Shown: in pieces, positions 1 to 64,000 of the stretch | How positions within the stretch are numbered: the first letter of the stretch is position 1 | Layout: each line of letters begins with the position of its first letter | NCBI GenBank assembly: GCA_963717745.1 | Contig: CAVQXJ010000002.1 | Location: 222,063 to 286,062, forward strand | Direction: 5' to 3' | Length of the DNA stretch: 64,000 bases | From: an uncultured Acidobacteriota bacterium | GTDB taxonomy: Bacteria > Acidobacteriota > Vicinamibacteria > Vicinamibacterales > 2-12-FULL-66-21 | Notes under the pieces: generated by a model | Databases searched by the model: none | Seen by the model: the letters and a program-made list of their open reading frames with translations, nothing else | What the model was told of the DNA's origin: nothing | Position numbers and translations under genes: made by a program

Positions 1-996
1 GACACCGACTACAAAGGCGTGTTCTCGCCATCAAGTCATCTGCGTCATCACATTCAGTTTCCGGGTGCATGGGGCGGCGCGAACTGGGGAAGCGTCGCGG
101 CCGATCCCGGAACGGGCATGCTCTTCGTGCGTAGCCTGGAGATGCCGAGCTATCGGCGGATGGCGCTCAGCGCGGAGCGTCCGGGCCCGCCGGCGATCAA
201 GGGCGGTCCGCGGGAACAGGATGGCTACGCGGTCTACGCGCAGATCTGCGCCGGCTGTCACGGCCCCGGTCAGGCGCCGATGCGAACGCCGGCGAAGCTC
301 GGCCCGGATGGCTTCCGCCAGCTGATTCGTCAGGGGAAGGAACAGATGCCGGCGTTTCCCGACGCGGTGTTGAGCGCGGACCGTGTAGACGCCGTCGAAG
401 CGTATCTGCTCAGCCTGCCGCTCGCCGATGCCCCGGCCGAGGAGTCCAGTGGTGAGCGGATGCTGCGCCTGCCGCCGAATCCGAATCGCTACTCGGGCCC
501 GGCGGCCCGCTATGCGGGTTCGTTCTCGGCGGGTTGGTATACGAGCAACGGACTTCCTGCCGTCGGGCCGCCGTGGACCCAGCTCGTGGCGTACGACCTG
601 AACGACGGCACGATCAAGTGGCGCGTTCCCGACGGCCAGGCGCCGGGACTCGCGGACAAGGACATCCCGCTGACCGGCACGGTGCGGCCGCGTAACGGTC
701 CGGTCGTGACGGCCGGTGGACTCGTCTTCGCCGCCAACTCACAGGATCGGATGCTCCGCGCCTACGACCGGGAGACCGGCAAGGTGCTCTGGGCCCACGA
801 GCTCGAGGCGAACCCGGAGGGCATTCCCGCGGTCTACCAGCTCGATGGCCGCCAGTACATCGCCTTTGCGGCCGGCGCCTCGTGGGGGACGGGAACCGAT
901 CCGGTGTGGAAGAACCCGTTCCACCGCAAGCCGGCGCGGCTCGAGGCGCAGGGGTACTACGTGTTCGGGCTACCGGGAAGGGGTGTCAGGCAGTGA
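1..996 (+). CDS. PQQ-type beta-propeller dehydrogenase fragment with inserted c-type cytochrome domain (5' end outside window)
   Basis: ORF 19..996 is open to the window edge. CAGCHG haem-binding motif with downstream QMPAFP Met ligand region. Flanked by propeller-blade-like segments (GGLVFAANSQDRMLRAYDRETGKVLW). Confidence 0.75.
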   Translation, partial: DTDYKGVFSPSSHLRHHIQFPGAWGGANWGSVAADPGTGMLFVRSLEMPSYRRMALSAERPGPPAIKGGPREQDGYAVYAQICAGCHGPGQAPMRTPAKLGPDGFRQLIRQGKEQMPAFPDAVLSADRVDAVEAYLLSLPLADAPAEESSGERMLRLPPNPNRYSGPAARYAGSFSAGWYTSNGLPAVGPPWTQLVAYDLNDGTIKWRVPDGQAPGLADKDIPLTGTVRPRNGPVVTAGGLVFAANSQDRMLRAYDRETGKVLWAHELEANPEGIPAVYQLDGRQYIAFAAGASWGTGTDPVWKNPFHRKPARLEAQGYYVFGLPGRGVRQ

Positions 997-1057
997 ATCG
1001 TGAACGGTCGCCCTCTCATACACGCGGCGACCGTTCACGATTCACTGCCTGACACCC
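981..1057. terminator. perfect 32-bp-stem hairpin (13-nt loop) overlapping the stop codon of the upstream gene; repeat family G copy 1
   Basis: 981-1012 GGGTGTCAGGCAGTGAATCGTGAACGGTCGCC is the exact reverse complement of 1026-1057. The TGA stop at 994-996 lies inside the left arm. Confidence 0.7.
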
Positions 1058-1075
1058 AGGAGGACAGGTAACTTG

Positions 1076-2866
1076 ATGCGCACCCTCAGCTCCGTCGTTT
1101 TGATTGCCGCCCTCGCCGGCTCGCTCGGTTTGCTCGCGGAGGCGCAGCCGAAGCCGGCATTCGACCGGGCGCCCGATGCCCTCGAGCGGGTGACGTGGCG
1201 AACGCGCACGCTCGTGAGTGACGACCGGCTCACCAACTGGAACTTCGCCATCCCCGGCGCTGGACTGTCGTTCCTCGAGACCGTCGTGCGAGCCGACGCA
1301 GCCATCGTGACGTTCGTCGAGGCCTCCAGCACGCAGCGAATCGACGCTGGAGGTTCGCGGACGTTCGACTCTGCGCTCACCGCAGAAGAGATCGCCTCGA
1401 TCAAGAGCCGCATGGGAGAGGTCCGCCTGCTCACTTATCGAATCGAACAAGCCGGCAGCCGGGAGTCGATCGAAAAGGCGCTGCGGTTTGCCAAGGACAT
1501 GGGAGCCGAGACCGTCGTCGTGCCGGCCGGCACATCGCTGGATGGCCTGGAGGCGGCTGCCGATCAGGCGGGGGTCAACGTGGCCGTCATGGTGGACAGT
1601 GCCCGGCCGGCCGCGCTGTTGAATGCGCTGGCGGGGAAGGGCAAACGGATTGGCGTCGGCATCGACACCGGTCTGTGGGCGCAGGAAGGCGTGTCGGCCG
1701 CCGACGGTCTCGCCCTGGTTAAGGAGCGACTGCTGTACCTCAGGCTGCGGGATCGGTCCGCGCGCGGTCAGGGCGGCCAAAACGTGCTCCTCGGTCAGGG
1801 CATCGGCGATCTGAAAGGGTTGTTCCTGGATATGGAGCGGCTCCGGATCAGGCCCGTCTCGATGACGCTCGACCTCGCCGGCGTAATCACCGCCCCCGGT
1901 GATCTCTTCAAGGCGATCGACGGGTTCGAAACTGTCGTGCAGCCGGCGTACGGGATCAACTTCACCGCCTTTTCGAAGACGCGTCCGATCCGGTGGGACG
2001 TGGTGATGCCGGCGAAAGGAGAGACGCCGAATCCCGAGACGCTGCGGAAGGCGGGGGACGACGTCCGGGCGAAGATCGTCGCGGCCATTCCGAAGCAGGC
2101 CTACGCGGCGCCGAAGAAGCGGCGGAAGCTGCTCGTCATCGAGAGCCTGCACGGCATGTCGCACAACACGATTCCGCACACCAACGTGATGATCGAAGAG
2201 ATGGGGAAGATCACCGGGGCATGGGAGGCGGTCTTCAACAACGATCTCGACAATCTCAAGTATCCGAAGATCAAGGAATACGACGCGGTGTTCCTGAACA
2301 GCATCGTCGGGGAGCTCCTGGCCGAACCTGCCGTGCGCGACGGACTCGCGCGGTTCGTGAAGGAGGGGGGCGGACTTGGCGGCATCCACGGCACGCCGTG
2401 GGCGTCGCGCAACTGGGACGAGTTCGCGGAGATGATCGGCGCGCAGAGCGCGCCGCACCGGATCGAACAGGGTGTGATGAAGGTCTACGACCCGGCCAGC
2501 CCGCTGATGAAGCCGTTCGCCGGCAAGGAGCTGCCGTTTCGCGAGGAGTACTACCGCTTCGAGCACGAAGGCCGGGGGCGGCTGCGGTGGGACACCGTGC
2601 GCGTCCTGCTGACGGTGGCGCTCGACGATCCGAAGATCGAACCGCGCCCGTGGAACGGCTACAAGCGTCCCGACAACATCTACCCGGTCGCGTGGATTCG
2701 GACCTACGGCAAGGGACGGGTCTTCTACAACTCGCTCGGCCACATGCCGGAGACGTTCATGACGCCGGAGGTCGTCGGGCATTTCCTCGCCGGTCTGCAG
2801 TTCATGCTCGGCGATCTCGCGGCGGACACCACCCCGAACCCGGCGAGCCGGGGCTCGGGGCAGTGA
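1076..2866 (+). CDS. secreted two-domain protein: TIM-barrel sugar-phosphate isomerase/epimerase-like N-terminal region + ThuA-like (trehalose-utilisation) C-terminal domain
   Basis: ORF 1073..2866 with AGGAGG upstream and a signal-peptide-like N-terminus. C-terminal half has ThuA-like motifs (LLVIESLHG...GGIHGT...YPVAWIRTYGKGRVFYNSLGH). Confidence 0.75.
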   Translation: MRTLSSVVLIAALAGSLGLLAEAQPKPAFDRAPDALERVTWRTRTLVSDDRLTNWNFAIPGAGLSFLETVVRADAAIVTFVEASSTQRIDAGGSRTFDSALTAEEIASIKSRMGEVRLLTYRIEQAGSRESIEKALRFAKDMGAETVVVPAGTSLDGLEAAADQAGVNVAVMVDSARPAALLNALAGKGKRIGVGIDTGLWAQEGVSAADGLALVKERLLYLRLRDRSARGQGGQNVLLGQGIGDLKGLFLDMERLRIRPVSMTLDLAGVITAPGDLFKAIDGFETVVQPAYGINFTAFSKTRPIRWDVVMPAKGETPNPETLRKAGDDVRAKIVAAIPKQAYAAPKKRRKLLVIESLHGMSHNTIPHTNVMIEEMGKITGAWEAVFNNDLDNLKYPKIKEYDAVFLNSIVGELLAEPAVRDGLARFVKEGGGLGGIHGTPWASRNWDEFAEMIGAQSAPHRIEQGVMKVYDPASPLMKPFAGKELPFREEYYRFEHEGRGRLRWDTVRVLLTVALDDPKIEPRPWNGYKRPDNIYPVAWIRTYGKGRVFYNSLGHMPETFMTPEVVGHFLAGLQFMLGDLAADTTPNPASRGSGQ

Positions 2867-2879
2867 CCGGGCTCGGAGG

Positions 2880-4196
2880 CTACGAGAGCAGCCTGGCGAT
2901 GTTGTCATGCCCGCGTTTGGTTGCCCACGCGAGCGGCGTGGCCCAGGATGGATCGTCGGGCAGGCTCTTCGCCGCGCCGTGTCGGAGCAGGAGCTCGACC
3001 ATCTCGAGCTGACCGAACTTGGCCGCCCAGGCGAGCGGCGTCGAACGGAGGTGCTCGTCACGCGCGGTCAGATCGGCGCCAGCCTCGAGCAGTTTCTTCG
3101 CCTCCAGCAGATCGCCCTTGCGCGCCGCCTCGTGGAGCGGCGAGATGCGCAGCCAGTTGAGCGCGCGCGTTGGCCAGTCTTCACCCGTGTGTCCCTGCGT
3201 CGGTTTGGCGCCGTACGAAAGGAGCAACTGCTCCATGCGCCTGTCGGGGCGCAGTTCCTGCGACACCCACAGCGCGTCGCCCGAGCTTTCGACCGGCGGA
3301 TTCGGAAAGGCGCCGCGCTCGAGCAGGAGCTTCGCGATGTCGTAGTGCCGATGGAAGACGGCCGAATAGAGCGCCTTTCCCTTGGGCGCATACTGCTCTT
3401 CCGGCAGATTGGGGTCGGCGCCGTGATCGAGCAGCACCTGCACGATGTCGATGCGCCCGGCGGCGGCGGCATTCGACAGGGGCGACCCGACGGCGAGGTA
3501 GTAGCCCTCGTGCTCGCCAATCCTGTTGGCCAGCGACGGATCCTGACGGAGCAACTCGCGCACGCGGCCGATGTCGCCGGTGTGACACGCCGTCGGCAGA
3601 TCGATGAACGCGCCGCGCGCCTTCAGGTGGGCCATGACGTGTGCGGCAGTCACCGGCCAGTCGCGCGGCACATCGCGCCAGCCGCGGTAGAAGTAGTCGC
3701 CATTGGTTACGTGAATGGGCCGAGCGCCGTCCATCCTCTGGGCGTTGATGTCCGCGCCGCGCCGCAGCAGCTCGTCGATCGCGTCGAGCTGTCGCGTCAT
3801 GGTGGCCCAGTGGATCGGCTGGCTGGACCGCTTGTCGCCCTTGCCGACGAGCGCCGGCTGCGCGTCGAGCAGCGCGCGCATCTCTTTCAGATCGTGCTCC
3901 CGCAGCGCCAACGCGACCGGTTCCCCCTGCGGCGATGCGTTGAACTTCGTGTCGAACGTGTGCGTCAGCAGCTGCTCCATCTCCGTGTAGCCGCGATCGC
4001 GTGCAATCTCGATCGGATCATCGTCCATCCAGAGATCCAGCGGGTTGCAATCGTGCTCGAGCAGGAAGCGAACGACGTCGATGCGATTCTCGCGCACGGC
4101 GAAGTACAGCGGCTTGCGATAGTCGTAGTGCGACCGGGCCAGCGACGGATCTTTTGCGATGAGCGCTCGTACGGCTGTCGAGATCGCCTGACGCAC
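2880..4196 (-). CDS. ankyrin-repeat protein (main body; N-terminus lies in a different frame, see 4018..4491)
   Basis: 438-aa ORF with many ankyrin-type repeats (TPLAWAAKFGQLEMVELLLRHGA, SPLHEAARKGDLLEAKKLLEAGADL). Confidence 0.85.
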   Translation of the reverse strand: MRQAISTAVRALIAKDPSLARSHYDYRKPLYFAVRENRIDVVRFLLEHDCNPLDLWMDDDPIEIARDRGYTEMEQLLTHTFDTKFNASPQGEPVALALREHDLKEMRALLDAQPALVGKGDKRSSQPIHWATMTRQLDAIDELLRRGADINAQRMDGARPIHVTNGDYFYRGWRDVPRDWPVTAAHVMAHLKARGAFIDLPTACHTGDIGRVRELLRQDPSLANRIGEHEGYYLAVGSPLSNAAAAGRIDIVQVLLDHGADPNLPEEQYAPKGKALYSAVFHRHYDIAKLLLERGAFPNPPVESSGDALWVSQELRPDRRMEQLLLSYGAKPTQGHTGEDWPTRALNWLRISPLHEAARKGDLLEAKKLLEAGADLTARDEHLRSTPLAWAAKFGQLEMVELLLRHGAAKSLPDDPSWATPLAWATKRGHDNIARLLS

Positions 4197-4491
4197 AGGC
4201 CTGAATGAGCGCCCACACGTCGGTGCCGCGTCCTTGCGACCACAGAAGTTTGTGATCGGATTTCAGCTCCGCTGGTTGCAGCATGCGGTTGGCCGGCTGC
4301 ATGGATTCGACGTGGTGTACCAGCTTCGGCCAACTTTCGAACCCGTACTCGCGCGCGAGCGCGTGCTGCGCCGCGGCAAGACTCACCGATGGATCGGCGG
4401 CGCGCAGCGTCTCGAGATGTTCCTTGGCTTGTTTTCGGAGTTGCTCGAGGGACGGACGTTCGGGCAGACGACGGCGACTGGGATCGGACAT
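4018..4491 (-). CDS. N-terminal fragment of the same ankyrin-repeat gene (only about 4177-4491 looks genuinely coding)
   Basis: PSLEQLRKQAKEHLETLRAADPS...YGFESWPKLVHHVE is coding-like. It reads ...DVWALIQACASGDLD, then continuity resumes in the 2880..4196 frame as AVRALIAKDPSL. Confidence 0.6.
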   Translation of the reverse strand: MSDPSRRRLPERPSLEQLRKQAKEHLETLRAADPSVSLAAAQHALAREYGFESWPKLVHHVESMQPANRMLQPAELKSDHKLLWSQGRGTDVWALIQACASGDLDSRTSAHRKRSVAGPVALRLSQAAVLRRARESHRRRSLPARARLQPAGSLDGR

Positions 4492-4824
4492 GACGATCTC
4501 CTTTCGGATAGTGCCCGCGTCCGCTCGACGGGCTGAAAGAAGATCGCAGATGGTGACGAAGCCTGGCTCAGGTGGGCTCAGCCCTTCCCGCGGACGGGGT
4601 GCGTCCTGTCACGCGGGATCATTGTACGCACGATTCCACAGGCCGGCCAAAGGGCACGGGTCCGTTGGCCCGGCACCGCGATCCTCGACGGCGTGGATCT
4701 ACAATGCGCTCTCGGAAGCCCGGTCCCTGGACGAGTTCTGGCGCTGGGCATACTCGGCGCGTCGGCGACTACGACAGCCCGCGACCGCAACGTGTCGCAA
4801 TCAGCAAACGACAGGGAGCGCCGT

Positions 4825-7248
4825 ATGGCGAGGACCGAATATCTGACGGAGCTCGGGCAGGATGTCGGCTACGCGCTGCGCATGCTGCGCCGCGCACCCG
4901 GCTTCACGCTCGCCGCCTTGACTACTCTGGCGCTCGGCATCGGCGCCAATAGCGCCATCTTCAGCGTTGTCCACGGCGTCCTGCTCGCGCCGCTGCCGTA
5001 TCGTGATGCCGGCCGGTTGTATCGCATCACGACCCTCTATCCGGACGGGACGGCCTACTCCCTCTCGCCACCCGATTTCATGAGCGTGCGAGAGCAAACG
5101 CGAACCCTCGAGCAGGTGGAGGGATTCTCGGGCGGCGTCTACACGATGCTCGACGCCGGCGAGCCGCGCGAAGTGCGAGGGACGAGCGTCAGCGATCGTC
5201 TCTTTGGCCTCCTCGGTGTGGACGTCGCACTCGGCCGAGGTCTGTTGCCGGGCGACACTCAACCGGGGCACGAACGGGTGGCCGTGCTCGACCATGGGTT
5301 CTGGCAGCGGCAGTTCGGTGGCGATCGCAGCGTGCTCGGCCGCAGGATCAGGATCGCCGGCTCGCCGGTCGAGATCGTCGGCGTGCTGGCGCGCGGCACC
5401 CGGTTGCTCGACGCCGCGGATGTGTATACGCCGCTGGTCTACAACGACACGTTCAGCGCGGCGACCGCGAAGGGCAGACGCGGTGAGTTCCTGACGGTCA
5501 TCGGCCGTGCGAAGGCAGGCATCTCGCTCGCGCAGACTGATGACGACCTGCGGCGAATTGGCGGTCAGCTGCAGGTGGCGTTCCGCGAGACCAATCAGGC
5601 GTTGACGTTCAACGCCTTGCCGCTCACCGAGGTGATCGTGGGCGACGTGCGAACGCCGCTGCTCATTCTGCTCGGCGCCGTTGGCTTCGTGTTGCTGGTC
5701 GCCTGCGCGAATGTCGCCAACCTGCTCCTGGCGCGCGCCTCCGCACGTCAGGCGGAGCTGGCGGTCCGATCGGCGCTCGGTGCCGGCCGCGTACGGCTGC
5801 TCCGTCAGCTGCTGACCGAGGCTCTGGTCCTCGGGACCGCTGGTGCCGTGCTGGGCCTGGCGATGGCGTTGGTGGCGACGCGCGCGCTGGTGGCCGCGCA
5901 ACCGGCCGACATTCCGCGGTTGGAAGACGTCGGTGTGAACGGCATGGTCGTCATCGTGACGTTTGCGATCGCGATCGCGACCAGCGTCGGGTTCGGGATG
6001 TTGCCGGCGCTTCAGCTCACCGGCGCGCGCCTGCCGACCGCCTTGCGCGAGAGCACGCGCGGTGGCGCGAGTGTCGGCGGGCAGTGGATGCGATCGGCGC
6101 TGGTGGTCGCCGAGATGGCGCTTGCGGTCGTCCTGTTGATTGGTGCCGGGCTGTTGATCAGGAGCTTCGTCCAGTTGACTCGCGTCGACCCCGGGTTCCG
6201 CGCCGACCAGGCACTCTCGTTCCGAGTCGTGCTCCAGGGCGAACGATATGCCCAGGATGAGCCCACCCGCATTCGCGTCGCGGAGTTCGAGCAGCACTTG
6301 AGACGGTTACCCGGAGTCTCGACGGTCGGCGCCACCAGCCTGCTCCCGCTCAGCGGCCGCGGCGCGATGGTCGGCTTCGCCGTCGAGGGCGCGCCGCCCC
6401 CGCCGCCGAATGTCAATGCCGAAATCGCCTTGGCCAGTGCCACGCCCGACTACCTTCGGGCGATCGGAGCGACGGTCAGGCAGGGCCGCCACTTCAGCGC
6501 TCAGGACGACACCGCTGCGCCGCGCGTCGCGATCGTGAACGAGGCCGCGGTGCGACGATGGTTCGCTGGTCAGAATCCGATCGGCCGCCGGGTCATTACC
6601 AATGGTGCGCCGCGCGAGGTCGTGGGCGTCGTCGCCGACCTGCTGCAGCGAAGCGCCTCGGACCCGGTGGCGCCGATGGTCTTCGTGCCGTTCGCGCAGC
6701 GGACCATCAGGTCGATCAAGATGGCGGTGCGGACGACCGGCGATCCGGCGGCGCTGGCGCCGGCGATTCGCGCCGAGATCCGGGCGCTCGACGCCGATCT
6801 CGCGATTGCCGACATCACACCGATGACACAGCTGGTCCTCCGATCGCTCACCGCGCCGCGCTTCTACACCAGCCTGCTGGCGCTCTTTGCCGGCGTCGGC
6901 CTCGTGCTGGCGGCGATCGGCGTGTTTGGCGTGATGAGTTATGCCGTGGCGCAGCGGGTCCGCGAGATCAGCATTCGTCTCGCGCTCGGCGCACTGCCGC
7001 GCGAGGTGCTGCGGATGATCCTCGGCCACGCCCTCGGCCTGTCCGCGATCGGCGTCGTCGTGGGCCTCGCGGGAGCGATTGGACTCGGACGCGTCATTCA
7101 GGGCCAGCTGTTCGGCGTCGCACTCCTCGATCCCGTGACGTTGGTCGGCGTCCCGCTCGTGCTCGGCGCGAGCGCAGGGCTGGCGAGTTATCTCCCGGCA
7201 CGGCGCGCGATGAAGCTCGATCCAGCGAGCGCGCTGCGCGAAGGGTGA
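4825..7248 (+). CDS. ADOP-family duplicated FtsX/MacB-like ABC permease, paralog 1
   Basis: ORF 4693..7248 trimmed to ATG 4825 (MARTEYL). Has the N-terminal TM motif LALGIGANSAIFSVV, two FtsX-like 4-TM blocks, and a C-terminal DPASALREG. Confidence 0.9.
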   Translation: MARTEYLTELGQDVGYALRMLRRAPGFTLAALTTLALGIGANSAIFSVVHGVLLAPLPYRDAGRLYRITTLYPDGTAYSLSPPDFMSVREQTRTLEQVEGFSGGVYTMLDAGEPREVRGTSVSDRLFGLLGVDVALGRGLLPGDTQPGHERVAVLDHGFWQRQFGGDRSVLGRRIRIAGSPVEIVGVLARGTRLLDAADVYTPLVYNDTFSAATAKGRRGEFLTVIGRAKAGISLAQTDDDLRRIGGQLQVAFRETNQALTFNALPLTEVIVGDVRTPLLILLGAVGFVLLVACANVANLLLARASARQAELAVRSALGAGRVRLLRQLLTEALVLGTAGAVLGLAMALVATRALVAAQPADIPRLEDVGVNGMVVIVTFAIAIATSVGFGMLPALQLTGARLPTALRESTRGGASVGGQWMRSALVVAEMALAVVLLIGAGLLIRSFVQLTRVDPGFRADQALSFRVVLQGERYAQDEPTRIRVAEFEQHLRRLPGVSTVGATSLLPLSGRGAMVGFAVEGAPPPPPNVNAEIALASATPDYLRAIGATVRQGRHFSAQDDTAAPRVAIVNEAAVRRWFAGQNPIGRRVITNGAPREVVGVVADLLQRSASDPVAPMVFVPFAQRTIRSIKMAVRTTGDPAALAPAIRAEIRALDADLAIADITPMTQLVLRSLTAPRFYTSLLALFAGVGLVLAAIGVFGVMSYAVAQRVREISIRLALGALPREVLRMILGHALGLSAIGVVVGLAGAIGLGRVIQGQLFGVALLDPVTLVGVPLVLGASAGLASYLPARRAMKLDPASALREG

Positions 7249-7268
7249 GAAGGAATCTTCGCTCTGTG

Positions 7269-9758
7269 ATGCGCTGGCTCGCCGATCTCCTCGACGACGT
7301 TCGCTATACGTGTCGCACGTTGCGCCACCATCGCACGTTTGCGGTCGGGACCATACTCACCCTCGGACTCGGCATCGGGGTCAACACGGCGGTCTTCAGC
7401 GTCGTCAATGCGCTGCTGCTTCGGCCGCTGCCGGTGAGCGGGGGTGAGCGGCTGGTGGTCCTCGGCAGCCGTGGCTCTGGGACGGCGGCCTTGGGCCCGA
7501 TGTCGTTTGCCGACCTCCAGGATTTTCGAGCCGCGACGCGAGACGTCCTCGACGACATCGCAGGGTATAGCGTCGGTTTCATCGGGCTCGCCCCGGAACA
7601 CGGACCCACCTTCGCGCTGCGCGCTACGGCGGACACGCGTCCTGCCCGCGTGCTGGCGACGTGGGTCACCGGAAACTATTTCGAGCTGCTCGGCATCCAG
7701 CCGGCACTCGGCCGGTTCATTCAGAGCGCCGAAGGAGCGCCGGGACGGATCGACCCGGTCGTCGTGCTGGGTCACGCGACGTGGCGCCAGCGGTTCAACG
7801 GCGACTCGGCCATCGTCGGCAAAACCGTGCGCCTCAACGGTCGAGTGTGCACGATTGTCGGCGTCGTCCCACCAGGGTTCGCCGGTACGTTCGCGTTCTC
7901 CGCATCGGAGGTGTACCTGCCGATCACCTGGGCCCCAGGTTTCCTGCACGATGACCGCGGCGGCCGGATCCTGCACACGCTCGCGCGACTGCGAAACGGC
8001 GCTACTCTCCAGCATGCACAGGCGGTTGCCGATCTCGTCGCAGGCCGGCTGGCGCGGGAGCATCACGAGACCAACGCCCACGTCGGCGTGACGGTAGTGC
8101 CCGAACGCCTTGCGCGTCCGGAAGAGAGCAATGCGCAATCGAACCAGTACGTGGCGGCAGCTCTCCTTGGGCTCGTGGCGCTGGTGTTTGTCGTGGCTGC
8201 GGTCAATGTGACGAGCCTGCTGTTGGTGCGTTTCCTGAGCCGGCGAAAGGAGCTGGCGGTGCGCCTCGCGCTCGGGGCCGGCCGTGCGCGGCTCGTTCAA
8301 CATCTCCTGGCAGAGAGTGCCGTCCTGTGCTGCCTCGGCGGCGTTGCTGGCGTCGCGTTCGGTGCGGCGGCGGCGCGCGCGCTGACGCTGGTGCGGCTTC
8401 CCGGAGATCTCCCGGTTCGTTTCGACTTTTCACTCGATCATCGCGTCGTGGTGTACGGGCTTGCGGTCACCGCGGTGACGGCCATCATCGTCGGCATCAC
8501 GGTGGCGGGCCGTTTCTCGAAGACGACCATAGACGAGGCGCTCCGCGACCGGGGGTCTGGTGCGACTCCGAGTCGGGACGGCGAGCGCATGCGCAAGACA
8601 CTCGTCGTCGCGCAGGTGGCCGTGACCGTCGTGCTGACGCTCGCCGGCGGGTTGTTCGTACGCGGCCTGTCAGCGGCACAACGTGTCGATCTCGGATTCC
8701 TCCCCGAGCGTGTGCTCAACGTCCAGATGGACGTCGGACAGGTGGGGTATTCGGAATCGAAGGGCCGCGCCTTCTTCGATGCCGTAGAGGCTCGCATACG
8801 CGCGCTTCCGGGCGTCGACGCGATGGCCTACGCATTCTCGGTGCCGTTTGGATATGTGAATCTCGGGTGGTCCGTGCACGCCCCGGATCAGCTCGCGGCG
8901 CGGAGAGAACACATCCGCGCCGGCACGAATATCGTCGACCCGCAGTACTTCTCCACTCTGTCGATCCGCATCGAGTCCGGCCGTGGCTTCACACCGGCGG
9001 ATGGGCGAGACGCACCCCGGGTGGCGATCGTGAACCGCCGTCTCGCGGACCTGTTGTGGCCAGATCAGGACGCGATCGGTCGCCGGTTCAAGGAGGTGAC
9101 GGAAGACAGCCCCTGGATGGAGGTGGTTGGCGTCACGCCGACGGGAAAATATCAGTTGCTGTTCGAAGATCCGCTGCCCTACTACTATGTGCCGATCGCG
9201 CAGCACTACACGGCTCTGAGAGTGCTCCACGTCCGCAGCAGGCTGTCTCCCGAGGGAATCACCCAGGCTGTGGAGCGCGCGATTCACGGTCTCGAGCCTG
9301 ACCTTCCGCTCTACGACGTGCAGACCATGACCAGGGCCTTGGACAGTGCGCGCGGCCGGTTCCTCGTGCGCGCGGCCGCTCTTTTCGCTGCGCTGCTCGC
9401 GCTGCTCGCCCTCGTGCTCACCGTGCTCGGACTATACGGAATGGTCGCGTACGTGACGAGCCAACGTACGCAGGAAATCGGCGTGCGAATCGCGCTCGGT
9501 GCCACGGCGCGGAACGTCGTGCAGCTCGTCGGCACCGAGGCAGTCAGGCTCACGTTGCTCGGCGCCGCGATTGGGTTCGCGGGTGCGTACCTGAGCGCCC
9601 CGCTGCTCCGACGCCTGCTGTTCGGTGTGGCGCCGACGGATTGGGTCGCGTTCGCCGGTGCCCTCGTGGGTCTGATCGCGGTGACGGCCGCTGCGACCTG
9701 GATGCCCGCGCGGCGTGCCGCGCGCATGGATCCGCTGCGCGCCCTTCGCTCTGAATAG
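7269..9758 (+). CDS. ADOP-family duplicated FtsX/MacB-like ABC permease, paralog 2
   Basis: ORF 6558..9758 trimmed to ATG 7269 (MRWLADLLDDVRY...LGLGIGVNTAVFSVV). Same architecture as paralog 1; ends DPLRALRSE. Confidence 0.9.
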   Translation: MRWLADLLDDVRYTCRTLRHHRTFAVGTILTLGLGIGVNTAVFSVVNALLLRPLPVSGGERLVVLGSRGSGTAALGPMSFADLQDFRAATRDVLDDIAGYSVGFIGLAPEHGPTFALRATADTRPARVLATWVTGNYFELLGIQPALGRFIQSAEGAPGRIDPVVVLGHATWRQRFNGDSAIVGKTVRLNGRVCTIVGVVPPGFAGTFAFSASEVYLPITWAPGFLHDDRGGRILHTLARLRNGATLQHAQAVADLVAGRLAREHHETNAHVGVTVVPERLARPEESNAQSNQYVAAALLGLVALVFVVAAVNVTSLLLVRFLSRRKELAVRLALGAGRARLVQHLLAESAVLCCLGGVAGVAFGAAAARALTLVRLPGDLPVRFDFSLDHRVVVYGLAVTAVTAIIVGITVAGRFSKTTIDEALRDRGSGATPSRDGERMRKTLVVAQVAVTVVLTLAGGLFVRGLSAAQRVDLGFLPERVLNVQMDVGQVGYSESKGRAFFDAVEARIRALPGVDAMAYAFSVPFGYVNLGWSVHAPDQLAARREHIRAGTNIVDPQYFSTLSIRIESGRGFTPADGRDAPRVAIVNRRLADLLWPDQDAIGRRFKEVTEDSPWMEVVGVTPTGKYQLLFEDPLPYYYVPIAQHYTALRVLHVRSRLSPEGITQAVERAIHGLEPDLPLYDVQTMTRALDSARGRFLVRAAALFAALLALLALVLTVLGLYGMVAYVTSQRTQEIGVRIALGATARNVVQLVGTEAVRLTLLGAAIGFAGAYLSAPLLRRLLFGVAPTDWVAFAGALVGLIAVTAAATWMPARRAARMDPLRALRSE

Positions 9759-9766
9759 CGTGAGTG
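9735..9766 (+). repeat. 32-bp direct repeat, left copy (covers the 3' end and stop codon of ADOP paralog 2)
   Basis: CTGCGCGCCCTTCGCTCTGAATAGCGTGAGTG; 31/32 identical to 10498-10529. Confidence 0.9.
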
Positions 9767-9832
9767 TTCATGCGCGGCGATGGTGCGGCGGATACGAGGT
9801 CAGGACACCCAACAACCGTCCTGGCACGCCGC

Positions 9833-9846
9833 GCCATAAATATGGC
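9833..9846. promoter_or_regulatory. 14-bp palindrome GCCATAAATATGGC upstream of vapB, candidate TA autoregulatory operator
   Basis: Perfect palindrome 12 nt upstream of the vapB ATG. AT-rich centre in an otherwise GC-rich spacer. Confidence 0.4.
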
Positions 9847-9857
9847 ACAATGACCTC

Positions 9858-10085
9858 ATGCGCACGACGGTCGATATCCCCGATGGAATGTACCGCCGGC
9901 TGAAGTCCCGGGCGGCGCGCGAGGGCAGCTCGACCAGGGCGCTCATCCTGCGTGGCGTCAAGGAAGTGTTGAAGACCGAGCGTCGGAAAGCCGGCGCCCC
10001 CGTGTCATTGCCGATTGTCCGGTCCAAGCGTCCTGGCACGGTGGCCCTGAGCAATGCCGCCATCTACGACATCGCTTTTCCCTGA
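9858..10085 (+). CDS. vapB: type II antitoxin, ribbon-helix-helix VapB-like
   Basis: 75 aa. MRTTVDIPDGMYRRLKSRAAREGSSTRALILRGV is typical of RHH antitoxins. Overlaps the downstream PIN gene. Confidence 0.8.
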   Translation: MRTTVDIPDGMYRRLKSRAAREGSSTRALILRGVKEVLKTERRKAGAPVSLPIVRSKRPGTVALSNAAIYDIAFP

Positions 10086-10494
10086 CATCAACGTCTGGGT
10101 CGCGCTCACTTACGAGGGGCACGCGCACCACTCGAACGCCGCAGCGTGGTTTGCAACGGTGTCACGTGATGCGACCCTGGCTTTCTGCCGATTCACGCAA
10201 CTCGGCTTGCTGCGGCTGTTGACGGCGGAAGCCGTGATGAACGACGAGGTCATGTCCCAGCCGGAAGCGTGGGTGGCGTATGACCGATGGCTCGAGGATC
10301 CACGCGTCGAACTCGTTGGCGAGCCGGCGGAGATCGAGACCCGCTTTCGGGCGCTCACGCGCCTTCGCCAGCCAGCCACCAAAGACTGGGCCGATTCCTA
10401 CCTTGCCGCGTTCGCGACCGTCGGACAGCTGACGCTGGTGACCTTCGATCGGCGTCTGCGGGCAAAGGCGAAGTCGGCGATCCTGCTGGAGTAA
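10054..10494 (+). CDS. vapC: type II toxin, PIN-domain VapC-like ribonuclease
   Basis: FPDINVWVAL start, then ...DSYLAAFATVGQLTLVTFDRRL. The acidic-residue pattern fits a PIN domain. Start codon uncertain (10054 ATG used). Confidence 0.8.
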   Translation: MPPSTTSLFPDINVWVALTYEGHAHHSNAAAWFATVSRDATLAFCRFTQLGLLRLLTAEAVMNDEVMSQPEAWVAYDRWLEDPRVELVGEPAEIETRFRALTRLRQPATKDWADSYLAAFATVGQLTLVTFDRRLRAKAKSAILLE

Positions 10495-10497
10495 CCC

Positions 10498-10529
10498 CTG
10501 CGCGCCCTTCGCTCTGAATCGCGTGAGTG
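10498..10529 (+). repeat. 32-bp direct repeat, right copy (4 nt after the vapC stop)
   Basis: CTGCGCGCCCTTCGCTCTGAATCGCGTGAGTG. The only difference from the left copy is the middle base of the former stop codon (TAG vs TCG). Confidence 0.9.
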
Positions 10530-10564
10530 CGGGCTGGCGGCAATCAACGGAAGGGAGGGCTCTC

Positions 10565-12934
10565 ATGTGGTGGCGCATGCTCTGGTGGGACCAACTTCGT
10601 CAGGACGCCCGATCGGCGATCCGTAGCATCGCGAAGTCACCGGTGGCCTGCCTCGTCGCGGTCGCGTCGCTCGCCGGCGGAATCGGCGCGACGACGGCCA
10701 CGCTGACGCTTCGCAACGCGATCTTCTACAACCCGCCGCCGCTGTATGCGCAGCCGTCCGAGCTGTCGCGCCTCGAGATCAGCACCCCCGAGCGGCGCCG
10801 CGCCGGGATTCCTGGCGCGCTCTTCGACACCTGGCTGGCTGATGGCGTGTGGCAGGGCAGAATGGCCGCCGCGACCGCGGCTCGTGGTGCCGAGATTCGG
10901 GTGGGCGATCGAGTGGAAACTCGTCCAGTCCGTGCCGGGACCGCCGACCTGTTTGCGATTCTCGGCGTGCCGCTGGCGCTGGGTCGTGCGTTCCCGGCCA
11001 TGCCTGAACCGGACGGACCGCCGCCGCTGATCATCAGCTTCGCCGTGTGGCAGACGCTGTTCGACGGCCGCTCCGACGTGATCGGAACGACCGCCTGGGT
11101 GGGTCAGCGAGCGCACGTGGTCATTGGCGTGACGCCGGAGCGATTCTGGTTCGGCTCGTTGCAGGCGCCGCTGTGGACGTACTTGCCGCGCGAGGGCGCC
11201 GCCGCCCAGCCCGCGCTCGACGTTGTCGTGCGCCGTCCCCGACAGCTGTCGATCGCGGCTGTGGCCGAACAGCTCCAACACAGCGCTGAACCGTACCGCC
11301 AGCGCCAGCCGGCGGCAACGCGCGACGTGCGCGTGGTGGCATCCGGCATCGGTGGCACTGGACTCGGCGATCAGATGGCCGTGGTGATCCCCTACCTGGC
11401 CGGCGCCGCCGTGTTCCTGACACTCCTGATCTCGTGCGCGAACGTCGCGATTCTGATGTTCGCCCGCTGGACAGGCCGGGAGCGCGAGATGGCCATTCGC
11501 TCGTCGCTCGGAGCGCGGCGCGGACGTGTCGTGCAGCTGCTGTTGACCGAAGCCGTGTTGCTGGCCATCTGCGGTGGTGTGCTGGGCGTCTGCACGACAT
11601 TCGCGCTCCGTGGACTGTTCGTGCGCAATATGCGGGGCGCTCCCAATTTCGACCTGTCGATCGACTTCGTGATCCTGTTGCAATCAGCCGCGGTCACGAT
11701 CGCGGCCGGCATACTGGCCGGCATTGCGCCGGCGCTCTACGAGACGCGCCGCCTTCAGACGAACCCGCTACGGCTGCTCGCGACCTCCGACCGCGCCCGG
11801 CAACGCTGGCGGCACACGCTCGTCGTGCTCGAGATTTCGGTGACGGTCGCGTTGATGGTGGTCGCGGCGGGACAGATCGACGCCTCGCGACGGATGCTGT
11901 CATCTGGCGTCGGATTCCCGACGGCGCCTCTGATGACGGCGCGCGTGGAGAATCCCGGAGGCGTGGATGTGGCCCGTGTGCTCGACCTGCTCCGGGCGAT
12001 GCCCGGCATCGAGGGCGCAGGAGCCGGTACCGCTTTCCCGATGGCAGTCGGAGCGCCCACGGAGCGTGTGTCGGCCCCCCCTGGTTCCATCGTGGTGGCA
12101 GCGGAGCGCGTATCGATCACTCCGGACTATTTCACGACCCTCGACGTGCCGCTGCGCGCGGGCCGGACATTCACCACCGCGGATGGGAACGGGCAGCCAC
12201 GCGTGGCCATCGTCAACGAAACGCTTGCCCGCCAGCTGTGGGGCGACCGCAATGTCGTGGGCGATCGGCTCACCGCCGGTGGGCAGGCGTATGAAATCGT
12301 CGGCATGGTCGCCGGCTACGCGCGCGGCCCGATGCGTGGACCGGTGCCGCGATACTACCTGCCGTTCGCGGTCGAACCGTCACCGGTCCGCCTGCAGGTC
12401 ATCGTTCGTGCGACGCAGGATCCGCGGCCGCTCGTCACGCGGATCCGGCAGGAAGTCCGACATCTCGGCCCGAACTACTCCGTGCCTTCGGCATTCGCGC
12501 TCGACGACGTCATCGAAGTGGGGGCCAGGGAGATGCTCGCATTCGGCGTGGCGATGAGCCCCTTACTCGCGATTGGCGTCTTCCTGACCGCGACCGGCAT
12601 CTTCGGCGTGCTCGCATTCGCCATCACGCGGCGCGCGAAGGAACTGGCGCTGCGAATTGCCCTCGGCGCCGGCCGGAGTGAGATCGTCCGCGTGGTCATC
12701 GTTCAGACGCTGGGATTGGTGACGATCGGCTCCGCGCTCGGCGTCGCGGTCACGCTCGGCCTTTCCAGGATGGTGGGGGCGGCCGGCGGTGGCGGAAGCT
12801 CATTCGGCACTCCCGGCTGGGAGGCCTTCGCCATTCCGGTGCTGCTCGTCCTCGGCGTCGGCGCGCTGGCGAGCTGGATTCCGATCGCACGCGCCCTGCG
12901 AATCGATCCGGCGATGGTGCTCAAGACGGAGTGA
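10565..12934 (+). CDS. ADOP-family duplicated FtsX/MacB-like ABC permease, paralog 3
   Basis: ORF 10523..12934 trimmed to ATG 10565 with GGAAGGGAGGG upstream. Has MWWRMLWWDQLRQDARSAIRSI, two FtsX-like blocks, and a C-terminal DPAMVLKTE. Confidence 0.9.
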   Translation: MWWRMLWWDQLRQDARSAIRSIAKSPVACLVAVASLAGGIGATTATLTLRNAIFYNPPPLYAQPSELSRLEISTPERRRAGIPGALFDTWLADGVWQGRMAAATAARGAEIRVGDRVETRPVRAGTADLFAILGVPLALGRAFPAMPEPDGPPPLIISFAVWQTLFDGRSDVIGTTAWVGQRAHVVIGVTPERFWFGSLQAPLWTYLPREGAAAQPALDVVVRRPRQLSIAAVAEQLQHSAEPYRQRQPAATRDVRVVASGIGGTGLGDQMAVVIPYLAGAAVFLTLLISCANVAILMFARWTGREREMAIRSSLGARRGRVVQLLLTEAVLLAICGGVLGVCTTFALRGLFVRNMRGAPNFDLSIDFVILLQSAAVTIAAGILAGIAPALYETRRLQTNPLRLLATSDRARQRWRHTLVVLEISVTVALMVVAAGQIDASRRMLSSGVGFPTAPLMTARVENPGGVDVARVLDLLRAMPGIEGAGAGTAFPMAVGAPTERVSAPPGSIVVAAERVSITPDYFTTLDVPLRAGRTFTTADGNGQPRVAIVNETLARQLWGDRNVVGDRLTAGGQAYEIVGMVAGYARGPMRGPVPRYYLPFAVEPSPVRLQVIVRATQDPRPLVTRIRQEVRHLGPNYSVPSAFALDDVIEVGAREMLAFGVAMSPLLAIGVFLTATGIFGVLAFAITRRAKELALRIALGAGRSEIVRVVIVQTLGLVTIGSALGVAVTLGLSRMVGAAGGGGSSFGTPGWEAFAIPVLLVLGVGALASWIPIARALRIDPAMVLKTE

Positions 12935-12955
12935 GAGACGCCGTCGGACGACTGC

Positions 12956-14539
12956 TCAGTACCCGATCCGGCGGAGGGCTTCTGCGCCACGGCGCTCGCT
13001 CAGCTGCGCCAGATACAAGCTCGGCGGTGACACAGGGACCCCGGGAGACTCGATGGTCTCCGAGGGAATCTCCGGGATCGCGATCGCGTTCCCGTGCCAC
13101 GACACCGGCGTCGGACGACCGGTGCATCCGATGCACCAGTTCTTCGCGCCCGGAGGCTGCTGGATCAGCAGGTAATCGGTCTTGACGTTCCACGCGACCG
13201 CCCAACCGACGCTCCAGCCGTGGCCGGACCCGGCGTACTCGCGGTTTGCGAACGCGAGGTTCGGCCGGCGGTCCGTGCCGTTGAGGAATTCGCTGCTGTC
13301 CACGAGCAACCCGGTGGCCCAGCGCTGGTGCGGCGCCACACCCGCTTCGTCAGCCTTGAAGTTGAGCACGACATTCGGTCCCGTCACGCCGGCTTGCGTG
13401 ACGATCGGCCACACCCGCTTGCCCCGCACGGTCGAACGGTGCACGAGAATCTGCGTCCCGGAGATGGCGATGTCGGCTGGCGACGCCGCTCCGCTGAAGG
13501 GCACCGTATGGCGGATGTGGATACCTTCCAGGGTGATCCGGCGGGTGGTCGGGCCGAGCGTGATCGTGTTCTGAGTGTCGACCACGGCGATGTCGCGAGC
13601 CCAGGCATCGCTGACCGCGTTCATGCGCAGCAGCGTGTACTGGCCCTCGGTGATGGGGGCGTCGCGCGGCGGAACGACGACGCGAAGTGATTCGACGCCC
13701 ACCTGTTCGATGCGGCCCGGAAACACGTACTTGACGATCGCTGCGCCAGGCGGGTTGAGGTGCGCGGCGTCGTAAGAATCCGACAGCGGCACATCCAGCG
13801 TGACGCGGTCGCCCGCGACAGACGCAACCGTGCGATCGGCGTCGATCGTCGTGCCCGGCGCGATCCACACCTGCGGCTTGCCGTCGCGGCTCAACTTGTC
13901 CATGTTCATGAAGCGAATCCAGGCGTCGGTGACCGGCCGCCGGATCAGCACGTGGTCGCCAGGCTTGAACCGTGCGGCTCCATCGACGCGGACGTGACCG
14001 GTTCCTGACGGGACGTACGCATCCACGATCGCCGCAGGCGCGCCATCCGGCTGCCACGTGCCGGTCCCGGTCATGTCCAGGAATCGATGCGGCGGCCCCG
14101 TCACGCTCATGACGGTGCCGGTGTCGCCGGAGCCGCTGCCGCGGAGCACGACGCCAGTGGCGGCGATGCGCAGCGTCCCACTCACTTCATACGTGCCAGG
14201 CTGCAACAGCACGGCGCCGCGAAAGCCATCGGGCCCGATCGGCGCGCGCGACACCTCGTCGAGCGCGGCCTGAATCAGGGCCGTGTTGTCACCCGCCGAT
14301 GCGCCGAGCCTGCGCACGACCGGCACCACGGGCAGGGCCACGCCGCCGCCTCTGTAGCCCGCGTGCGAGAAGTCCATGACCCGGTTGCCGCGTGGATCCG
14401 CCGCGTAGCGCAACGTCTGCTGGGCGTCCAGGTACACCCATTTGGATCGACCCTGCCCGGCGAGTGTCAACGTGGTGAAAAGGACGAGCAGGAAGGTCGT
14501 AACGGGCTTCACGGCGTCCAATTGTAACCGTGGAGTCAT
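12956..14539 (-). CDS. secreted right-handed beta-helix (pectate-lyase-fold) protein
   Basis: ORF 12956..14761 trimmed to ATG 14539 (MTPRLQLDAVKPVTTFLLVLF signal). MDFSHAGYRGGG...NTALIQAALDEV...GTYEVSGTLRI resembles pectate_lyase_3-type N-termini. Confidence 0.75.
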   Translation of the reverse strand: MTPRLQLDAVKPVTTFLLVLFTTLTLAGQGRSKWVYLDAQQTLRYAADPRGNRVMDFSHAGYRGGGVALPVVPVVRRLGASAGDNTALIQAALDEVSRAPIGPDGFRGAVLLQPGTYEVSGTLRIAATGVVLRGSGSGDTGTVMSVTGPPHRFLDMTGTGTWQPDGAPAAIVDAYVPSGTGHVRVDGAARFKPGDHVLIRRPVTDAWIRFMNMDKLSRDGKPQVWIAPGTTIDADRTVASVAGDRVTLDVPLSDSYDAAHLNPPGAAIVKYVFPGRIEQVGVESLRVVVPPRDAPITEGQYTLLRMNAVSDAWARDIAVVDTQNTITLGPTTRRITLEGIHIRHTVPFSGAASPADIAISGTQILVHRSTVRGKRVWPIVTQAGVTGPNVVLNFKADEAGVAPHQRWATGLLVDSSEFLNGTDRRPNLAFANREYAGSGHGWSVGWAVAWNVKTDYLLIQQPPGAKNWCIGCTGRPTPVSWHGNAIAIPEIPSETIESPGVPVSPPSLYLAQLSERRGAEALRRIGY

Positions 14540-14559
14540 AGACCCGCCGATGAGGCGAC

Positions 14560-14684
14560 GAAGGTACCGGATCTCAAAAACGGAGCAACGGAGATAACGA
14601 AGAGAACGGAAAAGAAAAAATATTTTGTCTTCTTCGTTTCCTCCGTTCTCTCCGTTGCTCCGTTTTTGAGATCCGTTCCCTCGA
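14560..14684. repeat. repeat family A copy 1: AT-richer ~125-bp imperfect palindrome
   Basis: 14569-14594 GGATCTCAAAAACGGAGCAACGGAGA is the exact reverse complement of 14649-14674. Shares its termini and inner AACGGAG/AACGAAG units with 26517-26656. Confidence 0.9.
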
Positions 14685-14739
14685 TATGTGGCTGGCGAAT
14701 CGACGCCGGATCTGACCTCGGCGGCCGCGGGCGTGCCGT

Positions 14740-15270
14740 ATGATGCGGCAACGAGGAGCATCGATGATTTCTCACCTCACATACCGCCCGCGCGACGGGA
14801 TCCTCTTCGGCGCGGTGGCCGGCAGGACGATTCGGCTGGCGACTCTTCACAGTCAGCCTGCCATGGCGATGGACGCATGGCGTCAGGCCGCTCAATCCGC
14901 CGGGAGCCGTGTCGTCGGTTGGCCCAAGCAACAGGAGATTCGTACGGGCGTGCCGGCGGGGTCGGTCCAACACAGCCTGACGGTCGCCGAGAACGCCGCC
15001 CTCGAGATCTACGATTATCCGGGAGCCTACGCGCAGCGTTTCGATGGCGTTGATCCGGGTGGCGCGGCCGGAGGCTCGAATCACCCGCATCACGTTCGCA
15101 TGGTGTGGGTCAGGTTGGCACCCGGAACCCGATTCCCCGGGGGCGGATTCCACCTCCATGGCCCACCCCCATGTGGCAATCCAGGGTGCATCGTGATCGG
15201 CCAGGATTGGGAGTCGCTGTTCCAGGCGCTCAAAGCGACGGGGCGAGTCTCCTTCGCCGTCGAGCTCTGA
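14740..15270 (+). CDS. hypothetical protein with DUF2778/Tlde1-like (L,D-transpeptidase-fold) C-terminal region
   Basis: 176-aa ORF. GGFHLHGPPPCGNPGCIVIGQDWESLFQALKATGRVSFAV resembles the xFxIHG...GCIxL...LxV end of DUF2778 proteins (recollection). The N-terminal half is unassigned. Confidence 0.45.
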   Translation: MMRQRGASMISHLTYRPRDGILFGAVAGRTIRLATLHSQPAMAMDAWRQAAQSAGSRVVGWPKQQEIRTGVPAGSVQHSLTVAENAALEIYDYPGAYAQRFDGVDPGGAAGGSNHPHHVRMVWVRLAPGTRFPGGGFHLHGPPPCGNPGCIVIGQDWESLFQALKATGRVSFAVEL

Positions 15271-15323
15271 CTCACGGCGTTGAGCGGACCGAGCCGGCGA
15301 GTGTCGGCCTCGACGCCATCTAG

Positions 15324-16472
15324 ATGACCATCGTCTTTCTCGCTACGGCCGCCTTGTTCGTCGCCTGGAGCCTGTCCGCGCTCTGGCACCAGCGGTGGGC
15401 GCGGCGGCTGCCGCCGCTCGAGGCGCTCGCCGCACCGGCCGGATCGGACACCGACGTGCGCTGCTCGGTGATCGTCGCCGCGCGCGATGAGGAAGCGCGC
15501 CTCGAAGCGACGGTTCGCCATCTGCTCGCGCAGCGCCACGTCGCACTCGAGGTGATCGTTGTCGACGATCGATCCACCGACGCGACCGGCGAGATCCTGC
15601 GGCGGCTCGCGGCCGAGGATGCCCGCGTTCGTGCGATGCGCGTCGAGCACCTGCCGGACGGCTGGCTGGGCAAGTCACACGCGTGCCACGTCGGCGCCAG
15701 TGCGGCGACGGGCGACTGGCTGCTCTTCACCGATGCCGACTGCTGGCTGAGGCCGGACGTGATCGCGCGTGCGCTCGGTGTCGCCGCTCGAGATGCTGCC
15801 GATCACATCACCCTGACGCCCGGCATCGCCGCCGAAACGCTCGGCGCCCAGGCCTGGCACCTCGCGTTCCTGGGAAGCCTGGGGAACTGGATGTCGGGCG
15901 TGAATCGCGATCGGCCGGGCGCACACCTCGGCATTGGCGCGTTCAACTTGGTACGGGGCCCCGCCTACCGCGCCTGCGGCGGCTACGAAGCGCTGCGTCT
16001 GACGATTGTGGACGACATCAAGCTGGGCCTGCTGCTGCACCGCGCCGGAGCACGCACGCGCGCGTTCCTCGGCGGATCCGACGTGGAGTGTCATTGGGGC
16101 ACCACCGTGCCGGGCATGATGAAGATCATGGAGAAGAACTACTTCGCCGCGGTCGATTTCAGGGTAGGCCCGGTGGTGGCGGGAGCCAGCGTCGTCACGC
16201 TGATCGCGGGCATCTGCCTCCTCGGCTTGTGGACGGGAACCCCCGCCGGCATCTCCGCGGCGCTCGCGCCGTGGGCGCTGACGCTTCCAGCCGCCGTCTT
16301 CGCGCGGCGGTTGGGATGGCCTCCAGCCAGTGCGGCTCTCACACCGCTGTTCTACCCGGTCTTGTTCGTCGCGGTGGTGAACTCGGCGGTCGTGACGCTC
16401 CGGCAGGGCGGGGTCCGGTGGCGCGAGACGTTCTATTCCCTCGACACCTTGCGCCGGGGCAACGTCCGGTAA
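15324..16472 (+). CDS. family 2 glycosyltransferase, membrane-anchored
   Basis: SVIVAARDEEARL...VIVVDDRSTDATGEIL...LLFTDADCWLRPDV (GT2 DxD region), followed by C-terminal TM helices. Confidence 0.85.
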   Translation: MTIVFLATAALFVAWSLSALWHQRWARRLPPLEALAAPAGSDTDVRCSVIVAARDEEARLEATVRHLLAQRHVALEVIVVDDRSTDATGEILRRLAAEDARVRAMRVEHLPDGWLGKSHACHVGASAATGDWLLFTDADCWLRPDVIARALGVAARDAADHITLTPGIAAETLGAQAWHLAFLGSLGNWMSGVNRDRPGAHLGIGAFNLVRGPAYRACGGYEALRLTIVDDIKLGLLLHRAGARTRAFLGGSDVECHWGTTVPGMMKIMEKNYFAAVDFRVGPVVAGASVVTLIAGICLLGLWTGTPAGISAALAPWALTLPAAVFARRLGWPPASAALTPLFYPVLFVAVVNSAVVTLRQGGVRWRETFYSLDTLRRGNVR

Positions 16473-16555
16473 ATCTCACCCGCCGCCCGCGTCGCGAACT
16501 CCTATGAGCTGCTTGATCCGTGCGCCGTGATGGCAGTCGGCTAATATCCGACTCG

Positions 16556-17260
16556 ATGCTCGACGGATGGACAGACCGAGTGCCACCCCTGCAGGGCGAC
16601 CTGACGACGCTTCGCGAAGTCGCCGCATCCGACGTTCATACGCTGTTCACCTTGTTCTCGGATCCTGCCGTGACCGCGTACATGGCTCCTCCGCCGCCGA
16701 CGCTCGCCAAGTTTGCGGGATTTGTCGAATGGTCACACCAGCAACGCGCGCAAGGCCATGGCGTCTGCTTCGGAATCGTTCCTGGTGGCATGAGGGCAGC
16801 AGTCGGGATCCTCCAGGTCCGCCTGGAGCCAACGTTGTCAGACGCCGAATGGGGATTCGTGCTGAGTTCTCATTTCTGGTCCACGGGCGTGTTTTCCGAC
16901 GCGGCCAACGTGCTCGTGGAGTTTGCGTTCACGACCATGCACGTTGAGCGTCTCGAAGCGCGCATCGCTCTGCGCAATCGGCGCGCACACGCCGCCGTGC
17001 AAAAGCTCGGTGCGCGGTTCGAGACGGCGCTCCCGCGGTCGTCACCACAGGGCATGCCGCGCGATCCCGAGTCGGTGTGGACCCTGCGGGAACACGACTG
17101 GCGGAACCGGACGCGCGATCCTCGTGTCTCAGCCCACGACGCGGCGCAACGGATCCGGACGGCGGTCGAAGCGGCGGAGAGCGAGGTGCGGCGAAGCGAC
17201 GCGCCTGAGACGGTCGAACCGTATCCGTTGTTCCTGTTTGACCGCCGCCGACGAGAATGA
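16556..17260 (+). CDS. GNAT-family N-acetyltransferase (RimJ/RimL-like)
   Basis: ORF 16520..17260; ATG at 16556. LREVAASDVHTLFTLFSDP...CFGIVPGG...VGILQV...ERLEARIALRNRRAHAAVQKLGARFE. Confidence 0.75.
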   Translation: MLDGWTDRVPPLQGDLTTLREVAASDVHTLFTLFSDPAVTAYMAPPPPTLAKFAGFVEWSHQQRAQGHGVCFGIVPGGMRAAVGILQVRLEPTLSDAEWGFVLSSHFWSTGVFSDAANVLVEFAFTTMHVERLEARIALRNRRAHAAVQKLGARFETALPRSSPQGMPRDPESVWTLREHDWRNRTRDPRVSAHDAAQRIRTAVEAAESEVRRSDAPETVEPYPLFLFDRRRRE

Positions 17261-17349
17261 TGCGGCGCGGCCGAGTTGCGACGGGCTGACGCAGAGGATG
17301 TGTGGGAATGTGCAGCGACAGATAGCTCACTAGCCGGTGACGCGAATGG

Positions 17350-18237
17350 CTACCCTGGCCGGGGCCAGAGCTCCGCGAGCGCACGCGCGACCGCCTCGTC
17401 GGCGACGCCCACGTCGTTGTGCCCGCCGCGCAGTTCGAGCATCACCTTGCGCCCGGGAAATCTGCCGAACAGGGCCCGTGCCGCGTCGAGGGGGACCAGC
17501 CAGTCGCCGGGCGCGTGCACCTGCATCACGGGGACCGTCACGCGTGACGCCTTGGCCATCGAGTCGAATCGCTGCGACGCGAGCAGGGACACCGGCGCCC
17601 AGAAGTAGAGGCGAGCGGCGGTCGCCGGCACCGAATCGATCGCGCTGAGCAGGAGCAACCCGCCCGACGGCACACGGGTGGCCAGTTCCACGGCGACCGC
17701 CGAACCAAGCGATCGCCCTGCGAGGATGATCCGATGAGGCGGCACACCGAGCCGGAGCGTGAGGTGCCGGTAGGCGGTCTCCGCATCCTCGTAAAGGCCG
17801 GATTCGGAGGGGGTGCCGGGATTTCGGCCGAAGCCGCGGTAGTCGAACGCGAGCACGTTATAACCCGCGGCGCGCAATGACTCCAGCTGGCGGCGCATGT
17901 GGCCGTGAATGGTGCGTCCGCTGGGTGGGCAGAACAGGATCCAGTAGGCCGACGGCCGGTCCGGTGCGAGCGACAGCGCGTCGAGCGGGACGCCATCGGC
18001 GGTTCGCAGCTGGATGAGGCCCGACCCAGGCACCGGCGCCGGGCGTCGCGAGCGGCGTGCCATGAACACGAGGCTTGACTCGTTCGTCCAGAGACACGCC
18101 ACCGACCCGGACCACAGGCTGGCGGCCATCACGGCCAGCACCGTGGGCCAGAACGCCCGCGGCCGCACGCGCGGCGGCTGCGCATCGAAGATAAAGGGCC
18201 GGGTCGTGAACGTCCGTTGCAACGTCAGGTCTGACAC
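17350..18237 (-). CDS. alpha/beta-fold hydrolase with N-terminal TM anchor
   Basis: ORF 17350..18441 trimmed to GTG 18237 to avoid overlap with the upstream gene. Has a GRSLGSAVAV nucleophile elbow, DYRGFG, and a C-terminal GGHND. Confidence 0.75.
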   Translation of the reverse strand: MSDLTLQRTFTTRPFIFDAQPPRVRPRAFWPTVLAVMAASLWSGSVACLWTNESSLVFMARRSRRPAPVPGSGLIQLRTADGVPLDALSLAPDRPSAYWILFCPPSGRTIHGHMRRQLESLRAAGYNVLAFDYRGFGRNPGTPSESGLYEDAETAYRHLTLRLGVPPHRIILAGRSLGSAVAVELATRVPSGGLLLLSAIDSVPATAARLYFWAPVSLLASQRFDSMAKASRVTVPVMQVHAPGDWLVPLDAARALFGRFPGRKVMLELRGGHNDVGVADEAVARALAELWPRPG

Positions 18238-18329
18238 CGGGCAGCCGCGTTTGTTCCGCCTGAAGCTGTCGGAACGCACGAGCCCGCGGACGGCCTTTCC
18301 GGCTTCTTCGCAGGCACGTCCGCGAAGCC

Positions 18330-19340
18330 TCAATCGTCGTGAACGGGGACGGGCGTCTTTTCCTTCACCACCGTCGCGACGATCGCCAGCGACGTCGCAT
18401 CGCGTATCAGCTGCGGCGCCGGAACCCCGGCGCTGCGGCACAGCGCCGCAAGATCGGACTCCGATCGCTCGATCAACTTCCAGTCGGCCATGTACTCAAT
18501 CCATACCCGATACGGATTGTCCACCGCGATGTTCGTGAAGACGATGCGGCCGCCCGGAGCGAGCATCTGCCAGGCGTCGGTGAGGGTTCGAGTGATGAAG
18601 CGGTCGCTCAGATAGTCGAAGAGGCCGCCGGCGAGCATCAGATCGAACGGTCCATACCTCGCGACGCGGCGCAGCACCCGTGGGACGAAGCCTTCGACGA
18701 AGTGGCAGCGGTCCGCGATCGATGCGAGCTTCTCGCGCGAGAAGGCGAGGGCATCGGGATCGCTGTCGCAGAGCACGACCGAGGCCGACGCGGGTATCTG
18801 GTCGGCGACCGCGCGCACGTCCGGGCTGCTGCCGCAGCCCACCGAGAGGATGCGGCAGTGCGGAGAGGCGGCCAGCGCCTGCCGCATACACGCCGCCTGG
18901 ACGCTGACCTTGTTGCGGTGCTGCTGGGCGATCGCCGCGGTCAGCGCGTAGGTCTCGATCGCATGGGCCAGTGTTCCGGCCGGCGCCTGGTTGCGGCCGC
19001 TCCACAGCCATTCGATCGTTTCGAAGTCTCCGGGATAGCCGCGCGGCCAGCGCTGGAGCCGGGTGACGAAGGGCGATTCTCCGTGAATGGCCCGCGCATG
19101 TTCGACGACGCGGCGGATGTCCGCGTCGGTGGCGCCCGCCTCTTCGCAGCGGGTCAAGGCGTGGCACAGCTCATGGACGACCGAGACAGCGCGGTGATAG
19201 TGACGTGCCCGGCCGGAGCCGCTGGCACGGGCCAGGGACTCGAGCTGCCGGCAGGCGATCGCCAGGAGGCCAAGGGCTACCTCGGGATCCTTGATGACGT
19301 CGAGATGATCGAAACTCGCAGCTTCGAGTGTGCTGTGCAC
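18330..19340 (-). CDS. class I SAM-dependent methyltransferase with helical N-terminal domain
   Basis: ILSVGCGSSPDV (motif I), VVLCDSDPDAL, FDLMLAGGLFDYL, LAPGGRIVFTNI. Confidence 0.8.
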   Translation of the reverse strand: MHSTLEAASFDHLDVIKDPEVALGLLAIACRQLESLARASGSGRARHYHRAVSVVHELCHALTRCEEAGATDADIRRVVEHARAIHGESPFVTRLQRWPRGYPGDFETIEWLWSGRNQAPAGTLAHAIETYALTAAIAQQHRNKVSVQAACMRQALAASPHCRILSVGCGSSPDVRAVADQIPASASVVLCDSDPDALAFSREKLASIADRCHFVEGFVPRVLRRVARYGPFDLMLAGGLFDYLSDRFITRTLTDAWQMLAPGGRIVFTNIAVDNPYRVWIEYMADWKLIERSESDLAALCRSAGVPAPQLIRDATSLAIVATVVKEKTPVPVHDD

Positions 19341-19467
19341 GGCCGTCCTCCTCCGGAACGGGCGAGGCTTCTGTGCCCCGCGCCATCAGAGACGGACGCA
19401 TTCGCGGTTTTCCGCCGGCTCTCACCGGCGCGGCCCCGCTGGATTTATCATTCCTCAGCGCACGTCG

Positions 19468-20064
19468 ATGCCCCCACTCACGCCGGACCCCACGAAGATC
19501 AAGACCTTCCGCACCGCGGCGGCGCTCGCGCGCTGGCTGCACCGGAACCACGGGCGCGAGACCGAGCTCTGGCTGAGGGTCTACAAGAAGGACTCCGGCA
19601 TAGCATCGATCACCATCGCCGAGGCGCTGGACGAGGCGCTGTGCTGGGGATGGATCGACGGCATCCGAAAGGCGCTGGACGAGCAATCGTTCCTGCAGCG
19701 CTACTCGCCGCGGCGGGCGAAGAGCGTCTGGAGTCAGATCAACCGCGACCACGTCGCCAGGCTGACGGCCGCGGGACGCATGACGCCGTTCGGTCAGCGG
19801 CAGATCGACGCCGCCAAAGCCGACGGCCGGTGGGACGCCGCCTACGCGCCGCTCCGCAGCGCGACGGTCGAGACCATCCCCGACGATCTGCGCGCCGCCA
19901 TCGAGGCCAGCCCTCTGGCCCGCAAGACATTCCGGACGCTGGGACGTCCGAACCTGTTCGCCCTGGCCTTTCGTACGAACCAGATGAAAACCGCCGCTGG
20001 CCGCGCGAGGAAGATCGCCGCCCTGGTGGCGATGCTGGCGCGTGGCGAGACGATCGTGCCCTAG
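19468..20064 (+). CDS. YdeI/OmpD-associated family protein
   Basis: ORF 19330..20064 trimmed to ATG 19468. ELWLRVYKKDSG...EALCWGWIDGIRKALDEQSFLQRYSPRRAKSVWSQIN is typical of YdeI-like proteins. Confidence 0.75.
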   Translation: MPPLTPDPTKIKTFRTAAALARWLHRNHGRETELWLRVYKKDSGIASITIAEALDEALCWGWIDGIRKALDEQSFLQRYSPRRAKSVWSQINRDHVARLTAAGRMTPFGQRQIDAAKADGRWDAAYAPLRSATVETIPDDLRAAIEASPLARKTFRTLGRPNLFALAFRTNQMKTAAGRARKIAALVAMLARGETIVP

Positions 20065-20460
20065 CCTAGCCTGGCGCCGTCGCTGACATCCACACCCACC
20101 CGAGGTCCATCGTAGGAGAAAGGCTGACGGCGATCCCGAAGGGGTCGGCTGGACGACGGCCGCCGGTGCGACCGGGCACGCGACATGCACTCGGCTTTGA
20201 ACAGAGATCCCCGCGTCAGACACTGCGGCAATGCCCACGATGATTTCGAGGTCAGCCGCAATAGGTGAGTGCGCCATAAGCGCACGAACCTGTGCGCACA
20301 CAGCCGTGCACGTGGGCGGTTTCGGCCGCATGGCCGCAGAGCTCCGGGGCCATCTGTCGAGAGGAATGACGACCGTTCGATGCGCTGGCGTGAATATCGA
20401 GAAAGCACCCCGCCGGCGCGGACGCGGTCGCGCACGAAACGCGCGGTGTGGCGAAGGGGC

Positions 20461-20991
20461 GTGTCCCGGCCTGGTGGCCTGAGGCGATCGATCATCGGTG
20501 TCGTCGTGCTGATGTGCGGCATCACCTCGACCGCTCAGGACGTCACCGGGCCTGCATTGAAGGCCGCTTTCGTGTATCAGTTGCCGAAGTTCACCGAATG
20601 GCCGCCCCCGGCCATCGCCCCCGACAGTCCGTTCTCACTGTGTGTCCTTGGCGAAGCCGTCGTGGGCGAGGCCTTCGAACGGATGGTCAAAGGGCGCGAC
20701 TACGGCGGACGTCGAATCGCCGTTTCCCGGCTCGCGCCCGGAGCGACGGCCCTGGGCTGCCACGCGTTGTATGTCGCGCAGGGCGCGACCGGCGTGCAGG
20801 CGGTCCTCGCGGAGGTCCGCGAGCGGCCGGTGCTGACGATCAGCGACATCGACGGCTTCACCAAGCTCGGCGGCATCACGCAGTTGTATTTCGATGGCGG
20901 TCAATTACGGCTGTTCATCGACACTGCGGCCGCGAACCGCGCCGGGCTCAAGATCAGCTCGCGCCTGCTGAAACTCTCGAAAGAGCCATGA
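20461..20991 (+). CDS. YfiR-family (DUF4154) periplasmic protein
   Basis: LKAAFVYQLPKFTEWP...FSLCVLGE...PVLTISDIDGFTKLGGITQLYFDGGQLRLFIDTAAANRAGLKISSRLLKLS. Start uncertain (20380 or 20461). Its stop overlaps the next start (ATGA). Confidence 0.8.
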   Translation: MSRPGGLRRSIIGVVVLMCGITSTAQDVTGPALKAAFVYQLPKFTEWPPPAIAPDSPFSLCVLGEAVVGEAFERMVKGRDYGGRRIAVSRLAPGATALGCHALYVAQGATGVQAVLAEVRERPVLTISDIDGFTKLGGITQLYFDGGQLRLFIDTAAANRAGLKISSRLLKLSKEP

Positions 20992-23028
20992 GTCATCGCT
21001 ACGCGTTCAAGTCACTCGCTCGACGTTGCGGCGCGGTAATGCTGCTGGCGCTGCTCGGCGCCGCGGCGCCCGCGTCCGCCCAATCCTCGCTGCCCGACCT
21101 CAACATCGAAGAGCTGATGAAGCTGGACGGCGGGCAGGTCTTCGGCGCGTCAGAGCGCCTCCAGCCCGTCACCGAGGCGCCGTCGTCTGTCTCATTCGTG
21201 ACCGCCGAAGACATCCGGCGGCACGGCTACCGCACGCTCGCCGAGATCCTGCGTGGGGTGCGAGGTCTCTATGTGACCGACGATCGCAACTTCAGCTTTA
21301 TCGGAGCCCGCGGCTTCGGCAAGCCTGGCGACTACAACAGCCGGATCCTGCTATTGATCAACGGCCACCGGGTCAACGACAACGTGTTCGGGCAGGCGGA
21401 GATCGGCGCCGAGTTCGGGCTGGATCCGTCCACGTTCGAGCGGGTCGAGATCATTCGTGGCCCCGCCTCCTCCCAGTATGGCGACAGCGCTTTCTTCGCT
21501 GTCGTCAACGTGATCACCAAGACCGGCGCGTCGATCGATGGGGGAGTGGTGACGGCCGAGGTCGGGATGCTCGGCACTCGCACGACCCGGGCGAGCGCCG
21601 GACGGCGATTCGCCAACGGCGTCGACCTGGCCGTCTCGGCCGCCTTGGGCCACAGCGACGGCAACGGGCGGCTGTATTTTCCGGAGTTCGATGCGCCGGA
21701 GACCAACCACGGCATCGCCCGGAACCTCGATGCCGAGAGCGTCCGTCAGTTCTATTCGCGGCTGTCGTTCAACAAGGTGACGGTGACCGCGGCCTATGGG
21801 ACCCGGACTCGCGAAGTGCCGACCGCATCGTTCGGCACGGTCTTCAACGAGCAGGCGTTCCCCGAGCAGACGACCGATCGTCATACGCTGGTCGATGCCG
21901 AATATTTGCGGACGATCCGCGGCACGAAGGCGGCGTTCCGGGTGTCCTTCGACCAGTTCTCGTACGACGGCGACTATCCGTTCGCCGGCGACGAGAGCCG
22001 GCCGCTCCTGCTGGGCCGCAACACCGTGGTCGGCTCGCGCTGGAGCGCCAGCGCACGCGGGACGCGGACGCTGCCGGGACGGCAGATCCTGACGGCCGGC
22101 GCCGAGTTCATCGACAACTTGCGCCAGGATCAGAGCAGCGTCTTCCTCGACTCCCCAGGCGGCGGCGTGCAGGACGTGCTGGTGGATGCTCCACGCTCGT
22201 CGCGTCAACACGCGCTCTATTTTCAAGACGAGATCCGCATCAAGGATTCGATCATCCTGAACGGCGGACTGCGCTACGACGGCTACGAGCAGTTCACCCG
22301 GGTCACGCCGCGCGCCGCGTTGATCTTTCTGCCCTCGGCCAACCAGTCCTTCAAGTACCTGTTCGGGCGCGCCTTTCGCGCGCCGAGCGCCTACGAGAGC
22401 ACCACGTTCTACTTCGGCGACTCGGTGGAGCAGCTCCAGCCCGAATCCATCGATACCCACGAGCTGGTGTGGGAACGCTACTTCAACGACGCACTGCGCA
22501 CGTCGGTGTCGACCTATTGGTACAAGGCGGAGCGTCTGCTCACACTGGTACCCGACGACACCACGTTTCTGGGGTCCCGGTACGTCAACGCGGGGGAAGT
22601 CCACGCCTCGGGGGTCGAGCTCGAAGGGCAGCTCCGCATCACCAGCAACGCGCAGGCGCACTTCAGCTACGCGCTGCAGCGCACCGAAGATCAGGACTCG
22701 CAGACCGAGCTTCCCAACTCCCCGCGTCACATGGCGAAAGGTCGGCTCAGCATTGCCGGTCCGTCGCGTGGATCTTCGATCGGTGTCGAAGGTCTGTTCA
22801 TGAGCAGCCGACAGACGCTCCTCGGTTCGCGCCTCCCACCCGCCGGCACGGTGCACCTGACGGTGATCCAGCCGCTCGGCCGGGCATGGGATCTGCTCGT
22901 TCACCGCCCGGAACCTGTTCGACGTGACCTATGCCGATCCGGCGTCGAGCGCCCACCGGCAGGATGCAATCACACGGAACGGCCGGACCGCACGCGTCGG
23001 TCTCACCTGGAAGTTCTGGAAACCCTAG
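20988..23028 (+). CDS. TonB-dependent outer-membrane receptor; reading frame broken about 45 codons before the end
   Basis: Signal peptide plus plug (EAPSSVSFVTAEDIRRHGYRTLAEILRGVRGLYV). The canonical C-terminus FTARNLFDVTYADP...GRTARVGLTWKFWKP* is encoded in the +1 frame from about 22900 to 23028. Confidence 0.85.
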
Positions 23029-23195
23029 TCCCCTGGAAGGGTGATGACTCGCCCAATTCCCGGGCGGGGCATCCCGGTTGGCGGCGTTGCTCATCGCTCA
23101 CATATGTCCAATATGCTCGCTCTTCGCGCCTTGCCAGCCGGGCGCCGCGCTCCGGGATTTAGGCAAGTCATCACCCTTCCATTGGACGGGACGCC
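23025..23195. repeat. repeat family F copy 1: TIR-bounded ~171-bp element with conserved ~100-nt core
   Basis: Core 23058-23157 matches 61461-61559 at about 84/100 by eye. Inner perfect 15-bp IR at 23035-23049 / 23166-23180. Outer arm 23179-23195 resembles the 61573-61592 TIR. Confidence 0.85.
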
Positions 23196-23990
23196 ATGAC
23201 AATCGCATCGCATCCCCCTCCGAATGCGTTGTCGCCGCTCGGACGGGCTGAGGATTCTCCACCGGCCGCACCGGCCTCGACTCATTTCATCGGCCTGGTC
23301 CTCGACGACGATCCGGACCTGCTGCAGGCCAGCTACGCGCTGCGCTATCAGGTGTATTGCCGCGAGCGGCACTTCCTGTCACCGGACGACTATCCCGATC
23401 AGCTCGAGACTGACGCGTTCGACCAGCATGCGATTCACGTGGGTGTGATCAACGCACAGAGAGAACTGGCGGCCACCGCGCGGCTCATACAGCTCACGCC
23501 GGCGGGGCTGCCGTCGTTCGATCACTGTACTTTCTATGCCGGGGTCAACGTCTTGCGCGACCTCGACCGCCGTGTGGTCGAAGTGTCGCGGCTGTCGGTC
23601 AGCCGGACCTATAACCGGCGTGCCGGCGACGATCATTTCAGTCTCGGGAGCGCCCCGCCGCGCACTGACGGCGGGGAGCGTCGCAGCGGCGGCGTGCTGG
23701 TGATGACGCTTTACAAGGCGCTGTATCAGGCGTCAAAACGCCGCGGGATTGCCAACTGGATGGCGGCGACCGAGCGTTCGCTGCAGCGGCTGGTCACCAG
23801 GAGCGGGTTCCCCTTCCGGCAGATCGGGCCCGAAACCGACTATTACGGTCCGGTGTCTCCCTACCTGTTGGATCTGTCGGAATTCGACGCCAACATCATG
23901 AGCGGCCGGTTTCCTCCATTGAACGATTTCATGGACGGCCTCGAACCGGAGTTCAGGCCGGATGGCGCCCCGGCCCCCGCCGCGGTATGA
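23196..23990 (+). CDS. GNAT-fold N-acyl amino acid synthase / LuxI-FeeM-like acyltransferase (family often annotated PEP-CTERM/exosortase-associated acyltransferase)
   Basis: LRYQVYCRERHFL...DAFDQHAIHVGV...ATARLI...VEVSRLSVSR...LYKALYQASKRRGIANWMAATERSLQRLV. Identified by family recollection, not a search. Confidence 0.7.
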   Translation: MTIASHPPPNALSPLGRAEDSPPAAPASTHFIGLVLDDDPDLLQASYALRYQVYCRERHFLSPDDYPDQLETDAFDQHAIHVGVINAQRELAATARLIQLTPAGLPSFDHCTFYAGVNVLRDLDRRVVEVSRLSVSRTYNRRAGDDHFSLGSAPPRTDGGERRSGGVLVMTLYKALYQASKRRGIANWMAATERSLQRLVTRSGFPFRQIGPETDYYGPVSPYLLDLSEFDANIMSGRFPPLNDFMDGLEPEFRPDGAPAPAAV

Positions 23991-25345
23991 GCCGGATCGA
24001 TCACGACGCCAACGATCGGGTGCTGCGCGCGTTTCAGCATGCCGCCGGCCTGCCGTGGTACCGCACGCTGCTCGACGAGCACGGTGTGCGCCCGCCGGAC
24101 ATCACCGACGCCGCCAGCTTCATCGATCGTTGCCCGGTGTTGAACAAGAGCAACACCTTCGATCGCTTTCCCCTGCACGAGCTCGCGCCGCGGGTCTCGA
24201 TGTCCGAGCTCGCCAGTGTGCTCACGAGCTCCGGTCACGGTGGGCGGTTCTCGTTCGGCCTGACGACGCGGAAGGATGCCGGCGAGAGCGCGTCGGTCAT
24301 CGACTACGCGCTCGATCGCGCATTCGCGGTCGAATCGCGCCCCACCCTGGCCATCAACTGCCTGCCGATGGGGGTGACGTTCTCGTCACGGGCGATGACG
24401 GTGGCCACGGTCAGCGTGCGGGAGGACATGGCAGTGGCGCTGGTGCGCGCGTTCGGCGGCTACTACGAACAGATCCTGCTGGTGATGGATCCGCTGTTCG
24501 CCAAGCGGCTGACCGATTACGCGGCGGCGGAGGGGCTCGACTGGAGCCGGTATCGGATGCAGGTGGTGATCGGTGAAGAGGTATTCGGCGAGCACTTCCG
24601 CGAGTACCTCGGGAGGTGCCTCGGCCTGCATCCCGATCGGCCGGAGGACGGCTACGTGATGTCGTCGTTCGGGGTTGGCGAGCTCGGCCTGCACCTGTGC
24701 TACGAAACCCCGGCGACGATCGCGCTGCGGCGCGCGATCCGCAGCGACGCGGCGCTGGCCCGCGATCTCCTCGGCGGCTCGCACGACGAGGGCGCGGTGC
24801 CGGCGATCCTGAGCTACGAGCCACGCCGGACCTTCATCGAAAGCGTCGACCCCGATCCGCACGGCTACGGGTGGCTGACGGTCTCGATGCTCGATCCCGA
24901 GCTGCCGGTGTCGCTGCTCCGCTATCAAACCGGCGACACCGTCAAGATCCTCGAGCGCGATGCCGCGGTCGAGGCGCTGCGGAGTCACGCCGCCGATGCG
25001 AGCGCGCTGCCGCAGGATCTGCTGGCGCTGCAGGGGCGGGAGAAGGATCGCCTTCCGAACGGCTCGCACGTCGCGGTCTACAAGGATGCGCTGTACGCCG
25101 ATCCGGCGATTGCCAGGCAGGTGACCGGCGCCGTCCGCTTGACGTTCACGGGTTCCGACTGCACCGTGCACGTGCAGTTGATACCGGGTGCGACCGCGGA
25201 CACCGGTCTCACCGGGCGCTTGATCGAGGTGCTGCCTGCGGCGGCGCGCCCGGCCGACGTGGTGTGGTGGTCCTACGAGCGCTTTCCGTTCGGGATGACG
25301 CTGGACTACGAGCGCAAGTTTCGACAGTACGTGGGCGGGGTCTGA
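23987..25345 (+). CDS. adenylate-forming enzyme, phenylacetate-CoA ligase / coenzyme F390 synthetase-like
   Basis: ATGA start-stop overlap with the acyltransferase gene. SVLTSSGHGGRFSFG (P-loop-like), VVIGEEVFGEHFREYL, LLRYQTGDTVKIL. Confidence 0.75.
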   Translation: MSRIDHDANDRVLRAFQHAAGLPWYRTLLDEHGVRPPDITDAASFIDRCPVLNKSNTFDRFPLHELAPRVSMSELASVLTSSGHGGRFSFGLTTRKDAGESASVIDYALDRAFAVESRPTLAINCLPMGVTFSSRAMTVATVSVREDMAVALVRAFGGYYEQILLVMDPLFAKRLTDYAAAEGLDWSRYRMQVVIGEEVFGEHFREYLGRCLGLHPDRPEDGYVMSSFGVGELGLHLCYETPATIALRRAIRSDAALARDLLGGSHDEGAVPAILSYEPRRTFIESVDPDPHGYGWLTVSMLDPELPVSLLRYQTGDTVKILERDAAVEALRSHAADASALPQDLLALQGREKDRLPNGSHVAVYKDALYADPAIARQVTGAVRLTFTGSDCTVHVQLIPGATADTGLTGRLIEVLPAAARPADVVWWSYERFPFGMTLDYERKFRQYVGGV

Positions 25346-25358
25346 CGGACCGCTGAGA

Positions 25359-25463
25359 CCCCGCCTGTCAAGGGACAAGGGACAAGGGAGAAAGACAAGG
25401 GAGAACTCCCGGATGTGGGTCGAGTAGTAGGAGCTTGTCCCTTGTCCCTTATCCCTTGTCGTT
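25359..25463. repeat. repeat family B copy 1 (hairpin form, GGGACAA/GGGAGAA heptamer arms)
   Basis: CCCCGCCTGTCAAGGGACAAGGGACAAGGGAGAAAGACAAGGGAGAAC, then a loop, then CTTGTCCCTTGTCCCTTATCCCTTGTCG. The right arm overlaps the last codons and stop of the O-methyltransferase gene. Confidence 0.85.
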
Positions 25464-26492
25464 GCCGCGCGGCTTGCGCGCGGCAACGATTCCCCGCGCG
25501 GCCGCGCCCTCGGTGTAGCGGCAGCCGGAAAACCCCGCCTCGACCAGATACCGCTCCATCTCCGCGGTCGAATAGCAGCGCCCCTCCGACGCGTGCATCA
25601 GCAGCACCGAGTATTCAGCCACGTGCAACGGGCCGGTCTTGGTGGCGTTCAGGAACGCATCATGGACGATGACCAGCCCTCCGGGGGCGAGTGCGGCGAA
25701 CGACTTGTTCAGGAGGTCGGTGACGGTCGCGACATCCCAGTCGTGGAGCACGTTCGAGAACAGATGCACGTCCGCACCGGCGGGCAGCGGATCGACTAGC
25801 ATGTCGTTCGCGATCACCGAGACGCGATCGGCGAGGCCCCGCTTCGCGATCGCGGCGGCGGCGACCCGGTCGACCGGAGGCTTCTCGAGCACGGTGCCCC
25901 GCAGGTGCGGGTGGTGGGCGGCCAGCGCGCAGGCGTAGATCCCCGATCCTCCTGCGATATCGAGCAGGTGCTGGTGCGGCCGCAGGTCGACGGCGCGGGC
26001 CACGAACTGCGAGAGATAAATTCCGCGGCAGTCCATTGCCGCGGTGAATGCCGCGGCGAACTCCTCGCGCTCCATCGACTTGTGCCAGTCGTCCTTGGCC
26101 TGGTGCGTTCCCCAGTTCGCCGGTTTGCCGGTGCGCAGCACGGTCAACAACTCCGCGGCGACCGGGCGATCCGCGACCGTCGGGTAGTAGGGGCCGAGAT
26201 ACCAGGGTGACCCCTTCACGAGATGGTCGCGCGCGGTATCCGTCACGGCATAAACGCCGTCGGCTTCGCGCACCAGGCCCATCGCGGCGAACAGCGTCAG
26301 CATCACGTCGGCCGGACGCGGCGTGATGCCGAACGTCGCGCACAGCTCCGCGAGTGTCGATGGCTGCCTGGCCAGCGCCGAGAACAGGTCGAGATGCAGC
26401 CCGGCGATCAGGAGATCGGGCGCGTGCAGCGCGTCGCGATAGCGGTAGAGCAGCGTCGGGTCGGTGGCCGGCGACGAGAGGAAGTCGCTCAT
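25449..26492 (-). CDS. family-2 (COMT-like) SAM-dependent O-methyltransferase with N-terminal dimerisation domain
   Basis: LLDIAGGSGIYACALAAHHPHLRGTVLEKPPV...DRVSVIANDML...DVHLFSNVLHDWD...LAPGGLVIVHDAFLN. Confidence 0.8.
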   Translation of the reverse strand: MSDFLSSPATDPTLLYRYRDALHAPDLLIAGLHLDLFSALARQPSTLAELCATFGITPRPADVMLTLFAAMGLVREADGVYAVTDTARDHLVKGSPWYLGPYYPTVADRPVAAELLTVLRTGKPANWGTHQAKDDWHKSMEREEFAAAFTAAMDCRGIYLSQFVARAVDLRPHQHLLDIAGGSGIYACALAAHHPHLRGTVLEKPPVDRVAAAAIAKRGLADRVSVIANDMLVDPLPAGADVHLFSNVLHDWDVATVTDLLNKSFAALAPGGLVIVHDAFLNATKTGPLHVAEYSVLLMHASEGRCYSTAEMERYLVEAGFSGCRYTEGAAARGIVAARKPRGNDKG

Positions 26493-26516
26493 TGTCGAGA
26501 CGTTCGGAGATGGTCG

Positions 26517-26656
26517 GAGGTACCGGATCTTAAAAACGGAGCACCGGAGCCAACGAAGAAAACGGAGACGTCACTAGTGTTTTGGTTTCCAAAAGAAATG
26601 TCTTTTCCGTTGCCTTCGTTGGCTCCGTTGCTCCGTTTTTGAGATCCGGTATCTCC
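26517..26656. repeat. repeat family A copy 2: ~140-bp imperfect palindrome
   Basis: The left arm GGAGGTACCGGATCTTAAAAACGGAGCACCGGAGCCAACGAAGAAAACGGAGACG pairs with 26601-26656 with few mismatches. Confidence 0.9.
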
Positions 26657-26690
26657 GCACTCGACCTCCGGTCCGACGTCTCGCCAGAGC

Positions 26691-28506
26691 TCAGAACGCG
26701 TCGGGGACGGTCACCGGAATCCGGCCGGTGAGGACCTGCATCCATCGCCAGGCCGCGTTGGTGAGGATCACGATCACCGACACCATCATCATGATCGTCA
26801 GCCCGGTGTTGAGGTAGCCCTGGAAGTGCAGGGCGGGATTCGGTCCGATCGCCATCGGCCAGAAGTTGTCTGCACGCTCAGCACGCCCGCGGTCAGGGTG
26901 GTCACCGCCACGAACGAGAGCGGCAGCAGCGTGACCCACGCATAGCGCGCCTTGCCGCTGTTGATGATGATCGTCGTGCCGACCGCGAGCGCGACCGAGG
27001 CGAGGAGCTGGTTGGCGATCCCGAACATCGGCCAGATGGTGCTGATGCTGCCGGTCCAGATGAAATAGCCCCAGGCGCACACCACCAGCAGCGTGGACAC
27101 CACCGATCCGGGAATCCAATCCTGTCGGGCCATCGGCGCGTAGAACTGACCGAAGAACTCCTGCACCAGAAAGCGGGCGACCCGGGTGCCGGTGTCGATG
27201 GTGGTGAGGATGAACAGCGCCTCGAACATGATGGCGAAGTGATACCAGTAGTCCATCAGGCCGCGCATGCCGGGCAGGCCGGTGAAGATCTGCGCGATGC
27301 CGACCGCGAGCGAGACCGCGCCGCCGGGGCGGCCGGCGACGGTCTCGCCGACCGCGCTCTCGAGCTGCGGCAGGTTGACCACCGGAATGCCGAGGGTGGC
27401 GAAGGTGGCGGGCGAGGTGTTGATGGCGAAGTAGTCGCCCGGGTGCATCGCGGTCGCGGCGACGAGCGCCATGATCCCGACCAGGCCCTCGATCAGCATC
27501 GCGCCGTAGCCAATCGGCCGGATGTCGCTCTCGCGGTCGATCATCTTCGGCGTGGTGCCGGAGGCGATCAGGGCGTGGAAGCCGGAGATCGCCCCGCAGG
27601 CGATGGTGATGAAGGCGAAGGGAAAGACCGGTCCCGGAATGATCGGCCCGCCGCCGGCGGACGAACGGGCCGATCGCCGGCATCTGCAGCACCGGGTTCA
27701 CCACCATCACCGCGATCACGAGAAAGATGATGGTGCCGATCTTCATGAACGAGCTGAGATAGTCGCGCGGGCAGAGCAGCAGCCAGACCGGCAGCACCGA
27801 CGCGATGAAGCCGTAGATGCCCATCGCCACGATCAACTCGTTCGCGCGACAACTGGAAGAGCGGCCCCCACTCCGACGCGGCGATCGGCTTGCCGAGGAT
27901 CACGGCGAGCAGCAGGCCGGCCACGCCGATCGCGGTCGCCTCGGCGATCCGCCCCTTGCGGAAGCGGTACATGTAGAGGCCCATGAACAGGGCCAGCGGA
28001 ATCGACGTGCCGATGGTGAACGCGCCCCAGGCGCTCTCGTGCAGGGCGTTCACGACCGCGAGCCCGAGGCCGGCCAGGGCAATGACGATGATGAAGAGGA
28101 TCGCGACCGCCGCGGTGGCGCCGGCGACCGGCCCGATCTCTTCCCGGGTGATCTGCGCGAGCGATCGTCCTCCCCGCCGGGTCGAGGCCCAGAGGATGAT
28201 GAAGTCGTGGACCGCACCGGCCAGGCAGACGCCGGCGACCAGCCAGATCAGGCCCGGCGCCCAGCCGAACTGGGCGGCCAGGACCGGCCCGATCAGCGGT
28301 CCGGCGCCGGTAATTGCGGCAAAATGATGACCGAACAGCACGAAGCGGTGGGTCGGATGATAATTCTGCCCATCATTGCGCAGGTGCGCCGGGGTGATGC
28401 GCCGATCGTCGAGGGCCATGATCCGGGCCGCGATGAAGGCGCTGTAGTAGCGATACGCGATCGCGAGGATACAAAGGATGGGCAGGATGAGGTACAGAGC
28501 GCGCAT
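26691..28506 (-). pseudogene. cstA: carbon starvation protein A (CstA) gene with three frame disruptions
   Basis: CstA-like sequence is spread over ORFs 27568..28506, 26691..27836 and 26798..27544 ([57 protein letters not shown]). Frame switches near 27845, 27660 and 26872. Confidence 0.85.
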
Positions 28507-28558
28507 CGGGGGCGCAGTGTATCAAAATGACCGGTACACCCATTGCACGGGGGGCGGC

Positions 28559-31500
28559 ATGGCAAAAATTCGGGCGTCCGTGACGTGGCGCCTTTCTACG
28601 CTCGTTCTCGCTCTCGCGATCCTCGCGATCCCGGTGGCGGCCCAGGCCCAGGGCGGGTATTTCGGCCGTAACAAAGTGCAGTACCGGAAGTTCCAGTTCC
28701 AGGTGCTGAAGACCGAACACTTCGATATTCACTTCTATCCCGAAGAGGAAGCCGCGGCGCGGGCGACCGCGCGGATGGCCGAGCGCTGGTACGCCCGCCT
28801 CTCGAAACTGCTGAACCACGAGCTGCGGGGCCGCCAGCCGGTCATTCTCTACGCCAGCGCCCCGCACTTCTGGCAGACGACGGCGCTGGAAGGGGAGATG
28901 GGCGAGGGGACGGGCGGTGTCACTGAAGCCTACAAGCGACGTATCGTCCTGCCACTCGCCGGCCCGCTCCAGCTGACCGACCACGTGTTCGGCCACGAGC
29001 TGGTCCACGCGTTCCAGTACGACATCACCAACACCAACGTCAGCTCCGGAAACGGCGGAGCCCTGAACCTGCCGCTCTGGTTCATCGAAGGGATGGCGGA
29101 ATATCTGTCGATCGGCCCGGTCGACCCCCACACCTCGATGTGGATGCGCGAGGCGGCCAGGCGCGAGAAGCTGCCCACCATCGACCAGCTCGATGACCCC
29201 CGCTATTTCCCGTATCGCTACGGCCATGCCTTGTGGGCGTATATCGGCGGCCGATTCGGCGACGAGGTCGTCGGGGACATGCTCCGGGCAGGCGGTCTCT
29301 CCCGCGGCGGCTACGAGGTGGCGTTCGAGGGGGTGCTGCAGGTCAAGACGGCGGACCTCTCGAAGGAATGGCACGACACCTTGTTCCAGGCCTATCGGCC
29401 AATCGCCGAGGCGACCAAGATGCCGGCCGACATCGGCCGTCCGGTGATCAAGAAGCGCCGCGAAGGGGAGCTCAACGTCAGCCCGGAGCTGAGCCCGGAC
29501 GGCTCGAAGGTGATCTTCTTCTCCGAGCGTGACCTCTTCTCGATCGATCTGTTCGTCGCCGACGCCAAGACCGGCGAAGTGCTGCGCAAGATCACCGACA
29601 CGGCGACCAGCGCCCACACCGAGAGTCTGCAGTTCATTGCCTCGGCCGGCGCGTGGGATCAGACCAGCAAAAAGTTCGTGTTTCCTGGTATCGCCAGAGG
29701 ACAGGCGGTGCTCACAATTGTGGACGTGGACCGCGCCAAGAAAGAGCGCGAAATCGCCATCGCCGGCGTAGACGAGGTGCAGAATCCGACCTGGTCGCCC
29801 GACGGCAACTCGATCGCATTCTCCGGCATGGCCGGTGGCTTCACCGACCTGTTCGTCTACGATCTGAGCGCGAATCAGTTGAAGCGCCTGACGACCGATC
29901 AGTTCGCCGAGCTGGATCCCGCGTGGTCGCCCGACGGCAAGACGCTGGCGTTCAGCACCGATCGCTTCACGACCAATCTGCAGACCCTCGTCGCCGGCGA
30001 TTTCCGGCTGGCGCTGCTCGACCTCGCCGCGGGCACGATCCGGACCGCGGGCGGGTTCGAAGGCGCGAAGAACATCAGTCCGCAGTGGACGACCGACGGC
30101 AAGGCGCTGTACTTCGTCTCCGATCGCGGCGGCATCTCGAACATCTATCGCACGGAGTTCGGTGGCGCGACGACCCAGCTCACGAACCTGCTGACCGGCA
30201 TCAGCGGCATCACCGAGCTGAGCCCGTCGCTCTCCGCCGCGGACGGACGTCTCGTCTTCAGCGCCTACGAAGACAACGGCTACACCATCTACGCACTGGA
30301 GACGGCCGCACAGTTGGCCGGCGTGCCGGTGCAGGAGCTGCCGATCAACGCGGCGGTGCTGCCGCCGCGCAAAGAAGGGGCGGGGCCGGTGTTCGCGGCG
30401 CTGGAGAATGAAACGCTCGGACTGCCGCCCGAGAGTGCGGCCGCGGTCCCCGCAGAGGAATACAAGCCGAAGCTGGGTCTCGACTTCGCGGGTCAGCCGA
30501 CGATCGGCGTCGGGAGGGATCCGTTCGGCACGTATGCGGCCGGCGGCGTGTCGTTCGTGTTCAGCGACATGCTCGGCAACCACACGCTCTACACCGGCGC
30601 GCAGGTGACCAGCCGCTTCGACGAGTTCGGCGGCACGGCGACCTACATCAACCGCACGCACCGGTGGAACTGGGGCGTCTCGCTCGACCAGACGCCGTAC
30701 GTCTATCGCACGTTCGGCGCGGGGATTTCGGTGGTGCAGGGTGTGCCAGTCTACGTCGAGGAGGAGTTCCGCATTCTCCAGATCGACCGCTCGCTGTCCG
30801 GGCTGATCTCCTATCCGTTCTCCCGATCGCTGCGCGTCGACTTCAGCGGCGGGGGGCGCCAGATTGGATTCAAGCAGGACCAGACGACGCGGTTGTTCGA
30901 CTACAACTCCGGGCAGCAGCTGTCGCAGGATCGGACCACCATTTCGGACGAGCCGATGTTGAATCTCGGCGAGGCGTCGGGGGCGCTGGTGTTCGACACC
31001 GCCATCAACGGCATCACCAGCCCGATTCGCGGCAGCCGGTATCGCCTCGAAGCGGCGCAGACGACGGGGTCGCTCACGTTCACCGGTCTGACCGCCGACT
31101 TCCGCACCTACCTGATGCCGGTGCGTCCGTTCACGTTCGCGTTCCGCGGGCTGTATTACGGCCGCCACGGCGGCGATGCGGAAGACCAGCGGCTGCCGAC
31201 GCTGTATCTCGGCTATCCCGGGCTGGTCCGCGGCTACGACTCCGGATCGTTCGAGTCGACGGAATGCGGCATCACGGCCGACGGATCCTGCCCCGCGTTC
31301 GATCGCCTGCTCGGCAGCCGGGTGGCGATCTTCAACGCCGAGATCCGCTTCCCGTTGTGGGGCGCGTTGGGGGGCAGCAACTTCTACGGTCCGCTGCCGA
31401 TCGAGATGGCGGTCTTCGCCGACAGCGGCGTGGCGTGGGGGCAGAACAACAGCCCGTTCTTCGGCGGCAGCAACAAGGAGCCGGTGACCAGCGTCGGCGC

Positions 31501-31615
31501 GGCGATGCGCGTCAATCTGTTCGGCTTCGCGGTCGGCGAAATCGATTTCGTCCGCCCGCTCGACCGGCCGGGGCGTGGATGGCTCTGGCAGTTCAACCTG
31601 ATGCCGGGCTTCTAG
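28559..31615 (+). CDS. outer-membrane multidomain protein: MA-clan HExxH peptidase-like N-terminus + TolB/PD40 beta-propeller repeats + Omp85/D15-type beta-barrel
   Basis: ORF 28478..31615 trimmed to ATG 28559 (signal peptide). HELVHAFQ...FIEGMAEYLS. PD40-like WSPDGxxxxF repeats. The C-terminal FNAEIRFPLWG...GEIDFVRPL...WLWQFNLMPGF is Omp85-like. Confidence 0.8.
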   Translation: MAKIRASVTWRLSTLVLALAILAIPVAAQAQGGYFGRNKVQYRKFQFQVLKTEHFDIHFYPEEEAAARATARMAERWYARLSKLLNHELRGRQPVILYASAPHFWQTTALEGEMGEGTGGVTEAYKRRIVLPLAGPLQLTDHVFGHELVHAFQYDITNTNVSSGNGGALNLPLWFIEGMAEYLSIGPVDPHTSMWMREAARREKLPTIDQLDDPRYFPYRYGHALWAYIGGRFGDEVVGDMLRAGGLSRGGYEVAFEGVLQVKTADLSKEWHDTLFQAYRPIAEATKMPADIGRPVIKKRREGELNVSPELSPDGSKVIFFSERDLFSIDLFVADAKTGEVLRKITDTATSAHTESLQFIASAGAWDQTSKKFVFPGIARGQAVLTIVDVDRAKKEREIAIAGVDEVQNPTWSPDGNSIAFSGMAGGFTDLFVYDLSANQLKRLTTDQFAELDPAWSPDGKTLAFSTDRFTTNLQTLVAGDFRLALLDLAAGTIRTAGGFEGAKNISPQWTTDGKALYFVSDRGGISNIYRTEFGGATTQLTNLLTGISGITELSPSLSAADGRLVFSAYEDNGYTIYALETAAQLAGVPVQELPINAAVLPPRKEGAGPVFAALENETLGLPPESAAAVPAEEYKPKLGLDFAGQPTIGVGRDPFGTYAAGGVSFVFSDMLGNHTLYTGAQVTSRFDEFGGTATYINRTHRWNWGVSLDQTPYVYRTFGAGISVVQGVPVYVEEEFRILQIDRSLSGLISYPFSRSLRVDFSGGGRQIGFKQDQTTRLFDYNSGQQLSQDRTTISDEPMLNLGEASGALVFDTAINGITSPIRGSRYRLEAAQTTGSLTFTGLTADFRTYLMPVRPFTFAFRGLYYGRHGGDAEDQRLPTLYLGYPGLVRGYDSGSFESTECGITADGSCPAFDRLLGSRVAIFNAEIRFPLWGALGGSNFYGPLPIEMAVFADSGVAWGQNNSPFFGGSNKEPVTSVGAAMRVNLFGFAVGEIDFVRPLDRPGRGWLWQFNLMPGF

Positions 31616-31623
31616 GGAGCTTC

Positions 31624-31660
31624 GCTGTCAAGGGAGAAGGCAGAAGGGAAAAGGGAGAAC
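31624..31660. repeat. repeat family B copy 2 (single arm)
   Basis: GCTGTCAAGGGAGAAGGCAGAAGGGAAAAGGGAGAAC lies between two convergent stop codons. Its last 34 nt are identical to the reverse complement of 52014-52047. Confidence 0.85.
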
Positions 31661-32139
31661 TAGATCGACTCCAGCTGCTGGTAGTGGTGGATGTCGTGGC
31701 CAGCCATCTGCGCCGCGATCCACCACACGTTCAACGTCCCGAACTCCGGGTGCGTGAACGTGCGTTCCCGCTGCTTCGTCGTCAGTGCCCGCCACATCCC
31801 CAGGTTCATGTCCCGCAGCGATGTATAGGCGTTCAGTGCGGTCCGGGCGGCCATGCCGCTGTCGAGCGGTATCCAGTCGTCTTGTGAGAACGACTGCGCG
31901 TTGTACTCATCCTGGCTGAGCGCATACCGGGCGCGCGTCGTCAGCGCCAGCTCGGTCTGCGCCAGGTGGATCAGGATCTGCCGGGCGCTCCATTTGCCAG
32001 TCGCATAACTGCGTTCGAACTCCGCGTCCGTCCAGCCGTCGACCAGGGCTCGAATCTTCCCGGGGGTGTCGCCGAGCGCCTCGAGCGGCTCGCGATCGCC
32101 GAGCGGAGCGCCGTAGGGGTTGGGGGCAATCTGAGTCAT
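31660..32139 (-). CDS. DinB-family metal-dependent four-helix-bundle protein
   Basis: WSARQILIHLAQTELALTTR...MAGHDIHHYQQL, a typical DinB His triad context. Confidence 0.8.
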   Translation of the reverse strand: MTQIAPNPYGAPLGDREPLEALGDTPGKIRALVDGWTDAEFERSYATGKWSARQILIHLAQTELALTTRARYALSQDEYNAQSFSQDDWIPLDSGMAARTALNAYTSLRDMNLGMWRALTTKQRERTFTHPEFGTLNVWWIAAQMAGHDIHHYQQLESI

Positions 32140-32175
32140 CGGGAGATAATGGCCGGTGTCGATGGGCAGAGGGCA

Positions 32176-32312
32176 ACCCCCAAATCCCTAATCACTAATC
32201 CCAAGCTCCCTAATCCGCAATCCCTCAACTCCCAAATCCACTGAATCCCAGATCCCTAATCCGAACCTCGCGAACCCGCGGAACCCGGACTGGACAGCGG
32301 ACAGCGGAGCAG
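32176..32312. repeat. repeat family D copy 1: degenerate 7-8-nt tandem units (TCCCTAATC ... CGCGAACCC ... GGACAGC GGACAGC)
   Basis: 32261-32307 CCGAACCTCGCGAACCCGCGGAACCCGGACTGGACAGCGGACAGCGG matches the reverse complement of 42221-42270 (about 38/47 by eye). Confidence 0.8.
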
Positions 32313-32371
32313 GGAGGGGACGACCCTCGTAGACAAATCGGGGCGCGTGCCGCGTCTATAGTTTGTGCAGC

Positions 32372-32884
32372 ATGACGGCGGATGAGCCGGAAGATGATCT
32401 TGGCCGGCTCTATGACCGGTTTGGCGCCGCGCTCTACCGTTATGCGCTCATGATTCTCGGCCGTCATGACGCGGCTGAGGATGCCGTGCAGCAGGTCTTT
32501 CTCGCGCTCGTGCGGACCCGTGACGCGCGGTTCCGGGAGCCCGAGCACTACCTCCGGCGGGCGGTCCGCAACGCCTGCTACTCGCGATTGCGATCGCCGG
32601 CACTCGTCACCGCCGATCGTCATCCTGATTCGAGCCGTCCGCTGCTGGAGCTGGTGCCGGATCAGCCGGCCGGACGAGCGAGTCCCGAAGATCGGCTCGC
32701 GCTGGAGTCGGCGATCGCCCGGCTGCCGCCGGAGCAGCGCGAAGTCCTGCACCTCCACGCGTTCGAGGGGATGACTTTCAAAGAAGTGGCCGAGGCGACT
32801 GGCGATCCGCCGAACACCGTGGCCAGCCGGTATCGATACGCGATCGAGAAGCTCAAGCTGTCCCTGTCGGAGACGACGAAATGA
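32372..32884 (+). CDS. ECF-type RNA polymerase sigma-70 factor
   Basis: ORF 32363..32884; ATG at 32372. Region 2 (AEDAVQQVFLAL) and region 4 (LPPEQREVLHLHAFEGMTFKEVAEATGDPPNTVASRYRYAIEKL). Confidence 0.85.
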   Translation: MTADEPEDDLGRLYDRFGAALYRYALMILGRHDAAEDAVQQVFLALVRTRDARFREPEHYLRRAVRNACYSRLRSPALVTADRHPDSSRPLLELVPDQPAGRASPEDRLALESAIARLPPEQREVLHLHAFEGMTFKEVAEATGDPPNTVASRYRYAIEKLKLSLSETTK

Positions 32885-33234
32885 ACGACGACCAGATGGA
32901 AGACCTGCTCAGACGTGTGCGCCCGGTCGGGCCCCGTCCGGAGCTTCGCGCGCGGATCGTCGCGGCGCGGCGGCCAGCCGCGCGAGCCTGGCCGTGGGTG
33001 AGTGCGGCAGCGGCGCTGCTCGCGATCACAGTCGCCCTGCCGAGGACCAATGGGCAGTCACCAGGACGCACGCTGGAGTCCACTTCTTGGGAGATAGAGC
33101 AGGTCCTCCTCGCTGAAATGCTCGGCGGCGATGCCGAAGCGCGGCGGCTGGCGGAGCAGATCGTCGCGATCAACGAGTTGCGCGCCGCCGTTATTCCAAT
33201 TCCGCCGTCAGCCACGAATGTTGAGAGTCAGTGA
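32881..33234 (+). CDS. putative anti-sigma factor (single TM)
   Basis: ATGA overlap with the sigma gene. 117 aa with a central TM (WPWVSAAAALLAITVAL). Assignment by position only. Confidence 0.55.
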   Translation: MNDDQMEDLLRRVRPVGPRPELRARIVAARRPAARAWPWVSAAAALLAITVALPRTNGQSPGRTLESTSWEIEQVLLAEMLGGDAEARRLAEQIVAINELRAAVIPIPPSATNVESQ

Positions 33235-34616
33235 TGAACGATCACCTGCCACGTCCGGCGCGCATTCGACCCGGTGTCCGCCGCGCCGCCATCGCCGCTT
33301 GCATTGTCCTGCTGCCGTTTGCCGTGCGCGCGTTGTGGGAGCACGTCGAGATGCGGCGCCTGCTGCGCGAGATGGACGGGATCCTGGCCAAGGGGGAGCC
33401 GGTCGTCGAGTCGGGATTCACCGGCACCACTGATGAGCACAAACGCAGCGCCACTCAGTACCTGGCCGCGGCGGTCCTCGCATCGCAGACCCGTGCGCCG
33501 GGCAGGGCCGCCGCGACGGAGCTGGCGGAGTGGATCGGTGCGGGCGTGGCTCGCAAACACTCGGACGCGGAACTGGCGGAGCAACTCAAAGGTGTCACCG
33601 ACGCGCAGCAGGACGCGTTGCGGCTCACGGATTCCGCCAACCGGCTCGAGTTCCGAGGGTTCAATCCCGGCCACGAGTTCAGCTATCGCACCTCGAGCCT
33701 GATGTTGCTCGCGCAGGTAGTGGCGTCGCGGACGCTGCAGCTGGCGCTGGACGGCAGGGGCGACGAGGCTGCTCAATCCGCTGTCGCCTCGCTCAGGCTG
33801 CGGCCGGTCGCCAACGACCTGTGGATGAGCGTGGTCTGGCCGGACCATCAGGTCCCGCCGGTGCTCAGCCTCTCATCGATCTCCGAGGCCGCGCTCCGCG
33901 ACCTTCAAGGCGCGCTCGAAGCGAGCGAGCAGACGTTCGACGCGGCGAAGATCCTGGTCGATTTCCGGGCGCGGATGCTCGAGGCGATCTGGGGACAGGT
34001 GTACGGAGATCCACGCAGTCCGCACTCGTATCGTTTTCGTCCCGCCGGCGTCGGCCAATGGGTGATGCGGCCGTGGCTGGCGCACCAGTTGACCAACGAC
34101 CTGCAGATCTGGGACGAGATGATCGACGCCGCGCGCCGGCCGTGGCCCGAGAAGGTGTCGGCCGTCAAGGCGGTGCGGGACAAATACGCGTACAGGTATG
34201 AGCGTCCGGTCGGGCGCCAGGGACGCTTCCTGCCTCGATTGGACGGCTTCGTGCCGGATGGACTCCGAGACCTCGACATCGAGCGGTTCGTAGGGGATCG
34301 CGCTTCGCGCATCGCCGTGGCCATCACCCGCTACCGCCTCGCGCACGGAGGGAGGCTTCCCGCCAGGCTCGAAGAGCTGGTTCCCGGCTACCTCGCGGCC
34401 GTGCCACAGGATCCGCTGTCGGGCGGGCCGATGCGCTTTCGCATCGAGCCAGGCGCGTACACGGTCTACAGCGTCGGCCTGGACGGTGATGACGACGGTG
34501 GGGACCTCGCCTCGGAGCTGAAGGAGATCATCAAGCGTGGCTGGGGCCGCAGGCTAATCCGTGGTCAGGACGTTGGCGTTCGGGTGCTCGTGAGGGAAGC
34601 GACCCATGACCGATAA
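33234..34616 (+). CDS. membrane-anchored hypothetical protein, third gene of the ECF operon
   Basis: TGATG overlap with the upstream gene. N-terminal TM (AAIAACIVLLPFAV). The C-terminus DPLSGGPMRFRIEPGAYTVYSVGLDGDDDGGD is weakly pseudopilin-like. Confidence 0.6.
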   Translation: MNDHLPRPARIRPGVRRAAIAACIVLLPFAVRALWEHVEMRRLLREMDGILAKGEPVVESGFTGTTDEHKRSATQYLAAAVLASQTRAPGRAAATELAEWIGAGVARKHSDAELAEQLKGVTDAQQDALRLTDSANRLEFRGFNPGHEFSYRTSSLMLLAQVVASRTLQLALDGRGDEAAQSAVASLRLRPVANDLWMSVVWPDHQVPPVLSLSSISEAALRDLQGALEASEQTFDAAKILVDFRARMLEAIWGQVYGDPRSPHSYRFRPAGVGQWVMRPWLAHQLTNDLQIWDEMIDAARRPWPEKVSAVKAVRDKYAYRYERPVGRQGRFLPRLDGFVPDGLRDLDIERFVGDRASRIAVAITRYRLAHGGRLPARLEELVPGYLAAVPQDPLSGGPMRFRIEPGAYTVYSVGLDGDDDGGDLASELKEIIKRGWGRRLIRGQDVGVRVLVREATHDR

Positions 34617-34625
34617 TGAAAGGCA

Positions 34626-35390
34626 TTGGACGTCCACATTCTGGAGAGCGAACATCTCGGCACCAGCCGCCGCATCACCGTCCTTCGTCCGGCAACTGGG
34701 GGCACGAGCACAGCGCCGGCGCCGGTCCTGTATCTGAACGACGGGCAGAATCTCTTCGATCCCACACGAGCCTTCGCCGGCAACACCTGGCGGGTCTCGG
34801 AGACCGTCACCCACCTGGTCGCTCAGCAACGCATCCCCCCTCTCCTCATCGTCGGGATCGACCACGGCGAGGTGCGGCGCGCCCGGGAGTATCTGCCGGT
34901 CGAAGACGAGCGCAACCCGCATGCGCGCCGGCCTCTGGGTCGGCAGTACGTGGAGTTCGTGACACGCGAGGTCGTCCCGTTCGTCGAGCATCATTATCCG
35001 GTGTCGCGACGCACCTCCGGACGGGCGTTCGGGGGCTCGTCCTACGGCGCGGTCGCCGCGTTGCTGACGGTGCTGGAACGGCCGGGCATGTTCGGGCGGC
35101 TGCTTCTCGAGAGCCCATCCTTATATGTCGGTGGACGGTTCCTGCTGCGAAAGGCGCGGCGCGCGCCACGCTGGCCGGCGCGGGTGTATCTCGGTGTCGG
35201 GACCGCCGAAACCTCCCGTCCGGACCTCAACCGGGAGACGGTCGAAAACGTGCGGACGCTGGAATCCCTCCTGCGCGGTGCCGGTCTCGGGCAGAAACGG
35301 CTGAAGGTGGTGGTCAAGGAAGGCGCGAGCCATTCGGAAGGGGCCTGGGCCGACCGGTTGCCGGAAGCGCTGGCCTTCTTGTTCGGGTGA
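34626..35390 (+). CDS. esterase-family alpha/beta hydrolase (esterase D / enterochelin-esterase-like)
   Basis: PVLYLNDGQNLFD...PPLLIVGIDHG...GGSSYGAVAAL nucleophile motif. TTG start inferred. Confidence 0.75.
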   Translation: MDVHILESEHLGTSRRITVLRPATGGTSTAPAPVLYLNDGQNLFDPTRAFAGNTWRVSETVTHLVAQQRIPPLLIVGIDHGEVRRAREYLPVEDERNPHARRPLGRQYVEFVTREVVPFVEHHYPVSRRTSGRAFGGSSYGAVAALLTVLERPGMFGRLLLESPSLYVGGRFLLRKARRAPRWPARVYLGVGTAETSRPDLNRETVENVRTLESLLRGAGLGQKRLKVVVKEGASHSEGAWADRLPEALAFLFG

Positions 35391-35430
35391 CCCTTTCAAC
35401 CTTCGGAGGGGTGTGGCCGTCCAAGCTGCC

Positions 35431-36678
35431 ATGAAAATGCTCCTCGCCTCCAGCCTCTTGACCGCGTCCGTGCTGATATCCGGACCGGTCGATCAACAGC
35501 CCGCCGGCTCGGCGGCAGCCATGTCGGGCACCTGGCGGGCGCGGCTGTCGGAGACCTGGACTCGCCGGGACGGCGAGCGCTGGGTGTCGTTGAATCTGCA
35601 GCGCGACGGCAATCACAACTACGGCACGTCGGTGCGCCAGTCCGAGCTCGAGGCCGCCGGCATCCGCGGCGAGTCGTTCTCGGGCAGCAACGTGCATTTC
35701 TCGCTGCCGCGGGCCGCCGGCCGGTTCGAGTTCGAGGGCTCGTTCGACTCGGGCCGCGGCGGCGGGACGTTCCGCTTCACGCCGGACGCCGCGTTCATCT
35801 CGTCGCTTCAGAAGACCGGGCGTCAGGTGTCGACCGACGACGCCCTGCGGCTGGCGCTTCATGATGTGGATCAGGCCTTCATCGCGTCGATCGAGGCCGC
35901 CGGCTACAAGGGCGTGAGCGTCGAGGATCTGATCAAGATGCGCATCCACGGGGTGGACGCCGACTACATCAGCGGCCTGCGAAAGGCCGGCTACACCAGC
36001 CTGTCCGTCGAGGATCTCATCAAGACCCGGATTCACGGCGCCACCCCCGCCTACGTCGCCGAGATGCGCAACGCCGGCTATACCGGCCTGTCCATCGACG
36101 ACCTGGTGAAGACCCGGATTCACGGCGCGACCCCGGCGTTCATGCAGGAGGTGAAAGCCGCGGGCTTCGAGCGGCTCTCGGTGGACGATCTCGTGAAGAT
36201 GCGGATCCACGGCGTGTCCGCCGACTTCATCCGCCAGATGCGCGCCCTCGGCCACAAGGAGCTGACCATCGACGACATGGTCGGCATGCGGATCCACGGC
36301 GTCAGCCCCGAGTTCATGAAAGAGATCAGCGCGCTCGGCTACCCGAACCCGCGCATCAAGGATCTCGTCGCGATGCGGATTCACGGCGTCACCGCGGCGT
36401 TCGTCAAGGAGCTGGCGGCGCTCGGCTATACCAAACTGTCGATCGACGACCTCGTGAAGATGAAGATTCACGGTGTGACCCCGCAGTTCATCCGCGAGCT
36501 CAAGGATCTCGGTTACGGGTCGGTGGCCTCCGAGCGGCTGGTGCAGTTCCGCATCCACGGCGTGGATGGCGAGTTCATCCGCGAGGTGCAGAAGGCCGGC
36601 ATGAAGGACATGACAGAACAGGAGCTGGTGGAGTTCAGCATCCACGGCGGCCGCCGCTGGCTGCGCCGGACACGTTAG
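35431..36678 (+). CDS. secreted tandem-repeat protein (about nine 29-aa LSxDDLVKMRIHGVTPEFIxELxxxGY repeats)
   Basis: ORF 35413..36678; ATG 35431 gives a signal peptide (MKMLLASSLLTASVL). Nine IHG-centred repeats with 87-nt DNA periodicity from about 35830 to 36660. Confidence 0.8.
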   Translation: MKMLLASSLLTASVLISGPVDQQPAGSAAAMSGTWRARLSETWTRRDGERWVSLNLQRDGNHNYGTSVRQSELEAAGIRGESFSGSNVHFSLPRAAGRFEFEGSFDSGRGGGTFRFTPDAAFISSLQKTGRQVSTDDALRLALHDVDQAFIASIEAAGYKGVSVEDLIKMRIHGVDADYISGLRKAGYTSLSVEDLIKTRIHGATPAYVAEMRNAGYTGLSIDDLVKTRIHGATPAFMQEVKAAGFERLSVDDLVKMRIHGVSADFIRQMRALGHKELTIDDMVGMRIHGVSPEFMKEISALGYPNPRIKDLVAMRIHGVTAAFVKELAALGYTKLSIDDLVKMKIHGVTPQFIRELKDLGYGSVASERLVQFRIHGVDGEFIREVQKAGMKDMTEQELVEFSIHGGRRWLRRTR

Positions 36679-36696
36679 CGGGGCAGAGGAAGAGAA

Positions 36697-36740
36697 CCCC
36701 GCGTGTCAAGGGAGAAGGCAGAAGGGAGAAGGGAGAAAGG
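36697..36740. repeat. repeat family B copy 3 (single arm)
   Basis: CCCCGCGTGTCAAGGGAGAAGGCAGAAGGGAGAAGGGAGAAAGG ends 1 nt before the rdgB stop codon. Preceded by the small hairpin GCGGGG-N13-CCCCGC. Confidence 0.85.
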
Positions 36741-37340
36741 CTAGCGGGCGAGAAGGTAGTCCCGGAACGCCCGGAAGGCGGCGCCGCGATGGCTCAACAG
36801 GGCCTTCGTGTCATCGTCTACCTCGCCGAGGGTGCGGCCGAGCGGCGGGTAGAGGAAGATGGGATCGTAGCCGAAGCCGTTCCAACCTCTCGGCTCGGGG
36901 GCGATCGTTCCCTCCACCACGCCGTGCGATTCGAATACGACGCGCCCATCCTCGGCAAACGCGACGGCGGAGACGAACCGCGCCGCGCTCGTTGCCATGC
37001 CTTGTGCGGCGAGCAGCTCGTAGATTTTCATGAATTTCACCGGGTAGTCGTAGCCGTGCCAGCGCGCGGAGTGAATCCCGGGTGCCTGGTCGAGCGCGTC
37101 GATCTCGAGACCCGAATCATCCGCCACGCTGGGCATACCTGTCACCGCGGAGTAGTAGAGCGCCTTCAGCCGCGCGTTCTCGGCGAAGGTGGTGCCGTCC
37201 TCCTCGGGTTCCGCAACCGGAGGCAGGTCGGCAAGCGCCAGGAGATCGGCGGGAACGCCGCGGAGGATACCGCGGATTTCGCGAGTCTTCCCGGGATTGG
37301 TTGTCGCAATCAGAATGCTCCGGGGGCCTGACGACTCCAT
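36741..37340 (-). CDS. rdgB: dITP/XTP pyrophosphatase (RdgB/HAM1 family)
   Basis: ORF 36741..37952 trimmed to ATG 37340. ILIATTNPGKTREI...SVADDSGLEIDALDQAPGIHSARW...GFGYDPIF...SHRGAAF. Confidence 0.9.
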   Translation of the reverse strand: MESSGPRSILIATTNPGKTREIRGILRGVPADLLALADLPPVAEPEEDGTTFAENARLKALYYSAVTGMPSVADDSGLEIDALDQAPGIHSARWHGYDYPVKFMKIYELLAAQGMATSAARFVSAVAFAEDGRVVFESHGVVEGTIAPEPRGWNGFGYDPIFLYPPLGRTLGEVDDDTKALLSHRGAAFRAFRDYLLAR

Positions 37341-37342
37341 CG

Positions 37343-38071
37343 CTATTTCAGCGGCCCGGTGACGGCACGCTGCATCTCGACCAGAGTGCGGATGCCGCCG
37401 TCGGCGAGCTCCATCAGGCTGTCGAGCGCTCCACGCTCGAACGGCGGCCCCTCGGCCGTGCCCTGCAATTCCACGAACCGTCCGTCGCCGGTCTTGACGA
37501 CGTTCATGTCGACGTCGGCGCGCGAATCTTCTTCGTAGGCGAGATCGAGCATGGGAACGCCGCCGACCACGCCGACGCTGGTCGCCGCGACGAAGTCCTG
37601 GACCGGAATGCTGCGCAGCACGCCGGCGTCGCGCAGCTTGCGGAGCGCGAGCACCAGCGCGACGAACCCGCCGGTGATCGACGCCGTCCGGGTTCCGCCG
37701 TCGGCCTGGATCACGTCGCAGTCCACCCAGATCGTCCGTTCGCCGAGCTCGTTCAACCGCGTCACCGATCGGAGCGATCGGCCGATCAGCCGCTGGATCT
37801 CCTGGGTGCGGCCGCCGACCTTGCCGGCGCTGGCCTCTCGCTGGGTGCGGGTCGAGGTGGCGCGCGGCAGCATGCCGTACTCCGCGGTGACCCAGCCCTT
37901 GCCGGTGTTGCGGAGGAACGGCGGCACGCGCTCTTCGACGCTCGCGCTGCAAATCACCCGGGTCTTTCCCACTTCGATCAGGACCGAGCCTTCCGCGTGC
38001 ACCAGGAAGCCCGGCGTGATGATCGTCTCGCGCAGCTGCCCGGCCGCCCGGCCGTCGATTCGGGTTGTCAT
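37343..38071 (-). CDS. rph: ribonuclease PH
   Basis: ATG at 38071. [12 protein letters not shown]...[20 protein letters not shown]...[13 protein letters not shown]...[16 protein letters not shown]. Confidence 0.92.
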
Positions 38072-38682
38072 CAGTTTTCTTTCTCCGTTTTCACCCACTT
38101 CAGGTTTTTCTCGAGCGGATGTCGCAGATCGACATGACCCGCCAGCGTATCGACCTCTTTGCCGTCGATCAGGATCTGCACGCGCGAGATCGCCGGCAGG
38201 TTCACCGTCAGCGCATCGACGATCGCATAGACCGTGAACAGCTCGTCCAGCGCGCCGCCGGTATGTCTGGTCCGGGCATCAGGGCTCAGGTCCACGAAGG
38301 CATCCCGCTGACAGCTCGCGGCCGCGGCATCGCAGTCGCGTTCCGTCACGTACACCCCGCGCAGCGTCGTCCCGGCCGGCACCGCGGCGGCGAGCGGCTC
38401 GGGCGCCGCCCCGAGCTGGGTATGCACGATCCAGCGCGCCTGTTCGGACACCGATTCACCGAACGGCACTTCGCGCTGCGCGCCGACGAGCGACATCCCG
38501 TCTTCCGAGACGTAGTACAGCGTGGCGGTGATCTTGCGCTCGGGGATCGGCACCGCCGGCGCAGCGGCCGGCGTGGCCGGAGCGGGCCGGCCGTACCATC
38601 GCGGCAGACCGTAGAACAGCAGCCATGCACCGGCGATCGCCACCGCCGTGATGACGATGACGGGCGCCGCGCGGCGCGGCAT
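38071..38682 (-). CDS. GerMN-domain membrane-anchored protein
   Basis: ORF 38071..39003 trimmed to ATG 38682 (TGATG overlap with the amidase gene). TM, then TLYYVSEDG...[39 protein letters not shown]. Confidence 0.75.
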
Positions 38683-40226
38683 CAGCGGCGTGCTCCAGGG
38701 GCCGGCGCGGCGGGCGATCGAGACGACACGCCCTGGCTGTCGCGGAACCGGACGAGGCTGTCGACGAGCGCCTGAACGATGGACGACTGGAACGCCTCGG
38801 AGGCGAGCTGCTTTTCCTGCTCGGGATTCGAGATGAAGCCCATCTCCACCAGCACCGCCGGCATGTTGGCGCCGACCAGGACGCGAAACGGCGCCTGCTG
38901 AATCGCGCGCGGGCTCATCGGCACCCGCTCGCGCAGCGATGCTTCGATCAGGCGCGCGAAGCTGGCCGACTGCTCGATATGACGGGCCTGGGCCATCTCC
39001 CACAGGATGACTTCGATGTCGCGCGTGCCGCCGCCGAACACCGGCAGCGCCTCGCCCTCACCCTGGGCCACGCGTTGCGCCTGTGCGCCATAGTCGGCGA
39101 GGCTCAGGTAGAAGACCTCCGCGCCAGCGGCCGACAGGCGCACCGACGCGTTCGCGTGCAGGCTCAGGAACACGTCCGCCTTGTTGTTGTTGGCCACCGC
39201 GGCGCGCTCGTCCAGGCCGACCGTGGCATCCGCATCCCGCGTCAGGATCACCCGCGCGCCGAGACGACCTTCGATTGCCGCCTTGAGCCGCCGGGCGACG
39301 CCGAGCGTGACATCCTTTTCGAGCGTGCCCTGCGCACCGCGCGCGCCATGCTCGTCGCCGCCATGCCCGGCGTCGATGACGATGGTCCTGAGACCGCCGA
39401 CCGGCGACGACTCGAGCAGCGAGGGCTCGGGCGGAGGGGGAGGGGTTGCGGTGGCAGGCGGCGGCGTGGCCGGAGTGGGCTCCGTGGTCTGCGCCACCAC
39501 ATCGATGACGATCCGGCCGGCGCCCCGCTCGCCCGCGGCGTCGGCGGCGCGAAACGACGCGAACCGCGGACCGAGGTCGACGGCGACCACGATCGGCGGC
39601 TCGGCCACGCGCAGCGCCTGCACCAGGTCGGGCAGCGGAGACGCGGGCAGCGCCGCATCGAGCGCATCGGCGTCGAACCTCACCAGCAGCCGTCCGGGTT
39701 CCTGGGTGATGGCGTGCGGGGTCGCGGGGAGCACGTCGAGCGTAATCCGTGCGAGCGCGCCCCCCTGTGGCTCGATGCGCGCGGTGATCCGGGGCACGCG
39801 CAGATCGCCGGTCACGATCAGCCGCGACGGCCGCCGCAGCTCCAGCCGGGTACCGAGCGCCGGCCCGAGCGCCCGCGGCACGAAATCAATCGGGACGAAC
39901 CAGCTCCGGCCCTCCTTGACCGGCGGCGCCGGCAGCGACACCATCCGGCCGGCCGCGGAGGCCAGCGCCTGCCCCGCGGTCAACGCGATGGTCTGCGTCT
40001 TCGTGGAGACCGTCAGTCCGCCCGCCAGCGCATCCTCGCGCAGCGTCAGGTCGAAGATCTTCGCGAGATCGTCGAGCGCGAACATCTCCTGTCCGCTCAT
40101 CTGACGCACAGCGAGCGGGCGCCGCCCGTCGCGCATGAGAACGGTGTAGGGGGCCGGCGCCGGCGCGGCGGGCTGGACGGCCAGCGCCGCGAGCGCGGCC
40201 GTCATGAGGGCCAGGACGGCCACCAC
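38682..40226 (-). CDS. N-acetylmuramoyl-L-alanine amidase (Amidase_3, AmiC-like with N-terminal AMIN-like region)
   Basis: IVIDAGHGGDEHGA...EKDVTLGVARRLK...NNNKADVFLSLHANAS...FRVLVGANMPAVLVEMGFISNPEQE. Confidence 0.88.
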   Translation of the reverse strand: MVAVLALMTAALAALAVQPAAPAPAPYTVLMRDGRRPLAVRQMSGQEMFALDDLAKIFDLTLREDALAGGLTVSTKTQTIALTAGQALASAAGRMVSLPAPPVKEGRSWFVPIDFVPRALGPALGTRLELRRPSRLIVTGDLRVPRITARIEPQGGALARITLDVLPATPHAITQEPGRLLVRFDADALDAALPASPLPDLVQALRVAEPPIVVAVDLGPRFASFRAADAAGERGAGRIVIDVVAQTTEPTPATPPPATATPPPPPEPSLLESSPVGGLRTIVIDAGHGGDEHGARGAQGTLEKDVTLGVARRLKAAIEGRLGARVILTRDADATVGLDERAAVANNNKADVFLSLHANASVRLSAAGAEVFYLSLADYGAQAQRVAQGEGEALPVFGGGTRDIEVILWEMAQARHIEQSASFARLIEASLRERVPMSPRAIQQAPFRVLVGANMPAVLVEMGFISNPEQEKQLASEAFQSSIVQALVDSLVRFRDSQGVSSRSPAAPAPGARR

Positions 40227-40308
40227 GGCAGTGACCGACGAGCAGGCGACCCGACGCGCGGAAGCGTCTCACAGGCAAAACGCTTCAATCATAAACTGAC
40301 GTCCCGGG

Positions 40309-40614
40309 TCAGGGGGCAGGCTCGTACCAGTCAGCGTGGGGCGACCACTGGTGGCAGGACAGACAAGCCGTTTGTTCCCACTCCTTCGTGCACTGGGGAC
40401 AGACCCCGGCGGTATCGAAGGTGTTCCATCGGCAGTAGCAGCCCGGGTCGCAGTACCAGCGATCGCCCCTGCCCGGCTGCCATCCGCAGCGCGGGCAGCG
40501 GATCCGCCGTTGGCCGGGACCCAGCTCCCCCTGCTTCGATTCCGGCGTGCGCCGATGCACCAGGAAGGAGAGACAGGTGAGTGAGAGCAGGATTTCGATC
40601 ACGATGGTTTCCAA
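40309..40614 (-). CDS. small Cys-rich (zinc-ribbon-like) membrane-anchored hypothetical protein
   Basis: 101 aa. N-terminal TM, then CPRCGW...CDPGCYCRW...CPQC...CLSC (at least 10 Cys, several Trp). Confidence 0.55.
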   Translation of the reverse strand: METIVIEILLSLTCLSFLVHRRTPESKQGELGPGQRRIRCPRCGWQPGRGDRWYCDPGCYCRWNTFDTAGVCPQCTKEWEQTACLSCHQWSPHADWYEPAP

Positions 40615-40638
40615 TCTCGCGTCATTCGACGAGAAGAA

Positions 40639-41424
40639 TCACGTCCCGGGTTTCGGCCAGGGCGGCTGGGTGAACAACCCGCCGTCGACCCAGAGGGTCT
40701 GGCCGGTGACGAAGCCGCTGTCGTCGCTCGCCAGAAAGCGGACCGCGCGTGCGACGTCCTCGGGGAGGCCGACTCGCCCGAGCGGAGTGACGGCGCCCCA
40801 GGTGCTGGCGTAGTCATCCATCTCCCGCCGGGTCCGCTCGATTTCGATGGCGCCCGGCGCGACGCAGTTGACGCGGATGCGATGCGCGGCCAGCTCGACC
40901 GCCGTGACTTTCGTGAGCATTTCGATGCCGCCCTTGCTCGCGGTGTAGGCGGCCAGCCCGGGAAACGGCACCTTGTTGCAGCCGGAGCCGATGTTCACGA
41001 TCGCACCGCCGTGGCTCCGCATGTGTCGGGCCGCCGCCTGGGTGCAGAGGAAGCAGCCCTTCAGGTTCGTTCGGATCACCAGATCCCACTCGTCTTCGGT
41101 GACGTCGAGGAACGGGGTCCACGTCTGCACGCCGGCGTTGTTGACGAGAATGTCGAGCCGCCCGAAACGCGCGACGACCTCGTCCATCATGCGGCTGACG
41201 TCCACGGCGTTGCCGACATCGCCTGGCAGGGCGGCCGAGCGCACTCCGGCGGCGGCGAGATCGGCCGCGGTGGCCTCGGCCAGATCGGGCTCGACGAGGT
41301 AGTTGATGGCGACGTCGGCGCCGCCGCGGGCGAGCTCCAGCGCGATCTCGCGGCCGATGCCGCGTCCACCGCCGGTGACGAGCGCGGTGCGGCCGCCGAG
41401 CGAGGATCCGGCCGGGGCTGGCAT
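40639..41424 (-). CDS. short-chain dehydrogenase/reductase (SDR, FabG-like)
   Basis: ALVTGGGRGIGREIA...NNAGV...YTASKGG...WVDGG. Confidence 0.88.
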   Translation of the reverse strand: MPAPAGSSLGGRTALVTGGGRGIGREIALELARGGADVAINYLVEPDLAEATAADLAAAGVRSAALPGDVGNAVDVSRMMDEVVARFGRLDILVNNAGVQTWTPFLDVTEDEWDLVIRTNLKGCFLCTQAAARHMRSHGGAIVNIGSGCNKVPFPGLAAYTASKGGIEMLTKVTAVELAAHRIRVNCVAPGAIEIERTRREMDDYASTWGAVTPLGRVGLPEDVARAVRFLASDDSGFVTGQTLWVDGGLFTQPPWPKPGT

Positions 41425-41431
41425 GACGCCG

Positions 41432-42199
41432 CTACTTGCCCATGCTCCAGCCGCCGTCGATCAGCATCGGCGTGCCGGTCACGAATGCCGCCTCGTCGCT
41501 GGCGAGGTAGAGCACCGCCGCGGCGATCTCGTCGGGCCGGCCCATTCGCCCAATCGCCTGACTGCCGGCCATTTCACGATACGCCGCCTCCGGATCGGGA
41601 TACTCGCGCAGGCGCGCCTTCACGAACGGCGTCTCGACCCGGCCGGGGCAGACGCAGTTGACGCGGATGCCGTCGGTCGCGTGATCCATGGCCATCGCCT
41701 TGGTCAGCCCGACCACCGCGGACTTGGTCGTGACATAGGCCAGCCGATCGCGAATGCCCAACACACCGCCGATGGAAGCCATGTTGATGATGACGCCAGA
41801 TTTGCGGGCCAGCATCGGGCCGATGAACGCCTTGCTGACGTTGAAGACACCGCGCACGTTGACGGCGTAGAGTCGATCCATGTCGGCGCCGCCGGTGGTC
41901 ACCACGGTACCGACATGGCCGACCCCGGCGTTGTTGACGAGGATGTCGAGCCCGCCGTGCGCGGCGTGCACCTGCCCGGCGAGCGCCGCGAGCGCCGCTT
42001 CGTCGGTCACGTCGAGCTCGACGAACTCGGCCTGCCCCTTGTCACCGCCAATCGCCTCGGCCACCCGCTGGCCATTCGCCGCGTCGCGGTCCGCGATATA
42101 CACGTGCGCCCCCTGGCGCGCCAGCGTGTGCGCGATCGCCTCACCAATCCCCGAGCCCGCGCCGGTGACCAGCGCGGTCTTGTTGTCTAGTCGGAACAT
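41432..42199 (-). CDS. short-chain dehydrogenase/reductase (SDR)
   Basis: ORF 41432..42508 trimmed to ATG 42199 (MFRLDNKTALVTGAGSGIGEAIA). NNAGV, YVTTKSAVVGLTK. Confidence 0.88.
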   Translation of the reverse strand: MFRLDNKTALVTGAGSGIGEAIAHTLARQGAHVYIADRDAANGQRVAEAIGGDKGQAEFVELDVTDEAALAALAGQVHAAHGGLDILVNNAGVGHVGTVVTTGGADMDRLYAVNVRGVFNVSKAFIGPMLARKSGVIINMASIGGVLGIRDRLAYVTTKSAVVGLTKAMAMDHATDGIRVNCVCPGRVETPFVKARLREYPDPEAAYREMAGSQAIGRMGRPDEIAAAVLYLASDEAAFVTGTPMLIDGGWSMGK

Positions 42200-42207
42200 G
42201 GGGAGTG

Positions 42208-42285
42208 ATTGTATCGAGTCGCGGACCGTTGTCCGTTGTCCGCGGTCCGCGGGTTCGCGGTTCGGGAGTCGGGGGTTCGCGCTGG
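42208..42285. repeat. repeat family D copy 2 (reverse orientation relative to copy 1)
   Basis: The reverse complement reads GCGCGAACCCCCGACTCCCGAACCGCGAACCCGCGGACCGCGGACAACGGACAACGGTCCGC. Sits about 10-85 nt upstream of the SDR start codon. Confidence 0.75.
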
Positions 42286-42475
42286 TGGTTACGCACATCG
42301 AGCCGCTTGGATCAGCAACTGCGGCCGGCGTAACCCGAGGGCCGCCTGTAAGAGTCGCTACCTCCAACCAGCCCAGCGCGCTGAAAAATGAATGCTGACG
42401 GAGCTGTGGAATCAGCGAGAACGTGATTCGTCTCGCATGGCTTGCCAGCCGTAGCTCTCGCAACGGCACCGACTG

Positions 42476-42503
42476 GCCCGCCTTCGCCAAGGCTACGGCG
42501 GGC
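42476..42503. repeat. REP-like hairpin R copy 1 (GCCCGCC-N14-GGCGGGC)
   Basis: GCCCGCCTTCGCCAAGGCTACGGCGGGC. Its reverse complement matches 57800-57825 at about 23/26. Confidence 0.7.
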
Positions 42504-42539
42504 ACCAACCTTCGCGTGACAGGAGAGCGAAGGTTGGTG
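42503..42539 (-). terminator. 13-bp-stem hairpin at the 3' end of ssrA
   Basis: CACCAACCTTCGC-N11-GCGAAGGTTGGTG. One arm includes the tmRNA ACCA end. No clear U-tract. Confidence 0.45.
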
Positions 42540-42888
42540 GAGGCGGCGGGATTCGCACCCGCGTCCGAAAATACTTCCCCGCAGGAATCTACGATGCGTA
42601 TCCGCTTCTATTTTGTCGCTCCCGACGTGTGGAAGCGGCGAAGAACCGTCGGGAGCCAACCCCAGAAAATCTTATCGCTGACGTCTGAGGCACCCGTCAG
42701 CAACCAGCCTACTAAAATGACATCCACTCCCGGCCCGCAGGCTGACCGGGGTAGACGCTCACAGGTTCTTAGGCTGCGAGTGCGAGCTGCGTGTCCGCAG
42801 TTAGTGTTGTTTCCATCTTTTGTCGAGGGTGATGGTCCTCGGCACGCATCCTGCGAAACCGTACCTCCGTCGAATCTAGGTCGCCCCC
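42535..42888 (-). ncRNA. ssrA: transfer-messenger RNA (tmRNA, SsrA)
   Basis: Minus strand starts GGGGGCGACCTAGATTCGACGG and ends GGACGCGGGTGCGAATCCCGCCGCCTCCACCA (tRNA-Ala-like acceptor/T-arm). Internal tag frame GCG GAC ACG CAG CTC GCA CTC GCA GCC TAA gives ADTQLALAA. Confidence 0.93.
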
Positions 42889-42986
42889 AAAGGCGTCGTT
42901 CCTCATTATGAGGAACCTCGATTGTACGGCCCCCGGGGAATCGCGTCAAATTGCTGGTCTGGTTGAAGTTGCGGCTCGAACACCGC

Positions 42987-43016
42987 TTGACTTGCCGGAT
43001 CGGGGACTCCGATAAT
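42987..43016 (+). promoter_or_regulatory. sigma-70-like promoter candidate TTGACT-N18-GATAAT, possibly producing a leaderless mRNA
   Basis: The -10 hexamer overlaps ATG 43015. A second in-frame ATG at 43024 lies 7 nt downstream of the -10. No SD sequence is visible. Confidence 0.35.
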
Positions 43017-44880
43017 GCCGAAAATGCCAGATGATCCTCTTCGTTCGGCGATCGACGCTATTCGTAGCCGTCTGCACGACGAATTGGAGGCCCAGCTTAC
43101 TCAGTTGAGCACCCGGCAGCACGAAGAGCTCGAGGTCGCGCGCCGGGCTGCCGAGGCTGCCGCCGAGCAGCAATGGTCGGCGAAGGTCGAGTCGGTGCGC
43201 ACGGAGTGGACCGCGCGGCTCGAATCCGAGGTTTCGGCAGTGCGGGCCGAGGCGGAACGCCGCATGGTCGCCGAATCCATGCGGCTCCGGGTCGAGGCCG
43301 AGCAGGCCGCTGCCGAGTCAGCGGCGGCGGTGCGCGAAGAGCTGGAACGGGCGCTGGCGCACGAGCGGGAGCGGGCGCAGACCGAGATTGGGGCCGAGCG
43401 CGACCGAGTCGCCGCAGAGCGGAACCAGCACCAGACCACGCTTGACGGGGCGCGCGCAGAGCTCGAAAACGTGCGTCAGGAACGTGACACCACGCGTCAG
43501 GAACTCGACAGCATCCGCCATCAGGCGGACGGGGTGCGTCAGGAGCTCGACCAGGTTCGACAGGTCCTCCACCAGAAAGACGATGAGCTTCGGCGCACCA
43601 TGGAAGCCCTGGATGGGAGACGGCACGATTTTCAGCAGAAGGAAGAAGAGCTCGAGCGCGCCAGGCAAGAGCTCGAGCGCAGCCAGGGGGAGCTGGAGGC
43701 GGCTCGTCAGGAGGGCAGCAGCGCGCGGCAGGCGGGAGACGCCGCCCGGGGCGAGCTGGAAACGGTCCGCAGCGAGATCGCCGCGCTGGGGCAGGAGCTC
43801 GGCGCCGCGCGGGAGCAATCCCAGACCGGCACCCACGAGCGCGAGGTGGCGCGGCAGCAGCTGGAGGCCGCGCGCGAGCAGCTCGCCGCCGAGAGCCGCG
43901 AGCTCGATACCACCCGCAACGATCTCGAAGCCGTCAGACGCGCGAGGGATGAAGCGATCCACGCGCATCAGACCCTGACCTACAAAGTCGATCAGGAACG
44001 GCGGGCGCGCGAAGACGAAGGCCGCCGTCAGGCCGCGGCCACCCTCGCGCTGGACGAGGCGCGCGTCGCCGAGCGTCAGGCGCAACTGGCGGTCGTCGAG
44101 CGGCTGCTCGTGGCGATCCGCTCGATGGATGCCGGAAAATCGTTGACCGACGTCCTGTCCGCCCTGACCGTCGCCGCCGCCGCCGAGGCGCCGCGAGTGG
44201 CGCTGTTCGTCGTCAACGGCAGCGAGCTCCGCGGCTGGAAGAGCGTGGGATTCGGGACCGAGACGTCGCTGCAGGCGAACGTCGCGGATGAAGGGCTGCT
44301 CGGCGAAGTGCTGCGACGCCGTGAGCCGATCGCGACGGCCAACGGCGACGGCCCCGCCCCGCCGGCGTTCGCCGCGCTGCCCGCCGATCGCGCCGCGATC
44401 GCGGTCCCGCTTCTGGTCGCCTCGCAGGCGGTCGCGGTGTTGTATGCCGACGATGCGGCCGACGGTTCGCCGGCGACCCCGTCGTCGTGGCCCGAGGCGG
44501 TGCAGATTCTCGGCCGGCACGCCTCGGTGAACCTGGCGCATCTCACCGCGGCGCGCGCCGCCGAGGTGATGCGGCGTTCGATGCCGCAGGCCGCGCCAGC
44601 CGCCGGGTCGAAGCCGGAGAGGGCGGAAGACGGCACCAGCGCCCGCCGCTATGCCCGTCTGCTGGTATCGGAAATCAAGCTCTATAACGAAGCCGCAGTG
44701 CAGGTCGGCCGGCAGAAGCGCGACCTGCTCGAACGGCTCAAGCCGGAGATCGAGCGCGCGCGGAAGTTGTATTCGCAGCGGATTTCGCCCAAGGTCGATG
44801 CCCGTGGCGCGCTCTTTCAACAGGAGCTGGTGCAGACGCTGGCCGACGGGGACCCGTCGCTCCTGGGCAATCCCGCGTGA
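43015..44880 (+). CDS. long coiled-coil protein with C-terminal GAF-like domain
   Basis: About 330 aa of E/R/Q/A-rich heptad-like sequence, then ...VALFVVNGSELRGWKSVGFG...AIAVPLLVASQAVAVLYADD (GAF-like) and a conserved-looking tail ARRYARLLVSEIKLYNE. Confidence 0.75.
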   Translation: MPKMPDDPLRSAIDAIRSRLHDELEAQLTQLSTRQHEELEVARRAAEAAAEQQWSAKVESVRTEWTARLESEVSAVRAEAERRMVAESMRLRVEAEQAAAESAAAVREELERALAHERERAQTEIGAERDRVAAERNQHQTTLDGARAELENVRQERDTTRQELDSIRHQADGVRQELDQVRQVLHQKDDELRRTMEALDGRRHDFQQKEEELERARQELERSQGELEAARQEGSSARQAGDAARGELETVRSEIAALGQELGAAREQSQTGTHEREVARQQLEAAREQLAAESRELDTTRNDLEAVRRARDEAIHAHQTLTYKVDQERRAREDEGRRQAAATLALDEARVAERQAQLAVVERLLVAIRSMDAGKSLTDVLSALTVAAAAEAPRVALFVVNGSELRGWKSVGFGTETSLQANVADEGLLGEVLRRREPIATANGDGPAPPAFAALPADRAAIAVPLLVASQAVAVLYADDAADGSPATPSSWPEAVQILGRHASVNLAHLTAARAAEVMRRSMPQAAPAAGSKPERAEDGTSARRYARLLVSEIKLYNEAAVQVGRQKRDLLERLKPEIERARKLYSQRISPKVDARGALFQQELVQTLADGDPSLLGNPA

Positions 44881-47033
44881 ACAGACGCGCGTTCCGTGCC
44901 CTGGTTCTGGCTGGCGCCACTGTGTTGTGCGGTGCCGCCGAGCCGCGGCTGCACGCGCAGAAGCCGCTCGCGGCCACCGATCACCCGACCCTGCCAAAGA
45001 ACGAGAGCGATCTGTGGCTGGTCCCCTCCGCCAATGACCGCTCCGCGCGTCTCAGCGCGACGTCGCAGGCCTTCGCGGCCGCGGTCCGTCGCTACCGCGA
45101 TGGCGACCATGCCGCCGCACTGAATGCTTTGACCCGCCTCTCGCCATCGCCCGCGCTGGACGACTACGTCGACTACTACACCGGCCTCGCGCGGCTGCGT
45201 CTGAACCAGCTGCCCGAAGCGAAGAAAACCTTCAGCGCCATCGTCGACCGCAAGCCGCAGGGAGCGGTGGCCTCGACCGCGGCATTAGCGCTGGGAGAAA
45301 CCGCGGAAGCTGCCGGTGACTACCGGGCCGCGATGGAGATCTATCAACGGCTCGCCGACACCAAGGAGCTCGTGACAGACGAGGTGTTGTCGCGGCTCGG
45401 ACGATCGGCGCTGAAGCTGAACGATCGCAAGACGGCGGCGCAGGCTTATCTGCGTGTCTACTATGAGTTCCCGCTCACCGATGCGGCGACCGCCGCCGCC
45501 TCCCAGCTGCAGGCGCTGCAGGATCAGATCGTCAAGTCGGGCTATCAGTCGGATCTCGGACGGGCGGCGATGCTGTTCGGCGCCCGGCGCTACGCCGAGG
45601 CCCGCGGCGCTTTTCAGGACCTGCAGCGGGTGGCCAGCGGTGACGATCGTGAGCTGGTCGATCTCCGGGTCGCGGAGTGCGACTTCTATTTGCGGCGCTA
45701 CGATGCCGCGCGCGACGCCGTCCGCCCGTACATGGAGCGTGCGTCGCGAAAGGCGGAAGCCCGATTCTTTCATCTGTCCGCGTTGCGGGAGCTCGGCGCG
45801 CACGAGGAGTACGTTGCGCAGACACGCGCGCTGATCGCCGATTTCCCCGGCGACTCATGGTCCGAAGAGGCGCTCAACAACCTCGGCACCCACTATCTCG
45901 TGACCAACCAGGACGAGGCCGCGGCGCAGGCCTTCGCCGAGCTGTTCGAGAAGTTCCCGACCGGGACGCGGGCCGAGCGCGCCGCCTGGAAGGCGGGATG
46001 GTGGAGCTACCGGAAAGGCGACTTTGCGGCGACCGTGCGCACTTTCGAAGGGGCCGCCGCGACCTTTCCGCGCTCCGACTATCGGCCGTCATACGTCTAC
46101 TGGGCGGCGCGGGCCCACGCCGCACTCGGACATGGCGAAACGGCCGATGTCCGCTTCCGTCTGGTCTTTCACGACTACGGCAGCTCCTACTATGGCCGGC
46201 TGGCCCGCAAGTATGTGGCCCGCGCCGGAGGGGCCGATCCGGCCGCCGACCGGGCGGTGGCCGCGGCATTTCAGAGTGCCGCGACCGCCGCGCCACCGCC
46301 GACCGCCGACCGCATCCGGCTGCTGCTCGCGAGCGGACTCTATGACGAGGCGCTCGACGAGCTGCGATTCGCGCAGCGTCAATGGGGCACCAGTCCGGCG
46401 ATCGAAGCGACCATCGCCTGGGCGTATCACCAGAAAGGCGAGCTGCGACGAGCGATCACGCTGATGCGGCGGGCGTACCCCCAGTCGCTGACGTCGACCG
46501 GACATCTGCTGCCCCCGGCGATGCGGCAGGTGCTGTTCCCGCTGGTGTACTGGGAACTGATCAAGAAGCACGCGAACACTTACGATCTCGATCCCTACGT
46601 GATGGCCGCGCTGATCAACCAGGAGTCGACGTTCGACCCCGGCATCAAGTCGCCGGCCAACGCCTGGGGCCTGATGCAGGTCGTGCCGTCGACCGGCCGC
46701 CAGCTCGCCCGGGCGCTCGGGATCCGGCGATTCTCGACCGCCAGCCTGACCCACCCTGAAACCAACGTCCGGCTGGGGATGCTGTATTTTTCGCGGCTGG
46801 TTCGCCAGTTCGGCGGCACCTACTACGCGCTCGCGAGCTACAACGCCGGCACGAGCCGCGTGGTGCGGTGGAAGTCGGAACGGCCCGGCATCGACGAAGA
46901 CGAGTTCATCGACGACATTCCGTTTCCCGAAACGCAGAACTACGTGAAACGCATCCTCGGGACCGCCGAGGACTACCGGATGTTGTATGGCCGCGACGGC
47001 GGCCGGCCGCAGTCGCCGGTGTTGGGGCGGTAG
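44877..47033 (+). CDS. slt: soluble lytic murein transglycosylase (Slt70-like: superhelical repeats + SLT domain)
   Basis: GTGA overlap with the upstream gene; signal peptide. C-terminal SLT motif DPYVMAALINQESTFDPGIKSPANAWGLMQVVPSTG. Confidence 0.85.
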   Translation: MNRRAFRALVLAGATVLCGAAEPRLHAQKPLAATDHPTLPKNESDLWLVPSANDRSARLSATSQAFAAAVRRYRDGDHAAALNALTRLSPSPALDDYVDYYTGLARLRLNQLPEAKKTFSAIVDRKPQGAVASTAALALGETAEAAGDYRAAMEIYQRLADTKELVTDEVLSRLGRSALKLNDRKTAAQAYLRVYYEFPLTDAATAAASQLQALQDQIVKSGYQSDLGRAAMLFGARRYAEARGAFQDLQRVASGDDRELVDLRVAECDFYLRRYDAARDAVRPYMERASRKAEARFFHLSALRELGAHEEYVAQTRALIADFPGDSWSEEALNNLGTHYLVTNQDEAAAQAFAELFEKFPTGTRAERAAWKAGWWSYRKGDFAATVRTFEGAAATFPRSDYRPSYVYWAARAHAALGHGETADVRFRLVFHDYGSSYYGRLARKYVARAGGADPAADRAVAAAFQSAATAAPPPTADRIRLLLASGLYDEALDELRFAQRQWGTSPAIEATIAWAYHQKGELRRAITLMRRAYPQSLTSTGHLLPPAMRQVLFPLVYWELIKKHANTYDLDPYVMAALINQESTFDPGIKSPANAWGLMQVVPSTGRQLARALGIRRFSTASLTHPETNVRLGMLYFSRLVRQFGGTYYALASYNAGTSRVVRWKSERPGIDEDEFIDDIPFPETQNYVKRILGTAEDYRMLYGRDGGRPQSPVLGR

Positions 47034-47089
47034 TCAGTTCCAGTTTCCAGGTCGCTACACCTGTCTTGGCCAGCTGGCTACTGCCCCCC

Positions 47090-48817
47090 TCACGGAAATC
47101 CGACAATCTCGTACAGCGACATCATCCGATCCGACGCGAGCTCTCGCAGGTAGGGTCTGAACGGTTCGAGCCTGCCCCGGATCTCCTGTTCCCGCGGTCC
47201 GAACATGTCCCAATGGACGCCGACGTAGCGGACCCCGTACTGCTTCAGCAGCGCGAACGTATCGGTTGTCGGAAACGAGTCGAGCACCAGGGCGTTCTTC
47301 CGGAAGTCGGCCGGGATGTGATCGCTGTAGCCGTTGACCAGCGGATGCCAGTGCGAGGTGGACAGGAACATGTACTGGGCGTGGAGGTGATACGCGACAC
47401 GGCCACCGTAGAACGGAAACTCGGCGACCGGACCTCGCGGCATCCGCGCCAGCAGCTGGTAGGGCCTCGGAAAGGGCGCGGTCTCGTGCCAGGGAAACGG
47501 CGCGGTATTGAGCTCGAGCAAGGCGACAGCGCCGATGATCGCCCCGGCCAGCACCTGACGCCGCCTGGGCAGCCTGGCGACCGCGAGCGCGGCGAACAGC
47601 CCGAGAATCAGCGGGATGATCACGCCGAAGCGGGAGGGGGCGCGAAGGAAGTCGAACAGCGGGACCGCGTGATACAGCGCGAGGTAGAACCCCGCATCGG
47701 GTCCGAACGACGCCCACAGCGTCAGCGCACCAAGCGAGCCATACAGCAGCACGGTCTCGCGATCGCGGGTCGACGGGCCCGCCTCGAGCGGAGTCGAGGG
47801 GTCCAGCGGATCCGGCGGCCGCGGCTTCCACGCCGCCACCACCAGTCCGGCGAGCCCGAGCGTCGTCGCCACCAGGCCGGGAAACAGCACTTCGTTCCAG
47901 CGGCCGGCGTGAGCGCTCAGTCGCAGCAGCCAGCGGTGCGCGTGCGCGGACGAGGCCATGTAGCTGGCAAGGTTCGCCGAATAGCGTTGGCTGTCCTCAA
48001 TCGTTCTCTTGAATCCACCCTCCTGGATTTCGAGGAACGGAATGAAGAACGGCAGCACGCACAGCACCGAGACGGCGGCGCCGATAGCGAGACCAGCCCA
48101 GTAACCGCGCACTCGCCACAGTCCGCGGCTGATCGCGAAAAAGAGCGCGGCGTATCCCACCATCAGGCCCGCGAAGATCCCGTAATAGGCACAGGCGAGC
48201 GCCTGGGCGGCGAGCATCAGGCCGAGCGCCGCGCCCTTGCGGACGCCGGGATCGTCGGCGAGGCGGTGCAGCATCAGCAGCGAGAGCGGAATCCCGCCGG
48301 CCATCAACAGTTGGATGTGGGCGGTGTGGGAAAAGAAGTACGGACAGAAGCCGAACACGACGGCGGTAACGATCGCCGCGCCGTCACTGCCGGTCAGGCG
48401 CCGCGCGAGCAGCCAGGCCCCGATCGTCGACGTGCAGAACGCGAACAGCAGCGCCGAGTTGTGGGCGACCAGCGGATTCCGCGTCAGGAGCCACCCGGGA
48501 ATGCCGACGATGCCGGCGACGATATTGAGCTCCGAGAAGGCGAGGGCCCAGCGGTGCGGATGAAAGATGTTGGCGTCGAAAAGCTGTCGAGGGTCAGACG
48601 TCAGCGCGTGCGCCACCCAGCTGACGTTCCAGATGGCATACATCCCGTCGGCGTCGACCCCGCGGGTCCGCCCGTAGGTGCCGAACCCGGCGGCGAGCGG
48701 CCAGGTCATCGCGATCGCCAGGGCCAGCACCACGACCAGGCCGAGCGCCGCGCGCGCCACGCGGCGGGCGTGAGGTTGTGGTCGAGGCCCGATGGAGAGC
48801 ATGTAGAATGCGGTCAT
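47090..48817 (-). CDS. polytopic membrane protein, glycosyltransferase-C-fold-like (ArnT/PMT-like) hypothetical
   Basis: 575 aa with many TM helices and a soluble C-terminal domain. The opposite-strand ORF 46868..48880 is Arg-rich junk. Confidence 0.7.
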   Translation of the reverse strand: MTAFYMLSIGPRPQPHARRVARAALGLVVVLALAIAMTWPLAAGFGTYGRTRGVDADGMYAIWNVSWVAHALTSDPRQLFDANIFHPHRWALAFSELNIVAGIVGIPGWLLTRNPLVAHNSALLFAFCTSTIGAWLLARRLTGSDGAAIVTAVVFGFCPYFFSHTAHIQLLMAGGIPLSLLMLHRLADDPGVRKGAALGLMLAAQALACAYYGIFAGLMVGYAALFFAISRGLWRVRGYWAGLAIGAAVSVLCVLPFFIPFLEIQEGGFKRTIEDSQRYSANLASYMASSAHAHRWLLRLSAHAGRWNEVLFPGLVATTLGLAGLVVAAWKPRPPDPLDPSTPLEAGPSTRDRETVLLYGSLGALTLWASFGPDAGFYLALYHAVPLFDFLRAPSRFGVIIPLILGLFAALAVARLPRRRQVLAGAIIGAVALLELNTAPFPWHETAPFPRPYQLLARMPRGPVAEFPFYGGRVAYHLHAQYMFLSTSHWHPLVNGYSDHIPADFRKNALVLDSFPTTDTFALLKQYGVRYVGVHWDMFGPREQEIRGRLEPFRPYLRELASDRMMSLYEIVGFP

Positions 48818-48937
48818 TCTACCAGCCGGTCCCGCGCGCGCGGCCGCATCGGCTGCGGCGTTCGGCGGGGCGGCACCTAATGACGGTCCTTCACTGTCAC
48901 GCTGCCTTCGTGTTCACGGGCGCTCCGCGCGGGGGCA

Positions 48938-49272
48938 CGACGATACGACGATACGACGATACGACGACAACGACGTAATGCTGTGGCCACGAGGGAACGT
49001 CGGGGCATCTCCTAAGTGCCCTTTGCTATGACCAGCCAGCCACGTATCAACGGTTCTCCCCGTTGGCGGCGACGCCGGCCTTCGGCCGACGTTGACAGGA
49101 GTGAGGATCGGGAAGATCACAAGCAGTCGGGGTCTTTGAATGGACTGCTTGTGATTTTCCCGATCCTCACTCCTGTCACCGCGCGTAGCGCGGCGCCGCC
49201 AACGGGCAGCGTCCGTCGAAGTGACTCACAAGGGTTTTGTCTTACGTCGTGTCGTCGTGTCGTCGTCTCGTC
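48938..49272. repeat. ~335-bp nested imperfect palindrome (family E; inner hairpin = family G copy 2 at 49091-49180)
   Basis: Three tiers. (ACGACGAT)x3-4 at 48938-48980 pairs with CGTCGTGT-type units at 49242-49272. 49059-49077 pairs with 49189-49206. 49094-49128 pairs with 49143-49177 (34/35). Confidence 0.85.
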
Positions 49273-49302
49273 CTGGCGCGAAGCGCCAGCGCGCCGCAGG
49301 CG

Positions 49303-49352
49303 CCGTGGACATGAACGCAGCGTGACGGCCGTGGACATGAAGGCAGCGTGAC
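49303..49352 (+). repeat. tandem direct repeat, 2 x 24 nt at 26-nt spacing, overlapping the start codon of the downstream gene
   Basis: CCGTGGACATGAACGCAGCGTGAC (49303-49326) and CCGTGGACATGAAGGCAGCGTGAC (49329-49352), with one mismatch. Confidence 0.85.
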
Positions 49353-52006
49353 TGTGCTCGCCCCGCTCGGGGCATTCCTGATCACCGCGGTCACGGCATG
49401 GCTGTCACTCGGGACCCTCGGCTTCGCGGGGGCCAGCGGAGCGCGGATCGCGGTCCTGCCGATCTCGATGACGGTCGCACTGGTGGTCGCCGCCGCGGTC
49501 CTGGTGGTGGCCGGGCTGCACCGTCTGGGCGCATCGCTGCGTCCGCTGGCCCTGCTCGCGTTGCTGCTGCTGCCATGGCTGCCGTTTCCGGTGCCGGCCG
49601 CGTTTCTGCTGTGGGTGCGGCCGTTCTCGCTGCTGATCTGGGTCGCGGTGCTGGTGTCGATGGTCGCATCGCTGCCGAATCGCAGCCGCTGGCCGGCAGC
49701 CGTCGCGGCGCGTCCCCGGCTCACCGCGGGGCTTCTGGCGGCGCTGATCTTCGCGATCTCGGCGTGGCGGGTCGCGCCGATGATCCCGGGCGGCGACGAG
49801 CCGCACTACTTGATCATCACGCAGAGCCTGCTGATCGACCACGCGCTCACCATCGACGATGTGCATCGCCGCGGGGACTACCGTGCGTACTACGGCAGCG
49901 AGCTGCAGCCGCACGTGCAGATGCGCGGGAAGAACGGCCGGATCTATTCGGTCCACGCCCCTGGTCTGCCGGCGCTGGTCGCGCCGGCGTTTGCGATCGG
50001 CGGGTACCGTGCGGTGGTCGGGTTCCTCGTTCTCATCGCTGCGGCCGGCGCCGCCCTGGCGTGGCACGTCGCCTGGCTCGCCACCCGTCGCAGCGATGCC
50101 GCCTGGTTCGGATGGGCCGCGGTCACGCTCCCGGTCACCGCGATCTTCCAGAGCATCACGGTTTACCCGGACGGGCCAGGCGGCGTGCTGGCGCTGACCG
50201 GGAATGTGGGCGCTGCTGCGGGCGGAGGACGAGTCGAAAAATGGCGAGACGCGATTGCGCCCGTGGCTGCTCCATGGTGCGGCGCTGGCGCTGCTGCCGT
50301 GGCTCCATTCCCGGTTCGCGGTGCTGGCCGGCGGACTTGGGGCGCTCGTGCTCCTGCGGTTGTCATCGACCAAGAGCCCGGCCGCGAAGGCGGTGGCGTT
50401 TCTGGGCATTCCGGCGATCAGCGCGGTGCTGTGGGTGGGCTACTTCGTCGCCGTCTATGGGCGCCCCGATCCCAGTGCGGCGTACGGGCCGGGGGAGATT
50501 GGATCCTTCAGTTTCGTGCCCGGTGGGCTGGGCGGCTTACTGTTCGATCAGCGGTTCGGGCTGGTGACGTATGCGCCGGTGGTGGCGGTCGCCTTCATCG
50601 GTGTCGCGGTCATGCTCGCGCGGCGTGAGACGCGGCGCCTCGCGCTCGAGCTGCTGTTCGTGGTCATTCCCTATCTGCTCACCGTCACGCACTTCGCGAT
50701 GTGGTGGGCGGGATGGAGTCCACCGGCGCGGTTCTTTGCGCCGGTCCTGCCGCTGTTCGTGGTCAGCGCGGCCACCGCATGGACCTTCGCCCGCCACCGC
50801 GCCGCCCGCGTGCTGGCGCTGGTCTCGGTGGTCTTGACGATCTGCGCGTCGACCGCGGTCGTGATCGTCGATCGCGGCCGGCTGGCGTTCAATACCCGCG
50901 AGGCGCCGTCGCTCTGGTTCGAGTGGATGGGGCGGCTGGCGGACCTCACGGCGGCCACGCCGATGTGGGCGCGCGATACCGACACGCCGCTGTTCCGGGC
51001 GATCGCGATCTGGATCGCTGCCGCGGCGGTGGTCTGGGTCGGGCTCGCCGCTCTCGACCGTGCGGGCCGGGTACGCCAGAACATCAGCTTTCACGTGGTT
51101 GCGGTCATCGCGCTCGCGGCGGCGGTGATGTTCGGCTCGACCATCATGTGGGCGTTCCAGGGCACCAACGGAAGGACGGCGTCGCCGTCGCAGTTGCAAC
51201 TCCTCGAAACGGTGGCGTCCGAGCATCGCGCAGTGGCATTTCAGCTCGACCCGTTCGCGCGGCTGCCGCTCGCCGACGTGCCGGCGCGGCTGCGGATCGA
51301 GCTCTTTCGCGCGCCGGGCAGGCGTCCTGCGGCGCGCGAGGTGGCGCCGCTGTTCGCGCTGCCGCCGCTGCCGGCCGGCCGCTACCGCCTGTCGCCGGTG
51401 TCGGACGACCCCCGCGGCTGGCTGATGGTTGGCGTCACCCGCGATCCGCGGGACCCCTTCGCGCTGCGGACGGTCCAGCTGCCGGTGCCGCCGTTCGAGC
51501 TGCAGTTCCCGGTATCGCTCCGCTCGCTGGTCGTGCGCGGCGACGAAGATGCCTGGCGAACCGTGCGAGGCCTCGTCGTCGAGCCGATCGTCGTACAGCC
51601 GCGGGCCCAGCGGCTCACCGCGGAGCTGGCCCGCCGTGCGGTGAGATACGGAGGGGTGACGACGTATTTCATGGACGATCGGAGCTTCCCCGAGCCGCAG
51701 GCGTTCTGGGTGGGAGGGGCGCGGGACGCGGCGGTCGTCCTGCAGCCCGACACCGCGGCCGCGACGGTGACGCTCCTGCTGCGCAACGCGCCGGTCGACA
51801 ACCGGATCGTGCTGCGGGCCGGCGACTGGACGCGGATCCTGGAGATGGCGCCGGGCGAGGAGCAGCGAGTGCAGGTGCCGGTCGAGGCCGGCCAGGGGGC
51901 CAGCCTGCTACGGATCGAGGCCGGCTCGGGATTCCGTCCGTCGGAACGCGAGCCGGCGAGCCGCGATCAGCGGTTCCTCGGCGTCTGGGTCAGAGTCGAG
52001 GGGTGA
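49348..52006 (+). CDS. large polytopic membrane protein (ArnT/PMT-like N-terminal half + soluble C-terminal domain); frame broken near 50200
   Basis: ORF 49348..50628 is coding-like only up to ...GVLALTG. Continuity resumes in ORF 50204..52006 (MWALLRAEDES...). GDEPHYLIITQSLLID motif. Confidence 0.75.
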
Positions 52007-52013
52007 GCGAGAA

Positions 52014-52055
52014 GTTCTCCCTTTTCCCTTCTGCCTTCTCCCTTGACACGCGGGG
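52014..52055. repeat. repeat family B copy 4 (single arm, reverse orientation)
   Basis: GTTCTCCCTTTTCCCTTCTGCCTTCTCCCTTGACACGCGGGG is the reverse complement of the B consensus. Lies 8 nt after the stop of the upstream gene. Confidence 0.85.
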
Positions 52056-52079
52056 CGCCCATCAGCCCGCCAACCCGGC

Positions 52080-52898
52080 TCAGAAGCGGGCGACCGCCCC
52101 GAAATAGAGCCCCTTCATCTTCAAGTCGCCGGTATCGGTCTCGACCTTGTAAAACACGCTGAGCGAGCGGTAGCCGACCTGCGCGCCGATGTATTTGTTG
52201 AAGTTCACGGTCCCGTAGAGATCGAAGTCGTAGTAGCGGGCGCGATAGTCCTCGTCGATGCTCTCCGGCAGCTTGAAGAACGTGAACTCGCCGGTGATCG
52301 ACACGTTCGGCACCACATAGACGCGGCCCGCCCCGCCGATCGCCGGCACCGGCGCCTGTGCCTGCGCGAACTCGCGGCCGATCAGGGCATTGCTCAGCGC
52401 CGCTTCCACGTCGGTGTGCTTCAGGTCGAGGACCAGGCCGAAATATCCGCGGTCCTTGTAGATGAAGTCGTACTCGTAGCTGAAGCGCATCGCGTTCCAC
52501 TTCAGTTCCGCGAGGACCGGCAGGGACACGTTGAATCGCTGCCCGTTGAAGACCACCGACCTGGTGATCGTCGCTTCCTGCTCGTAGGAGATCGGAATGA
52601 ACTCGTAGCGAAGCTTGTGCTTGCGCCCTGGACGCAGCACCACGCGCAGCTGTTTGAAGACCTTTTTCTCGAGACCGAACTCCTTGACGAAATCAATCTG
52701 ATCGCCGGGGATGCCAAGCCCCTCGCTGGTAATGAGCAGGGTGGGCGTCGGGTTGAAGAGCGCGCCCGAGACCTCCACGTGATAGCTCTCGCCGGTCGCC
52801 GGATCCGACAGGCTGACGCCCCCGTACTGCGCGGACGCAGGAACGGCAGCCAGCATCAGCGCGACGCCGATGACCGTGACACGAAAACGATGGTGCAT
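52080..52898 (-). CDS. outer-membrane beta-barrel protein (hypothetical)
   Basis: ORF 52080..52934 trimmed to ATG 52898. Signal peptide ...AVPASAQ, alternating beta-strand pattern, and C-terminal ...YFGAVARF. Confidence 0.7.
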   Translation of the reverse strand: MHHRFRVTVIGVALMLAAVPASAQYGGVSLSDPATGESYHVEVSGALFNPTPTLLITSEGLGIPGDQIDFVKEFGLEKKVFKQLRVVLRPGRKHKLRYEFIPISYEQEATITRSVVFNGQRFNVSLPVLAELKWNAMRFSYEYDFIYKDRGYFGLVLDLKHTDVEAALSNALIGREFAQAQAPVPAIGGAGRVYVVPNVSITGEFTFFKLPESIDEDYRARYYDFDLYGTVNFNKYIGAQVGYRSLSVFYKVETDTGDLKMKGLYFGAVARF

Positions 52899-53406
52899 TT
52901 CGAATGCTCTCGCCCCGGAAGAAATGACGCACACGCCCCGTCAGCGCGCCGGCCCGCTGGGAACGGGCCGCACCCAAGCCTATACTCCGGCCGCTGTCAC
53001 AGTCCACCCTTGGGGGCGGTCATGGCTGGCGCGGAGTCGGTGATCGGAAGGCGCTCGATCTTGTGTCGGTCGAATGCCCCGCCGGCATCAGCTCCGGCTC
53101 AGCAGTCATGATGAGGACCTGGGACCGGCGGCCCGGCGTGAGGGGCTCGGCGGTCGGCGCTCGGGGATCGGCGTTGGGACAAAACGCGGGACAAGATCCT
53201 CGGCACCAACCTTGCGAAGTTCGCCGGCACGCCGCTCGACCAGTCGGGCACTACTCGAGAATCGCCGGTTTTCACACGCGTGGCCGCCGGAGATCCATCG
53301 GCGTGGATCAGTGCATTCGATCGAGCGTAGCCTCCGCGTAAGAGCTCTTTCGCCAGTCGTAACCGCGCGGATGCTGGATTTCTTTTTCGACAGACGGAGG
53401 AATGGA

Positions 53407-56320
53407 ATGACCAGGTACGTCGTTCGGTGTGTGTTGGCGTTGCTCCTCGGCGTAGCTCCGGGCTACGCGCAGCAGGGAACCACGGAAGTGCGCGGCCGCG
53501 TACTCGACGCGCAGGGCGCCATGTTGCCGGGGGTCACGGTGAACGTGCGCAACCAGGACACCGGCATGTTCCGCGAAACGATCTCGAACGCCGACGGCAC
53601 GTTCTTCGTCAGCGGGATCGTGCCGGGACGGTATGAGATCGCCGCCGAGCTGCAGGGATTCAAGAAATTCCTGCGCCGGGACGTGGTGCTGGAGATCGGA
53701 AAGACCGCCACGGTCGACGTGCCGCTCGAAGTCGGCCAACTCTCGGAAACGGTGAACGTGTCCGCCGACTCGCCGCTGATCGACACGAGCTCCAAGGAAG
53801 TCGGCGGCAACATCACCGGACGCGAGCTCGTCGATCTGCCGTCGATCAACCGCAACTTCATCGGGTTCATCGGGCTGCTGCCGGGAATCGTACCCAGCAT
53901 CAGCACCGAATCGTTCGGCTCGGACTCGATTTCGGTGAACGGCTCCGACCCGCGGAACAACAACTACATGCTCGACGGCGGCAACAACAACGACGACGTC
54001 ATCGGACAGCGGGCCGGGACCCAGGCCCGGACCGCGCTCGAATCGGTCCAGGAGTTCCAGGTCATCACCAACCAGTTCGACGCCCAGTTCGGGCGCACGA
54101 CCGGCGCGATCATCAACGCGGTGACCAAGAGCGGCACCAACGTCTTTCACGGCAGCGCCTTCGGCTTCGCTCAGGACGCCGATTGGACCGCCAAGGACTA
54201 TTTCGCCAGGACCCGCGAGCTGAGCAAGCCGGACACGCAGCGGCGCGAGTTCGGCGGCACCCTCGGCGGTCCGATCGTCAAGGACCGCGCTCACTTCTTC
54301 GGCAGTCTCGAGCGCGTCATGATCGATCGCGGTGCGGCGCTCGTGTTTCCGAGCCGGCCGGATCTCAACTGGAGCCCGACCACGCAGGACCGGGTGTGGA
54401 ACACGCTCGCGAAGTTCGACCAGCAGCTGAGCGCGGGACAGACGTGGAGTCTGCGCTACCTGCGCGAGGCTCTCTCCGCAACGGAACCAGGCCATCGGCC
54501 AGGTGGCGCCCGGCGCGATTCGAGAAGAGGACGACAAGGATCAGACCGTGGTCGCCGCCGTGTCGTCGGTGTTCGGCAACACCAAGCTGAACTCGCTGCG
54601 GATCGGCTGGACGCAGGAGGACGTGTCGTTCGGCAATCCCTGCTTCAACGGCAATGGGCGCGACCAGGCCGCCTGCGACCCCACCCTGGCGTTCCAGACC
54701 TTCACCGACCAGCAGGCCAACACCGCGCAGGCGCGCGTGAACGACGCCTACCAGATCGAGAACACGTTCACCTGGTTCGTGCCGAACAAGGGCGGCGATC
54801 ACGACATCAAGCTCGGAGCGCAATACGAGTACATCGAGGCCGACAATCTGGCGCAGGACAACTTGAATGGCACCTTCTCGTTCGGCCAGAACGACCTGCC
54901 CTTCGACCGCAACAATCCGCGCACCTATCCCGATCGCCTGACTATCCGCGTGCCCGGCCAGGGGCGCGTCTTCGAGAAGGCGCACTACTTCTCGGTCTTC
55001 GCGCAGGACAAGTGGAAGCTGACCAACCGGGTCACGGCCACGATCGGCCTCCGCTACGATCGCGAAGAGATTCCCGTCCCGGAGCGGAACAATCCGGACT
55101 TTGCCGACGTGAACGACTACCCGGTCGACGGTGACAACTTTCAGCCGCGAGTCGGCGTGTCCTACAGCCTGGATCAGGCCGGCCGGCGGCTGGTCCGCGC
55201 CGGATACGGCCGCTTCTACGACAAGACGCACTTCGAGATCATCGGTGGCCTGTTCAACAACGGGCTCTTCTCCGAATCGTTCACGGTCAACTTCCCGACC
55301 ACCGCGGCGGATCCCGGCCCGCGCCTCGGACAGTTCCCGACCGACCCGTTCCTCGTGAACGGACCGGTCCTCAATCGCGAGCTGCTGAACCAGCGGTTCC
55401 CCCCCGGCAGCGCGCTGAGGAACGCCGGCAACATCACGCTCGACAATCCGAACCGCGAAATTCCGCGATCGGATCAGGTGTCGGTGGGCTATGAGCACCA
55501 GATCGGCGGGACGATGTCTGCCAGCGCGGATTTCGTCCACGTGGCCGGCCGCGGCCTGTTCATGACCTTCGACAAGAACAAGGGGGTGCGTACGACCACG
55601 GTGTCCACCAGCCCGGTCGTCCGCCCCGATACCACGCTCCAGGCGGTCAACACGTTCATCAACGTCGGGGAGACCGAGTACGACGCGCTGCTGCTGCAGC
55701 TCGAAAAGCGGCTCGCGCGCGGGTTCAGCGCGCGCGTCTCGTACACGCTGTCGTCGGCGCGGGGCAACACCAGCTCGAATGGCTCCGGCGCGATCAACTT
55801 CCAGGCTGGGCAGGACCTGAATCTGGGCCTCAACGAAGGAGCCAGCGACTTCGATCGCCGTCACAACCTCGCCGTCAGCGGGCGCCTGCTCGTGCCCTAC
55901 ACTCACGGGATGACGTTCAGCTGGGTGGCACGCGCGCTCAGCGGGCTGCCGTTCACGCTCACCAACAACACCATCGACGTCGATCGCAACGGCACGCTGT
56001 TCGATCCCATCGCTGCCGGAACGTATACCGGCGGCGGTACGCGTGCCGCCGACAACTACTCGGCGGACTTCGACGGCGGACGCAACGGCGCTCGAGGCCC
56101 GGGCTTCTTTCAGCTGGATACGCGCTATGGGTGGCGGCTGCCGCTCGGCCAGGGCCGGACGCTCGACGTCTCGGCCGATGTGTTCAACCTCACGAATCGC
56201 GCGAACTTCGCCAATCCGAGCGGCAATCAGGGCGCGTTGGCGACCTTCCTGGTGCTCTCGGCCCTGCGCGACGGCGCCGCGCCGATGACGCTCCAGGTCG
56301 GTGCGCGCTTGGGGTTCTAG
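53407..56320 (+). CDS. TonB-dependent receptor with CarboxypepD_reg-like N-terminal domain; frame broken near 54470
   Basis: MTRYVVRCVLALLLG signal. GRVLDAQGAMLPGVTVNVRNQDTG...DGTFFVSGIVPGRYEI. Plug region. Sequence continues from ...WSLRYLRE (frame of 53074 ORF) to SPQRNQAIGQVAPGAIREEDD (frame of 54503 ORF). Ends ...LQVGARLGF. Confidence 0.85.
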
Positions 56321-56329
56321 CGGCTGAAC

Positions 56330-56446
56330 CCCCCCGCGTGTCAAGGGAGAAGGGAGAAGGCAAAAGGGAGAACTGACGGATTCGCGCCAAGAAATAGGAG
56401 ACTCCCCCTTCTCCCTTCTCCCTTTTCCCTTGTCGGCGTCAGGGGG
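56330..56446. repeat. repeat family B copy 5 (full hairpin, ~43-nt arms, ~30-nt loop)
   Basis: The left arm CCCCCGCGTGTCAAGGGAGAAGGGAGAAGGCAAAAGGGAGAAC pairs with the right arm CCCCCTTCTCCCTTCTCCCTTTTCCCTTGTCGGCGTCAGGGGG. Confidence 0.9.
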
Positions 56447-56470
56447 ACGCGATCGCTATACTCAGGAGAG

Positions 56471-58279
56471 ATGCGTCCCGCCTTCCGCCGGCTCCTGCCA
56501 TTCCTGCTCGTCTACCGGCGCCAGTTCGTCATCGGGCTGTTCTGCGTGGTCGTCACCACCGTCATCCAGTTGCTGTCGCCCTGGATCCTCAAGTACGCGA
56601 TCGATGACCTGAACACCGGCGTCACCCGCGCCAAGCTGGCGTTCTATGCCGGGACGCTGCTCGGCGTCGCGTGCGTCGGCGCGGTGTTCCGCTACCTGAT
56701 GCGGCAGATTCTGATCGGGGCGTCCCGCGACATCGAATACGACATCCGCAATGCGGTCTTCGCGCGGCTGCAGCAGATGCCGCTCGGCTATTACCAGGCG
56801 CGGCGCACCGGCGATCTGATGTCCCGGGCGACCAACGATCTGAACGCGGTCCGCATGATGATCGGGCCGGCGGTGATGTACTCCGCCAACACCATCCTGG
56901 TGTTCGTGGTGGCGATCGTCCTGATGCTGTCGCTCGACGCCCGCCTGACGATGATGGCGCTGCTGCCGCTGCCGCTCGTGACCGTCATCGTCAAGTATTT
57001 CGGCAGCGCCATCCACAAGCGGTTCGAGGCGATCCAGGAACAACTGGCGCATCTGAGCGCGGTGGTCCAGGAGTCGCTCGCCGGCGTCCGCGTGGTCCGC
57101 GCCTACAACCAGCAGGCCCACGAAATCGAACGGTTCAGCGAGGCCAATCGCGAATACGTGCGGCGCAACCGCGTGCTGATCCGCCTGCAGGGGCTGTTCT
57201 TTCCGAGCATGACGCTGTTCCTCGGCTTCGGCTCGCTGCTGGTGCTGTGGCTCGGCAGCCGCCACGTCATCCGCGGGGAGATCACGCTGGGAGAGTTCGT
57301 CGCGTTCAACGCCTACCTGGTGATGCTCAGCTGGCCGATGATCGCGTTCGGATGGGTCACCAACATCCTGCAGCGGGGCATGGCGTCGTGGAAGCGGATG
57401 ATGGAGGTGCTCGACGCGGTCCCTGAGATCGACGACCGTCACGTCACCGACGCCGGCCGCGTGGCGCCGCTCACCGGCGCAATCGAGATCCGCGACCTGG
57501 TCTTCATCTATCCAGGCTCGGAGCGGCCGATCCTCGACCACATCTCGCTGACGATCCCGGCCGGCCAGACCGTCGCGCTGGTCGGCGCGACCGGGTCGGG
57601 CAAGTCCACGCTGATTCATCTGATCCCGCGCCTGCACGATCCGCCGCCCGGCACCATCTTTCTCGACGGCGTCGACGTTCGCGAGATCCCGCTGCACCGG
57701 CTGCGTGGAGCGATCGGTTTCGTGCCGCAGGAGCCGTTCCTGTTCTCCGACACGATTGCCGACAACGTGGGGCTGGGCGCGGCGGCGGCGGCTGACTTGT
57801 CCGCCGGAGCTTTAGCGAAGGCGGAAGGCGGAAGCCACGAGCACGCGGCAAGCGAGCGGCTGGAGAGCGCCGCGGCGATTGCGCGGCTCGACAAGGACAT
57901 CACGACATTTCCGAAGGGCTACGACACCCTGGTCGGCGAGCGGGGCATCACCTTGTCCGGCGGCCAGAAGCAGCGAACCGCCATCGCCCGCGCCGTGATG
58001 CTCAACCCGGCAATCCTGGTCCTGGACGATGCGCTGTCGGCGGTGGACACCTATACGGAGGAGGAGATCCTGAAGCGGATGCGGGTGTTCATGCGGAACC
58101 GGACGTCGATCCTGGTCTCGCACCGGGTGTCGACGGTGCGGCACGCCGACGTCATCGTGGTGCTGCAGGACGGCCGGATCGCCGAGCAGGGCTCACACGA
58201 CGAGCTGGTCCGGCGGGGAGGGATCTACGCCGATCTCCATCGGAAGCAGTTGTTGCAGGAGGAACTCGCGGCGAGCTAA
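56471..58279 (+). CDS. ABC exporter, fused permease/ATPase (MsbA/MdlA-like), first of a pair
   Basis: 6-TM domain plus NBD: GATGSGKST (Walker A), LSGGQKQRTAIARA (signature), ILVLDDALSAVD (Walker B). Confidence 0.9.
   Translation: MRPAFRRLLPFLLVYRRQFVIGLFCVVVTTVIQLLSPWILKYAIDDLNTGVTRAKLAFYAGTLLGVACVGAVFRYLMRQILIGASRDIEYDIRNAVFARLQQMPLGYYQARRTGDLMSRATNDLNAVRMMIGPAVMYSANTILVFVVAIVLMLSLDARLTMMALLPLPLVTVIVKYFGSAIHKRFEAIQEQLAHLSAVVQESLAGVRVVRAYNQQAHEIERFSEANREYVRRNRVLIRLQGLFFPSMTLFLGFGSLLVLWLGSRHVIRGEITLGEFVAFNAYLVMLSWPMIAFGWVTNILQRGMASWKRMMEVLDAVPEIDDRHVTDAGRVAPLTGAIEIRDLVFIYPGSERPILDHISLTIPAGQTVALVGATGSGKSTLIHLIPRLHDPPPGTIFLDGVDVREIPLHRLRGAIGFVPQEPFLFSDTIADNVGLGAAAAADLSAGALAKAEGGSHEHAASERLESAAAIARLDKDITTFPKGYDTLVGERGITLSGGQKQRTAIARAVMLNPAILVLDDALSAVDTYTEEEILKRMRVFMRNRTSILVSHRVSTVRHADVIVVLQDGRIAEQGSHDELVRRGGIYADLHRKQLLQEELAAS
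57800..57825. repeat. REP-like hairpin R copy 2, located inside the ABC exporter coding sequence
   Basis: TCCGCCGGAGCTTTAGCGAAGGCGGA (stem 6 bp, loop 14 nt) matches the reverse complement of 42476-42503. Encodes part of ...DLSAGALAKAEGGS... Confidence 0.65.
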
Positions 58280-58280
58280 C

Positions 58281-58394
58281 GCAATGCCAAAAATGCCAAA
58301 AATGCCAAGAGTGCCAAAACTGGGGGGCACTGCCGCGCGTTTTCCACCCCCGCACTTTTGGCATTCTTGGCCCTTTTGGCATTTTTGGCATTCC
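58281..58394. repeat. family C hairpin: ~40-nt arms made of ATGCCAAAA nonamer repeats
   Basis: The left arm GCAATGCCAAAAATGCCAAAAATGCCAAGAGTGCCAAAAC pairs with the right arm GCACTTTTGGCATTCTTGGCCCTTTTGGCATTTTTGGCATTCC. Occupies most of the 121-nt spacer between the two ABC genes. Confidence 0.9.
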
Positions 58395-58400
58395 TGAACA

Positions 58401-60221
58401 ATGTCGGTCCACGACGAAGAAATCCTCGGCAAGGCCTACGACTCGGTGCTGATGCGGCGGCTGCTGCGTTACCTGCTGCCGTACCGCGGCCAGGTGGCGC
58501 TGGCGCTGGTGGCCATCATCCTGGCGGCGGGGCTGCAGCTCGCGCAGCCGTACCTCGTGAAGATCGCGATCGATCGCCACATCCAGCCCGGGAACCTCGC
58601 CGGTCTGGACGGGATTGCCGTGGCGTTTCTCGCGATTCTGCTGGCGTCGTTCACGCTGGAGTTCCTCCAGACCTGGACGCTGCAGCTGACCGGGCAGCGC
58701 ATCATGTTCGACATGCGGCTCCAGATCTACCGGCACCTGCAGCGGCTCGACGTCCAGTTCTACGATCGCAATCCGGTCGGCCGCCTGATGACCCGGGTGA
58801 CGACCGACGTCGACGTGCTGAACGACATGTTCACCGCCGGCGTGGTCTCGATCTTCGGCGACCTGTTCATGCTCACCGGCATCATGATCGTGCTGGTGGT
58901 GATGGACTGGCGGCTGGCGCTGGTGGCGTTCTCGGTGCTGCCGCTGATCGCGATCGTGACGCAGTGGTTCCGCCGCAACGCCCGGGAATCGTACCGCGTG
59001 GTGCGGACGCTGATCGCCCGGATCAACGCCTTCCTGCAGGAGCACATCACCGGCATGTCCACGGTGCAGCTGTTCCGCCAGGAAGACCGGACCTTCGGGC
59101 GGTTCGACGAGATCAACCGCCGGCACCGCGACGCCAACGTGCAGTCGATCTTCTACTACGCGGTGTTCTACCCCGCGATCGAGGTGATCGGCGCGCTGGC
59201 GGCGGCGCTGATCATCTGGTTCGGCGGCGGATGGACGATGGCCGGGACGCTCACGCTCGGCTCGCTGGTGGCCTTCCTGCAATACTCGCAGCGGTTCTTC
59301 CGGCCGATCAGCGACATGTCCGAGAAGTTCAACGTGCTCCAGGCCGCCATGGCGTCCTCCGAGCGCATCTTCAAGCTGCTGGACACGCCGGTGAAGATCG
59401 CACCGGACCAGCGATTCGACCAGCCGCCGGCCCGCGCGCGGAGCGCGGCCCTGCGGTCAACAGGGGATCGGGCCACCAGCGGCTCGATCGTCTTCGAGGA
59501 CGTGTCGTTCGCCTACAACGAGACGGACTTCGTCCTCCGGCACGTCTCCTTCGAGGTGAAGCCCGGAGAGCGGGTCGGCATCGTCGGCGCGACCGGCGCC
59601 GGCAAATCGACGTTGATCAACCTGATCCTGCGCTTCTACGACACCACCAGCGGGCGCATTCTCGTCGACGGGGTCGATGTCCGCGACCTGGAGCTCCAGC
59701 CGCTGCGCGACAAGTTCAGCCTGGTGCTCCAGGACGTGCACCTGTTCTCCGGCACCATCGCGTCGAACATCAGGCTGGGCAGCACCGCCATCACCGACGC
59801 CCAGGTCCGCGCCGCGGCCAGCGCGGTCCACGCGGACCAGTTCATCGCGGCGCTGCCGCAAGGCTACGACCATCCGGTTGCCGAGCGGGGCGCCACGCTC
59901 TCGGTCGGCCAGAAACAGTTGCTGTCGTTCGCCCGGGCGCTTGCGTTCGACCCGGAGATCCTGGTCCTGGACGAGGCGACGTCCAGCGTCGACACCGAGA
60001 CCGAGCTGATCATCCGCGATGCCCTCAAGGTGCTGATGGCGGGCCGGACCACGCTGGCGATCGCCCACCGCCTGTCGACCATCCAGGACATGGACAAGAT
60101 CCTGGTGATGCACCATGGCGAGCTGCGTGAGGCCGGCACGCACCAGGAACTCCTGGCGCGGCGCGGCATCTATTACAAGCTGTATCAGTTGCAGTTCAAG
60201 GATCAGGAGTTGGGGGCCTGA
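58401..60221 (+). CDS. ABC exporter, fused permease/ATPase (MdlB-like), second of the pair
   Basis: GATGAGKST, LSVGQKQLLSFARA, ILVLDEATSSVD, TTLAIAHRLSTI. Confidence 0.9.
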   Translation: MSVHDEEILGKAYDSVLMRRLLRYLLPYRGQVALALVAIILAAGLQLAQPYLVKIAIDRHIQPGNLAGLDGIAVAFLAILLASFTLEFLQTWTLQLTGQRIMFDMRLQIYRHLQRLDVQFYDRNPVGRLMTRVTTDVDVLNDMFTAGVVSIFGDLFMLTGIMIVLVVMDWRLALVAFSVLPLIAIVTQWFRRNARESYRVVRTLIARINAFLQEHITGMSTVQLFRQEDRTFGRFDEINRRHRDANVQSIFYYAVFYPAIEVIGALAAALIIWFGGGWTMAGTLTLGSLVAFLQYSQRFFRPISDMSEKFNVLQAAMASSERIFKLLDTPVKIAPDQRFDQPPARARSAALRSTGDRATSGSIVFEDVSFAYNETDFVLRHVSFEVKPGERVGIVGATGAGKSTLINLILRFYDTTSGRILVDGVDVRDLELQPLRDKFSLVLQDVHLFSGTIASNIRLGSTAITDAQVRAAASAVHADQFIAALPQGYDHPVAERGATLSVGQKQLLSFARALAFDPEILVLDEATSSVDTETELIIRDALKVLMAGRTTLAIAHRLSTIQDMDKILVMHHGELREAGTHQELLARRGIYYKLYQLQFKDQELGA

Positions 60222-60279
60222 CGCTCGACAAGGGACAAGGGGTGCCTTCTCCCTTCTCCTTTGTCAGCGTCAGGCCCCC
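60212..60279. repeat. repeat family B copy 6 (hairpin variant), probable bidirectional terminator
   Basis: GGGGGCCTGACGCTCGACAAGGGACAAGGGG ... CCTTTGTCAGCGTCAGGCCCCC. The left stem contains the ABC gene's TGA. The right stem ends 3 nt before the convergent gene's stop. Confidence 0.85.
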
Positions 60280-60282
60280 AGC

Positions 60283-60828
60283 CTACTGTTTGGCGACCTC
60301 GACCGGGGGGACGGGCCATTCGGGTCGCGGGGGCAGGACGGCTTCCCGCTGGCGGAACAATCGATCGACCAGCCGGGGGGCGCTGTTCCGCGGATTCCAG
60401 CCCATCCGGAGGACGGTGGCCATCATCTGCCGCCGGCCGAGGACGAGCGCTTCGTCGCAGTTCCACACATAGATGTCCAGATGCCGGCCGTGGACCTTCG
60501 GACCGGTATCCATGACGGTGTAGATGCCGTTGTAGCGCTCGGGCAGCTTGTCGATCTGGACGACCGAGCCGACCGGGAGCAGATCGGGATCCGCGGCGGC
60601 AATCCCGGAGCGCACGTTGACCCCAGACGCGGTGGTGGTCCCGCGGCAGTATCCGGTTGCCGTGAACGGGAGGCGAACGCCTGGCGCGGGAGCGGCCTTC
60701 AGCTCCTGGTCCGATTGCCTGGCGGCAAATCGGGAGTCCATCATCGTGACCTCGTAGAGCGTCGCGAACGAAACGACCGCCACGAGAGTCACGAGGAACT
60801 TGCGCCCGATGGAGCGATTCAAAAACAT
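60283..60828 (-). CDS. 3D-domain (MltA-like double-psi beta-barrel) protein with N-terminal TM
   Basis: FTATGYCRGTTTASGVNVRSGIAAADPDLLPVGSVVQI...YTVMDTGPKVHGRHLDIYV. Confidence 0.8.
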   Translation of the reverse strand: MFLNRSIGRKFLVTLVAVVSFATLYEVTMMDSRFAARQSDQELKAAPAPGVRLPFTATGYCRGTTTASGVNVRSGIAAADPDLLPVGSVVQIDKLPERYNGIYTVMDTGPKVHGRHLDIYVWNCDEALVLGRRQMMATVLRMGWNPRNSAPRLVDRLFRQREAVLPPRPEWPVPPVEVAKQ

Positions 60829-60927
60829 AAGTTTCGGTTCCCCTGGGGCGCTGGGGGACTCCTAACTCTAAACGCCCAGGCCCCCCGGGTCAACCTGCAG
60901 CTCAGCAATACGAATTCGGGCAAGTAC

Positions 60928-61422
60928 TTACATTTCCGGATGTTGCGAGCGATGCAGTCGCTTCCGATGCGTCGTGATCATCACGAACGCGACGCGGTAG
61001 GCGAGGAGGGCGAGCAGTGTCGCCGCCACGGTCGATCCCAGCGTGAAGGCCCAGAGGACGGGTCTCAACGCTCCGGCGGCGGTCCGGAACTCCGTCCACG
61101 ACAGGTTCTTCATCGCGACCAGCAGCGCCTCGACCGCACCGGGAGGAACCGACGTGCGCAACAGGGAGGCGCCGAGCCAGGTCGCCAGCGAGTAGTACGG
61201 CACCAGGATCCAGGGCAGGTTGGAGTAGACCCCGAGCAGCACGGCGACCCGATTCAGGTTCAGTGCGAACGCGAGAATCAGGCCCAGAATCGTGTGAAAC
61301 CCGAGCAGGGGAGAGAAGCCCAGAAAGACGCCGAGCGCATAGGCGGCGGCGGTTCGCTGGGGCGTGTCGTGGGTGTGCAGCAGCTGCTCGAGCCACACCC
61401 GAACCCGAGGGAATCTCACCAC
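60928..61422 (-). CDS. DUF2062-family membrane protein
   Basis: HDTPQRTAAAYALGVFLGFSPLLGFHTILGLILAFALNLNRVAVLLGVYSNLPW. GTG start. Confidence 0.75.
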   Translation of the reverse strand: MVRFPRVRVWLEQLLHTHDTPQRTAAAYALGVFLGFSPLLGFHTILGLILAFALNLNRVAVLLGVYSNLPWILVPYYSLATWLGASLLRTSVPPGAVEALLVAMKNLSWTEFRTAAGALRPVLWAFTLGSTVAATLLALLAYRVAFVMITTHRKRLHRSQHPEM

Positions 61423-61427
61423 GCGGG

Positions 61428-61592
61428 CTAGTGTCCCGTCCCAGTGGTTCGCGACACAAGTCCCGGGCGGGGCATCCCGCCTCGCAGCGTTGCTCCTCGC
61501 TCAGATACTCCCGGTATCCTCGCTCGTCGCGCCTTGCGATCCGGGCGCCGCGCCCGGGACTCATGCCACGATCCACTGGGACGGGACACTAG
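61428..61592. repeat. repeat family F copy 2: perfect 20-bp TIRs + conserved ~99-nt core
   Basis: CTAGTGTCCCGTCCCAGTGG (61428-61447) is the exact reverse complement of 61573-61592. Core 61461-61559 is homologous to 23058-23157. Confidence 0.9.
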
Positions 61593-62621
61593 TCAGAAAT
61601 GAGTGAACCCTGACGGGAGCGGCTGGGAGACGCCATCGGTCTCGAGCAGAATAGCAGGCGCCGCCGTGAGCTCGCCGATTCGAGTGACGGGCACGCCGCG
61701 GGCCTGTTGGATCACGGTCCGGAGCCGTCCGCCGCGCCGTGGCGACACCGTGAACAACAGCTCGTAGTCGTCGCCGCCGGCCAGGGCGGAGGCGACCGGG
61801 TCTTCCCCCGCCGCCGCGAACCACCGCCGCGCGGCGTCCGGGATGGGAATCGCCTTCGCGTTGACGATCGCGCCGGTTCCACTGGCGCGGGCAATCGCGG
61901 TCACTGCGTCGGCGAGGCCGTCGCTGAGATCCATGCACGCCTTTGCACACCGGGTGCGTCCCAGAATCGCGCCGATCCGGGTTCTCGGCGTGGGTCGCCG
62001 GTGCCGGGCGGTCAACGCCGCGATGTCCTCCGGCTCGGCCTGTCCAGCTCCCCGGTGGCGCCGGAGCCACCCCAGGCCCGCCGCGGCGGCGCCGATGGAT
62101 CCGGTGACGTAAAGGGCGTCACCAGGCCGGCCGCCCGACCGGGTCAGCACCCGCCGCTCACGGACGTCGCCGACGGCGGTTACGTCGAGGATCAGCGGGC
62201 CTGGCGAACGGGCGATGTTGCCGCCGGCGAGCGTCACCCCCGCCTCCGCGGCCATTTCCGCGAATCCGTCCAGGAGGGCATCGACCTCGGCGACGGTCAA
62301 CCGCTCCGGCAGAATCAGGGACAGCAGTGCGAGGCGCGGCGTCCCGCCCATGGCCGCGACGTCGCTGACGTTCACCGCGAGCGCCTTGTAGCCGACGTCC
62401 GCGAACGAGGAGAATCCGAGGTCGAAGTGGATGCCCTCGACCAGCGCATCCGTGGTCAGGACCTGCAGCTCGCCTCGCGTCCCCGCCGCGACCGCGGCGT
62501 CGTCGCCGATCCCGGTGTGGAGGCCTTTGGAGACGGGGAAGCGCTCGCGGATGCGCTCGATGAGCGCCCGTTCGCCGATCGTGCCGATGGAAGGGGACTG
62601 GCTGCTACCGGGCGTATTCAA
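61593..62621 (-). CDS. thiL: thiamine-monophosphate kinase
   Basis: IGERALIERI...GIGDDAAV...LLTTDALVEGIHF...GGNIAR...ACMDLSDGLADA...GGDDYELLFTV. Confidence 0.9.
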   Translation of the reverse strand: MNTPGSSQSPSIGTIGERALIERIRERFPVSKGLHTGIGDDAAVAAGTRGELQVLTTDALVEGIHFDLGFSSFADVGYKALAVNVSDVAAMGGTPRLALLSLILPERLTVAEVDALLDGFAEMAAEAGVTLAGGNIARSPGPLILDVTAVGDVRERRVLTRSGGRPGDALYVTGSIGAAAAGLGWLRRHRGAGQAEPEDIAALTARHRRPTPRTRIGAILGRTRCAKACMDLSDGLADAVTAIARASGTGAIVNAKAIPIPDAARRWFAAAGEDPVASALAGGDDYELLFTVSPRRGGRLRTVIQQARGVPVTRIGELTAAPAILLETDGVSQPLPSGFTHF

Positions 62622-64000
62622 CAGCGCGCGTCTCGCGGATGACCGTGACTTTGATCTGACCGGGATATTCGAGCTCGTTCTCGATGCGGCGGGCGATGTC
62701 CTTCGAGAGCCAGACCGTCTCCTCGTCTGAGATGCGCTCGCTCTCGACCAGGATCCGGATCTCCCGGCCGGCCTGCAGAGCGAAGGCCTTCGACACCCCC
62801 TCGAACGAATCGGCGATGCCTTCGAGCTTCTCGAGCCGCTTCACGTACGACTCGAGAATGTCGCGGCGGGCACCGGGCCTGGCCGCCGAAATCGCGTCCG
62901 CCGCCTGCACCAGCATCGCTTCGAGCGACGGCCAGTCGATGTCCATGTGGTGAGCCGCGACCGCGAGCAGCACCGGCTCCGACTCACCGTGCTTCCGCAG
63001 GAAGTCGAGTCCGAGCTCGAGATGCGTGCCCTGGAGATCGCGGTCGATGGCTTTGCCGATGTCGTGCAGGAACGCGGCGCGGGTCGCGACCGGCGAATTG
63101 AGGCCGAGCTCCTTGGCCATGATCCCGGCCAGGAACGCGACTTCCTTCGAGTGATTCAAGACGTTCTGGCCGTAGCTGGTGCGGAATTTCAGCCGCCCCA
63201 TCAGGCGCAGCACCTCGGGGTGCAGGTCGTAGAGGCCGAGCTCGAAGGCGGCGGCTTCTCCCTCGCGCCGCACCGTCTCCTCCATGTCGACCTTGACCTT
63301 GGCGACGATCTCTTCGATGCGGGCCGGGTGGATCCGTCCGTCGGCAATCAGCCGCTCGATCGCCTGCCGGGCGATCTCGCGCCGCAGCGGATCGAAGCTC
63401 GAAAGAATGATGGCGCCGGGCGTGTCGTCGACGATCAGCTCGACACCGGTCGCGGTCTCGAGCGCGCGGATGTTCCGCCCCTCGCGGCCGATGATCCGCC
63501 CTTTCAAATCGTCGCTGGGCAGGTCGACCACCGACACGGTGGTTTCGATGGTGTGCTCCGCGGCGCTGCGCTGGATCGCATCGACGACGATCTGCTGGGC
63601 GCGTGCGGCCGCGGTCTCGCGCGCCTCGGTCTCGAGCCGCTTCACCAGGTTGGCGGCATCGCGCCGCACCTCTCCCTCGAGCTGCTTCAGCAGCACCTCG
63701 CGGGCCTCTTCGGCGCTGAGCCCGGCGACGCGCTGCAGCTCTCGCTGCCGCTCGGCCACCAGCTGCTCGGCGCGCGCGCCGTTGGCCGCGGCCGCTTCTT
63801 CGCTGCCGGCGACCTGGCGCTCCCGCGCGCGCAGGTCCTGTTCGAGCCGATCGGTGGTGGTGAGCCGGTCGGCCAGCGCGCGGGTCTTGTCGGCGAGCGC
63901 CTGCTCGAGCGACAGGATCTCCTGGCGCCGGTCGCGCAGCTGGTGCTCCGCCTCGGCGGAGATCTGCTGCGCCTTTTCCCGCGCGTCGACGATAGCTTCC
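62605..64000 (-). CDS. rny: ribonuclease Y (N-terminus beyond window edge)
   Basis: KH domain (LKGRIIGREGRNIRALETATGVELIVDD) plus HD domain (NVLNHSKEVAFLAGIMAKELG...AAFLHDIGKA). The coiled-coil frame stays open upstream of 63759 to position 64000. Confidence 0.9.
   Translation of the reverse strand, partial: EAIVDAREKAQQISAEAEHQLRDRRQEILSLEQALADKTRALADRLTTTDRLEQDLRARERQVAGSEEAAAANGARAEQLVAERQRELQRVAGLSAEEAREVLLKQLEGEVRRDAANLVKRLETEARETAAARAQQIVVDAIQRSAAEHTIETTVSVVDLPSDDLKGRIIGREGRNIRALETATGVELIVDDTPGAIILSSFDPLRREIARQAIERLIADGRIHPARIEEIVAKVKVDMEETVRREGEAAAFELGLYDLHPEVLRLMGRLKFRTSYGQNVLNHSKEVAFLAGIMAKELGLNSPVATRAAFLHDIGKAIDRDLQGTHLELGLDFLRKHGESEPVLLAVAAHHMDIDWPSLEAMLVQAADAISAARPGARRDILESYVKRLEKLEGIADSFEGVSKAFALQAGREIRILVESERISDEETVWLSKDIARRIENELEYPGQIKVTVIRETRAVEYAR

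Follow-up and report, generated by a model that had tools for sequence, protein, structure and literature searches.

A vapBC toxin-antitoxin pair bracketed by a 32-bp duplication of a permease gene end in an uncultured acidobacterium

Insertion with long target duplication is a name given to a mode of arrival of restriction-modification units (Nobusato et al. 2000, Gene 259:99; Furuta, Abe & Kobayashi 2010, PMC2853133). In these cases the unit lies between direct repeats of more than 30 bp, a relative has the empty site, no mobility gene is present and the repeats often lie over a start or stop codon (PMC2853133; review PMC3874152); in H. influenzae, for example, 46-bp repeats reach 15 bp or 2 bp into a gene at its 3' end (PMC2853133). 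Furuta et al. tie the phenomenon to DNA breakage by the restriction enzyme (PMC2853133). In the searchable literature this footprint is described for restriction-modification units only, and for no classical toxin-antitoxin (TA) systems. Chromosomal integrons such as the superintegrons of Vibrio carry TA cassettes, the minimal mobile elements of Neisseria are alternative contents held between conserved genes in different strains, and homology-facilitated illegitimate recombination is a model that comes from competent bacteria.

In the window, that is, the whole 64-kb stretch of DNA analysed, which comes from a soil acidobacterium, a vapBC pair lies between two co-oriented genes of the ADOP family, and this locus is a clean new example of the described footprint, which is a rare one, not a new kind of element. 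The upstream gene, ADOP2 (7272..9758, + strand), encodes a duplicated MacB/FtsX-type permease (TIGR03434, 766 bits against a cut-off of 622; Pfam MacB_PCD and FtsX), is a 100% match to P0121 and has an alternative GTG start at 7245 that overlaps the stop codon of ADOP1. The downstream gene, ADOP3 (10565..12934, + strand), is intact and encodes a divergent ADOP-family permease of 789 aa with matches to MacB_PCD and FtsX and a TIGR03434 score of 495 bits, under the cut-off of 622; its orthologues stand at 82-96%. The ADOP genes form a tandem array here, their number differs among relatives, and their C-termini are conserved at the protein level (…DPxxALRxE in three of three genes).

The direct repeat, CTGCGCGCCCTTCGCTCTGAAT[A/C]GCGTGAGTG, was recovered by a scan of the window where the original prediction had placed it, at 9735..9766 and 10498..10529 (both + strand), with 31 of 32 positions identical. 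Its sole mismatch, at position 23, is indeed the middle base of the stop codon, which reads TAG (9756-9758) in copy 1 and TCG (10519-10521) in copy 2. Two details had to be corrected: the 32-mer runs 8 nt beyond the TAG and not 10, and 3 nt (CCC), not 4, lie between the vapC stop and copy 2 of the 32-mer. The repeat gains 3 nt on the left to reach 35 nt (9732-9766 and 10495-10529, 33/35), so that copy 2 begins immediately past the vapC stop codon (TAA, 10492-10494), and the right junction joins GAGTAACCC to CTGCGCGCC. Copy 1 comprises the last 7 codons of ADOP2 (LRALRSE), the TAG and the following 8 nt, and it is the copy that leaves ADOP2 intact. Copy 2 is non-coding, and the C in its former stop codon is derived because all empty sites described below have A at that position; this one substitution, A to C, fits an unconstrained relic.

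No third match to the 32-mer was found in the 64 kb on both strands with one degenerate position and up to 3 mismatches, so the repeat has two occurrences in the window, and 100 dinucleotide-preserving shuffles produced no match at all, the chance expectation being none. The original prediction had recognized that a 32-mer found at many ADOP ends would count against an insertion. In the window, however, it is absent from the ends of the other two genes, ADOP1 and ADOP3, and in the metagenome collection a relaxed 24-mer occurs on two contigs only, both of them orthologous ADOP2 ends; ADOP genes do not generally end in the 32-mer. That the repeat is no insertion footprint at all, being a gene-end motif, a chance match or an assembly artefact, is hardly credible, even though the ADOP C-termini are conserved as protein and the source is a metagenome-assembled contig, for the repeat includes 8 non-coding nucleotides, the other ADOP ends differ, shuffles do not reproduce it, relatives have one copy and the left junction recurs in an independent sample. 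Moreover, the copies differ by one base, which is not expected from a collapsed k-mer loop and argues against an artefact of that kind.

The 731 bp between the copies (9767-10497) hold nothing but a leader (59-66 nt), an operator-like inverted repeat, vapB and vapC. The leader (9767..9825, + strand) is non-coding and common only to the lineage of the related contig L016, from which it differs by 11 mismatches in 65 aligned nucleotides and 5 gap positions (over 9767-9832); it has no similarity to the other cassette contexts or to the empty-site spacers. A search for its donor locus found none, and the insert therefore cannot be shown to be an arbitrary piece of a larger donor. The cassette core (9826..10494, + strand, BLAST boundaries) begins about 32 nt upstream of the start codon (ATG) of vapB and ends with the stop codon of vapC. 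In it the inverted repeat GCCATAAATATGGC (9833..9846), read from the sequence as 6-bp arms GCCATA/TATGGC around AA, sits 12 nt upstream of vapB, is identical across all cassette contexts and is presumed to be a VapB operator overlapping the promoter. The vapB gene (9858..10085, + strand) encodes a 75-aa antitoxin candidate with a ribbon-helix-helix-like N-terminus, whose match to the FitA-like ribbon-helix-helix profile is weak (20.6 bits, under the cut-off of 27) and which gave no match against solved structures; a conserved 75-aa partner stands upstream of VapC in all loci. The vapC gene (10054..10494, + strand), which overlaps vapB by 32 nt, encodes a protein of 146 aa that scores 45.5 bits with PF01850 (cut-off 23.6) and 109.7 bits with TIGR00028 (cut-off 73.6). 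It distantly matches VapC43 of M. tuberculosis (PDB 7vwo), in an alignment that takes in the N-terminal D as well as the DxxDxxLAA and D-R acidic positions; on these matches the toxin gene product is a PIN-domain member of the VapC family.

Two related metagenome contigs, L019 and L014, have an empty site, where a single 32-mer at the ADOP2 stop is followed by a 42-nt spacer and ADOP3, and alignment showed both to be colinear with the window on either side of the single copy. L019 shares about 91% nucleotide identity with the window in ADOP2 and 90% amino acid identity in ADOP3, and L014 shares 84% amino acid identity in ADOP2. Just such relatives had been predicted, with one 32-mer and then directly a CGGGCTGGCGGCAATCAACGGAAGGGAGGG-like spacer and the third permease, and the objection that relatives without vapBC might still have two copies fell away, since each has one; orthologous single copies occur in L014, L016, L017 and L019. 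In agreement with this, two contigs represented by gene tables (no DNA) have short gaps here: the next gene starts 45 nt past the end of ADOP2 in the P0122 contig (ADOP2 92% aa), and the gap is 42 nt in the 20-kb contig of P0242 and P0362 (ADOP2 91% aa). The remainder of the native spacer in the window (10530..10564, + strand) is colinear with the empty-site spacer in the alignment of L019 and L014 and contains a purine-rich, ribosome-binding-like GGAAGGGAGGG at 10549-10559. Because relatives have the empty site, vapBC was inserted with target duplication, and the reading as a self-contained TA module that entered between two permease genes and doubled 32 bp holds. Copy 2 might instead be what was left, after trimming to 32-35 nt, of a longer target duplication or of the 3' end of a lost tandem ADOP paralogue. 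Such trimming is very unlikely, as no relative has an extra gene or a longer duplicate here, colinearity with the one-copy empty sites is exact and similarity ends abruptly 3 nt past the vapC stop; in its favour are the variable number of tandem ADOP genes, the published long target duplications, which are often at least 100 bp (PMC3874152), and the microhomology-type deletions that are evident in the region from variants at the 5' end of ADOP3 and from deletions in the contigs L016 and L029.

This one intergenic site is found in four natural states: empty, with a PadR gene, with vapBC, and with vapBC beside a truncated neighbour. The PadR gene occupies the same site in L017, with no duplication. 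The fourth state is that of L016 and L029, contigs from independent samples and assemblers, in which the left junction is the same as in the window, the vapC stop runs directly into an internal piece of ADOP3 and no second repeat copy is present. Since the shared left junction comes with a truncated ADOP3, the history of the site had more than one step. Cassette divergence is 3.6% between L016 and L029 and 3.8-4.8% between these two and the window, so the truncated arrangement, as diverse within itself as it is distant from the window, was not derived recently. Furthermore, the window and L016 differ at 15 of 174 synonymous sites in vapBC against 65 of 224 in the adjacent ADOP2 tail (Fisher p = 3e-7), and ADOP2 of the window is closer to that of the empty-site contig L019 than to that of L016 (p = 0.05). 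At some time after its origin, therefore, the insert was transferred from lineage to lineage or was precisely lost. As in the minimal mobile elements of Neisseria, one intergenic site may hold nothing, a PadR gene or vapBC, and the insert here is younger than its flank, which is expected under allele exchange, in that system as in homology-facilitated recombination, but these models alone predict no target duplication.

That a breakpoint lies no more than about 4 nt from the vapC stop both in the window and in L016 and L029 is an unexplained coincidence, and this leaves room for an origin in two steps by homology-facilitated illegitimate recombination, with the duplication as a by-product of the second joint. 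The first event would have placed the leader and vapBC after ADOP2 with deletion of the spacer and about 1.3 kb of ADOP3, giving the form seen in L016 and L029. In the second, DNA of an empty-site relative would have restored ADOP3, recombining on the right through homology within ADOP3 and joining illegitimately on the left, at a point that lay 32-35 nt inside the incoming ADOP2 tail and abutted the vapC stop, while addiction to vapBC would select against a two-sided homologous replacement, which would remove the module. This course accounts for both right-hand junctions at the vapC stop and starts from an arrangement that is real, its junction being common to two independent assemblies, and, by the divergence given above, not recent; most cases of long target duplication, too, are in naturally competent species (Furuta et al., PMC2853133). 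We nevertheless regard it as unlikely, for it requires two rare events, the truncated form is equally derivable from the window form by one deletion, and a sliding comparison of the window with L019 gives uniform identity (about 88-95%) all along ADOP2 and ADOP3, without the step that the end of an imported tract would leave near 11790.

The cassette core also occurs, at 85-88% nucleotide identity, in at least three other, unrelated genomic contexts, the surroundings being a TonB-receptor locus (L001-L010), a DUF498/radical-SAM locus, an IS-rich locus and the neighbourhood of SpoVR. Its homology ends are ragged and differ by context, and neither the 32-mer nor any flanking repeat of at least 22 nt accompanies the copies in these four surroundings. 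The cassette core is mobile via other, imprecise routes.

The absence of a nearby recombinase, also part of the original prediction, was borne out: none is encoded within about 9.7 kb, and neither integrase nor transposase was found among the large ORFs from 19 to 20331. The description of the duplicated site as “att-like” finds no support if a recombinase site is meant, there being no dyad symmetry beyond chance, terminal inverted repeat or integron core, and no recombinase within that distance. The best 11-N(4-8)-11 dyad pairs 7 of 11 positions, which 51% of shuffles equal; the insert ends, compared in inverted orientation, match over 5 nt at most, with no terminal inverted repeats; region 9700-10600 has no GTTRRRY, one RYYYAAC and no GTTRRRY pair; and array-type repeats are absent. 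An IS, transposon or MITE was rejected for lack of terminal inverted repeats and for a duplication of 32-35 bp as against 2-14 bp, and an Xer-dependent module (dif-like 11-6-11) because the dyad is no better than in shuffles. With the TA cassettes of chromosomal integrons the locus shares a compact, promoter-bearing TA pair of about 0.7 kb, but an attC-type palindrome, GTTRRRY cores, intI and a cassette array are all missing, and an integron gene cassette was therefore rejected as well. Like the integrative elements that rebuild the 3' end of a target gene (tRNA, tmRNA and protein-gene att sites), the insert is bracketed by a repeat of tens of bp and the gene end is kept; unlike them, it has no integrase in or near it, its repeat is asymmetric and its other copies carry no att-like sequence. 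A site-specific integrative element was set aside for want of a nearby recombinase, of att sequences at the other copies and of any reuse of the site.

It is accordingly quite unlikely that the 32-mer is an attachment site at which a 763-bp circular one-copy cassette was integrated by a tyrosine, serine or Xer-type recombinase encoded elsewhere, in analogy to integron cassettes, dif modules and islands restoring the 3' end of their target gene; the circular junction would then be the vapC end, the 32-mer and TTCATGCG. The length of the repeat is within the att-core range, the target gene is restored as by evolved integrative elements, A on the left and C on the right fit a crossover in the last 9 nt, two diverged lineages have an identical left junction, and repeated site-specific insertion could yield a vapBC younger than its flank. 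Besides the missing recombinase and the missing sequence signatures, however, this proposal has against it the ragged cassette copies elsewhere without repeats, the PadR state without duplication, and the fact that the 32-mer and the relaxed 24-mer bracket nothing else in the window and the metagenome collection.

The entry of a 731-bp vapBC fragment was probably a single illegitimate event that needed no recombinase, an insertion with long target duplication. The fragment would have been captured in the spacer of 42-43 nt between the two co-oriented permease genes, with doubling of a 32-35 bp target made up of the last 7 codons of ADOP2, its stop and 8 nt further. The initial step may have been strand breaks about 32-35 nt apart, or a replication template switch with re-entry 32-35 nt upstream, and fill-in of the overhangs on either side of the captured fragment would then give the direct repeat; for restriction-modification units the mechanism is likewise without explanation (PMC2853133). 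The fragment would come, as a complete self-regulated operon, from a vapBC cassette family that is taken to be in wide circulation among soil Vicinamibacteria-like bacteria. With the stop codon of ADOP2 inside the duplicated segment, the insertion would be nearly neutral, copy 1 saving ADOP2, and copy 2 with the old spacer saving the ribosome-binding region of ADOP3. We infer TA activity, in which VapC, a PIN RNase, would be neutralised by a labile VapB that would additionally repress at GCCATA-AA-TATGGC, and stabilisation of the insert by addiction. Long target duplication of vapBC is a single instance, from which recurrence of the mechanism is not demonstrable. It is doubtful that the vapBC family is an autonomous, recombinase-free selfish unit which enters gene ends by long target duplication, its repeats then serving excision or amplification, or that a trans-acting system recognises ADOP tails. 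Were either true, the facts that two diverged lineages have an identical left junction and that the cassette is younger than its flanks would go back to repeated targeted insertion instead of ordinary allele exchange. The selfish unit would then parallel, among TA systems, the “virus-like life cycle” that has been proposed for restriction-modification units.

The likeness to the restriction-modification cases can be followed along the marks used by Furuta et al. (2010). An empty orthologous site is present in the DNA of L019 and L014 and in the gene tables of P0122 and P0242; the repeats exceed 30 bp and align to one empty-site copy; and the small, addiction-type insert is under 20 kb, has no transposase, integrase or other mobility gene and no terminal inverted repeats, and is flanked by a repeat that is unique in the window. 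Here, too, the repeat spans a stop codon and the neighbour gene survives. Their survey was confined to restriction-modification cargo, which is not part of the mechanism; the cargo here is a type II vapBC pair, the host is an uncultured acidobacterium, and the repeat of 32-35 bp is at the short end of the restriction-modification range (46 to about 420 bp). The idea that a nuclease of the cargo makes the break is weakened by this locus, because the VapC toxin, an RNase, does not cut DNA and so cannot supply the break.

Spread of chromosomal TA modules without a vehicle is poorly documented, and most of them simply sit “in regular chromosomal positions” (PMC3874152). The locus resolves one arrival to the base pair, with the empty site, both junctions, the target duplication of 32-35 bp and two intact neighbour genes, and the long-target-duplication footprint now reaches beyond restriction-modification units to a TA pair. 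As a single event in metagenome assemblies, its value is that of a well-documented example, and the four-state site may be used to follow gain, loss and addiction-biased recombination in uncultured Acidobacteria.

Three genes for ADOP-family permeases of the MacB/FtsX type, all with MacB_PCD and FtsX domains, lie in the window, namely ADOP1 (4693-7248), ADOP2 (7272-9758) and ADOP3 (10565-12934), and they score 878, 766 and 495 bits against TIGR03434, respectively, the last being below the cut-off of 622. ADOP1 is located between an ankyrin-repeat gene and ADOP2, and its stop overlaps an alternative ADOP2 start at 7245-7248. Between ADOP2 and ADOP3 are vapB (9858-10085, 75 aa), which has a sub-threshold FitA-like RHH match, and vapC (10054-10494, 146 aa), which is above the cut-offs of PF01850 and TIGR00028 and distantly matches VapC43 (PDB 7vwo). 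An inverted repeat, GCCATA-AA-TATGGC (9833-9846), stands 12 nt upstream of vapB. The two genes overlap by 32 nt (10054-10085), which is above the usual 1-4 nt; there is no alternative in-frame start of vapC ahead of the vapB stop, and the VapC homologues among the matches listed are all called at 146-147 aa. The other large ORFs at 19-20331 encode a PQQ dehydrogenase, a ThuA-domain protein, an ankyrin-repeat protein, a family-2 glycosyltransferase, a GNAT acetyltransferase, an alpha/beta hydrolase and several proteins without a family, and none of the large ORFs in this range is an integrase or transposase. Consensus scans of 9500-10800, which are uninformative for this phylum, gave neither a sigma-70-like promoter nor an intrinsic terminator.

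The 32-mer CTGCGCGCCCTTCGCTCTGAAT[A/C]GCGTGAGTG matches the 64-kb window, searched on both strands with up to 3 mismatches, only at 9735-9766 (copy 1, the 3' end of ADOP2) and 10498-10529 (copy 2, after vapC), and matched in none of 100 dinucleotide-preserving shuffles of the window, so that the two-copy observation of the original prediction is confirmed. A single base separates the copies, TAG (9756-9758) in the first and TCG (10519-10521) in the second. Two details of the prediction need correction: copy 1 runs 8 nt beyond the TAG instead of 10, and only CCC, not 4 nt, stands between the vapC stop and copy 2. With a 3-nt leftward extension the repeat finder gives a pair of 35 nt (33/35 identical; 9732-9766 and 10495-10529), and copy 2 therefore starts right at the end of the vapC stop codon; the right junction, from the vapC end into copy 2, reads GAGTAACCCCTGCGCGCC. 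The 731-bp insert between the copies begins right after copy 1 with TTCATGCG, its non-coding leader carries TTCATGCGCGGCGATGGTGCGGCGGATACGAGG, and its G+C content of 0.62-0.65 is slightly below that of the flanks (0.67-0.71). Searched against the window and all collected loci for a donor, the leader gave only chance matches of 12-13 nt. Microhomology joining via the final 9 nt of the 32-mer was considered, since GCGTGAGTG also ends vapC in L001, a locus with the cassette in another context; it was rejected because the window's own vapC ends differently (GAGTAACCC) and what such joining would produce is not observed. In addition, a 12-nt inverted repeat (9708-9719 and 9823-9834, GCGCGGCGTGCC and GGCACGCCGCGC) joins the tail of the ADOP2 coding region to the leader-core boundary and encloses copy 1, but this may be chance in G+C-rich DNA (BLAST E ~0.9).

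The window carries a second long direct repeat, the purine-rich 34-nt TGTCAAGGGAGAAGGCAGAAGGGA[A/G]AAGGGAGAA (33/34), at 31626-31659 and 36704-36737, each copy in a short gap between convergent genes and 5078 nt apart; the copies may bracket a further segment or represent an intergenic element that is repeated. Further features are five 87-nt (29-aa) repeats within a coding region (35899-36594), a tmRNA gene on the minus strand (42535-42888, tag peptide ADTQLALAA) and a near-perfect tandem pair of 25 nt, GCCGTGGACATGAA[C/G]GCAGCGTGAC, at 49302-49352 just upstream of an ORF start.

The empty site predicted for relatives is present in two contigs fetched by way of the collected ADOP2 and ADOP3 homologues. 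L014 (GCA_011392945.1; ADOP2 84% identical in amino acids) reads …CTGCACGCCCTTCGCTCTGAATAGCGT… with the ATG of the ADOP3 orthologue 42 nt on, and L019 (GCA_033612675.1; ADOP3 90% identical in amino acids, ADOP2 tail 91% in nucleotides) reads …CTACGCGCCCTTCGCTCTGATTAGCGTGAGTC AGGGCCGGCGGCATCCACGGGAAAGGAGGCGCTC ATG…. Each has one copy of the 32-mer, and aligned to the window both are colinear with the copy-1 side upstream and the copy-2 side downstream. Gene tables of two more contigs concur: the next gene begins 45 nt past the end of ADOP2 in the contig of protein P0122 (ADOP2 92% aa), and 42 nt lie between the two genes in the 20-kb contig of P0242 and P0362 (ADOP2 91% aa). Comparison of the window with the contigs of P0122, P0123 and P0242 shows an ADOP array upstream of ADOP2 that varies among relatives; an ankyrin gene is directly followed by ADOP2 in the P0122 contig, and PadR, ADOP and RibD_C genes are upstream in that of P0123. 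The idea that the 32-mer is a common end motif of ADOP genes fails, as the other ADOP ends in the window do not match it and a metagenome scan with a relaxed 24-mer found only L017 and L014, both orthologous ADOP2 ends. That scan gave no further occupied sites, and the ADOP3 query against genome contigs returned only relatives of 26-29% identity and no close species representative.

As for a programmed insertion site, the best 11-N(4-8)-11 dyad has 7/11 matches and is equalled in 51% of shuffles, the insert ends in inverted orientation have at most 5 nt in common, and no GTTRRRY core occurs in 9700-10600. This lack of site signatures, together with the lack of a nearby recombinase and the absence of the 32-mer at other copies of the cassette, argues against att, attC, dif and transposon readings. 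The proposal of a toxin-antitoxin (TA) module inserted with target duplication is supported by the empty site; its "att-like" implication is not supported.

VapC homologues number 3297 at E ≤ 1e-10, the best 120 of these 3297 all being at least 82% identical, and the cassette core (window 9826-10494) is found again at 85-88% nucleotide identity in unrelated contexts: between a 517-aa gene and a TonB-dependent-receptor-like gene (L001-L010), downstream of DUF498 and radical-SAM genes (L020, L024, L030-L039), in an IS-rich region (L021-L023, L025, L027, L028) and adjoining SpoVR (L026, L035). Depending on the pair compared, the shared homology ends on the left at -32, -71 or -110 nt from the vapB ATG and on the right at about -5, +28 or about +307 nt from the vapC end. 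No flanking direct repeat of at least 22 nt was found in these other contexts, and searches for a close copy on plasmids, phages and viral contigs were negative or gave distant matches (<40% or 42%). Taken together, this makes the cassette family mobile, though not by a site-specific route with defined ends. An identical VapC (P0020) occurs in at least three neighbourhoods (L020-L028) with 98.4-99.9% nucleotide identity over blocks of varying extent, a distribution that implies very recent movement or rearrangement of the family near IS elements. In L020 (3690-3748) and L021 (3690-3747) the shared block ends about 300 nt downstream of vapC in …CCCCGGTTCAAATCCGGGCGGCGCCTCCA, which resembles a tRNA or tmRNA 3' terminus; it is precisely here that the contexts part, and transposase genes of the IS481 and IS30 types come after it. 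ARAGORN gave no complete tRNA at this block end, probably the remnant of a site where an island was attached. A circularly permuted or tandem donor was considered on account of TTCATGC, which is common to the start of the insert and the 3' edge of the L020/L026 shared block, and was dropped because the match is no longer than these 7 nt and similarity stops there.

Other states of the ADOP2/ADOP3 site exist. L016 (VapC 96% aa) has the window's left junction, that is, the ADOP2 tail, the 32-mer (29/32), the leader and vapBC, and right after its vapC stop come pieces of ADOP3 that correspond to 11812-11976 and 12752-12999 of the window. A chimeric assembly is rejected and the arrangement is real, because the right junction recurs in L029, obtained from another sample with another assembler. 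Decayed ADOP3 thus lies directly 3' of vapC in L016 (1555-1984) and L029 (660-760) with no second repeat copy, and the left breakpoint falls inside the stop codon of vapC, about 4 nt away from where the insert ends in the window. These two loci bring in the main rival to a single insertion, a two-step route in which the truncated arrangement came first and ADOP3 was then restored by one-sided homologous recombination, the illegitimate joint falling at the vapC end. Such a route would explain why neither right-hand junction lies more than about 4 nt from the vapC stop, which the preferred single-insertion model leaves as a coincidence. Along ADOP2 and ADOP3 the sliding identity of the window to L019 stays level, with no step; it gives no sign of mosaic import of ADOP3, although it is compatible with import too. 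In L017 (1-1300, Ga0190265_10047193) a minus-strand PadR regulator gene (230-625) separates ADOP2 from a longer ADOP3, and there is no duplication. At 847 aa, this ADOP3 is extended N-terminally by about 58 residues in a stretch missing from the window, L014 and L019, where the 5' end of ADOP3 looks as if it arose by deletion between short TGGTGG-type repeats (N-termini MWWR|MLWWD in the window and MWW|D in L019).

Between the window and L016, synonymous differences are 15/174 in vapBC and 65/224 in the ADOP2 tail of 816 nt (Fisher p = 3e-7), while in the same tail the window differs from the empty-site L019 at 46/224, its ADOP2 being nearer to L019 than to L016 (p = 0.05). The younger vapBC and these affinities of ADOP2 mean that the insert was exchanged between lineages, or precisely lost, after its origin. 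Its presence or absence is a segregating polymorphism and no clean clade marker. The single derived change in copy 2 fits the age of the cassette (P = 0.58) better than that of the flank (P = 0.02), and the cassettes of the window, L016 and L029 are about equidistant (3.6-4.8%). Leader divergence is intermediate, with 11/65 aligned nt mismatched and 5 gap positions (p = 0.10 and p = 0.06); a first reading of the leader as older than the core was dropped on these intermediate statistics.

The footprint is that of "insertion with long target duplication", which was defined by genome comparisons of restriction-modification units and features direct repeats of more than 30 bp, a relative with the empty site and no mobility genes (PMC2853133). 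A start or stop codon often lies within its repeats, which lets the neighbours survive; in the Haemophilus influenzae examples the 46-bp repeats overlap the 3' end of a gene by 15 bp and by 2 bp (PMC2853133). Within the papers searched, reviews report this footprint for restriction-modification systems only and not for classical TA systems (PMC3874152); here, in contrast, the cargo is a TA pair and the host an acidobacterium. In the preferred single-insertion model, the cassette would have entered by one recombinase-independent illegitimate event, in which staggered breaks with fill-in, or a replication template switch, would produce the duplication. The insertion would be neutral since the ADOP2 stop lies within the duplicated segment, while the ribosome-binding region of ADOP3 is kept by copy 2 and the old spacer; TA addiction may then stabilise the insert. 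As one event, known from metagenome assemblies alone, the vapBC locus is an acidobacterial case, with a TA cargo, of a known but rarely documented type of insertion.

Follow-up and report, generated by a model that had tools for sequence, protein, structure and literature searches.

Organization of the locus

The stretch of DNA analysed here (64 kb from a soil acidobacterium; hereafter, the window) contains, from position 20461 to 26492, four genes on the forward strand that face a fifth on the reverse strand, together with two hairpins:

20461-20991, + strand: YfiR-like periplasmic protein (DUF4154; PF13689, 129.4 bits) with a signal-peptide-like N-terminus
20988-23028, + strand: TonB-dependent receptor, plug and β-barrel (Pfam, 72 and 124 bits, respectively)
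23028-23187, no strand: imperfect inverted repeat of 160 nt, with 55-nt arms and a minimum free energy of about -101 kcal/mol
23196-23990, + strand: TIGR03694 N-acyl amino acid synthase (NAS; TIGR03694 165.5 bits, PF13444, PF21926)
23987-25345, + strand: PaaK-fold adenylate-forming (ANL) ligase, assigned from fold and core motifs; no Pfam match
25369-25460, no strand: hairpin with (ACAAGGG)n arms (24 nt, 92% complementary) between the convergent ligase and methyltransferase ends
25449-26492, - strand: COMT-type O-methyltransferase, convergent (PF00891, 100.9 bits, plus the PF08100 dimerization domain)

An earlier, sequence-only reading had recognized the five open reading frames, and their coordinates hold except for the 3' end of the receptor, which a frameshift moves from 23162 to 23028. 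Its family calls for the YfiR/DUF4154 protein (129 bits), the TonB receptor (Plug plus barrel) and the methyltransferase (Methyltransf_2) are likewise borne out by Pfam and NCBIfam. Both of the start–stop couplings that it described can be read in the DNA as ATGA overlaps: one joins the YfiR-like stop to the receptor start (gagccATGAgtc at 20988-20991), and the other joins the NAS stop to the ligase start (cggtATGAgcc at 23987-23990). Against the NCBIfam models, the YfiR-like protein scores 115.5 bits with NF053591 (TOL_0243 YfiR-like; cut-off 125) and 35.7 bits with that for true YfiR (NF053586; cut-off 85).

The frame of the receptor is broken near 22892 by a 1-nt insertion, as seen both in a three-frame translation and in DNA alignments to relatives L001 and L087, such that the last ~45 residues (..NLFDVTYADP..TWKFWKP*) lie in the +1 frame; the receptors of relatives are intact at 662-679 aa. 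No homologue of a CHASE8-type sensor kinase is present in the 64 kb, and the kinase is also missing from beside the cassette in the relatives nearest to this locus: the window version is reduced to four genes and has no kinase alongside. The 160-nt hairpin fills the gap between the receptor and NAS genes, where the equivalent gap in L001 is 7 nt. A related copy lies at 61461-61553 of the window and others are found in the Acidobacteriota loci L007 and L015; it belongs to a REP/MITE-like family of dispersed repeats and has inserted between these two genes. The frameshift, this hairpin and the missing sensor kinase had all escaped the sequence-only reading. Partial copies of the 25369-25460 hairpin also occur elsewhere in the window, and it is possibly a bidirectional terminator or a repeat element.

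The synthase and its adenylate-forming partner

The assignment of the acyltransferase to the NAS family withstands an HMM search: it passes TIGR03694 (165.5 bits against a cut-off of 111.95; NCBIfam) and also matches Acetyltransf_5 (PF13444) and FeeM (PF21926) in Pfam, with no match to Autoind_synth. The peptides RYQVYCRERHFL and EVSRLSV are both present in its translation. The best Foldseek matches to its AF2 model (pLDDT 78.5) are BjaI, TofI, FeeM (2G0B), RpaI and LasI, with E-values of about 1e-8. Across the family alignment, E129-x-S131-R132 and R50 are invariant; residues 141-162, by model and alignment, form a 22-residue low-confidence insertion that carries conserved arginines.

The ligase has no match in Pfam and no NCBIfam model, and PaaK HMMs give only 27 bits (cut-offs 646-700). 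Although the HMM score is low, the earlier proposal of a PaaK-like adenylate-forming partner is upheld by fold and core motifs: the AF2 model (pLDDT 81.8) matches PaaK1 (2Y27; E 3e-19, TM 0.69/0.73), with NatL2, AjiA1 and ClxA as further matches, and TSSGxGG, SSFGxGELG, RYQxGD, GR and DYxRKF are invariant in the family alignment. Matches at E<=1e-30 form 369 clusters at 50% identity. The protein is a dedicated, NAS-specific PaaK-fold adenylate-forming enzyme that has so far been uncatalogued; no description of an obligate ligase partner of NAS was found in the searchable literature.

The coupling of the two genes extends well beyond the window. Of 81 genome loci anchored on the ligase, drawn from the Acidobacteriota, Beta-, Gamma- and Alphaproteobacteria and Verrucomicrobiia, 76 have a NAS gene no more than 10 kb away by BLAST; in a 77th, on a long Archangium contig (L079), Pfam reveals a FeeM-family NAS 2.7 kb away, and the remaining four are short contigs. 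Conversely, the ligase is present in 36 of the 42 NAS-anchored metagenome loci that have >=1.5 kb of downstream sequence. The 4-nt overlap is retained in relatives and, additionally, there are natural in-frame fusions of 711-771 aa, in which an N-terminal NAS is joined by a short linker to a C-terminal ligase, with no carrier domain. Thus, the NAS–ligase pair forms a conserved core, almost always encoded together and sometimes as one polypeptide. The gene assignments and their linkage are solid, and the near-universal co-occurrence and the fusions support a functional coupling of the two enzymes.

Genomic contexts of the pair

In the Proteobacteria, the orthologous synthases beside the same ligase pass TIGR03694 with 184-197 bits, and the pair belongs to XrtA/PEP-CTERM exopolysaccharide loci: its neighbours are genes for PrsK, PrsR, PrsT, an EpsB_2 glycosyltransferase and the exosortase-A-associated hydrolase and ligase, and 38 loci include a PEP-CTERM protein, usually directly adjoining the ligase. 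In Rhodocyclaceae loci, the pair is near genes for a MacB-type ABC transporter, a LolA-like protein and DUF1302. By contrast, neither the window nor the acidobacterial loci examined yielded a PEP-CTERM protein, exosortase or Prs regulator. For the window, the sequence-only reading had likewise reported no PEP-CTERM, exosortase, LuxR or ACP gene, which agrees with a C-terminal regular expression for PEP-CTERM and with Pfam searches of 28 ORFs, as far as these reach (several ORFs gave no match).

In Vicinamibacteria-type Acidobacteriota, the pair instead stands outside PEP-CTERM/exosortase loci and is linked to a cassette of a YfiR-like protein, a receptor and, usually, a CHASE8 kinase. Among the genome loci, 20-21 have the YfiR-like protein and receptor beside the pair (20 for the YfiR-like protein); a single one comes from an unclassified bacterium, and the titles of the rest name Acidobacteriota, Vicinamibacterales or Luteitalea. 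The metagenome loci add 27-33 (27 for the YfiR-like protein), and a CHASE8-HAMP-HisKA-HATPase-REC kinase is found in 12 genome and 11 metagenome loci. The pair and cassette occur in at least six gene orders or orientations at only 52-65% ligase identity, which argues against simple inherited synteny. These kinases score 192-199.5 bits against NF053592 ('sensor histidine kinase, YfiR-like protein-associated'; cut-off 194).

Of the five genes, the NAS, ligase, YfiR-like and receptor genes travel together in shuffled orders across the Acidobacteriota, whereas the O-methyltransferase is confined to close relatives, being beside the pair only at about 75% ligase identity or more (including in L086). 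Roughly 150 other loci, with ligases of 32-65% identity, have retained the pair but not the methyltransferase; downstream of the pair they have, instead, a fatty-acid desaturase, SUI1 or PEP-CTERM proteins. The methyltransferase is a bystander, a neighbour by local synteny only, outside the conserved unit. Nor is the combination wholly unfamiliar, as had been thought: the NAS family and its association with PEP-CTERM were published in 2011, according to citing passages in PMC11072679, PMC4897644 and PMC9762135, and the YfiR-like/TonB receptor/kinase trio is already curated in NCBIfam (NF053590-NF053592). The locus hints at a lipid signal, but the pathway is not of a new kind.

Possible function and relation to known systems

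Both the chemistry and any signalling role are inferred. On the reading that we prefer, and would hold at about even probability, the two enzymes make a lipid of the N-acyl amino acid type, which the cassette senses or re-imports, or the production of which it controls. At the expense of ATP, the ligase would convert a free fatty or aryl carboxylic acid into its acyl-adenylate and, because no carrier-protein domain is present, would hand on the acyl group as a CoA thioester or directly; NAS would then N-acylate an amino acid with it. The same order of steps, acid activation by the ligase and then N-acylation of an amine, was put forward in the sequence-only reading and is plausible. The product would reach the cell surface or the medium, to be sensed or re-imported by the receptor, YfiR-like protein and kinase; alternatively, the cassette may control lipid production. 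Against this, transport by TonB-dependent receptors is inward and not outward, linkage of genes does not by itself distinguish product sensing from control of production, and the known substrates of the PaaK family are small aryl acids and not fatty acids. Moreover, the fold search, in which BjaI, TofI and FeeM all score about 1e-8, cannot separate CoA- from ACP-dependent enzymes. In favour of CoA-derived donors are the (S)-3-hydroxy acyl chains that PMC9762135 describes. A further objection is that family members expressed alone in E. coli yield long-chain N-acyl amino acids or amides (PMC9762135; also stated in a passage of PMC4897644 that cites Craig et al. 2011), such that basal activity does not depend on the ligase, which might follow NAS in the pathway.

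In that case, which we consider possible, albeit not probable, the ligase would adenylate the free carboxylate of the N-acyl amino acid and join it to another nucleophile (CoA, an amine or hydroxyl, another amino acid, a polysaccharide or, in the case of Proteobacteria, the adjoining PEP-CTERM protein), giving a more elaborate or lipid-anchored product. The ligase was never found without NAS, yet six of the 42 NAS loci lack the ligase; an N-acyl aromatic amino acid looks like a substrate of the aryl-acetate type; and a PEP-CTERM protein directly adjoins the ligase in most proteobacterial loci. The structural neighbours NatL2, AjiA1 and ClxA are also suggestive, being PaaK-family enzymes that form esters or amides without CoA. 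However, the sequence does not reveal the substrate, the order of domains in the fusions does not decide the order of reactions, and no candidate acceptor gene is common to the proteobacterial and acidobacterial contexts. It is more doubtful that the product is a structural membrane aminolipid (compare the lyso-ornithine lipid of OlsB-type enzymes) and not a signal, with the cassette acting as an envelope-stress sensor that switches on lipid remodelling. This would accord with YfiR of the YfiBNR system, which responds to envelope stress, and the transporter, LolA-like and DUF1302 genes of the Rhodocyclaceae loci fit the passage of lipids to the outer membrane. Aminolipid N-acyltransferases are among the members of PF13444 (PMC11631085), an N. 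meningitidis enzyme annotated in the NAS family makes N-acyl-ornithine and N-acyl-lysine (PMC9762135), and the window NAS is weakly similar to OlsB (E 2e-4; 21 bits with the NCBIfam OlsB HMM, cut-off 350). Nevertheless, no second (O-acyl) transferase of the OlsA/GlsA type is conserved beside the pair, the family is small (the 369 clusters) and patchy for a core membrane-lipid route, and it is not obvious what a TonB-dependent receptor would do in stress-driven remodelling.

The absent kinase, the frameshifted receptor and the strong hairpin between receptor and NAS together mean that, on the preferred reading, the sensing link may be weakened or lost in this genome. That the locus as a whole is decaying, the receptor being a pseudogene, the kinase lost and a mobile hairpin having uncoupled the gene pairs, leaving only NAS–ligase, if anything, functional, is unlikely. 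The 1-nt insertion, the hairpin in place of a 7-nt gap and the lack of a kinase, shared with the closest relatives, speak for such decay. However, the adjoining cstA has three frame changes where relatives encode an intact 604-aa CstA, which makes assembly indel errors look likelier than selective decay; furthermore, the reading frame is unbroken in the YfiR-like gene and in the remainder of the receptor (83-84% identity to L001), and a kinase could sit elsewhere on the 360-kb contig. As for the original proposal of a single small-molecule pathway made up of the five genes, with the O-methyltransferase among them, the adjacency of the latter and its retention in the closest relatives (L086 included) count in its favour, but the gene is convergent on the opposite strand beyond a hairpin and is replaced by different neighbours in all other loci; the neighbourhood analysis largely refutes this proposal, which we regard as highly improbable.

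With the PEP-CTERM/exosortase-linked synthases of TIGR03694, the window NAS shares the curated HMM, the LuxI/FeeM fold and the E-x-S-R core, but it has a YfiR-like protein and TonB-dependent receptor as neighbours. FeeM, the acyl-ACP-dependent N-acyl tyrosine synthase of the fee cluster, has the same Pfam FeeM domain and a matching fold (2G0B; E 1.4e-8, TM 0.75 on target). The acyl group that FeeM transfers is supplied by a dedicated ACP (FeeL), whereas the window NAS has no ACP in view, is coupled or fused to an adenylating enzyme and carries the 141-162 insertion. The CoA-dependent LuxI-type synthases BjaI, RpaI and MesI are best or near-best structural matches, and their use of acyl-CoA is mirrored by the idea of a CoA ligase feeding a LuxI-like enzyme; they, however, acylate SAM to give homoserine lactones, have a LuxR partner (none is seen in the window) and lack a ligase fusion.

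The ligase has the two-domain ANL fold (TM about 0.7) and the A3, A5, A7, A8 and A10 motifs in common with PaaK, NatL2, AjiA1 and ClxA, but is only 14-18% identical to them; its P-loop reads SSGHGGRF in place of SSGTTGKP and, in contrast to PaaK, its genomic role is tied to NAS and not to phenylacetate catabolism. OlsB/OlsA and GlsB/GlsA likewise begin with a PF13444-type N-acyltransferase that yields an N-acyl amino acid (PMC11631085), whereas the second gene here encodes an adenylating enzyme and not an O-acyltransferase. Finally, the cassette recalls YfiBNR (TpbB) and the NF053590-NF053592 trio: a DUF4154 protein is next to a CHASE8 sensor in relatives of the window, and the YfiR-like protein and receptor, counterparts of NF053591 and NF053590 (TOL_0244 receptor), overlap by 4 nt in the window and are adjacent in relatives. 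The window proteins fall under the cut-offs of the trio (115.5 versus 125; 105.6 versus 645) and have no kinase beside them; in relatives, the output is a hybrid histidine kinase instead of the diguanylate cyclase YfiN and, where YfiBNR has the lipoprotein YfiB, the cassette has a TonB-dependent receptor.

The synthase–ligase pair

All five genes that the sequence-only reading had grouped as one small-molecule neighbourhood were recovered by ORF calls, Pfam and NCBIfam, and both of the 4-nt ATGA overlaps behind its start–stop coupling are seen in the DNA. The genes are as follows:

20461–20991 (+): DUF4154/YfiR-like protein (PF13689, 129.4 bits)
start 20988, true C-terminus 23028 (+): TonB-dependent receptor (PF07715 Plug, 72 bits; PF00593 barrel, 124 bits)
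23196–23990 (+): acyltransferase of the N-acyl amino acid synthase (NAS) family (PF13444, PF21926, TIGR03694)
23987–25345 (+): ligase-like protein, 452 aa (PaaK models, 27 bits only)
25449–26492 (-): convergent COMT-type O-methyltransferase (PF00891 plus dimerisation domain)

The G+C content is 65–71% throughout the window. Pfam scans of 20 further ORFs found housekeeping and transport genes, and no exosortase, LuxR or ACP, and a regular-expression search for PEP-CTERM tails found none in the window. The promoter scan returned no sigma-70 site, and terminator-like sites were no commoner than chance.

The synthase scores 165.5 bits against TIGR03694 (NCBIfam HMM; cut-off 111.95, residues 29–236 covered), and the family assignment first made from sequence alone thereby passes a curated threshold. 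Its AF2 model (pLDDT 78.5) lies closest in Foldseek to BjaI, TofI, FeeM, RpaI and LasI, all with E about 1e-8, a score level shared by CoA-dependent and ACP-dependent relatives, with no separation between them. E129, S131 and R132, forming the E-x-S-R core, and R50 are invariant in 20 homologues; the fold matches and the invariant core together place the protein in the NAS family. Expressed alone in E. coli, one enzyme that carries this family annotation (PMC9762135) and related type I NAS enzymes (PMC4897644) produce long-chain N-acyl amino acids or amides, the physiological role being called unclear by the latter study; in one methanotroph, the gene showed higher expression in the polysaccharide band and was picked for disruption (PMC11072679). 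Residues 141–162 of the synthase (window about 23616–23681) constitute a family-specific insertion that is predicted to be disordered (pLDDT below 50) and is flanked by the invariant or near-invariant R141, R142, R162 and R163; judging from the model, the insertion may be where the ligase, or a donor carrying a phosphate, binds.

The ligase was placed by fold search, since a sequence search of PDB chains gave only a marginal PaaK match (E 0.24). Its AF2 model (pLDDT 81.8) has a two-domain ANL fold and matches PaaK1 (2Y27; E 3e-19, TM 0.69/0.73; Foldseek), with the PaaK-family ligases NatL2, AjiA1 and ClxA as further fold matches. The motifs T80-S-S-G-x-G-G (A3), S226-S-F-G-x-G-E (A5; SSFGxGELG in the full alignment), R312-Y-Q-x-G-D (A7), G350-R (the A8 hinge) and R443-K444-F (bearing the A10 lysine, within DYxRKF) are all invariant across 20 homologues, the P-loop being a variant, SSGHGGRF. 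No Pfam family matches the ligase at E ≤ 0.01. At E ≤ 1e-30, its relatives comprise 369 clusters (50% identity) among 1.84 billion representatives and form a compact family of their own. A second, more distant subfamily (32–33% identity, all motifs retained; loci L126–L128, L155–L159, L161 and L163) also adjoins synthase homologues; in L126–L128, the ligase lies upstream of the synthase, and the receptor and YfiR-like genes are on the opposite strand.

The two enzymes form a conserved core and are near-obligate partners. A profile-guided scan restricted to one genome per species yielded 80 ligase loci, to which the close relative L001 was added; co-occurrence was counted by tblastn, as ORF clustering merged synthase, ligase and receptor via overlapping or fused ORFs. 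A NAS homologue lies within 10 kb of the ligase in 76 of the 81 loci, and four of the five exceptions by BLAST are short contigs. The fifth, from Archangium (L079), encodes a FeeM-family NAS 2.7 kb downstream of the ligase that BLAST had missed. In the reverse direction, the ligase is present in 36/42 NAS-anchored metagenome loci, all of them extending 1.5 kb or more downstream, and the six lacking it carry more distant NAS proteins (38–51% identity). The overlapping stop and start of the two genes are preserved in relatives and, among the 120 best ligase matches, nine are fusions of 711–756 aa with NAS at the N-terminus and ligase at the C-terminus. Pfam was run on five of these nine, and the junction, read through in two, is a short linker and holds no carrier domain. 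The 50%-identity library also contains fusion representatives (P0247 and P0284).

The Archangium locus (1438–10464) is a myxobacterial variant of the pair: its genes encode, in order, a sigma-54 activator that carries a PocR sensory domain, then an alpha/beta hydrolase and the ligase, two ORFs lacking a Pfam match and finally the FeeM-family synthase. The ORF immediately after this ligase (6903–8267) was tested as a second ligase and rejected.

Two genomic settings

In Beta-, Gamma- and Alphaproteobacteria, the pair is found inside XrtA/PEP-CTERM exopolysaccharide loci, where clustering and NCBIfam identify PrsK, PrsR, PrsT, a TIGR03013 glycosyltransferase, HprK-related kinase A, and exosortase-A-associated hydrolase 1 and acyl-CoA ligase as neighbours; a THxN-family PEP-CTERM protein is encoded directly 3' of the ligase. 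Tails matching the PEP-CTERM expression were detected in 38 loci, all proteobacterial (one Nitrosospira locus having been fetched twice), and in none of the acidobacterial loci, where no PEP-CTERM gene lies within 10 kb. Genes flanking the pair in Rhodocyclaceae and Burkholderiales loci further include those for a DUF1302 protein of the outer membrane, a LolA-like protein and an ABC transporter of the MacB/FtsX type (for example, L057 6694–8121, L060 5031–5900 and 13537–14760, and L061 5530–6330), a set that, from its annotation, would suit export of a lipid product. In Nitrosospira (L005/L009, 674–9151), ligase and synthase are on opposite strands with a PEP-CTERM protein between them; after them come a hybrid histidine kinase with a PAS domain and a response regulator of the REC-GGDEF type, a further instance in which the pair has signalling genes next to it.

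Acidobacteriota differ (their record titles include Vicinamibacterales, Vicinamibacteraceae and Luteitalea): there, the YfiR-like protein and the receptor accompany the pair, in 20–21 genome loci and 27–33 metagenome loci. The PF13689 match of the YfiR-like protein spans nearly the whole profile; the protein comes close to, and does not reach, the cut-off of NF053591 (TOL_0243-like; 115.5 versus 125), and is far below that of NF053586 for true YfiR (35.7 versus 85). Beside the pair in 12 genome and 11 metagenome loci of relatives, there is also a hybrid histidine kinase of roughly 650–950 aa, with the Pfam architecture CHASE8-HAMP-HisKA-HATPase-REC and sometimes Hpt. These kinases score 192–199.5 bits (cut-off 194) on NF053592, 'sensor histidine kinase, YfiR-like protein-associated', whose adjoining accessions are NF053591 for the YfiR-like protein and NF053590 for the TonB receptor; since these are neighbouring curated models, the YfiR-like protein, receptor and kinase are an already recognised cassette. 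Pair and cassette are combined in six or more arrangements that differ in gene order and orientation, including kinase-YfiR-receptor-NAS-ligase, kinase-NAS-ligase-YfiR-receptor, NAS-ligase-YfiR-receptor-kinase and versions in which the cassette is inverted, and the ligases of these loci are only 52–65% identical to that of the window. That the adjacency survives such rearrangement argues for a functional link between pair and cassette rather than inherited synteny.

Local form of the window

No kinase adjoins the four-gene form of the locus that is present in the window and in the relatives closest to it (L001, L086, L087 and the P0005 contig), and tblastn of the whole 64 kb found no CHASE8 kinase homologue or YfiN-type partner. 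The receptor frame is broken near 22892 by one extra nucleotide relative to L001 and L087, and its true C-terminus (..ARNLFDVTYADP..TWKFWKP, then stop) runs in another frame to 23028. Further along, cstA (26691–28506, -) changes frame three times (1 to 2 to 0 to 2). These breaks suggest either assembly indel errors or several pseudogenes; the former is a serious possibility, because cstA is intact in a relative (604 aa). An OMP_b-brl_4 outer-membrane barrel protein (54431–56320, +) covers only profile positions 188–823 of 838; the portion N-terminal to this may be encoded in a different frame, as a further candidate frameshift.

The O-methyltransferase, which the sequence-only reading had included in the candidate neighbourhood, did not hold its place: it stands beside the pair only in close relatives (about 75–87% identity; L086 among them) and is absent from every locus beyond these, so that a five-gene pathway containing it is not co-conserved. 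It is, moreover, convergent to the ligase and separated from it by a hairpin, and on these grounds we regard it as a bystander. Beyond it, the order of the cstA and tricorn-like genes is shared with the only relative contig that reaches that far.

The intergenic regions contain long hairpins:

23028–23187 (no strand): REP/MITE-like imperfect palindrome of a dispersed family, about -101 kcal/mol over 160 nt
25369–25460 (no strand): low-GC hairpin with tandem heptamer (ACAAGGG)n arms, between the convergent ligase and methyltransferase ends
26515–26657: hairpin of a second repeat family, with arms of 59 nt that are 86% complementary, in the gap between methyltransferase start and cstA end

The first, 160 nt in length, fills the 165-nt gap between receptor and acyltransferase, at a position where L001 has only 7 nt, and related copies are found at 61461–61553 of the window and in two acidobacterial loci (L007 11823–11921, and two copies in L015). 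The second family recurs at 14562–14675 and, at the orthologous position, in L086 (3207–3354). Partial copies of the (ACAAGGG)n hairpin lie near 36698, 56333–56435 and 60227; this hairpin could terminate transcription in both directions, or could represent a third family of repeats. No genuine RNA family emerged from an Rfam scan of 19500–26800; its sole matches were sub-threshold 'miRNA precursors', which proved to be long intergenic hairpin repeats, the REP/MITE-like family scoring as plant precursors on both strands.

Proposed function and relation to known systems

In our preferred reading, to which we would give close to an even chance, the ligase feeds the synthase: it would adenylate a free acid and hand on the acyl group, via CoA or directly. 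We favour this reading because no carrier domain is present in the pair or its fusions, because fusion suggests 1:1 channelling, and because donors of the CoA type are indicated by the (S)-3-hydroxy acyl chains that PMC9762135 reports. In the main rival reading, which we consider doubtful, the ligase would act after the synthase, activating the N-acyl amino acid at its carboxylate so that it can be coupled further. In favour of this rival, the synthase works in E. coli with no ligase present, and PaaK-family relatives of the ligase, of the NatL2 type, make esters or amides.

The cassette would be explained most economically if the receptor, YfiR-like protein and kinase served to sense or re-import the lipid product; alternatively, the cassette might regulate lipid production, or might be an envelope-stress sensor controlling a structural aminolipid. 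In the most far-reaching reading, Vicinamibacteria-type Acidobacteriota would possess a LuxR-free autoinducer-like circuit, in which the N-acyl amino acid made by the pair, or a ligase-activated derivative, is released, returns across the outer membrane via the dedicated receptor, is bound in the periplasm by the YfiR-like protein and is read by the CHASE8 kinase, and in Proteobacteria the signal would feed PrsK/PrsR control of PEP-CTERM proteins and exopolysaccharide. We regard this scheme as unlikely; were it true, it would also provide the first natural example in which an aminolipid or N-acyl amino acid synthase is supplied by an adenylate-forming enzyme.

The NAS family and its PEP-CTERM link are already known, and the trio is curated, albeit with no assigned function. 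In the searchable literature, we found no description of a dedicated PaaK-fold partner or its fusions (a 2011 NAS paper may already mention the ligase neighbour), of an exosortase-free acidobacterial NAS context, or of the joining of the pair to the cassette; likewise, nothing relevant links DUF4154/YfiR with a TonB-dependent receptor, CHASE8 or a histidine kinase, or PEP-CTERM with phenylacetate-CoA ligase. A 2024 review treats adenylating enzymes in aminolipid synthesis as an open question (PMC11631085), upon which a near-obligatory and sometimes fused adenylating partner bears directly, and the functionally blank trio gains a candidate ligand class; with the two genomic settings, these provide three testable handles. 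We consider the comparative evidence for the pair and its contexts solid, and what it implies for chemistry and signalling is framed here as a testable hypothesis.

The system differs from each of those that it most resembles. LuxI/LuxR acyl-homoserine lactone quorum sensing employs a PF00765 (Autoind_synth) synthase, whereas that of the window has no match at E ≤ 0.01 (among its relatives, one has a faint match and another an unqualified one), and no LuxR is encoded among the scanned ORFs. From PaaK proper, the phenylacetate-CoA ligase equivalogs, the ligase is set apart by an identity of 14–18% and by scores far below the HMM cut-offs (TIGR02155, 27.4 versus 646.3 bits; NF041878, 26.8 versus 700), and 'phenylacetate-CoA ligase' is probably the wrong label for it. 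JGI and NCBI name the NAS family 'PEP-CTERM/exosortase system-associated', but no such gene was found in the window or in the acidobacterial loci examined, and the name does not match the genomic context of this clade. As sensor kinases lie near the pair in both the proteobacterial and the acidobacterial settings, the comparison points to a role in signalling or in surface lipids rather than to a protein-sorting step.

Follow-up and report, generated by a model that had tools for sequence, protein, structure and literature searches.

The window (the whole stretch of DNA analysed here, 64 kb in length) contains two copies of a non-coding element of about 165 bp (Table 1). Copy 1 lies between the genes for a TonB-dependent receptor and a GNAT/FeeM-like N-acyltransferase, and copy 2 between those for a ThiL-like thiamine-monophosphate kinase and a DUF2062 protein. 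An earlier description made from the letters alone (the sequence-only reading) had proposed either a MITE that targets gene junctions or a structured RNA. The sequences which it described at both copies were present, the two cores were near-identical in a same-strand alignment, and the window contains precisely two occurrences of the 19-mer TCCCGGGCGGGGCATCCCG, where chance would give 0.22. The perfect 15-bp inverted repeat reported for copy 1 (GGAAGGGTGATGACT/AGTCATCACCCTTCC) was also found, and it is a portion of a pair of 55-nt arms with 76% complementarity; the TIR of copy 2 (CTAGTGTCCCGTCCCAGTGG/CCACTGGGACGGGACACTAG) is perfect over 20 bp. As had been noticed, the two copies have no conserved ORF in common, and the ORFs crossing them are only spurious or run-through.

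Table 1. Positions of the two copies, their parts and the neighbouring genes in the window
Feature	Position	Strand	Remarks
Copy 1 of the putative MITE	23025..23195	+	hybrid (B left arm, A-like right tip, right CTAG lost)
Copy 1, left terminal repeat	23025..23051	+	B type (CTAGTCCCCTGGAAGGGTGATGACTCG); includes TonB receptor TAG 23026-23028
Copy 1, conserved core	23058..23157	+	GC-rich bulged stem, pyrimidine-rich internal loops, apical hairpin 23101-23115
Copy 1, right arm	23164..23195	+	inner part AGTCATCACCCTTCC, tip ATTGGACGGGACGCC
Copy 2 of the putative MITE	61428..61592	+	subfamily A; intact, CTAG at either side
Copy 2, left TIR	61428..61447	+	CTAGTGTCCCGTCCCAGTGG; perfect 20-bp match to reverse complement of 61573-61592
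Copy 2, right TIR	61573..61592	+	CCACTGGGACGGGACACTAG; adjoins thiL TGA stop (minus strand, 61593-61595)
Copy 2, conserved core	61461..61559	+	apical hairpin GATACTCCCGGTATC at 61504-61518
TonB-dependent receptor, upstream of copy 1	20448..23028	+	Pfam Plug, TonB_dep_Rec_b-barrel; frameshifted near 22885-22895
GNAT/FeeM-like N-acyltransferase, downstream of copy 1	23196..23990	+	Pfam Acetyltransf_5, FeeM
Thiamine-monophosphate kinase (ThiL-like), by copy 2	61593..62621	-	Pfam AIRS, AIRS_C; homologues so named by their sources
DUF2062 gene, by copy 2	60928..61422	-	Pfam DUF2062; GTG start 5 nt from element

The span proposed for copy 1 was correct, with the TAG stop of the receptor inside the left arm, where it falls within the left CTAG, and the ATG of the acyltransferase gene beginning directly after the right arm. 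The translations show a frameshift which splits the C-terminus of the receptor from its long ORF, and the frame that ends at this TAG has a typical C-terminus (...ARVGLTWKFWKP*), so the assignment of the true stop holds. At copy 2, the plus-strand ORF at 60115-61431 (438 aa), which had been taken as the flank, is spurious; the genuine neighbours are both on the minus strand, and the DUF2062 gene follows thiL in relatives too, after 9-12 nt. An exact-protein look-up found no recorded protein identical to the DUF2062 and acyltransferase products of the window.

Two details of the earlier description had to be revised. What had been read as an eroded left arm in copy 1 is in fact complete, CTAGTCCCCTGGAAG... 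being the undamaged terminus of another subfamily, present in about 20 other genomes (L081, L001, L109, L049, L018 and others), and the apparent copy-specific spacers are really subfamily-specific transposon ends. It is at its right end that copy 1 is aberrant. There, the inner part (AGTCATCACCCTTCC) is of B type and perfectly complementary to the left arm, while the tip (ATTGGACGGGACGCC) is that of subfamily A without the terminal CTAG. Copy 1 (177 bits in nhmmer; aligned with 58 other copies) is therefore a hybrid of two subfamilies and, its right terminal CTAG being lost, is probably immobile, as judged from its sequence. Copy 2 is intact and recent.

A dispersed family with CTAG ends

A single pattern scan of a genome collection (one genome per species) yielded 112 loci with about 67 full-length copies, in more than 50 assemblies, as well as fragments; on this family size a chance duplication was rejected. 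A total of 117 non-overlapping matches was counted in loci amounting to 841 kb, again from more than 50 assemblies. The full-length copies are 165-166 bp long (64 copies). Nearly all loci belong to MAGs of Vicinamibacterales/Acidobacteriota, with at most six loci per assembly, and members of the family occur in soil Acidobacteriota throughout the class Vicinamibacteria. No DNA match to the element was found among the PLSDB plasmids. This MITE family appears to be undescribed, the kind of element being an ordinary one.

Homology between the copies breaks off sharply at CTAG...CTAG, and the flanks are unrelated. The left end reads CTAG in 43 of 64 copies and the right end in 42 of 64; the variants TTAG..CTAA, GTAG..CTAG and CTAG..CTAC all fit the form N-TA-[G..C]-TA-N. 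Among 68 copies, similarity in the flanks was seen in one case only and on one side, and there was no orthologous insertion common to different species, a weakly informative result with such sparse sampling.

Each copy is one long imperfect palindrome, with TIRs of about 25-30 bp followed by a GC-rich stem and a near-invariant central module of about 70-90 nt. The arms vary by subfamily, both sides altering together. The arm tip of the family is CTAGTGnCCyG (CTAGTGTCCCG in subfamily A and CTAGTCCCCTG in subfamily B). A sister subfamily, C, has the same core with other ends, and variants without the centre persist (L100 and L062).

Insertion polymorphism and the target site

Close relatives whose ThiL proteins are 98, 93 and 85% identical (L130/L131, L132 and L133) have an empty site at the position of copy 2. 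There, a gap of 9-12 nt (TGA/TCCGCCCGC/ATG) separates thiL from the DUF2062 gene, and the filled junction in the window reads TGA/CTAG..165 nt..CTAG/CCCGC, a net gain of 161 nt. Copy 2 is therefore an insertion. That the target in this lineage was CTAG before the insertion is only presumed, because the empty sites of the relatives read TCCG or TCGG.

The target is not the gene junction as such, as had been proposed, but CTAG. This tetranucleotide is four-fold under-represented (15 occurrences in the window where 64.8 would be expected), and a TAG stop is frequently part of it. In fact, 30 of 64 copies have the TAG stop of a neighbouring gene inside a terminal CTAG; the free CTAG sites in the loci comprise 58 at stop codons, 116 intergenic and 72 intragenic ones. 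With respect to the adjacent genes, the copies are randomly oriented (14 codirectional, 17 antiparallel, 15 convergent and 8 divergent). About two thirds of the copies have CTAG at both ends, which, in a palindromic sequence, proves neither a target duplication nor its size, and duplications of 2 bp and 4 bp are thus indistinguishable from these ends.

Preferential transposition to TA within 5'-CTAG-3' has reportedly been described by Tenzen and Ohtsubo in 1991, according to the title of their paper as cited in PMC2170065. IS630-family elements transpose by cut-and-paste into TA with duplication of the TA (PMC2170065). We propose that a DDE transposase of the IS630/Tc1-mariner type, encoded elsewhere in the genome, would bind both ends and excise the element, which would then be pasted into the TA of a preferred CTAG with a 2-bp duplication, giving an element flanked as C-TA-[G...C]-TA-G. 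Such a duplication would restore a TAG stop at the insertion site. With CTAG rare, often holding a TAG stop, and the stop restored, surviving insertions would therefore lie at gene ends and fill short gaps. Elements that target CTAG can land exactly on TAG stops without harm to the gene. The family accounts for the recurrent 'gap filler' of about 165 bp at gene ends in Vicinamibacteria, a major and poorly studied soil lineage.

Candidate mobilising transposases

The tip CTAGTGnCCyG matches the ends of IS630-family ISs from one metagenome contig (L124; CTAGTGCCCCGGAACAGAAGT) and one Vicinamibacterales MAG (L036; CTAGTGGCCTGTACTC), both of which were assigned to the family by NCBIfam (scores of 268.5 and 248.8 bits against a cutoff of 100). 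The end of the L124 IS matches the arms of one family member (L056) at 24 of 30 positions without gaps (score 16; the best scores of shuffled sequences had a mean of 7.7 and a maximum of 11.5). Matches of up to 24/30 are confined to a few copies (L056 and L014), and for most copies the likeness consists of the 10-11-nt tip, which agrees at 10 of 11 positions. We found no IS with the exact termini of the two copies, and there is no IS630 gene within the 64-kb window. The interior of the element has only chance words of 10-11 nt in common with five candidate ISs, and a simple deletion derivative of an IS was rejected on this dissimilarity.

The MITE half of the sequence-only proposal is supported by the dispersed copies, the sharp CTAG ends, the empty site of copy 2 and the IS630-like terminal repeats. 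We consider it likely that both copies are MITEs of about 165 bp that were moved in trans by IS630-type transposases with duplication of TA within CTAG, the type of transposase being suggested by the resemblance of the ends.

The IS630 and IS1182/IS5 families have the CTAG target in common. A DDE transposase of IS5/IS1182 type, with a 4-bp duplication of CTAG, could also have mobilised the element, which would then still be a MITE. The same genomes harbour two such ISs with CTAG-flanked ends, namely one of 1476 bp (in L074 and L071; two sites on chromosome OZ252227.1) and an IS5-family IS in L091, which sits in the CTAG of a family copy. The termini of subfamily C are identical to those of the 1476-bp IS (L074) over 21-24 nt, a Sphingobium relative with 48% identity has the ends CTAACAG.. 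and ..GCTGCTAG, and the net gain of 161 nt is as compatible with a 4-bp as with a 2-bp duplication. However, the A and B tips agree with the IS630-type tips at 10 of 11 positions, as against 8 of 11 for the IS1182-type tip (CTAGCAGCCCG), and in whole-end alignments the IS5/IS1182 ends were no better than shuffled sequences against the A and B arms, compared with up to 24/30 for the IS630 ends. Moreover, ends of the type TTAG...CTAA are mirror-symmetric and not direct repeats, which fits a TA duplication in NTAN. We therefore regard mobilisation of these copies by an IS5/IS1182-type enzyme as improbable.

An IS that reads through the A/B ends would have a transposase ending in ..TGTGH* or ..LPGD*, and none was present among 120 close homologues and 150 representatives of the IS1182-like transposase. 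A metagenome scan for sequences in which an A/B tip precedes the 5'-UTR hairpin GGGATCGACA gave 17 stretches, almost all of them due to chance. One of the 17 (L124) turned out to be the IS630-family IS with a matching end. The hairpin itself is common to IS1182-like and IS5-like ISs. ISs of the IS630 and IS1182/IS5 types, to which the family is linked, are very abundant, and the protein collection contained at least 8000 homologues for each of the L074 IS1182-like and L036 IS630-like transposase queries.

MITEs mobilised by IS630/Tc1-mariner transposases include plant Stowaway elements, and the pneumococcal RUP is attributed to IS630-Spn1. The present element resembles these in being small, non-coding and foldable, in its dispersed and mostly intergenic copies, in its (inferred) TA duplication, and in sharing only the terminal 10 bp or so with a (candidate) autonomous element of unrelated interior. 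Such low similarity between MITEs and their autonomous partners is frequent (PMC3660474). The element differs from Stowaway and RUP in its host (Vicinamibacteria), in having no sequence similarity to them, in its strict CTAG preference and in having roughly half of its copies at TAG stops, in a centre that exceeds the ends in conservation, and in a sister subfamily with the ends of a different transposase family.

IS870 of Agrobacterium is a CTAG-targeting member of the IS630 family, whose target provides the stop codon of the transposase. Both IS630 (Shigella) and IS870 insert into TA within 5'-CTAG-3', as we propose for the present element, and similarly to IS870, the candidate IS630-like ISs (L036 and L135-L141) and the IS1182-like IS (L074) have ORFs that end in the terminal TAG. 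IS630 and IS870 are autonomous and about 1.1-1.2 kb long, whereas the present element would be a 165-bp non-coding derivative or associate.

The hairpin and its central module

Each copy folds into one long hairpin. The predicted RNA fold has a free energy of -103.1 kcal/mol (z = -9.5) for copy 1 and -109 kcal/mol (z = -11) for copy 2, and the fold energies are also extreme as DNA (z about -10). The covariation in stems that the sequence-only reading had called for was strong. Both sides were altered in 37 of 63 pairs, and 90.2% of the cells were paired, whereas shuffling gave 78.8% and the slid controls 34-45%; none of 500 shuffles attained the observed values. The outer helix is 91% paired across the family, and the covariation also takes in the inner and apical stems beyond the ends that a transposase would bind. 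Simple mobilisation in trans leaves this last point unexplained, as the inner stems are not transposase sites.

Covariation does not discriminate a MITE from a structured RNA, because the two arms of a transposon have to fit one and the same transposase. Homogenisation of the palindrome, like paired transposon ends, predicts compensatory changes as well, and an RNA is thus not established by covariation. A multi-copy ncRNA gene or cis-regulatory RNA would have a very stable fold, strong covariation and a core conserved in many species, as observed here. Against this, only the tmRNA at 42535-42888 matched Rfam at gathering scores, and at E-values up to 10 only plant miRNA-precursor models (generic long hairpins) were added, all below threshold. 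The element lies in either direction relative to genes with equal frequency, the flanks are unrelated, presence or absence differs among close relatives without orthologous retention in the 68 copies, the CTAG-bounded inverted-repeat ends are shared with ISs, and neither a promoter nor a terminator was found. The structured-RNA half of the earlier proposal is, on these results, very improbable.

Another mechanism acting on the hairpin is that of REP/BIME-type repeats, moved by a RAYT (IS200/IS605-like) or another single-strand DNA mechanism that recognises hairpins. The element folds along its entire length into a hairpin, which as single-stranded DNA is stable too, and in the outer stem A:C mismatches exceed G:T (67 versus 23, in a count which ignores kinship among copies). 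The A:C pairs correspond to G:T wobble on the complementary strand and hint at a strand-specific constraint on folding, but they may instead reflect differences between the left and right ends of the parent ISs. To our knowledge, IS200/IS605-type elements make no target duplication, whereas the symmetric ends and the arithmetic of the filled site fit one. As in REP/BIME and REPIN families, the copies are extragenic, palindromic and numerous. REPs, however, measure 20-40 bp, are tagged with GTAG or CGTC at one end (PMC3733652) and have no terminal duplication, unlike the symmetric 165-bp element with CTAG at both ends, and we give this mechanism hardly any credence.

Conservation is higher in the centre than at the ends, the opposite of the usual MITE pattern; this excess arises in part from the location of the scan pattern within the core. 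The termini of two unrelated transposase families occur with one and the same centre of about 70-90 nt, the only A+T-rich stretch is located at the apex, and many copies, copy 2 among them, lie within likely operons. These features, with the extreme fold energies and the covariation of the inner and apical stems, would be expected if the centre and hairpin of the mobile element had a function, either in its own transposition (cruciform extrusion or bending that unites ends 165 bp apart) or at the level of the host (an RNA hairpin altering mRNA stability or read-through between adjacent genes). Such a function is compatible with a MITE, and is a rival only to the version in which the element is purely selfish and its interior irrelevant. 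On the other hand, the orientation to transcription is unbiased, no promoter-like or intrinsic-terminator-like site is present in either copy, orthologous retention is absent among the 68 copies and the centre-less variants persist. In addition, arm-to-arm gene conversion in palindromes can imitate compensatory change, and the invariance of the core is partly due to ascertainment. We consider a functional centre possible but rather unlikely.

A more specific and somewhat more doubtful suggestion is that the centre, GCATCCCGCC...GCGTTGCTC.TCGCTCA-(AT-rich apical hairpin)-CTCGCTC.TCGCGCCTTGC...GGCGGGCGCC, is a functional cargo module which has been fitted with both IS630 and IS1182/IS5 ends and whose stems are kept paired by compensatory changes. 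Such a module might be a cruciform or bending device that lets ends 165 bp apart synapse, or alternatively an RNA or single-stranded DNA structure acting on adjacent genes, and the excess of A:C over G:T would then mean that a specific strand is the one that folds. Should the central module have a role, the element would offer a compact model for end synapsis in very short transposons or for the co-option of mobile hairpins; if not, it is a selfish repeat of an ordinary kind.

Correia elements (Neisseria) and ERIC/IRU (Enterobacteria) are intergenic imperfect palindromes of 100-170 bp that encode no protein and are often co-transcribed. Correia elements have a TA duplication, and the hairpins of ERIC and Correia elements in transcripts have reported effects on mRNA stability or read-through. 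The present element is similar to them in size, imperfect palindromy, dispersed intergenic copies and lack of a protein. In contrast to them, it belongs to a different phylum, with no sequence relationship, IHF-site or promoter-like features were not found in it, and a candidate transposase family can be named.

A peptide encoded by the minus strand of the core (MARRDERAYWAY...) was also considered and rejected, as the variation, inspected by eye only, tracks the stems and not codon positions, and the copies are intergenic. Note that such repeats break short-read assemblies and create spurious ORFs, for example the 438-aa ORF next to copy 2, and that the family model can be used by annotators for masking.

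The two copies and their neighbours

The original observation was confirmed. Alignment recovered the near-identical core of about 100 nt on the same strand of both copies, as first described, and a 19-mer of the core occurs exactly twice in the 64 kb vs 0.22 occurrences expected by chance. A profile from 64 family members detected no third copy in the window. Each is a single long imperfect palindrome, with an arm pair of 55 nt and 76% complementarity in copy 1 and of 46 nt and 87% in copy 2. The predicted RNA folds reach -103.1 kcal/mol (z -9.5) and -108.9 kcal/mol (z -11.0), respectively, and copy 2 folded as single-stranded DNA gives -61.4 kcal/mol (z -10). In copy 2 the terminal inverted repeat is perfect over 20 bp, with CTAG at its start and end. 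The left arm of copy 1, which the sequence-only reading had called eroded, is actually an intact arm of the 'GTCCCCTGGAAG' type; the right arm is of the same type as far as TTCCA and then carries the tip of another subfamily (ATTGG-ACGGGACGCC vs ACTGGGACGGGACAC), the terminal CTAG being absent. Copy 1 is a hybrid of two arm subfamilies (A and B; copy 2 is of type A) and has probably lost its mobility.

The gene borders proposed for copy 1 held: translation showed that the true C-terminus of the TonB-dependent receptor, ...ARVGLTWKFWKP*, ends at the TAG within the left CTAG, and gene calling placed the acyltransferase start directly after the copy. A frameshift parts the C-terminal frame of the receptor from its long ORF, reflecting a pseudogene or an indel introduced by sequencing. 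Both neighbours of copy 2 are on the minus strand, and a plus-strand ORF apparently ending in copy 2 was rejected as spurious.

Coordinates of the elements, their neighbours and related features (window positions unless a numbered locus or contig, L, from the genome or metagenome collections is given)
Feature	Location	Strand	Remark
Copy 1	23025-23195		core 23058-23157
Copy 2	61428-61592		core 61461-61559
TonB-dependent receptor gene	upstream of copy 1	+	Pfam Plug and barrel
Receptor frame switch	22885-22895	+	...LGRAWDL to ...SFTARNLFDVTYADP...
GNAT/FeeM-like acyltransferase gene	starts 23196	+	downstream of copy 1
ThiL-like kinase gene		-	TGA stop abuts right CTAG of copy 2
DUF2062 gene		-	start 5 nt from left CTAG of copy 2
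Spurious ORF	60115-61431	+	no family match; overlaps both real genes
tmRNA gene	42535-42888	-	Rfam RF00023, 163 bits
A-type copy abutting C-type copy	L074 1000-1003		common CTAG
IS5-family IS in right CTAG of family copy	L091 6311-6314
IS630-family IS abutting truncated family copy	L036 1462-1465		common CTAG
Short derivatives	L100 4973-5066; L062 163-256		about 94 bp
Inserted palindrome of about 40 nt	L043 ~7037-7077; L051 ~2300-2340; L096 ~1090-1130		same position in L043 and L051, different in L096
IS1182/IS5-like IS	L074 1561-3036		1476 bp
5'-leader hairpin	L074 2975-3000; L091 7565-7585		GGGATCGACA(C)GATCGATCCC then G(G)CGTACTAC
IS630-family IS	L036 362-1465		Vicinamibacterales MAG; ~1.1 kb; NCBIfam transpos_IS630 248.8 bits (cutoff 100)
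IS630-family IS	L124		metagenome contig; 1188 bp; NCBIfam transpos_IS630 268.5 bits (cutoff 100)
Palindromic repeat, about 120-145 nt	14562-14681; 26515-26657		CTAG at 26574-26577 in the centre of the second
Heptamer-armed hairpins	25369-25458; 56342-56432		CAAGGGA/GAAGGGA
Heptamer-armed hairpin	58283-58392		AATGCCAAA
Strong hairpins	981-1057; 49090-49181

A dispersed family at CTAG

The sequence-only reading had named further copies in other genomes as a point to check, and many were found. An 18-mer taken from the core matched at least 112 stretches in a collection of genomes with one representative per species. Among the matches listed, an nhmmer profile built on two copies identified about 67 copies of full length as well as numerous fragments; single assemblies hold as many as six loci, and nearly all hosts are MAGs labelled Vicinamibacterales, Vicinamibacteria, Luteitalea or Acidobacteriota. 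Matches in Actinobacteria and other phyla were rejected as chance matches to the bare 18-mer. Full copies also occur in MAGs that bear the label Bifidobacteriaceae (co-assembly bins; L062, L072 and L108) or Longimicrobiales (L015); the contigs concerned more likely belong to Vicinamibacteria and were mis-binned than stem from true hosts. When copies were aligned with 40-nt flanks, the homology edges were abrupt on both sides, the flanking DNA was unrelated and copy length was 165-166 bp; no pair among 68 copies had homologous flanks on both sides. CTAG forms the left end in 43 and the right end in 42 of 64 copies.

An empty site was found for copy 2. On contigs whose ThiL homologues share 98%, 93% and 85% identity with the protein of the window, the gene order is unchanged (RNase Y, thiL, DUF2062, 3D-domain gene), and only 9-12 nt separate thiL and DUF2062. 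Their junction reads TGA|TCCGCCCGC|ATG, and that of the window TGA|CTAG...CTAG|CCCGC GTG, so that 165 nt stand in place of a 4-nt site, a net gain of 161 nt. This comparison indicates that copy 2 is an insertion; the gain fits an element plus a duplicated target, with a duplication of 4 bp as well as of 2 bp, and the relatives' site is not itself CTAG.

CTAG is four-fold under-represented in the window (15 sites vs 64.8 +/- 7.4 expected from dinucleotide-preserving shuffles), and three of the 15 are element ends. With genes called by codon usage, by a caller that recovers the window's Pfam-supported genes, the terminal CTAG holds the TAG stop of a neighbouring gene in 30 of 64 copies, on both sides in one copy; across these 841 kb of loci, free CTAG sites number 58 at stop codons, 116 intergenic and 72 intragenic. 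The sequence-only reading had the element exactly filling a gap and, if a MITE, targeting gene junctions; the copies do sit at gene ends, but the target is CTAG, and exact gap filling would follow from this target together with a stop codon that the duplication restores and the disappearance of insertions within genes. Most end variants are mirror-symmetric or alter the outermost base alone (TTAG...CTAA, GTAG...CTAG, CTAG...CTAC), as an N-TA-[G...C]-TA-N organisation would predict. Elements also chain at common CTAGs.

The element is a Vicinamibacteria MITE family inserting at CTAG. A full-text literature search found no published description of it, and Acidobacteriae appear in a prokaryotic MITE survey only for phage-borne MITEs.

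Covarying arms and a conserved centre

The outer ~30 nt of the arms differ strongly between copies, and the two arms change jointly (GTGTCCCGTCCCAGTGG / CCACTGGGACGGGACAC; GTCCCCTGGAAGCGTGATGACTCA / ...AGTCATCACGCTTCCAGGGGAC; GTGTCCCGGCCGCGTGATTCG / CGAATCACGCGGCCGGGACAC). We projected the copy 2 fold of minimum free energy onto 59 sequences, counted pairs and set the counts against 500 shuffles and slid controls. Paired cells amounted to 90.2% (shuffled mean 78.8%, slid controls 34-45%), pairs changed on both sides to 37 of 63 (25.5; 15-25), cells changed on both sides to 372 (125; 50-97) and the covariation score to 0.271 (0.087; at most 0.07). None of the 500 shuffles reached the observed values, and the stems, whose failure to covary would have counted against a structured RNA in the sequence-only reading, were supported. 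Co-variation was seen too in the inner stems, outside the ends, and in the apical hairpin (CATAT..ATATG, AATAT..ATATT, CTTAT..ATAAG, CAAAT..ATTTG, GATAC..GTATC).

Of the MITE and structured RNA between which the sequence-only reading had left the choice, the MITE is favoured by the dispersed copies, the CTAG ends and the empty site, and several results speak against an RNA gene. Rfam finds only the tmRNA in the window, the element itself giving only sub-threshold matches to plant miRNA precursors; neither a sigma-70-like promoter nor an intrinsic terminator was found in either copy; and the orientation to the neighbours is mixed (14 codirectional, 17 antiparallel, 15 convergent, 8 divergent). 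The hairpin might influence transcripts.

In the outer stem (columns 1-34 / 133-166 of the alignment of 64 copies), A:C mismatches occupy 67 cells in 22 columns vs 23 cells in 13 columns for G:T, counts that ignore shared ancestry; such A:C mismatches are G:T wobbles on the complementary strand.

The centre is conserved more than the ends. Hardly any variation is seen in a GC-rich stem and in three central blocks (GCGTTGCTC, TCGCGCCTTGC, CCGGGCGCCGCGC), the invariance of the stem being partly ascertainment, since its 5' half was set by the scan pattern. The centre might draw closely spaced ends together by cruciform extrusion or bending; it is not needed for persistence, since there are short derivatives that lack it while retaining both arms. 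Three MITE copies contain an inserted GC-rich palindrome (CCACCCCACCGCGCA....GCGCGGCGGGG.CCCCGG), a candidate for a very small mobile hairpin in its own right.

Candidate transposases and other palindromes

A sister subfamily, C, of about 185 bp has only the central ~70-90 nt in common with the family (nhmmer E-values about 1e-17 to 1e-6). With arms of CTAGCAGCCCGTGGTGAAAGT... / ...ACTTTCACCACGGGCTGCTAG, it has the same 21-24 nt at its ends as a 1476-bp IS that chromosome OZ252227.1 carries at two widely separated sites (L071, L074). The 468-aa transposase of this IS (Pfam DUF772 and DDE_Tnp_1) has IS1182 as its best NCBIfam match, below cutoff; the ORF continues across the inverted repeat as far as its stop codon, the terminal TAG of CTAG, and the ...TGC* ending recurs in most of the 120 closest homologues. 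IS1272, a member of the IS1182 family, is reported to target inverted repeats (PMC5678879). A 5'-leader hairpin by the inverted repeat is common to L074 and L091, whose transposase genes are only ~26% identical.

For subfamilies A and B, IS630-family ends appear the better match. We tested IS ends for similarity to each of the 128 MITE arms by alignment, with shuffled controls. The IS ends are CTAGTGCCCCGGAACAGAAGT in L124, CTAGTGGCCTGTACTC... in L036 and CTAGTGGCTTGTAC in further IS630 relatives, and the MITE tips are CTAGTGTCCCG or CTAGTGTCCTG in A and CTAGTCCCCTG in B. At its right end, the L124 IS agrees with the arms of the L056 copy at 24 of 30 positions, ungapped (score 16 vs a shuffled-best mean of 7.7 and maximum of 11.5), and at its left end with L014 at 18 of 21. 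IS1182/IS5 ends matched A and B arms no better than shuffled controls, and no IS with the exact ends of the window's copies was found. IS630-family elements move by cut-and-paste into TA, which is duplicated (PMC2170065), and a CTAG preference of IS630 is on record in the title of Tenzen & Ohtsubo 1991, cited there. The MITE family most likely depends on IS630-type transposases; in the simplest reading, each arm subfamily would mirror the ends of a different IS630 relative, which would account for much of the outer-arm 'covariation' without any RNA. In the IS630-family ISs of L036 and L135-L141, the ORF also runs through the inverted repeat to a stop at the terminal TAG.

The interior of the MITE is unrelated to those of the candidate ISs, and the same centre is found with the ends of two transposase families. 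A conserved central module common to subfamilies with different transposase ends adds slightly to the interest of the family.

The window holds other palindromes. The arms of the ~120-145 nt repeat (AGGTACCGGATCT.AAAAACGGAGCA.CGGAG...) are 85-86% self-complementary and far richer in A+T than the genome. Intergenic hairpins with tandem heptamer-like arms appear to represent another class of intergenic palindromes. Two further strong hairpins remain, one closing a 13-nt loop with a perfect 32-bp stem and the other built on a 39-bp stem of 95% complementarity.
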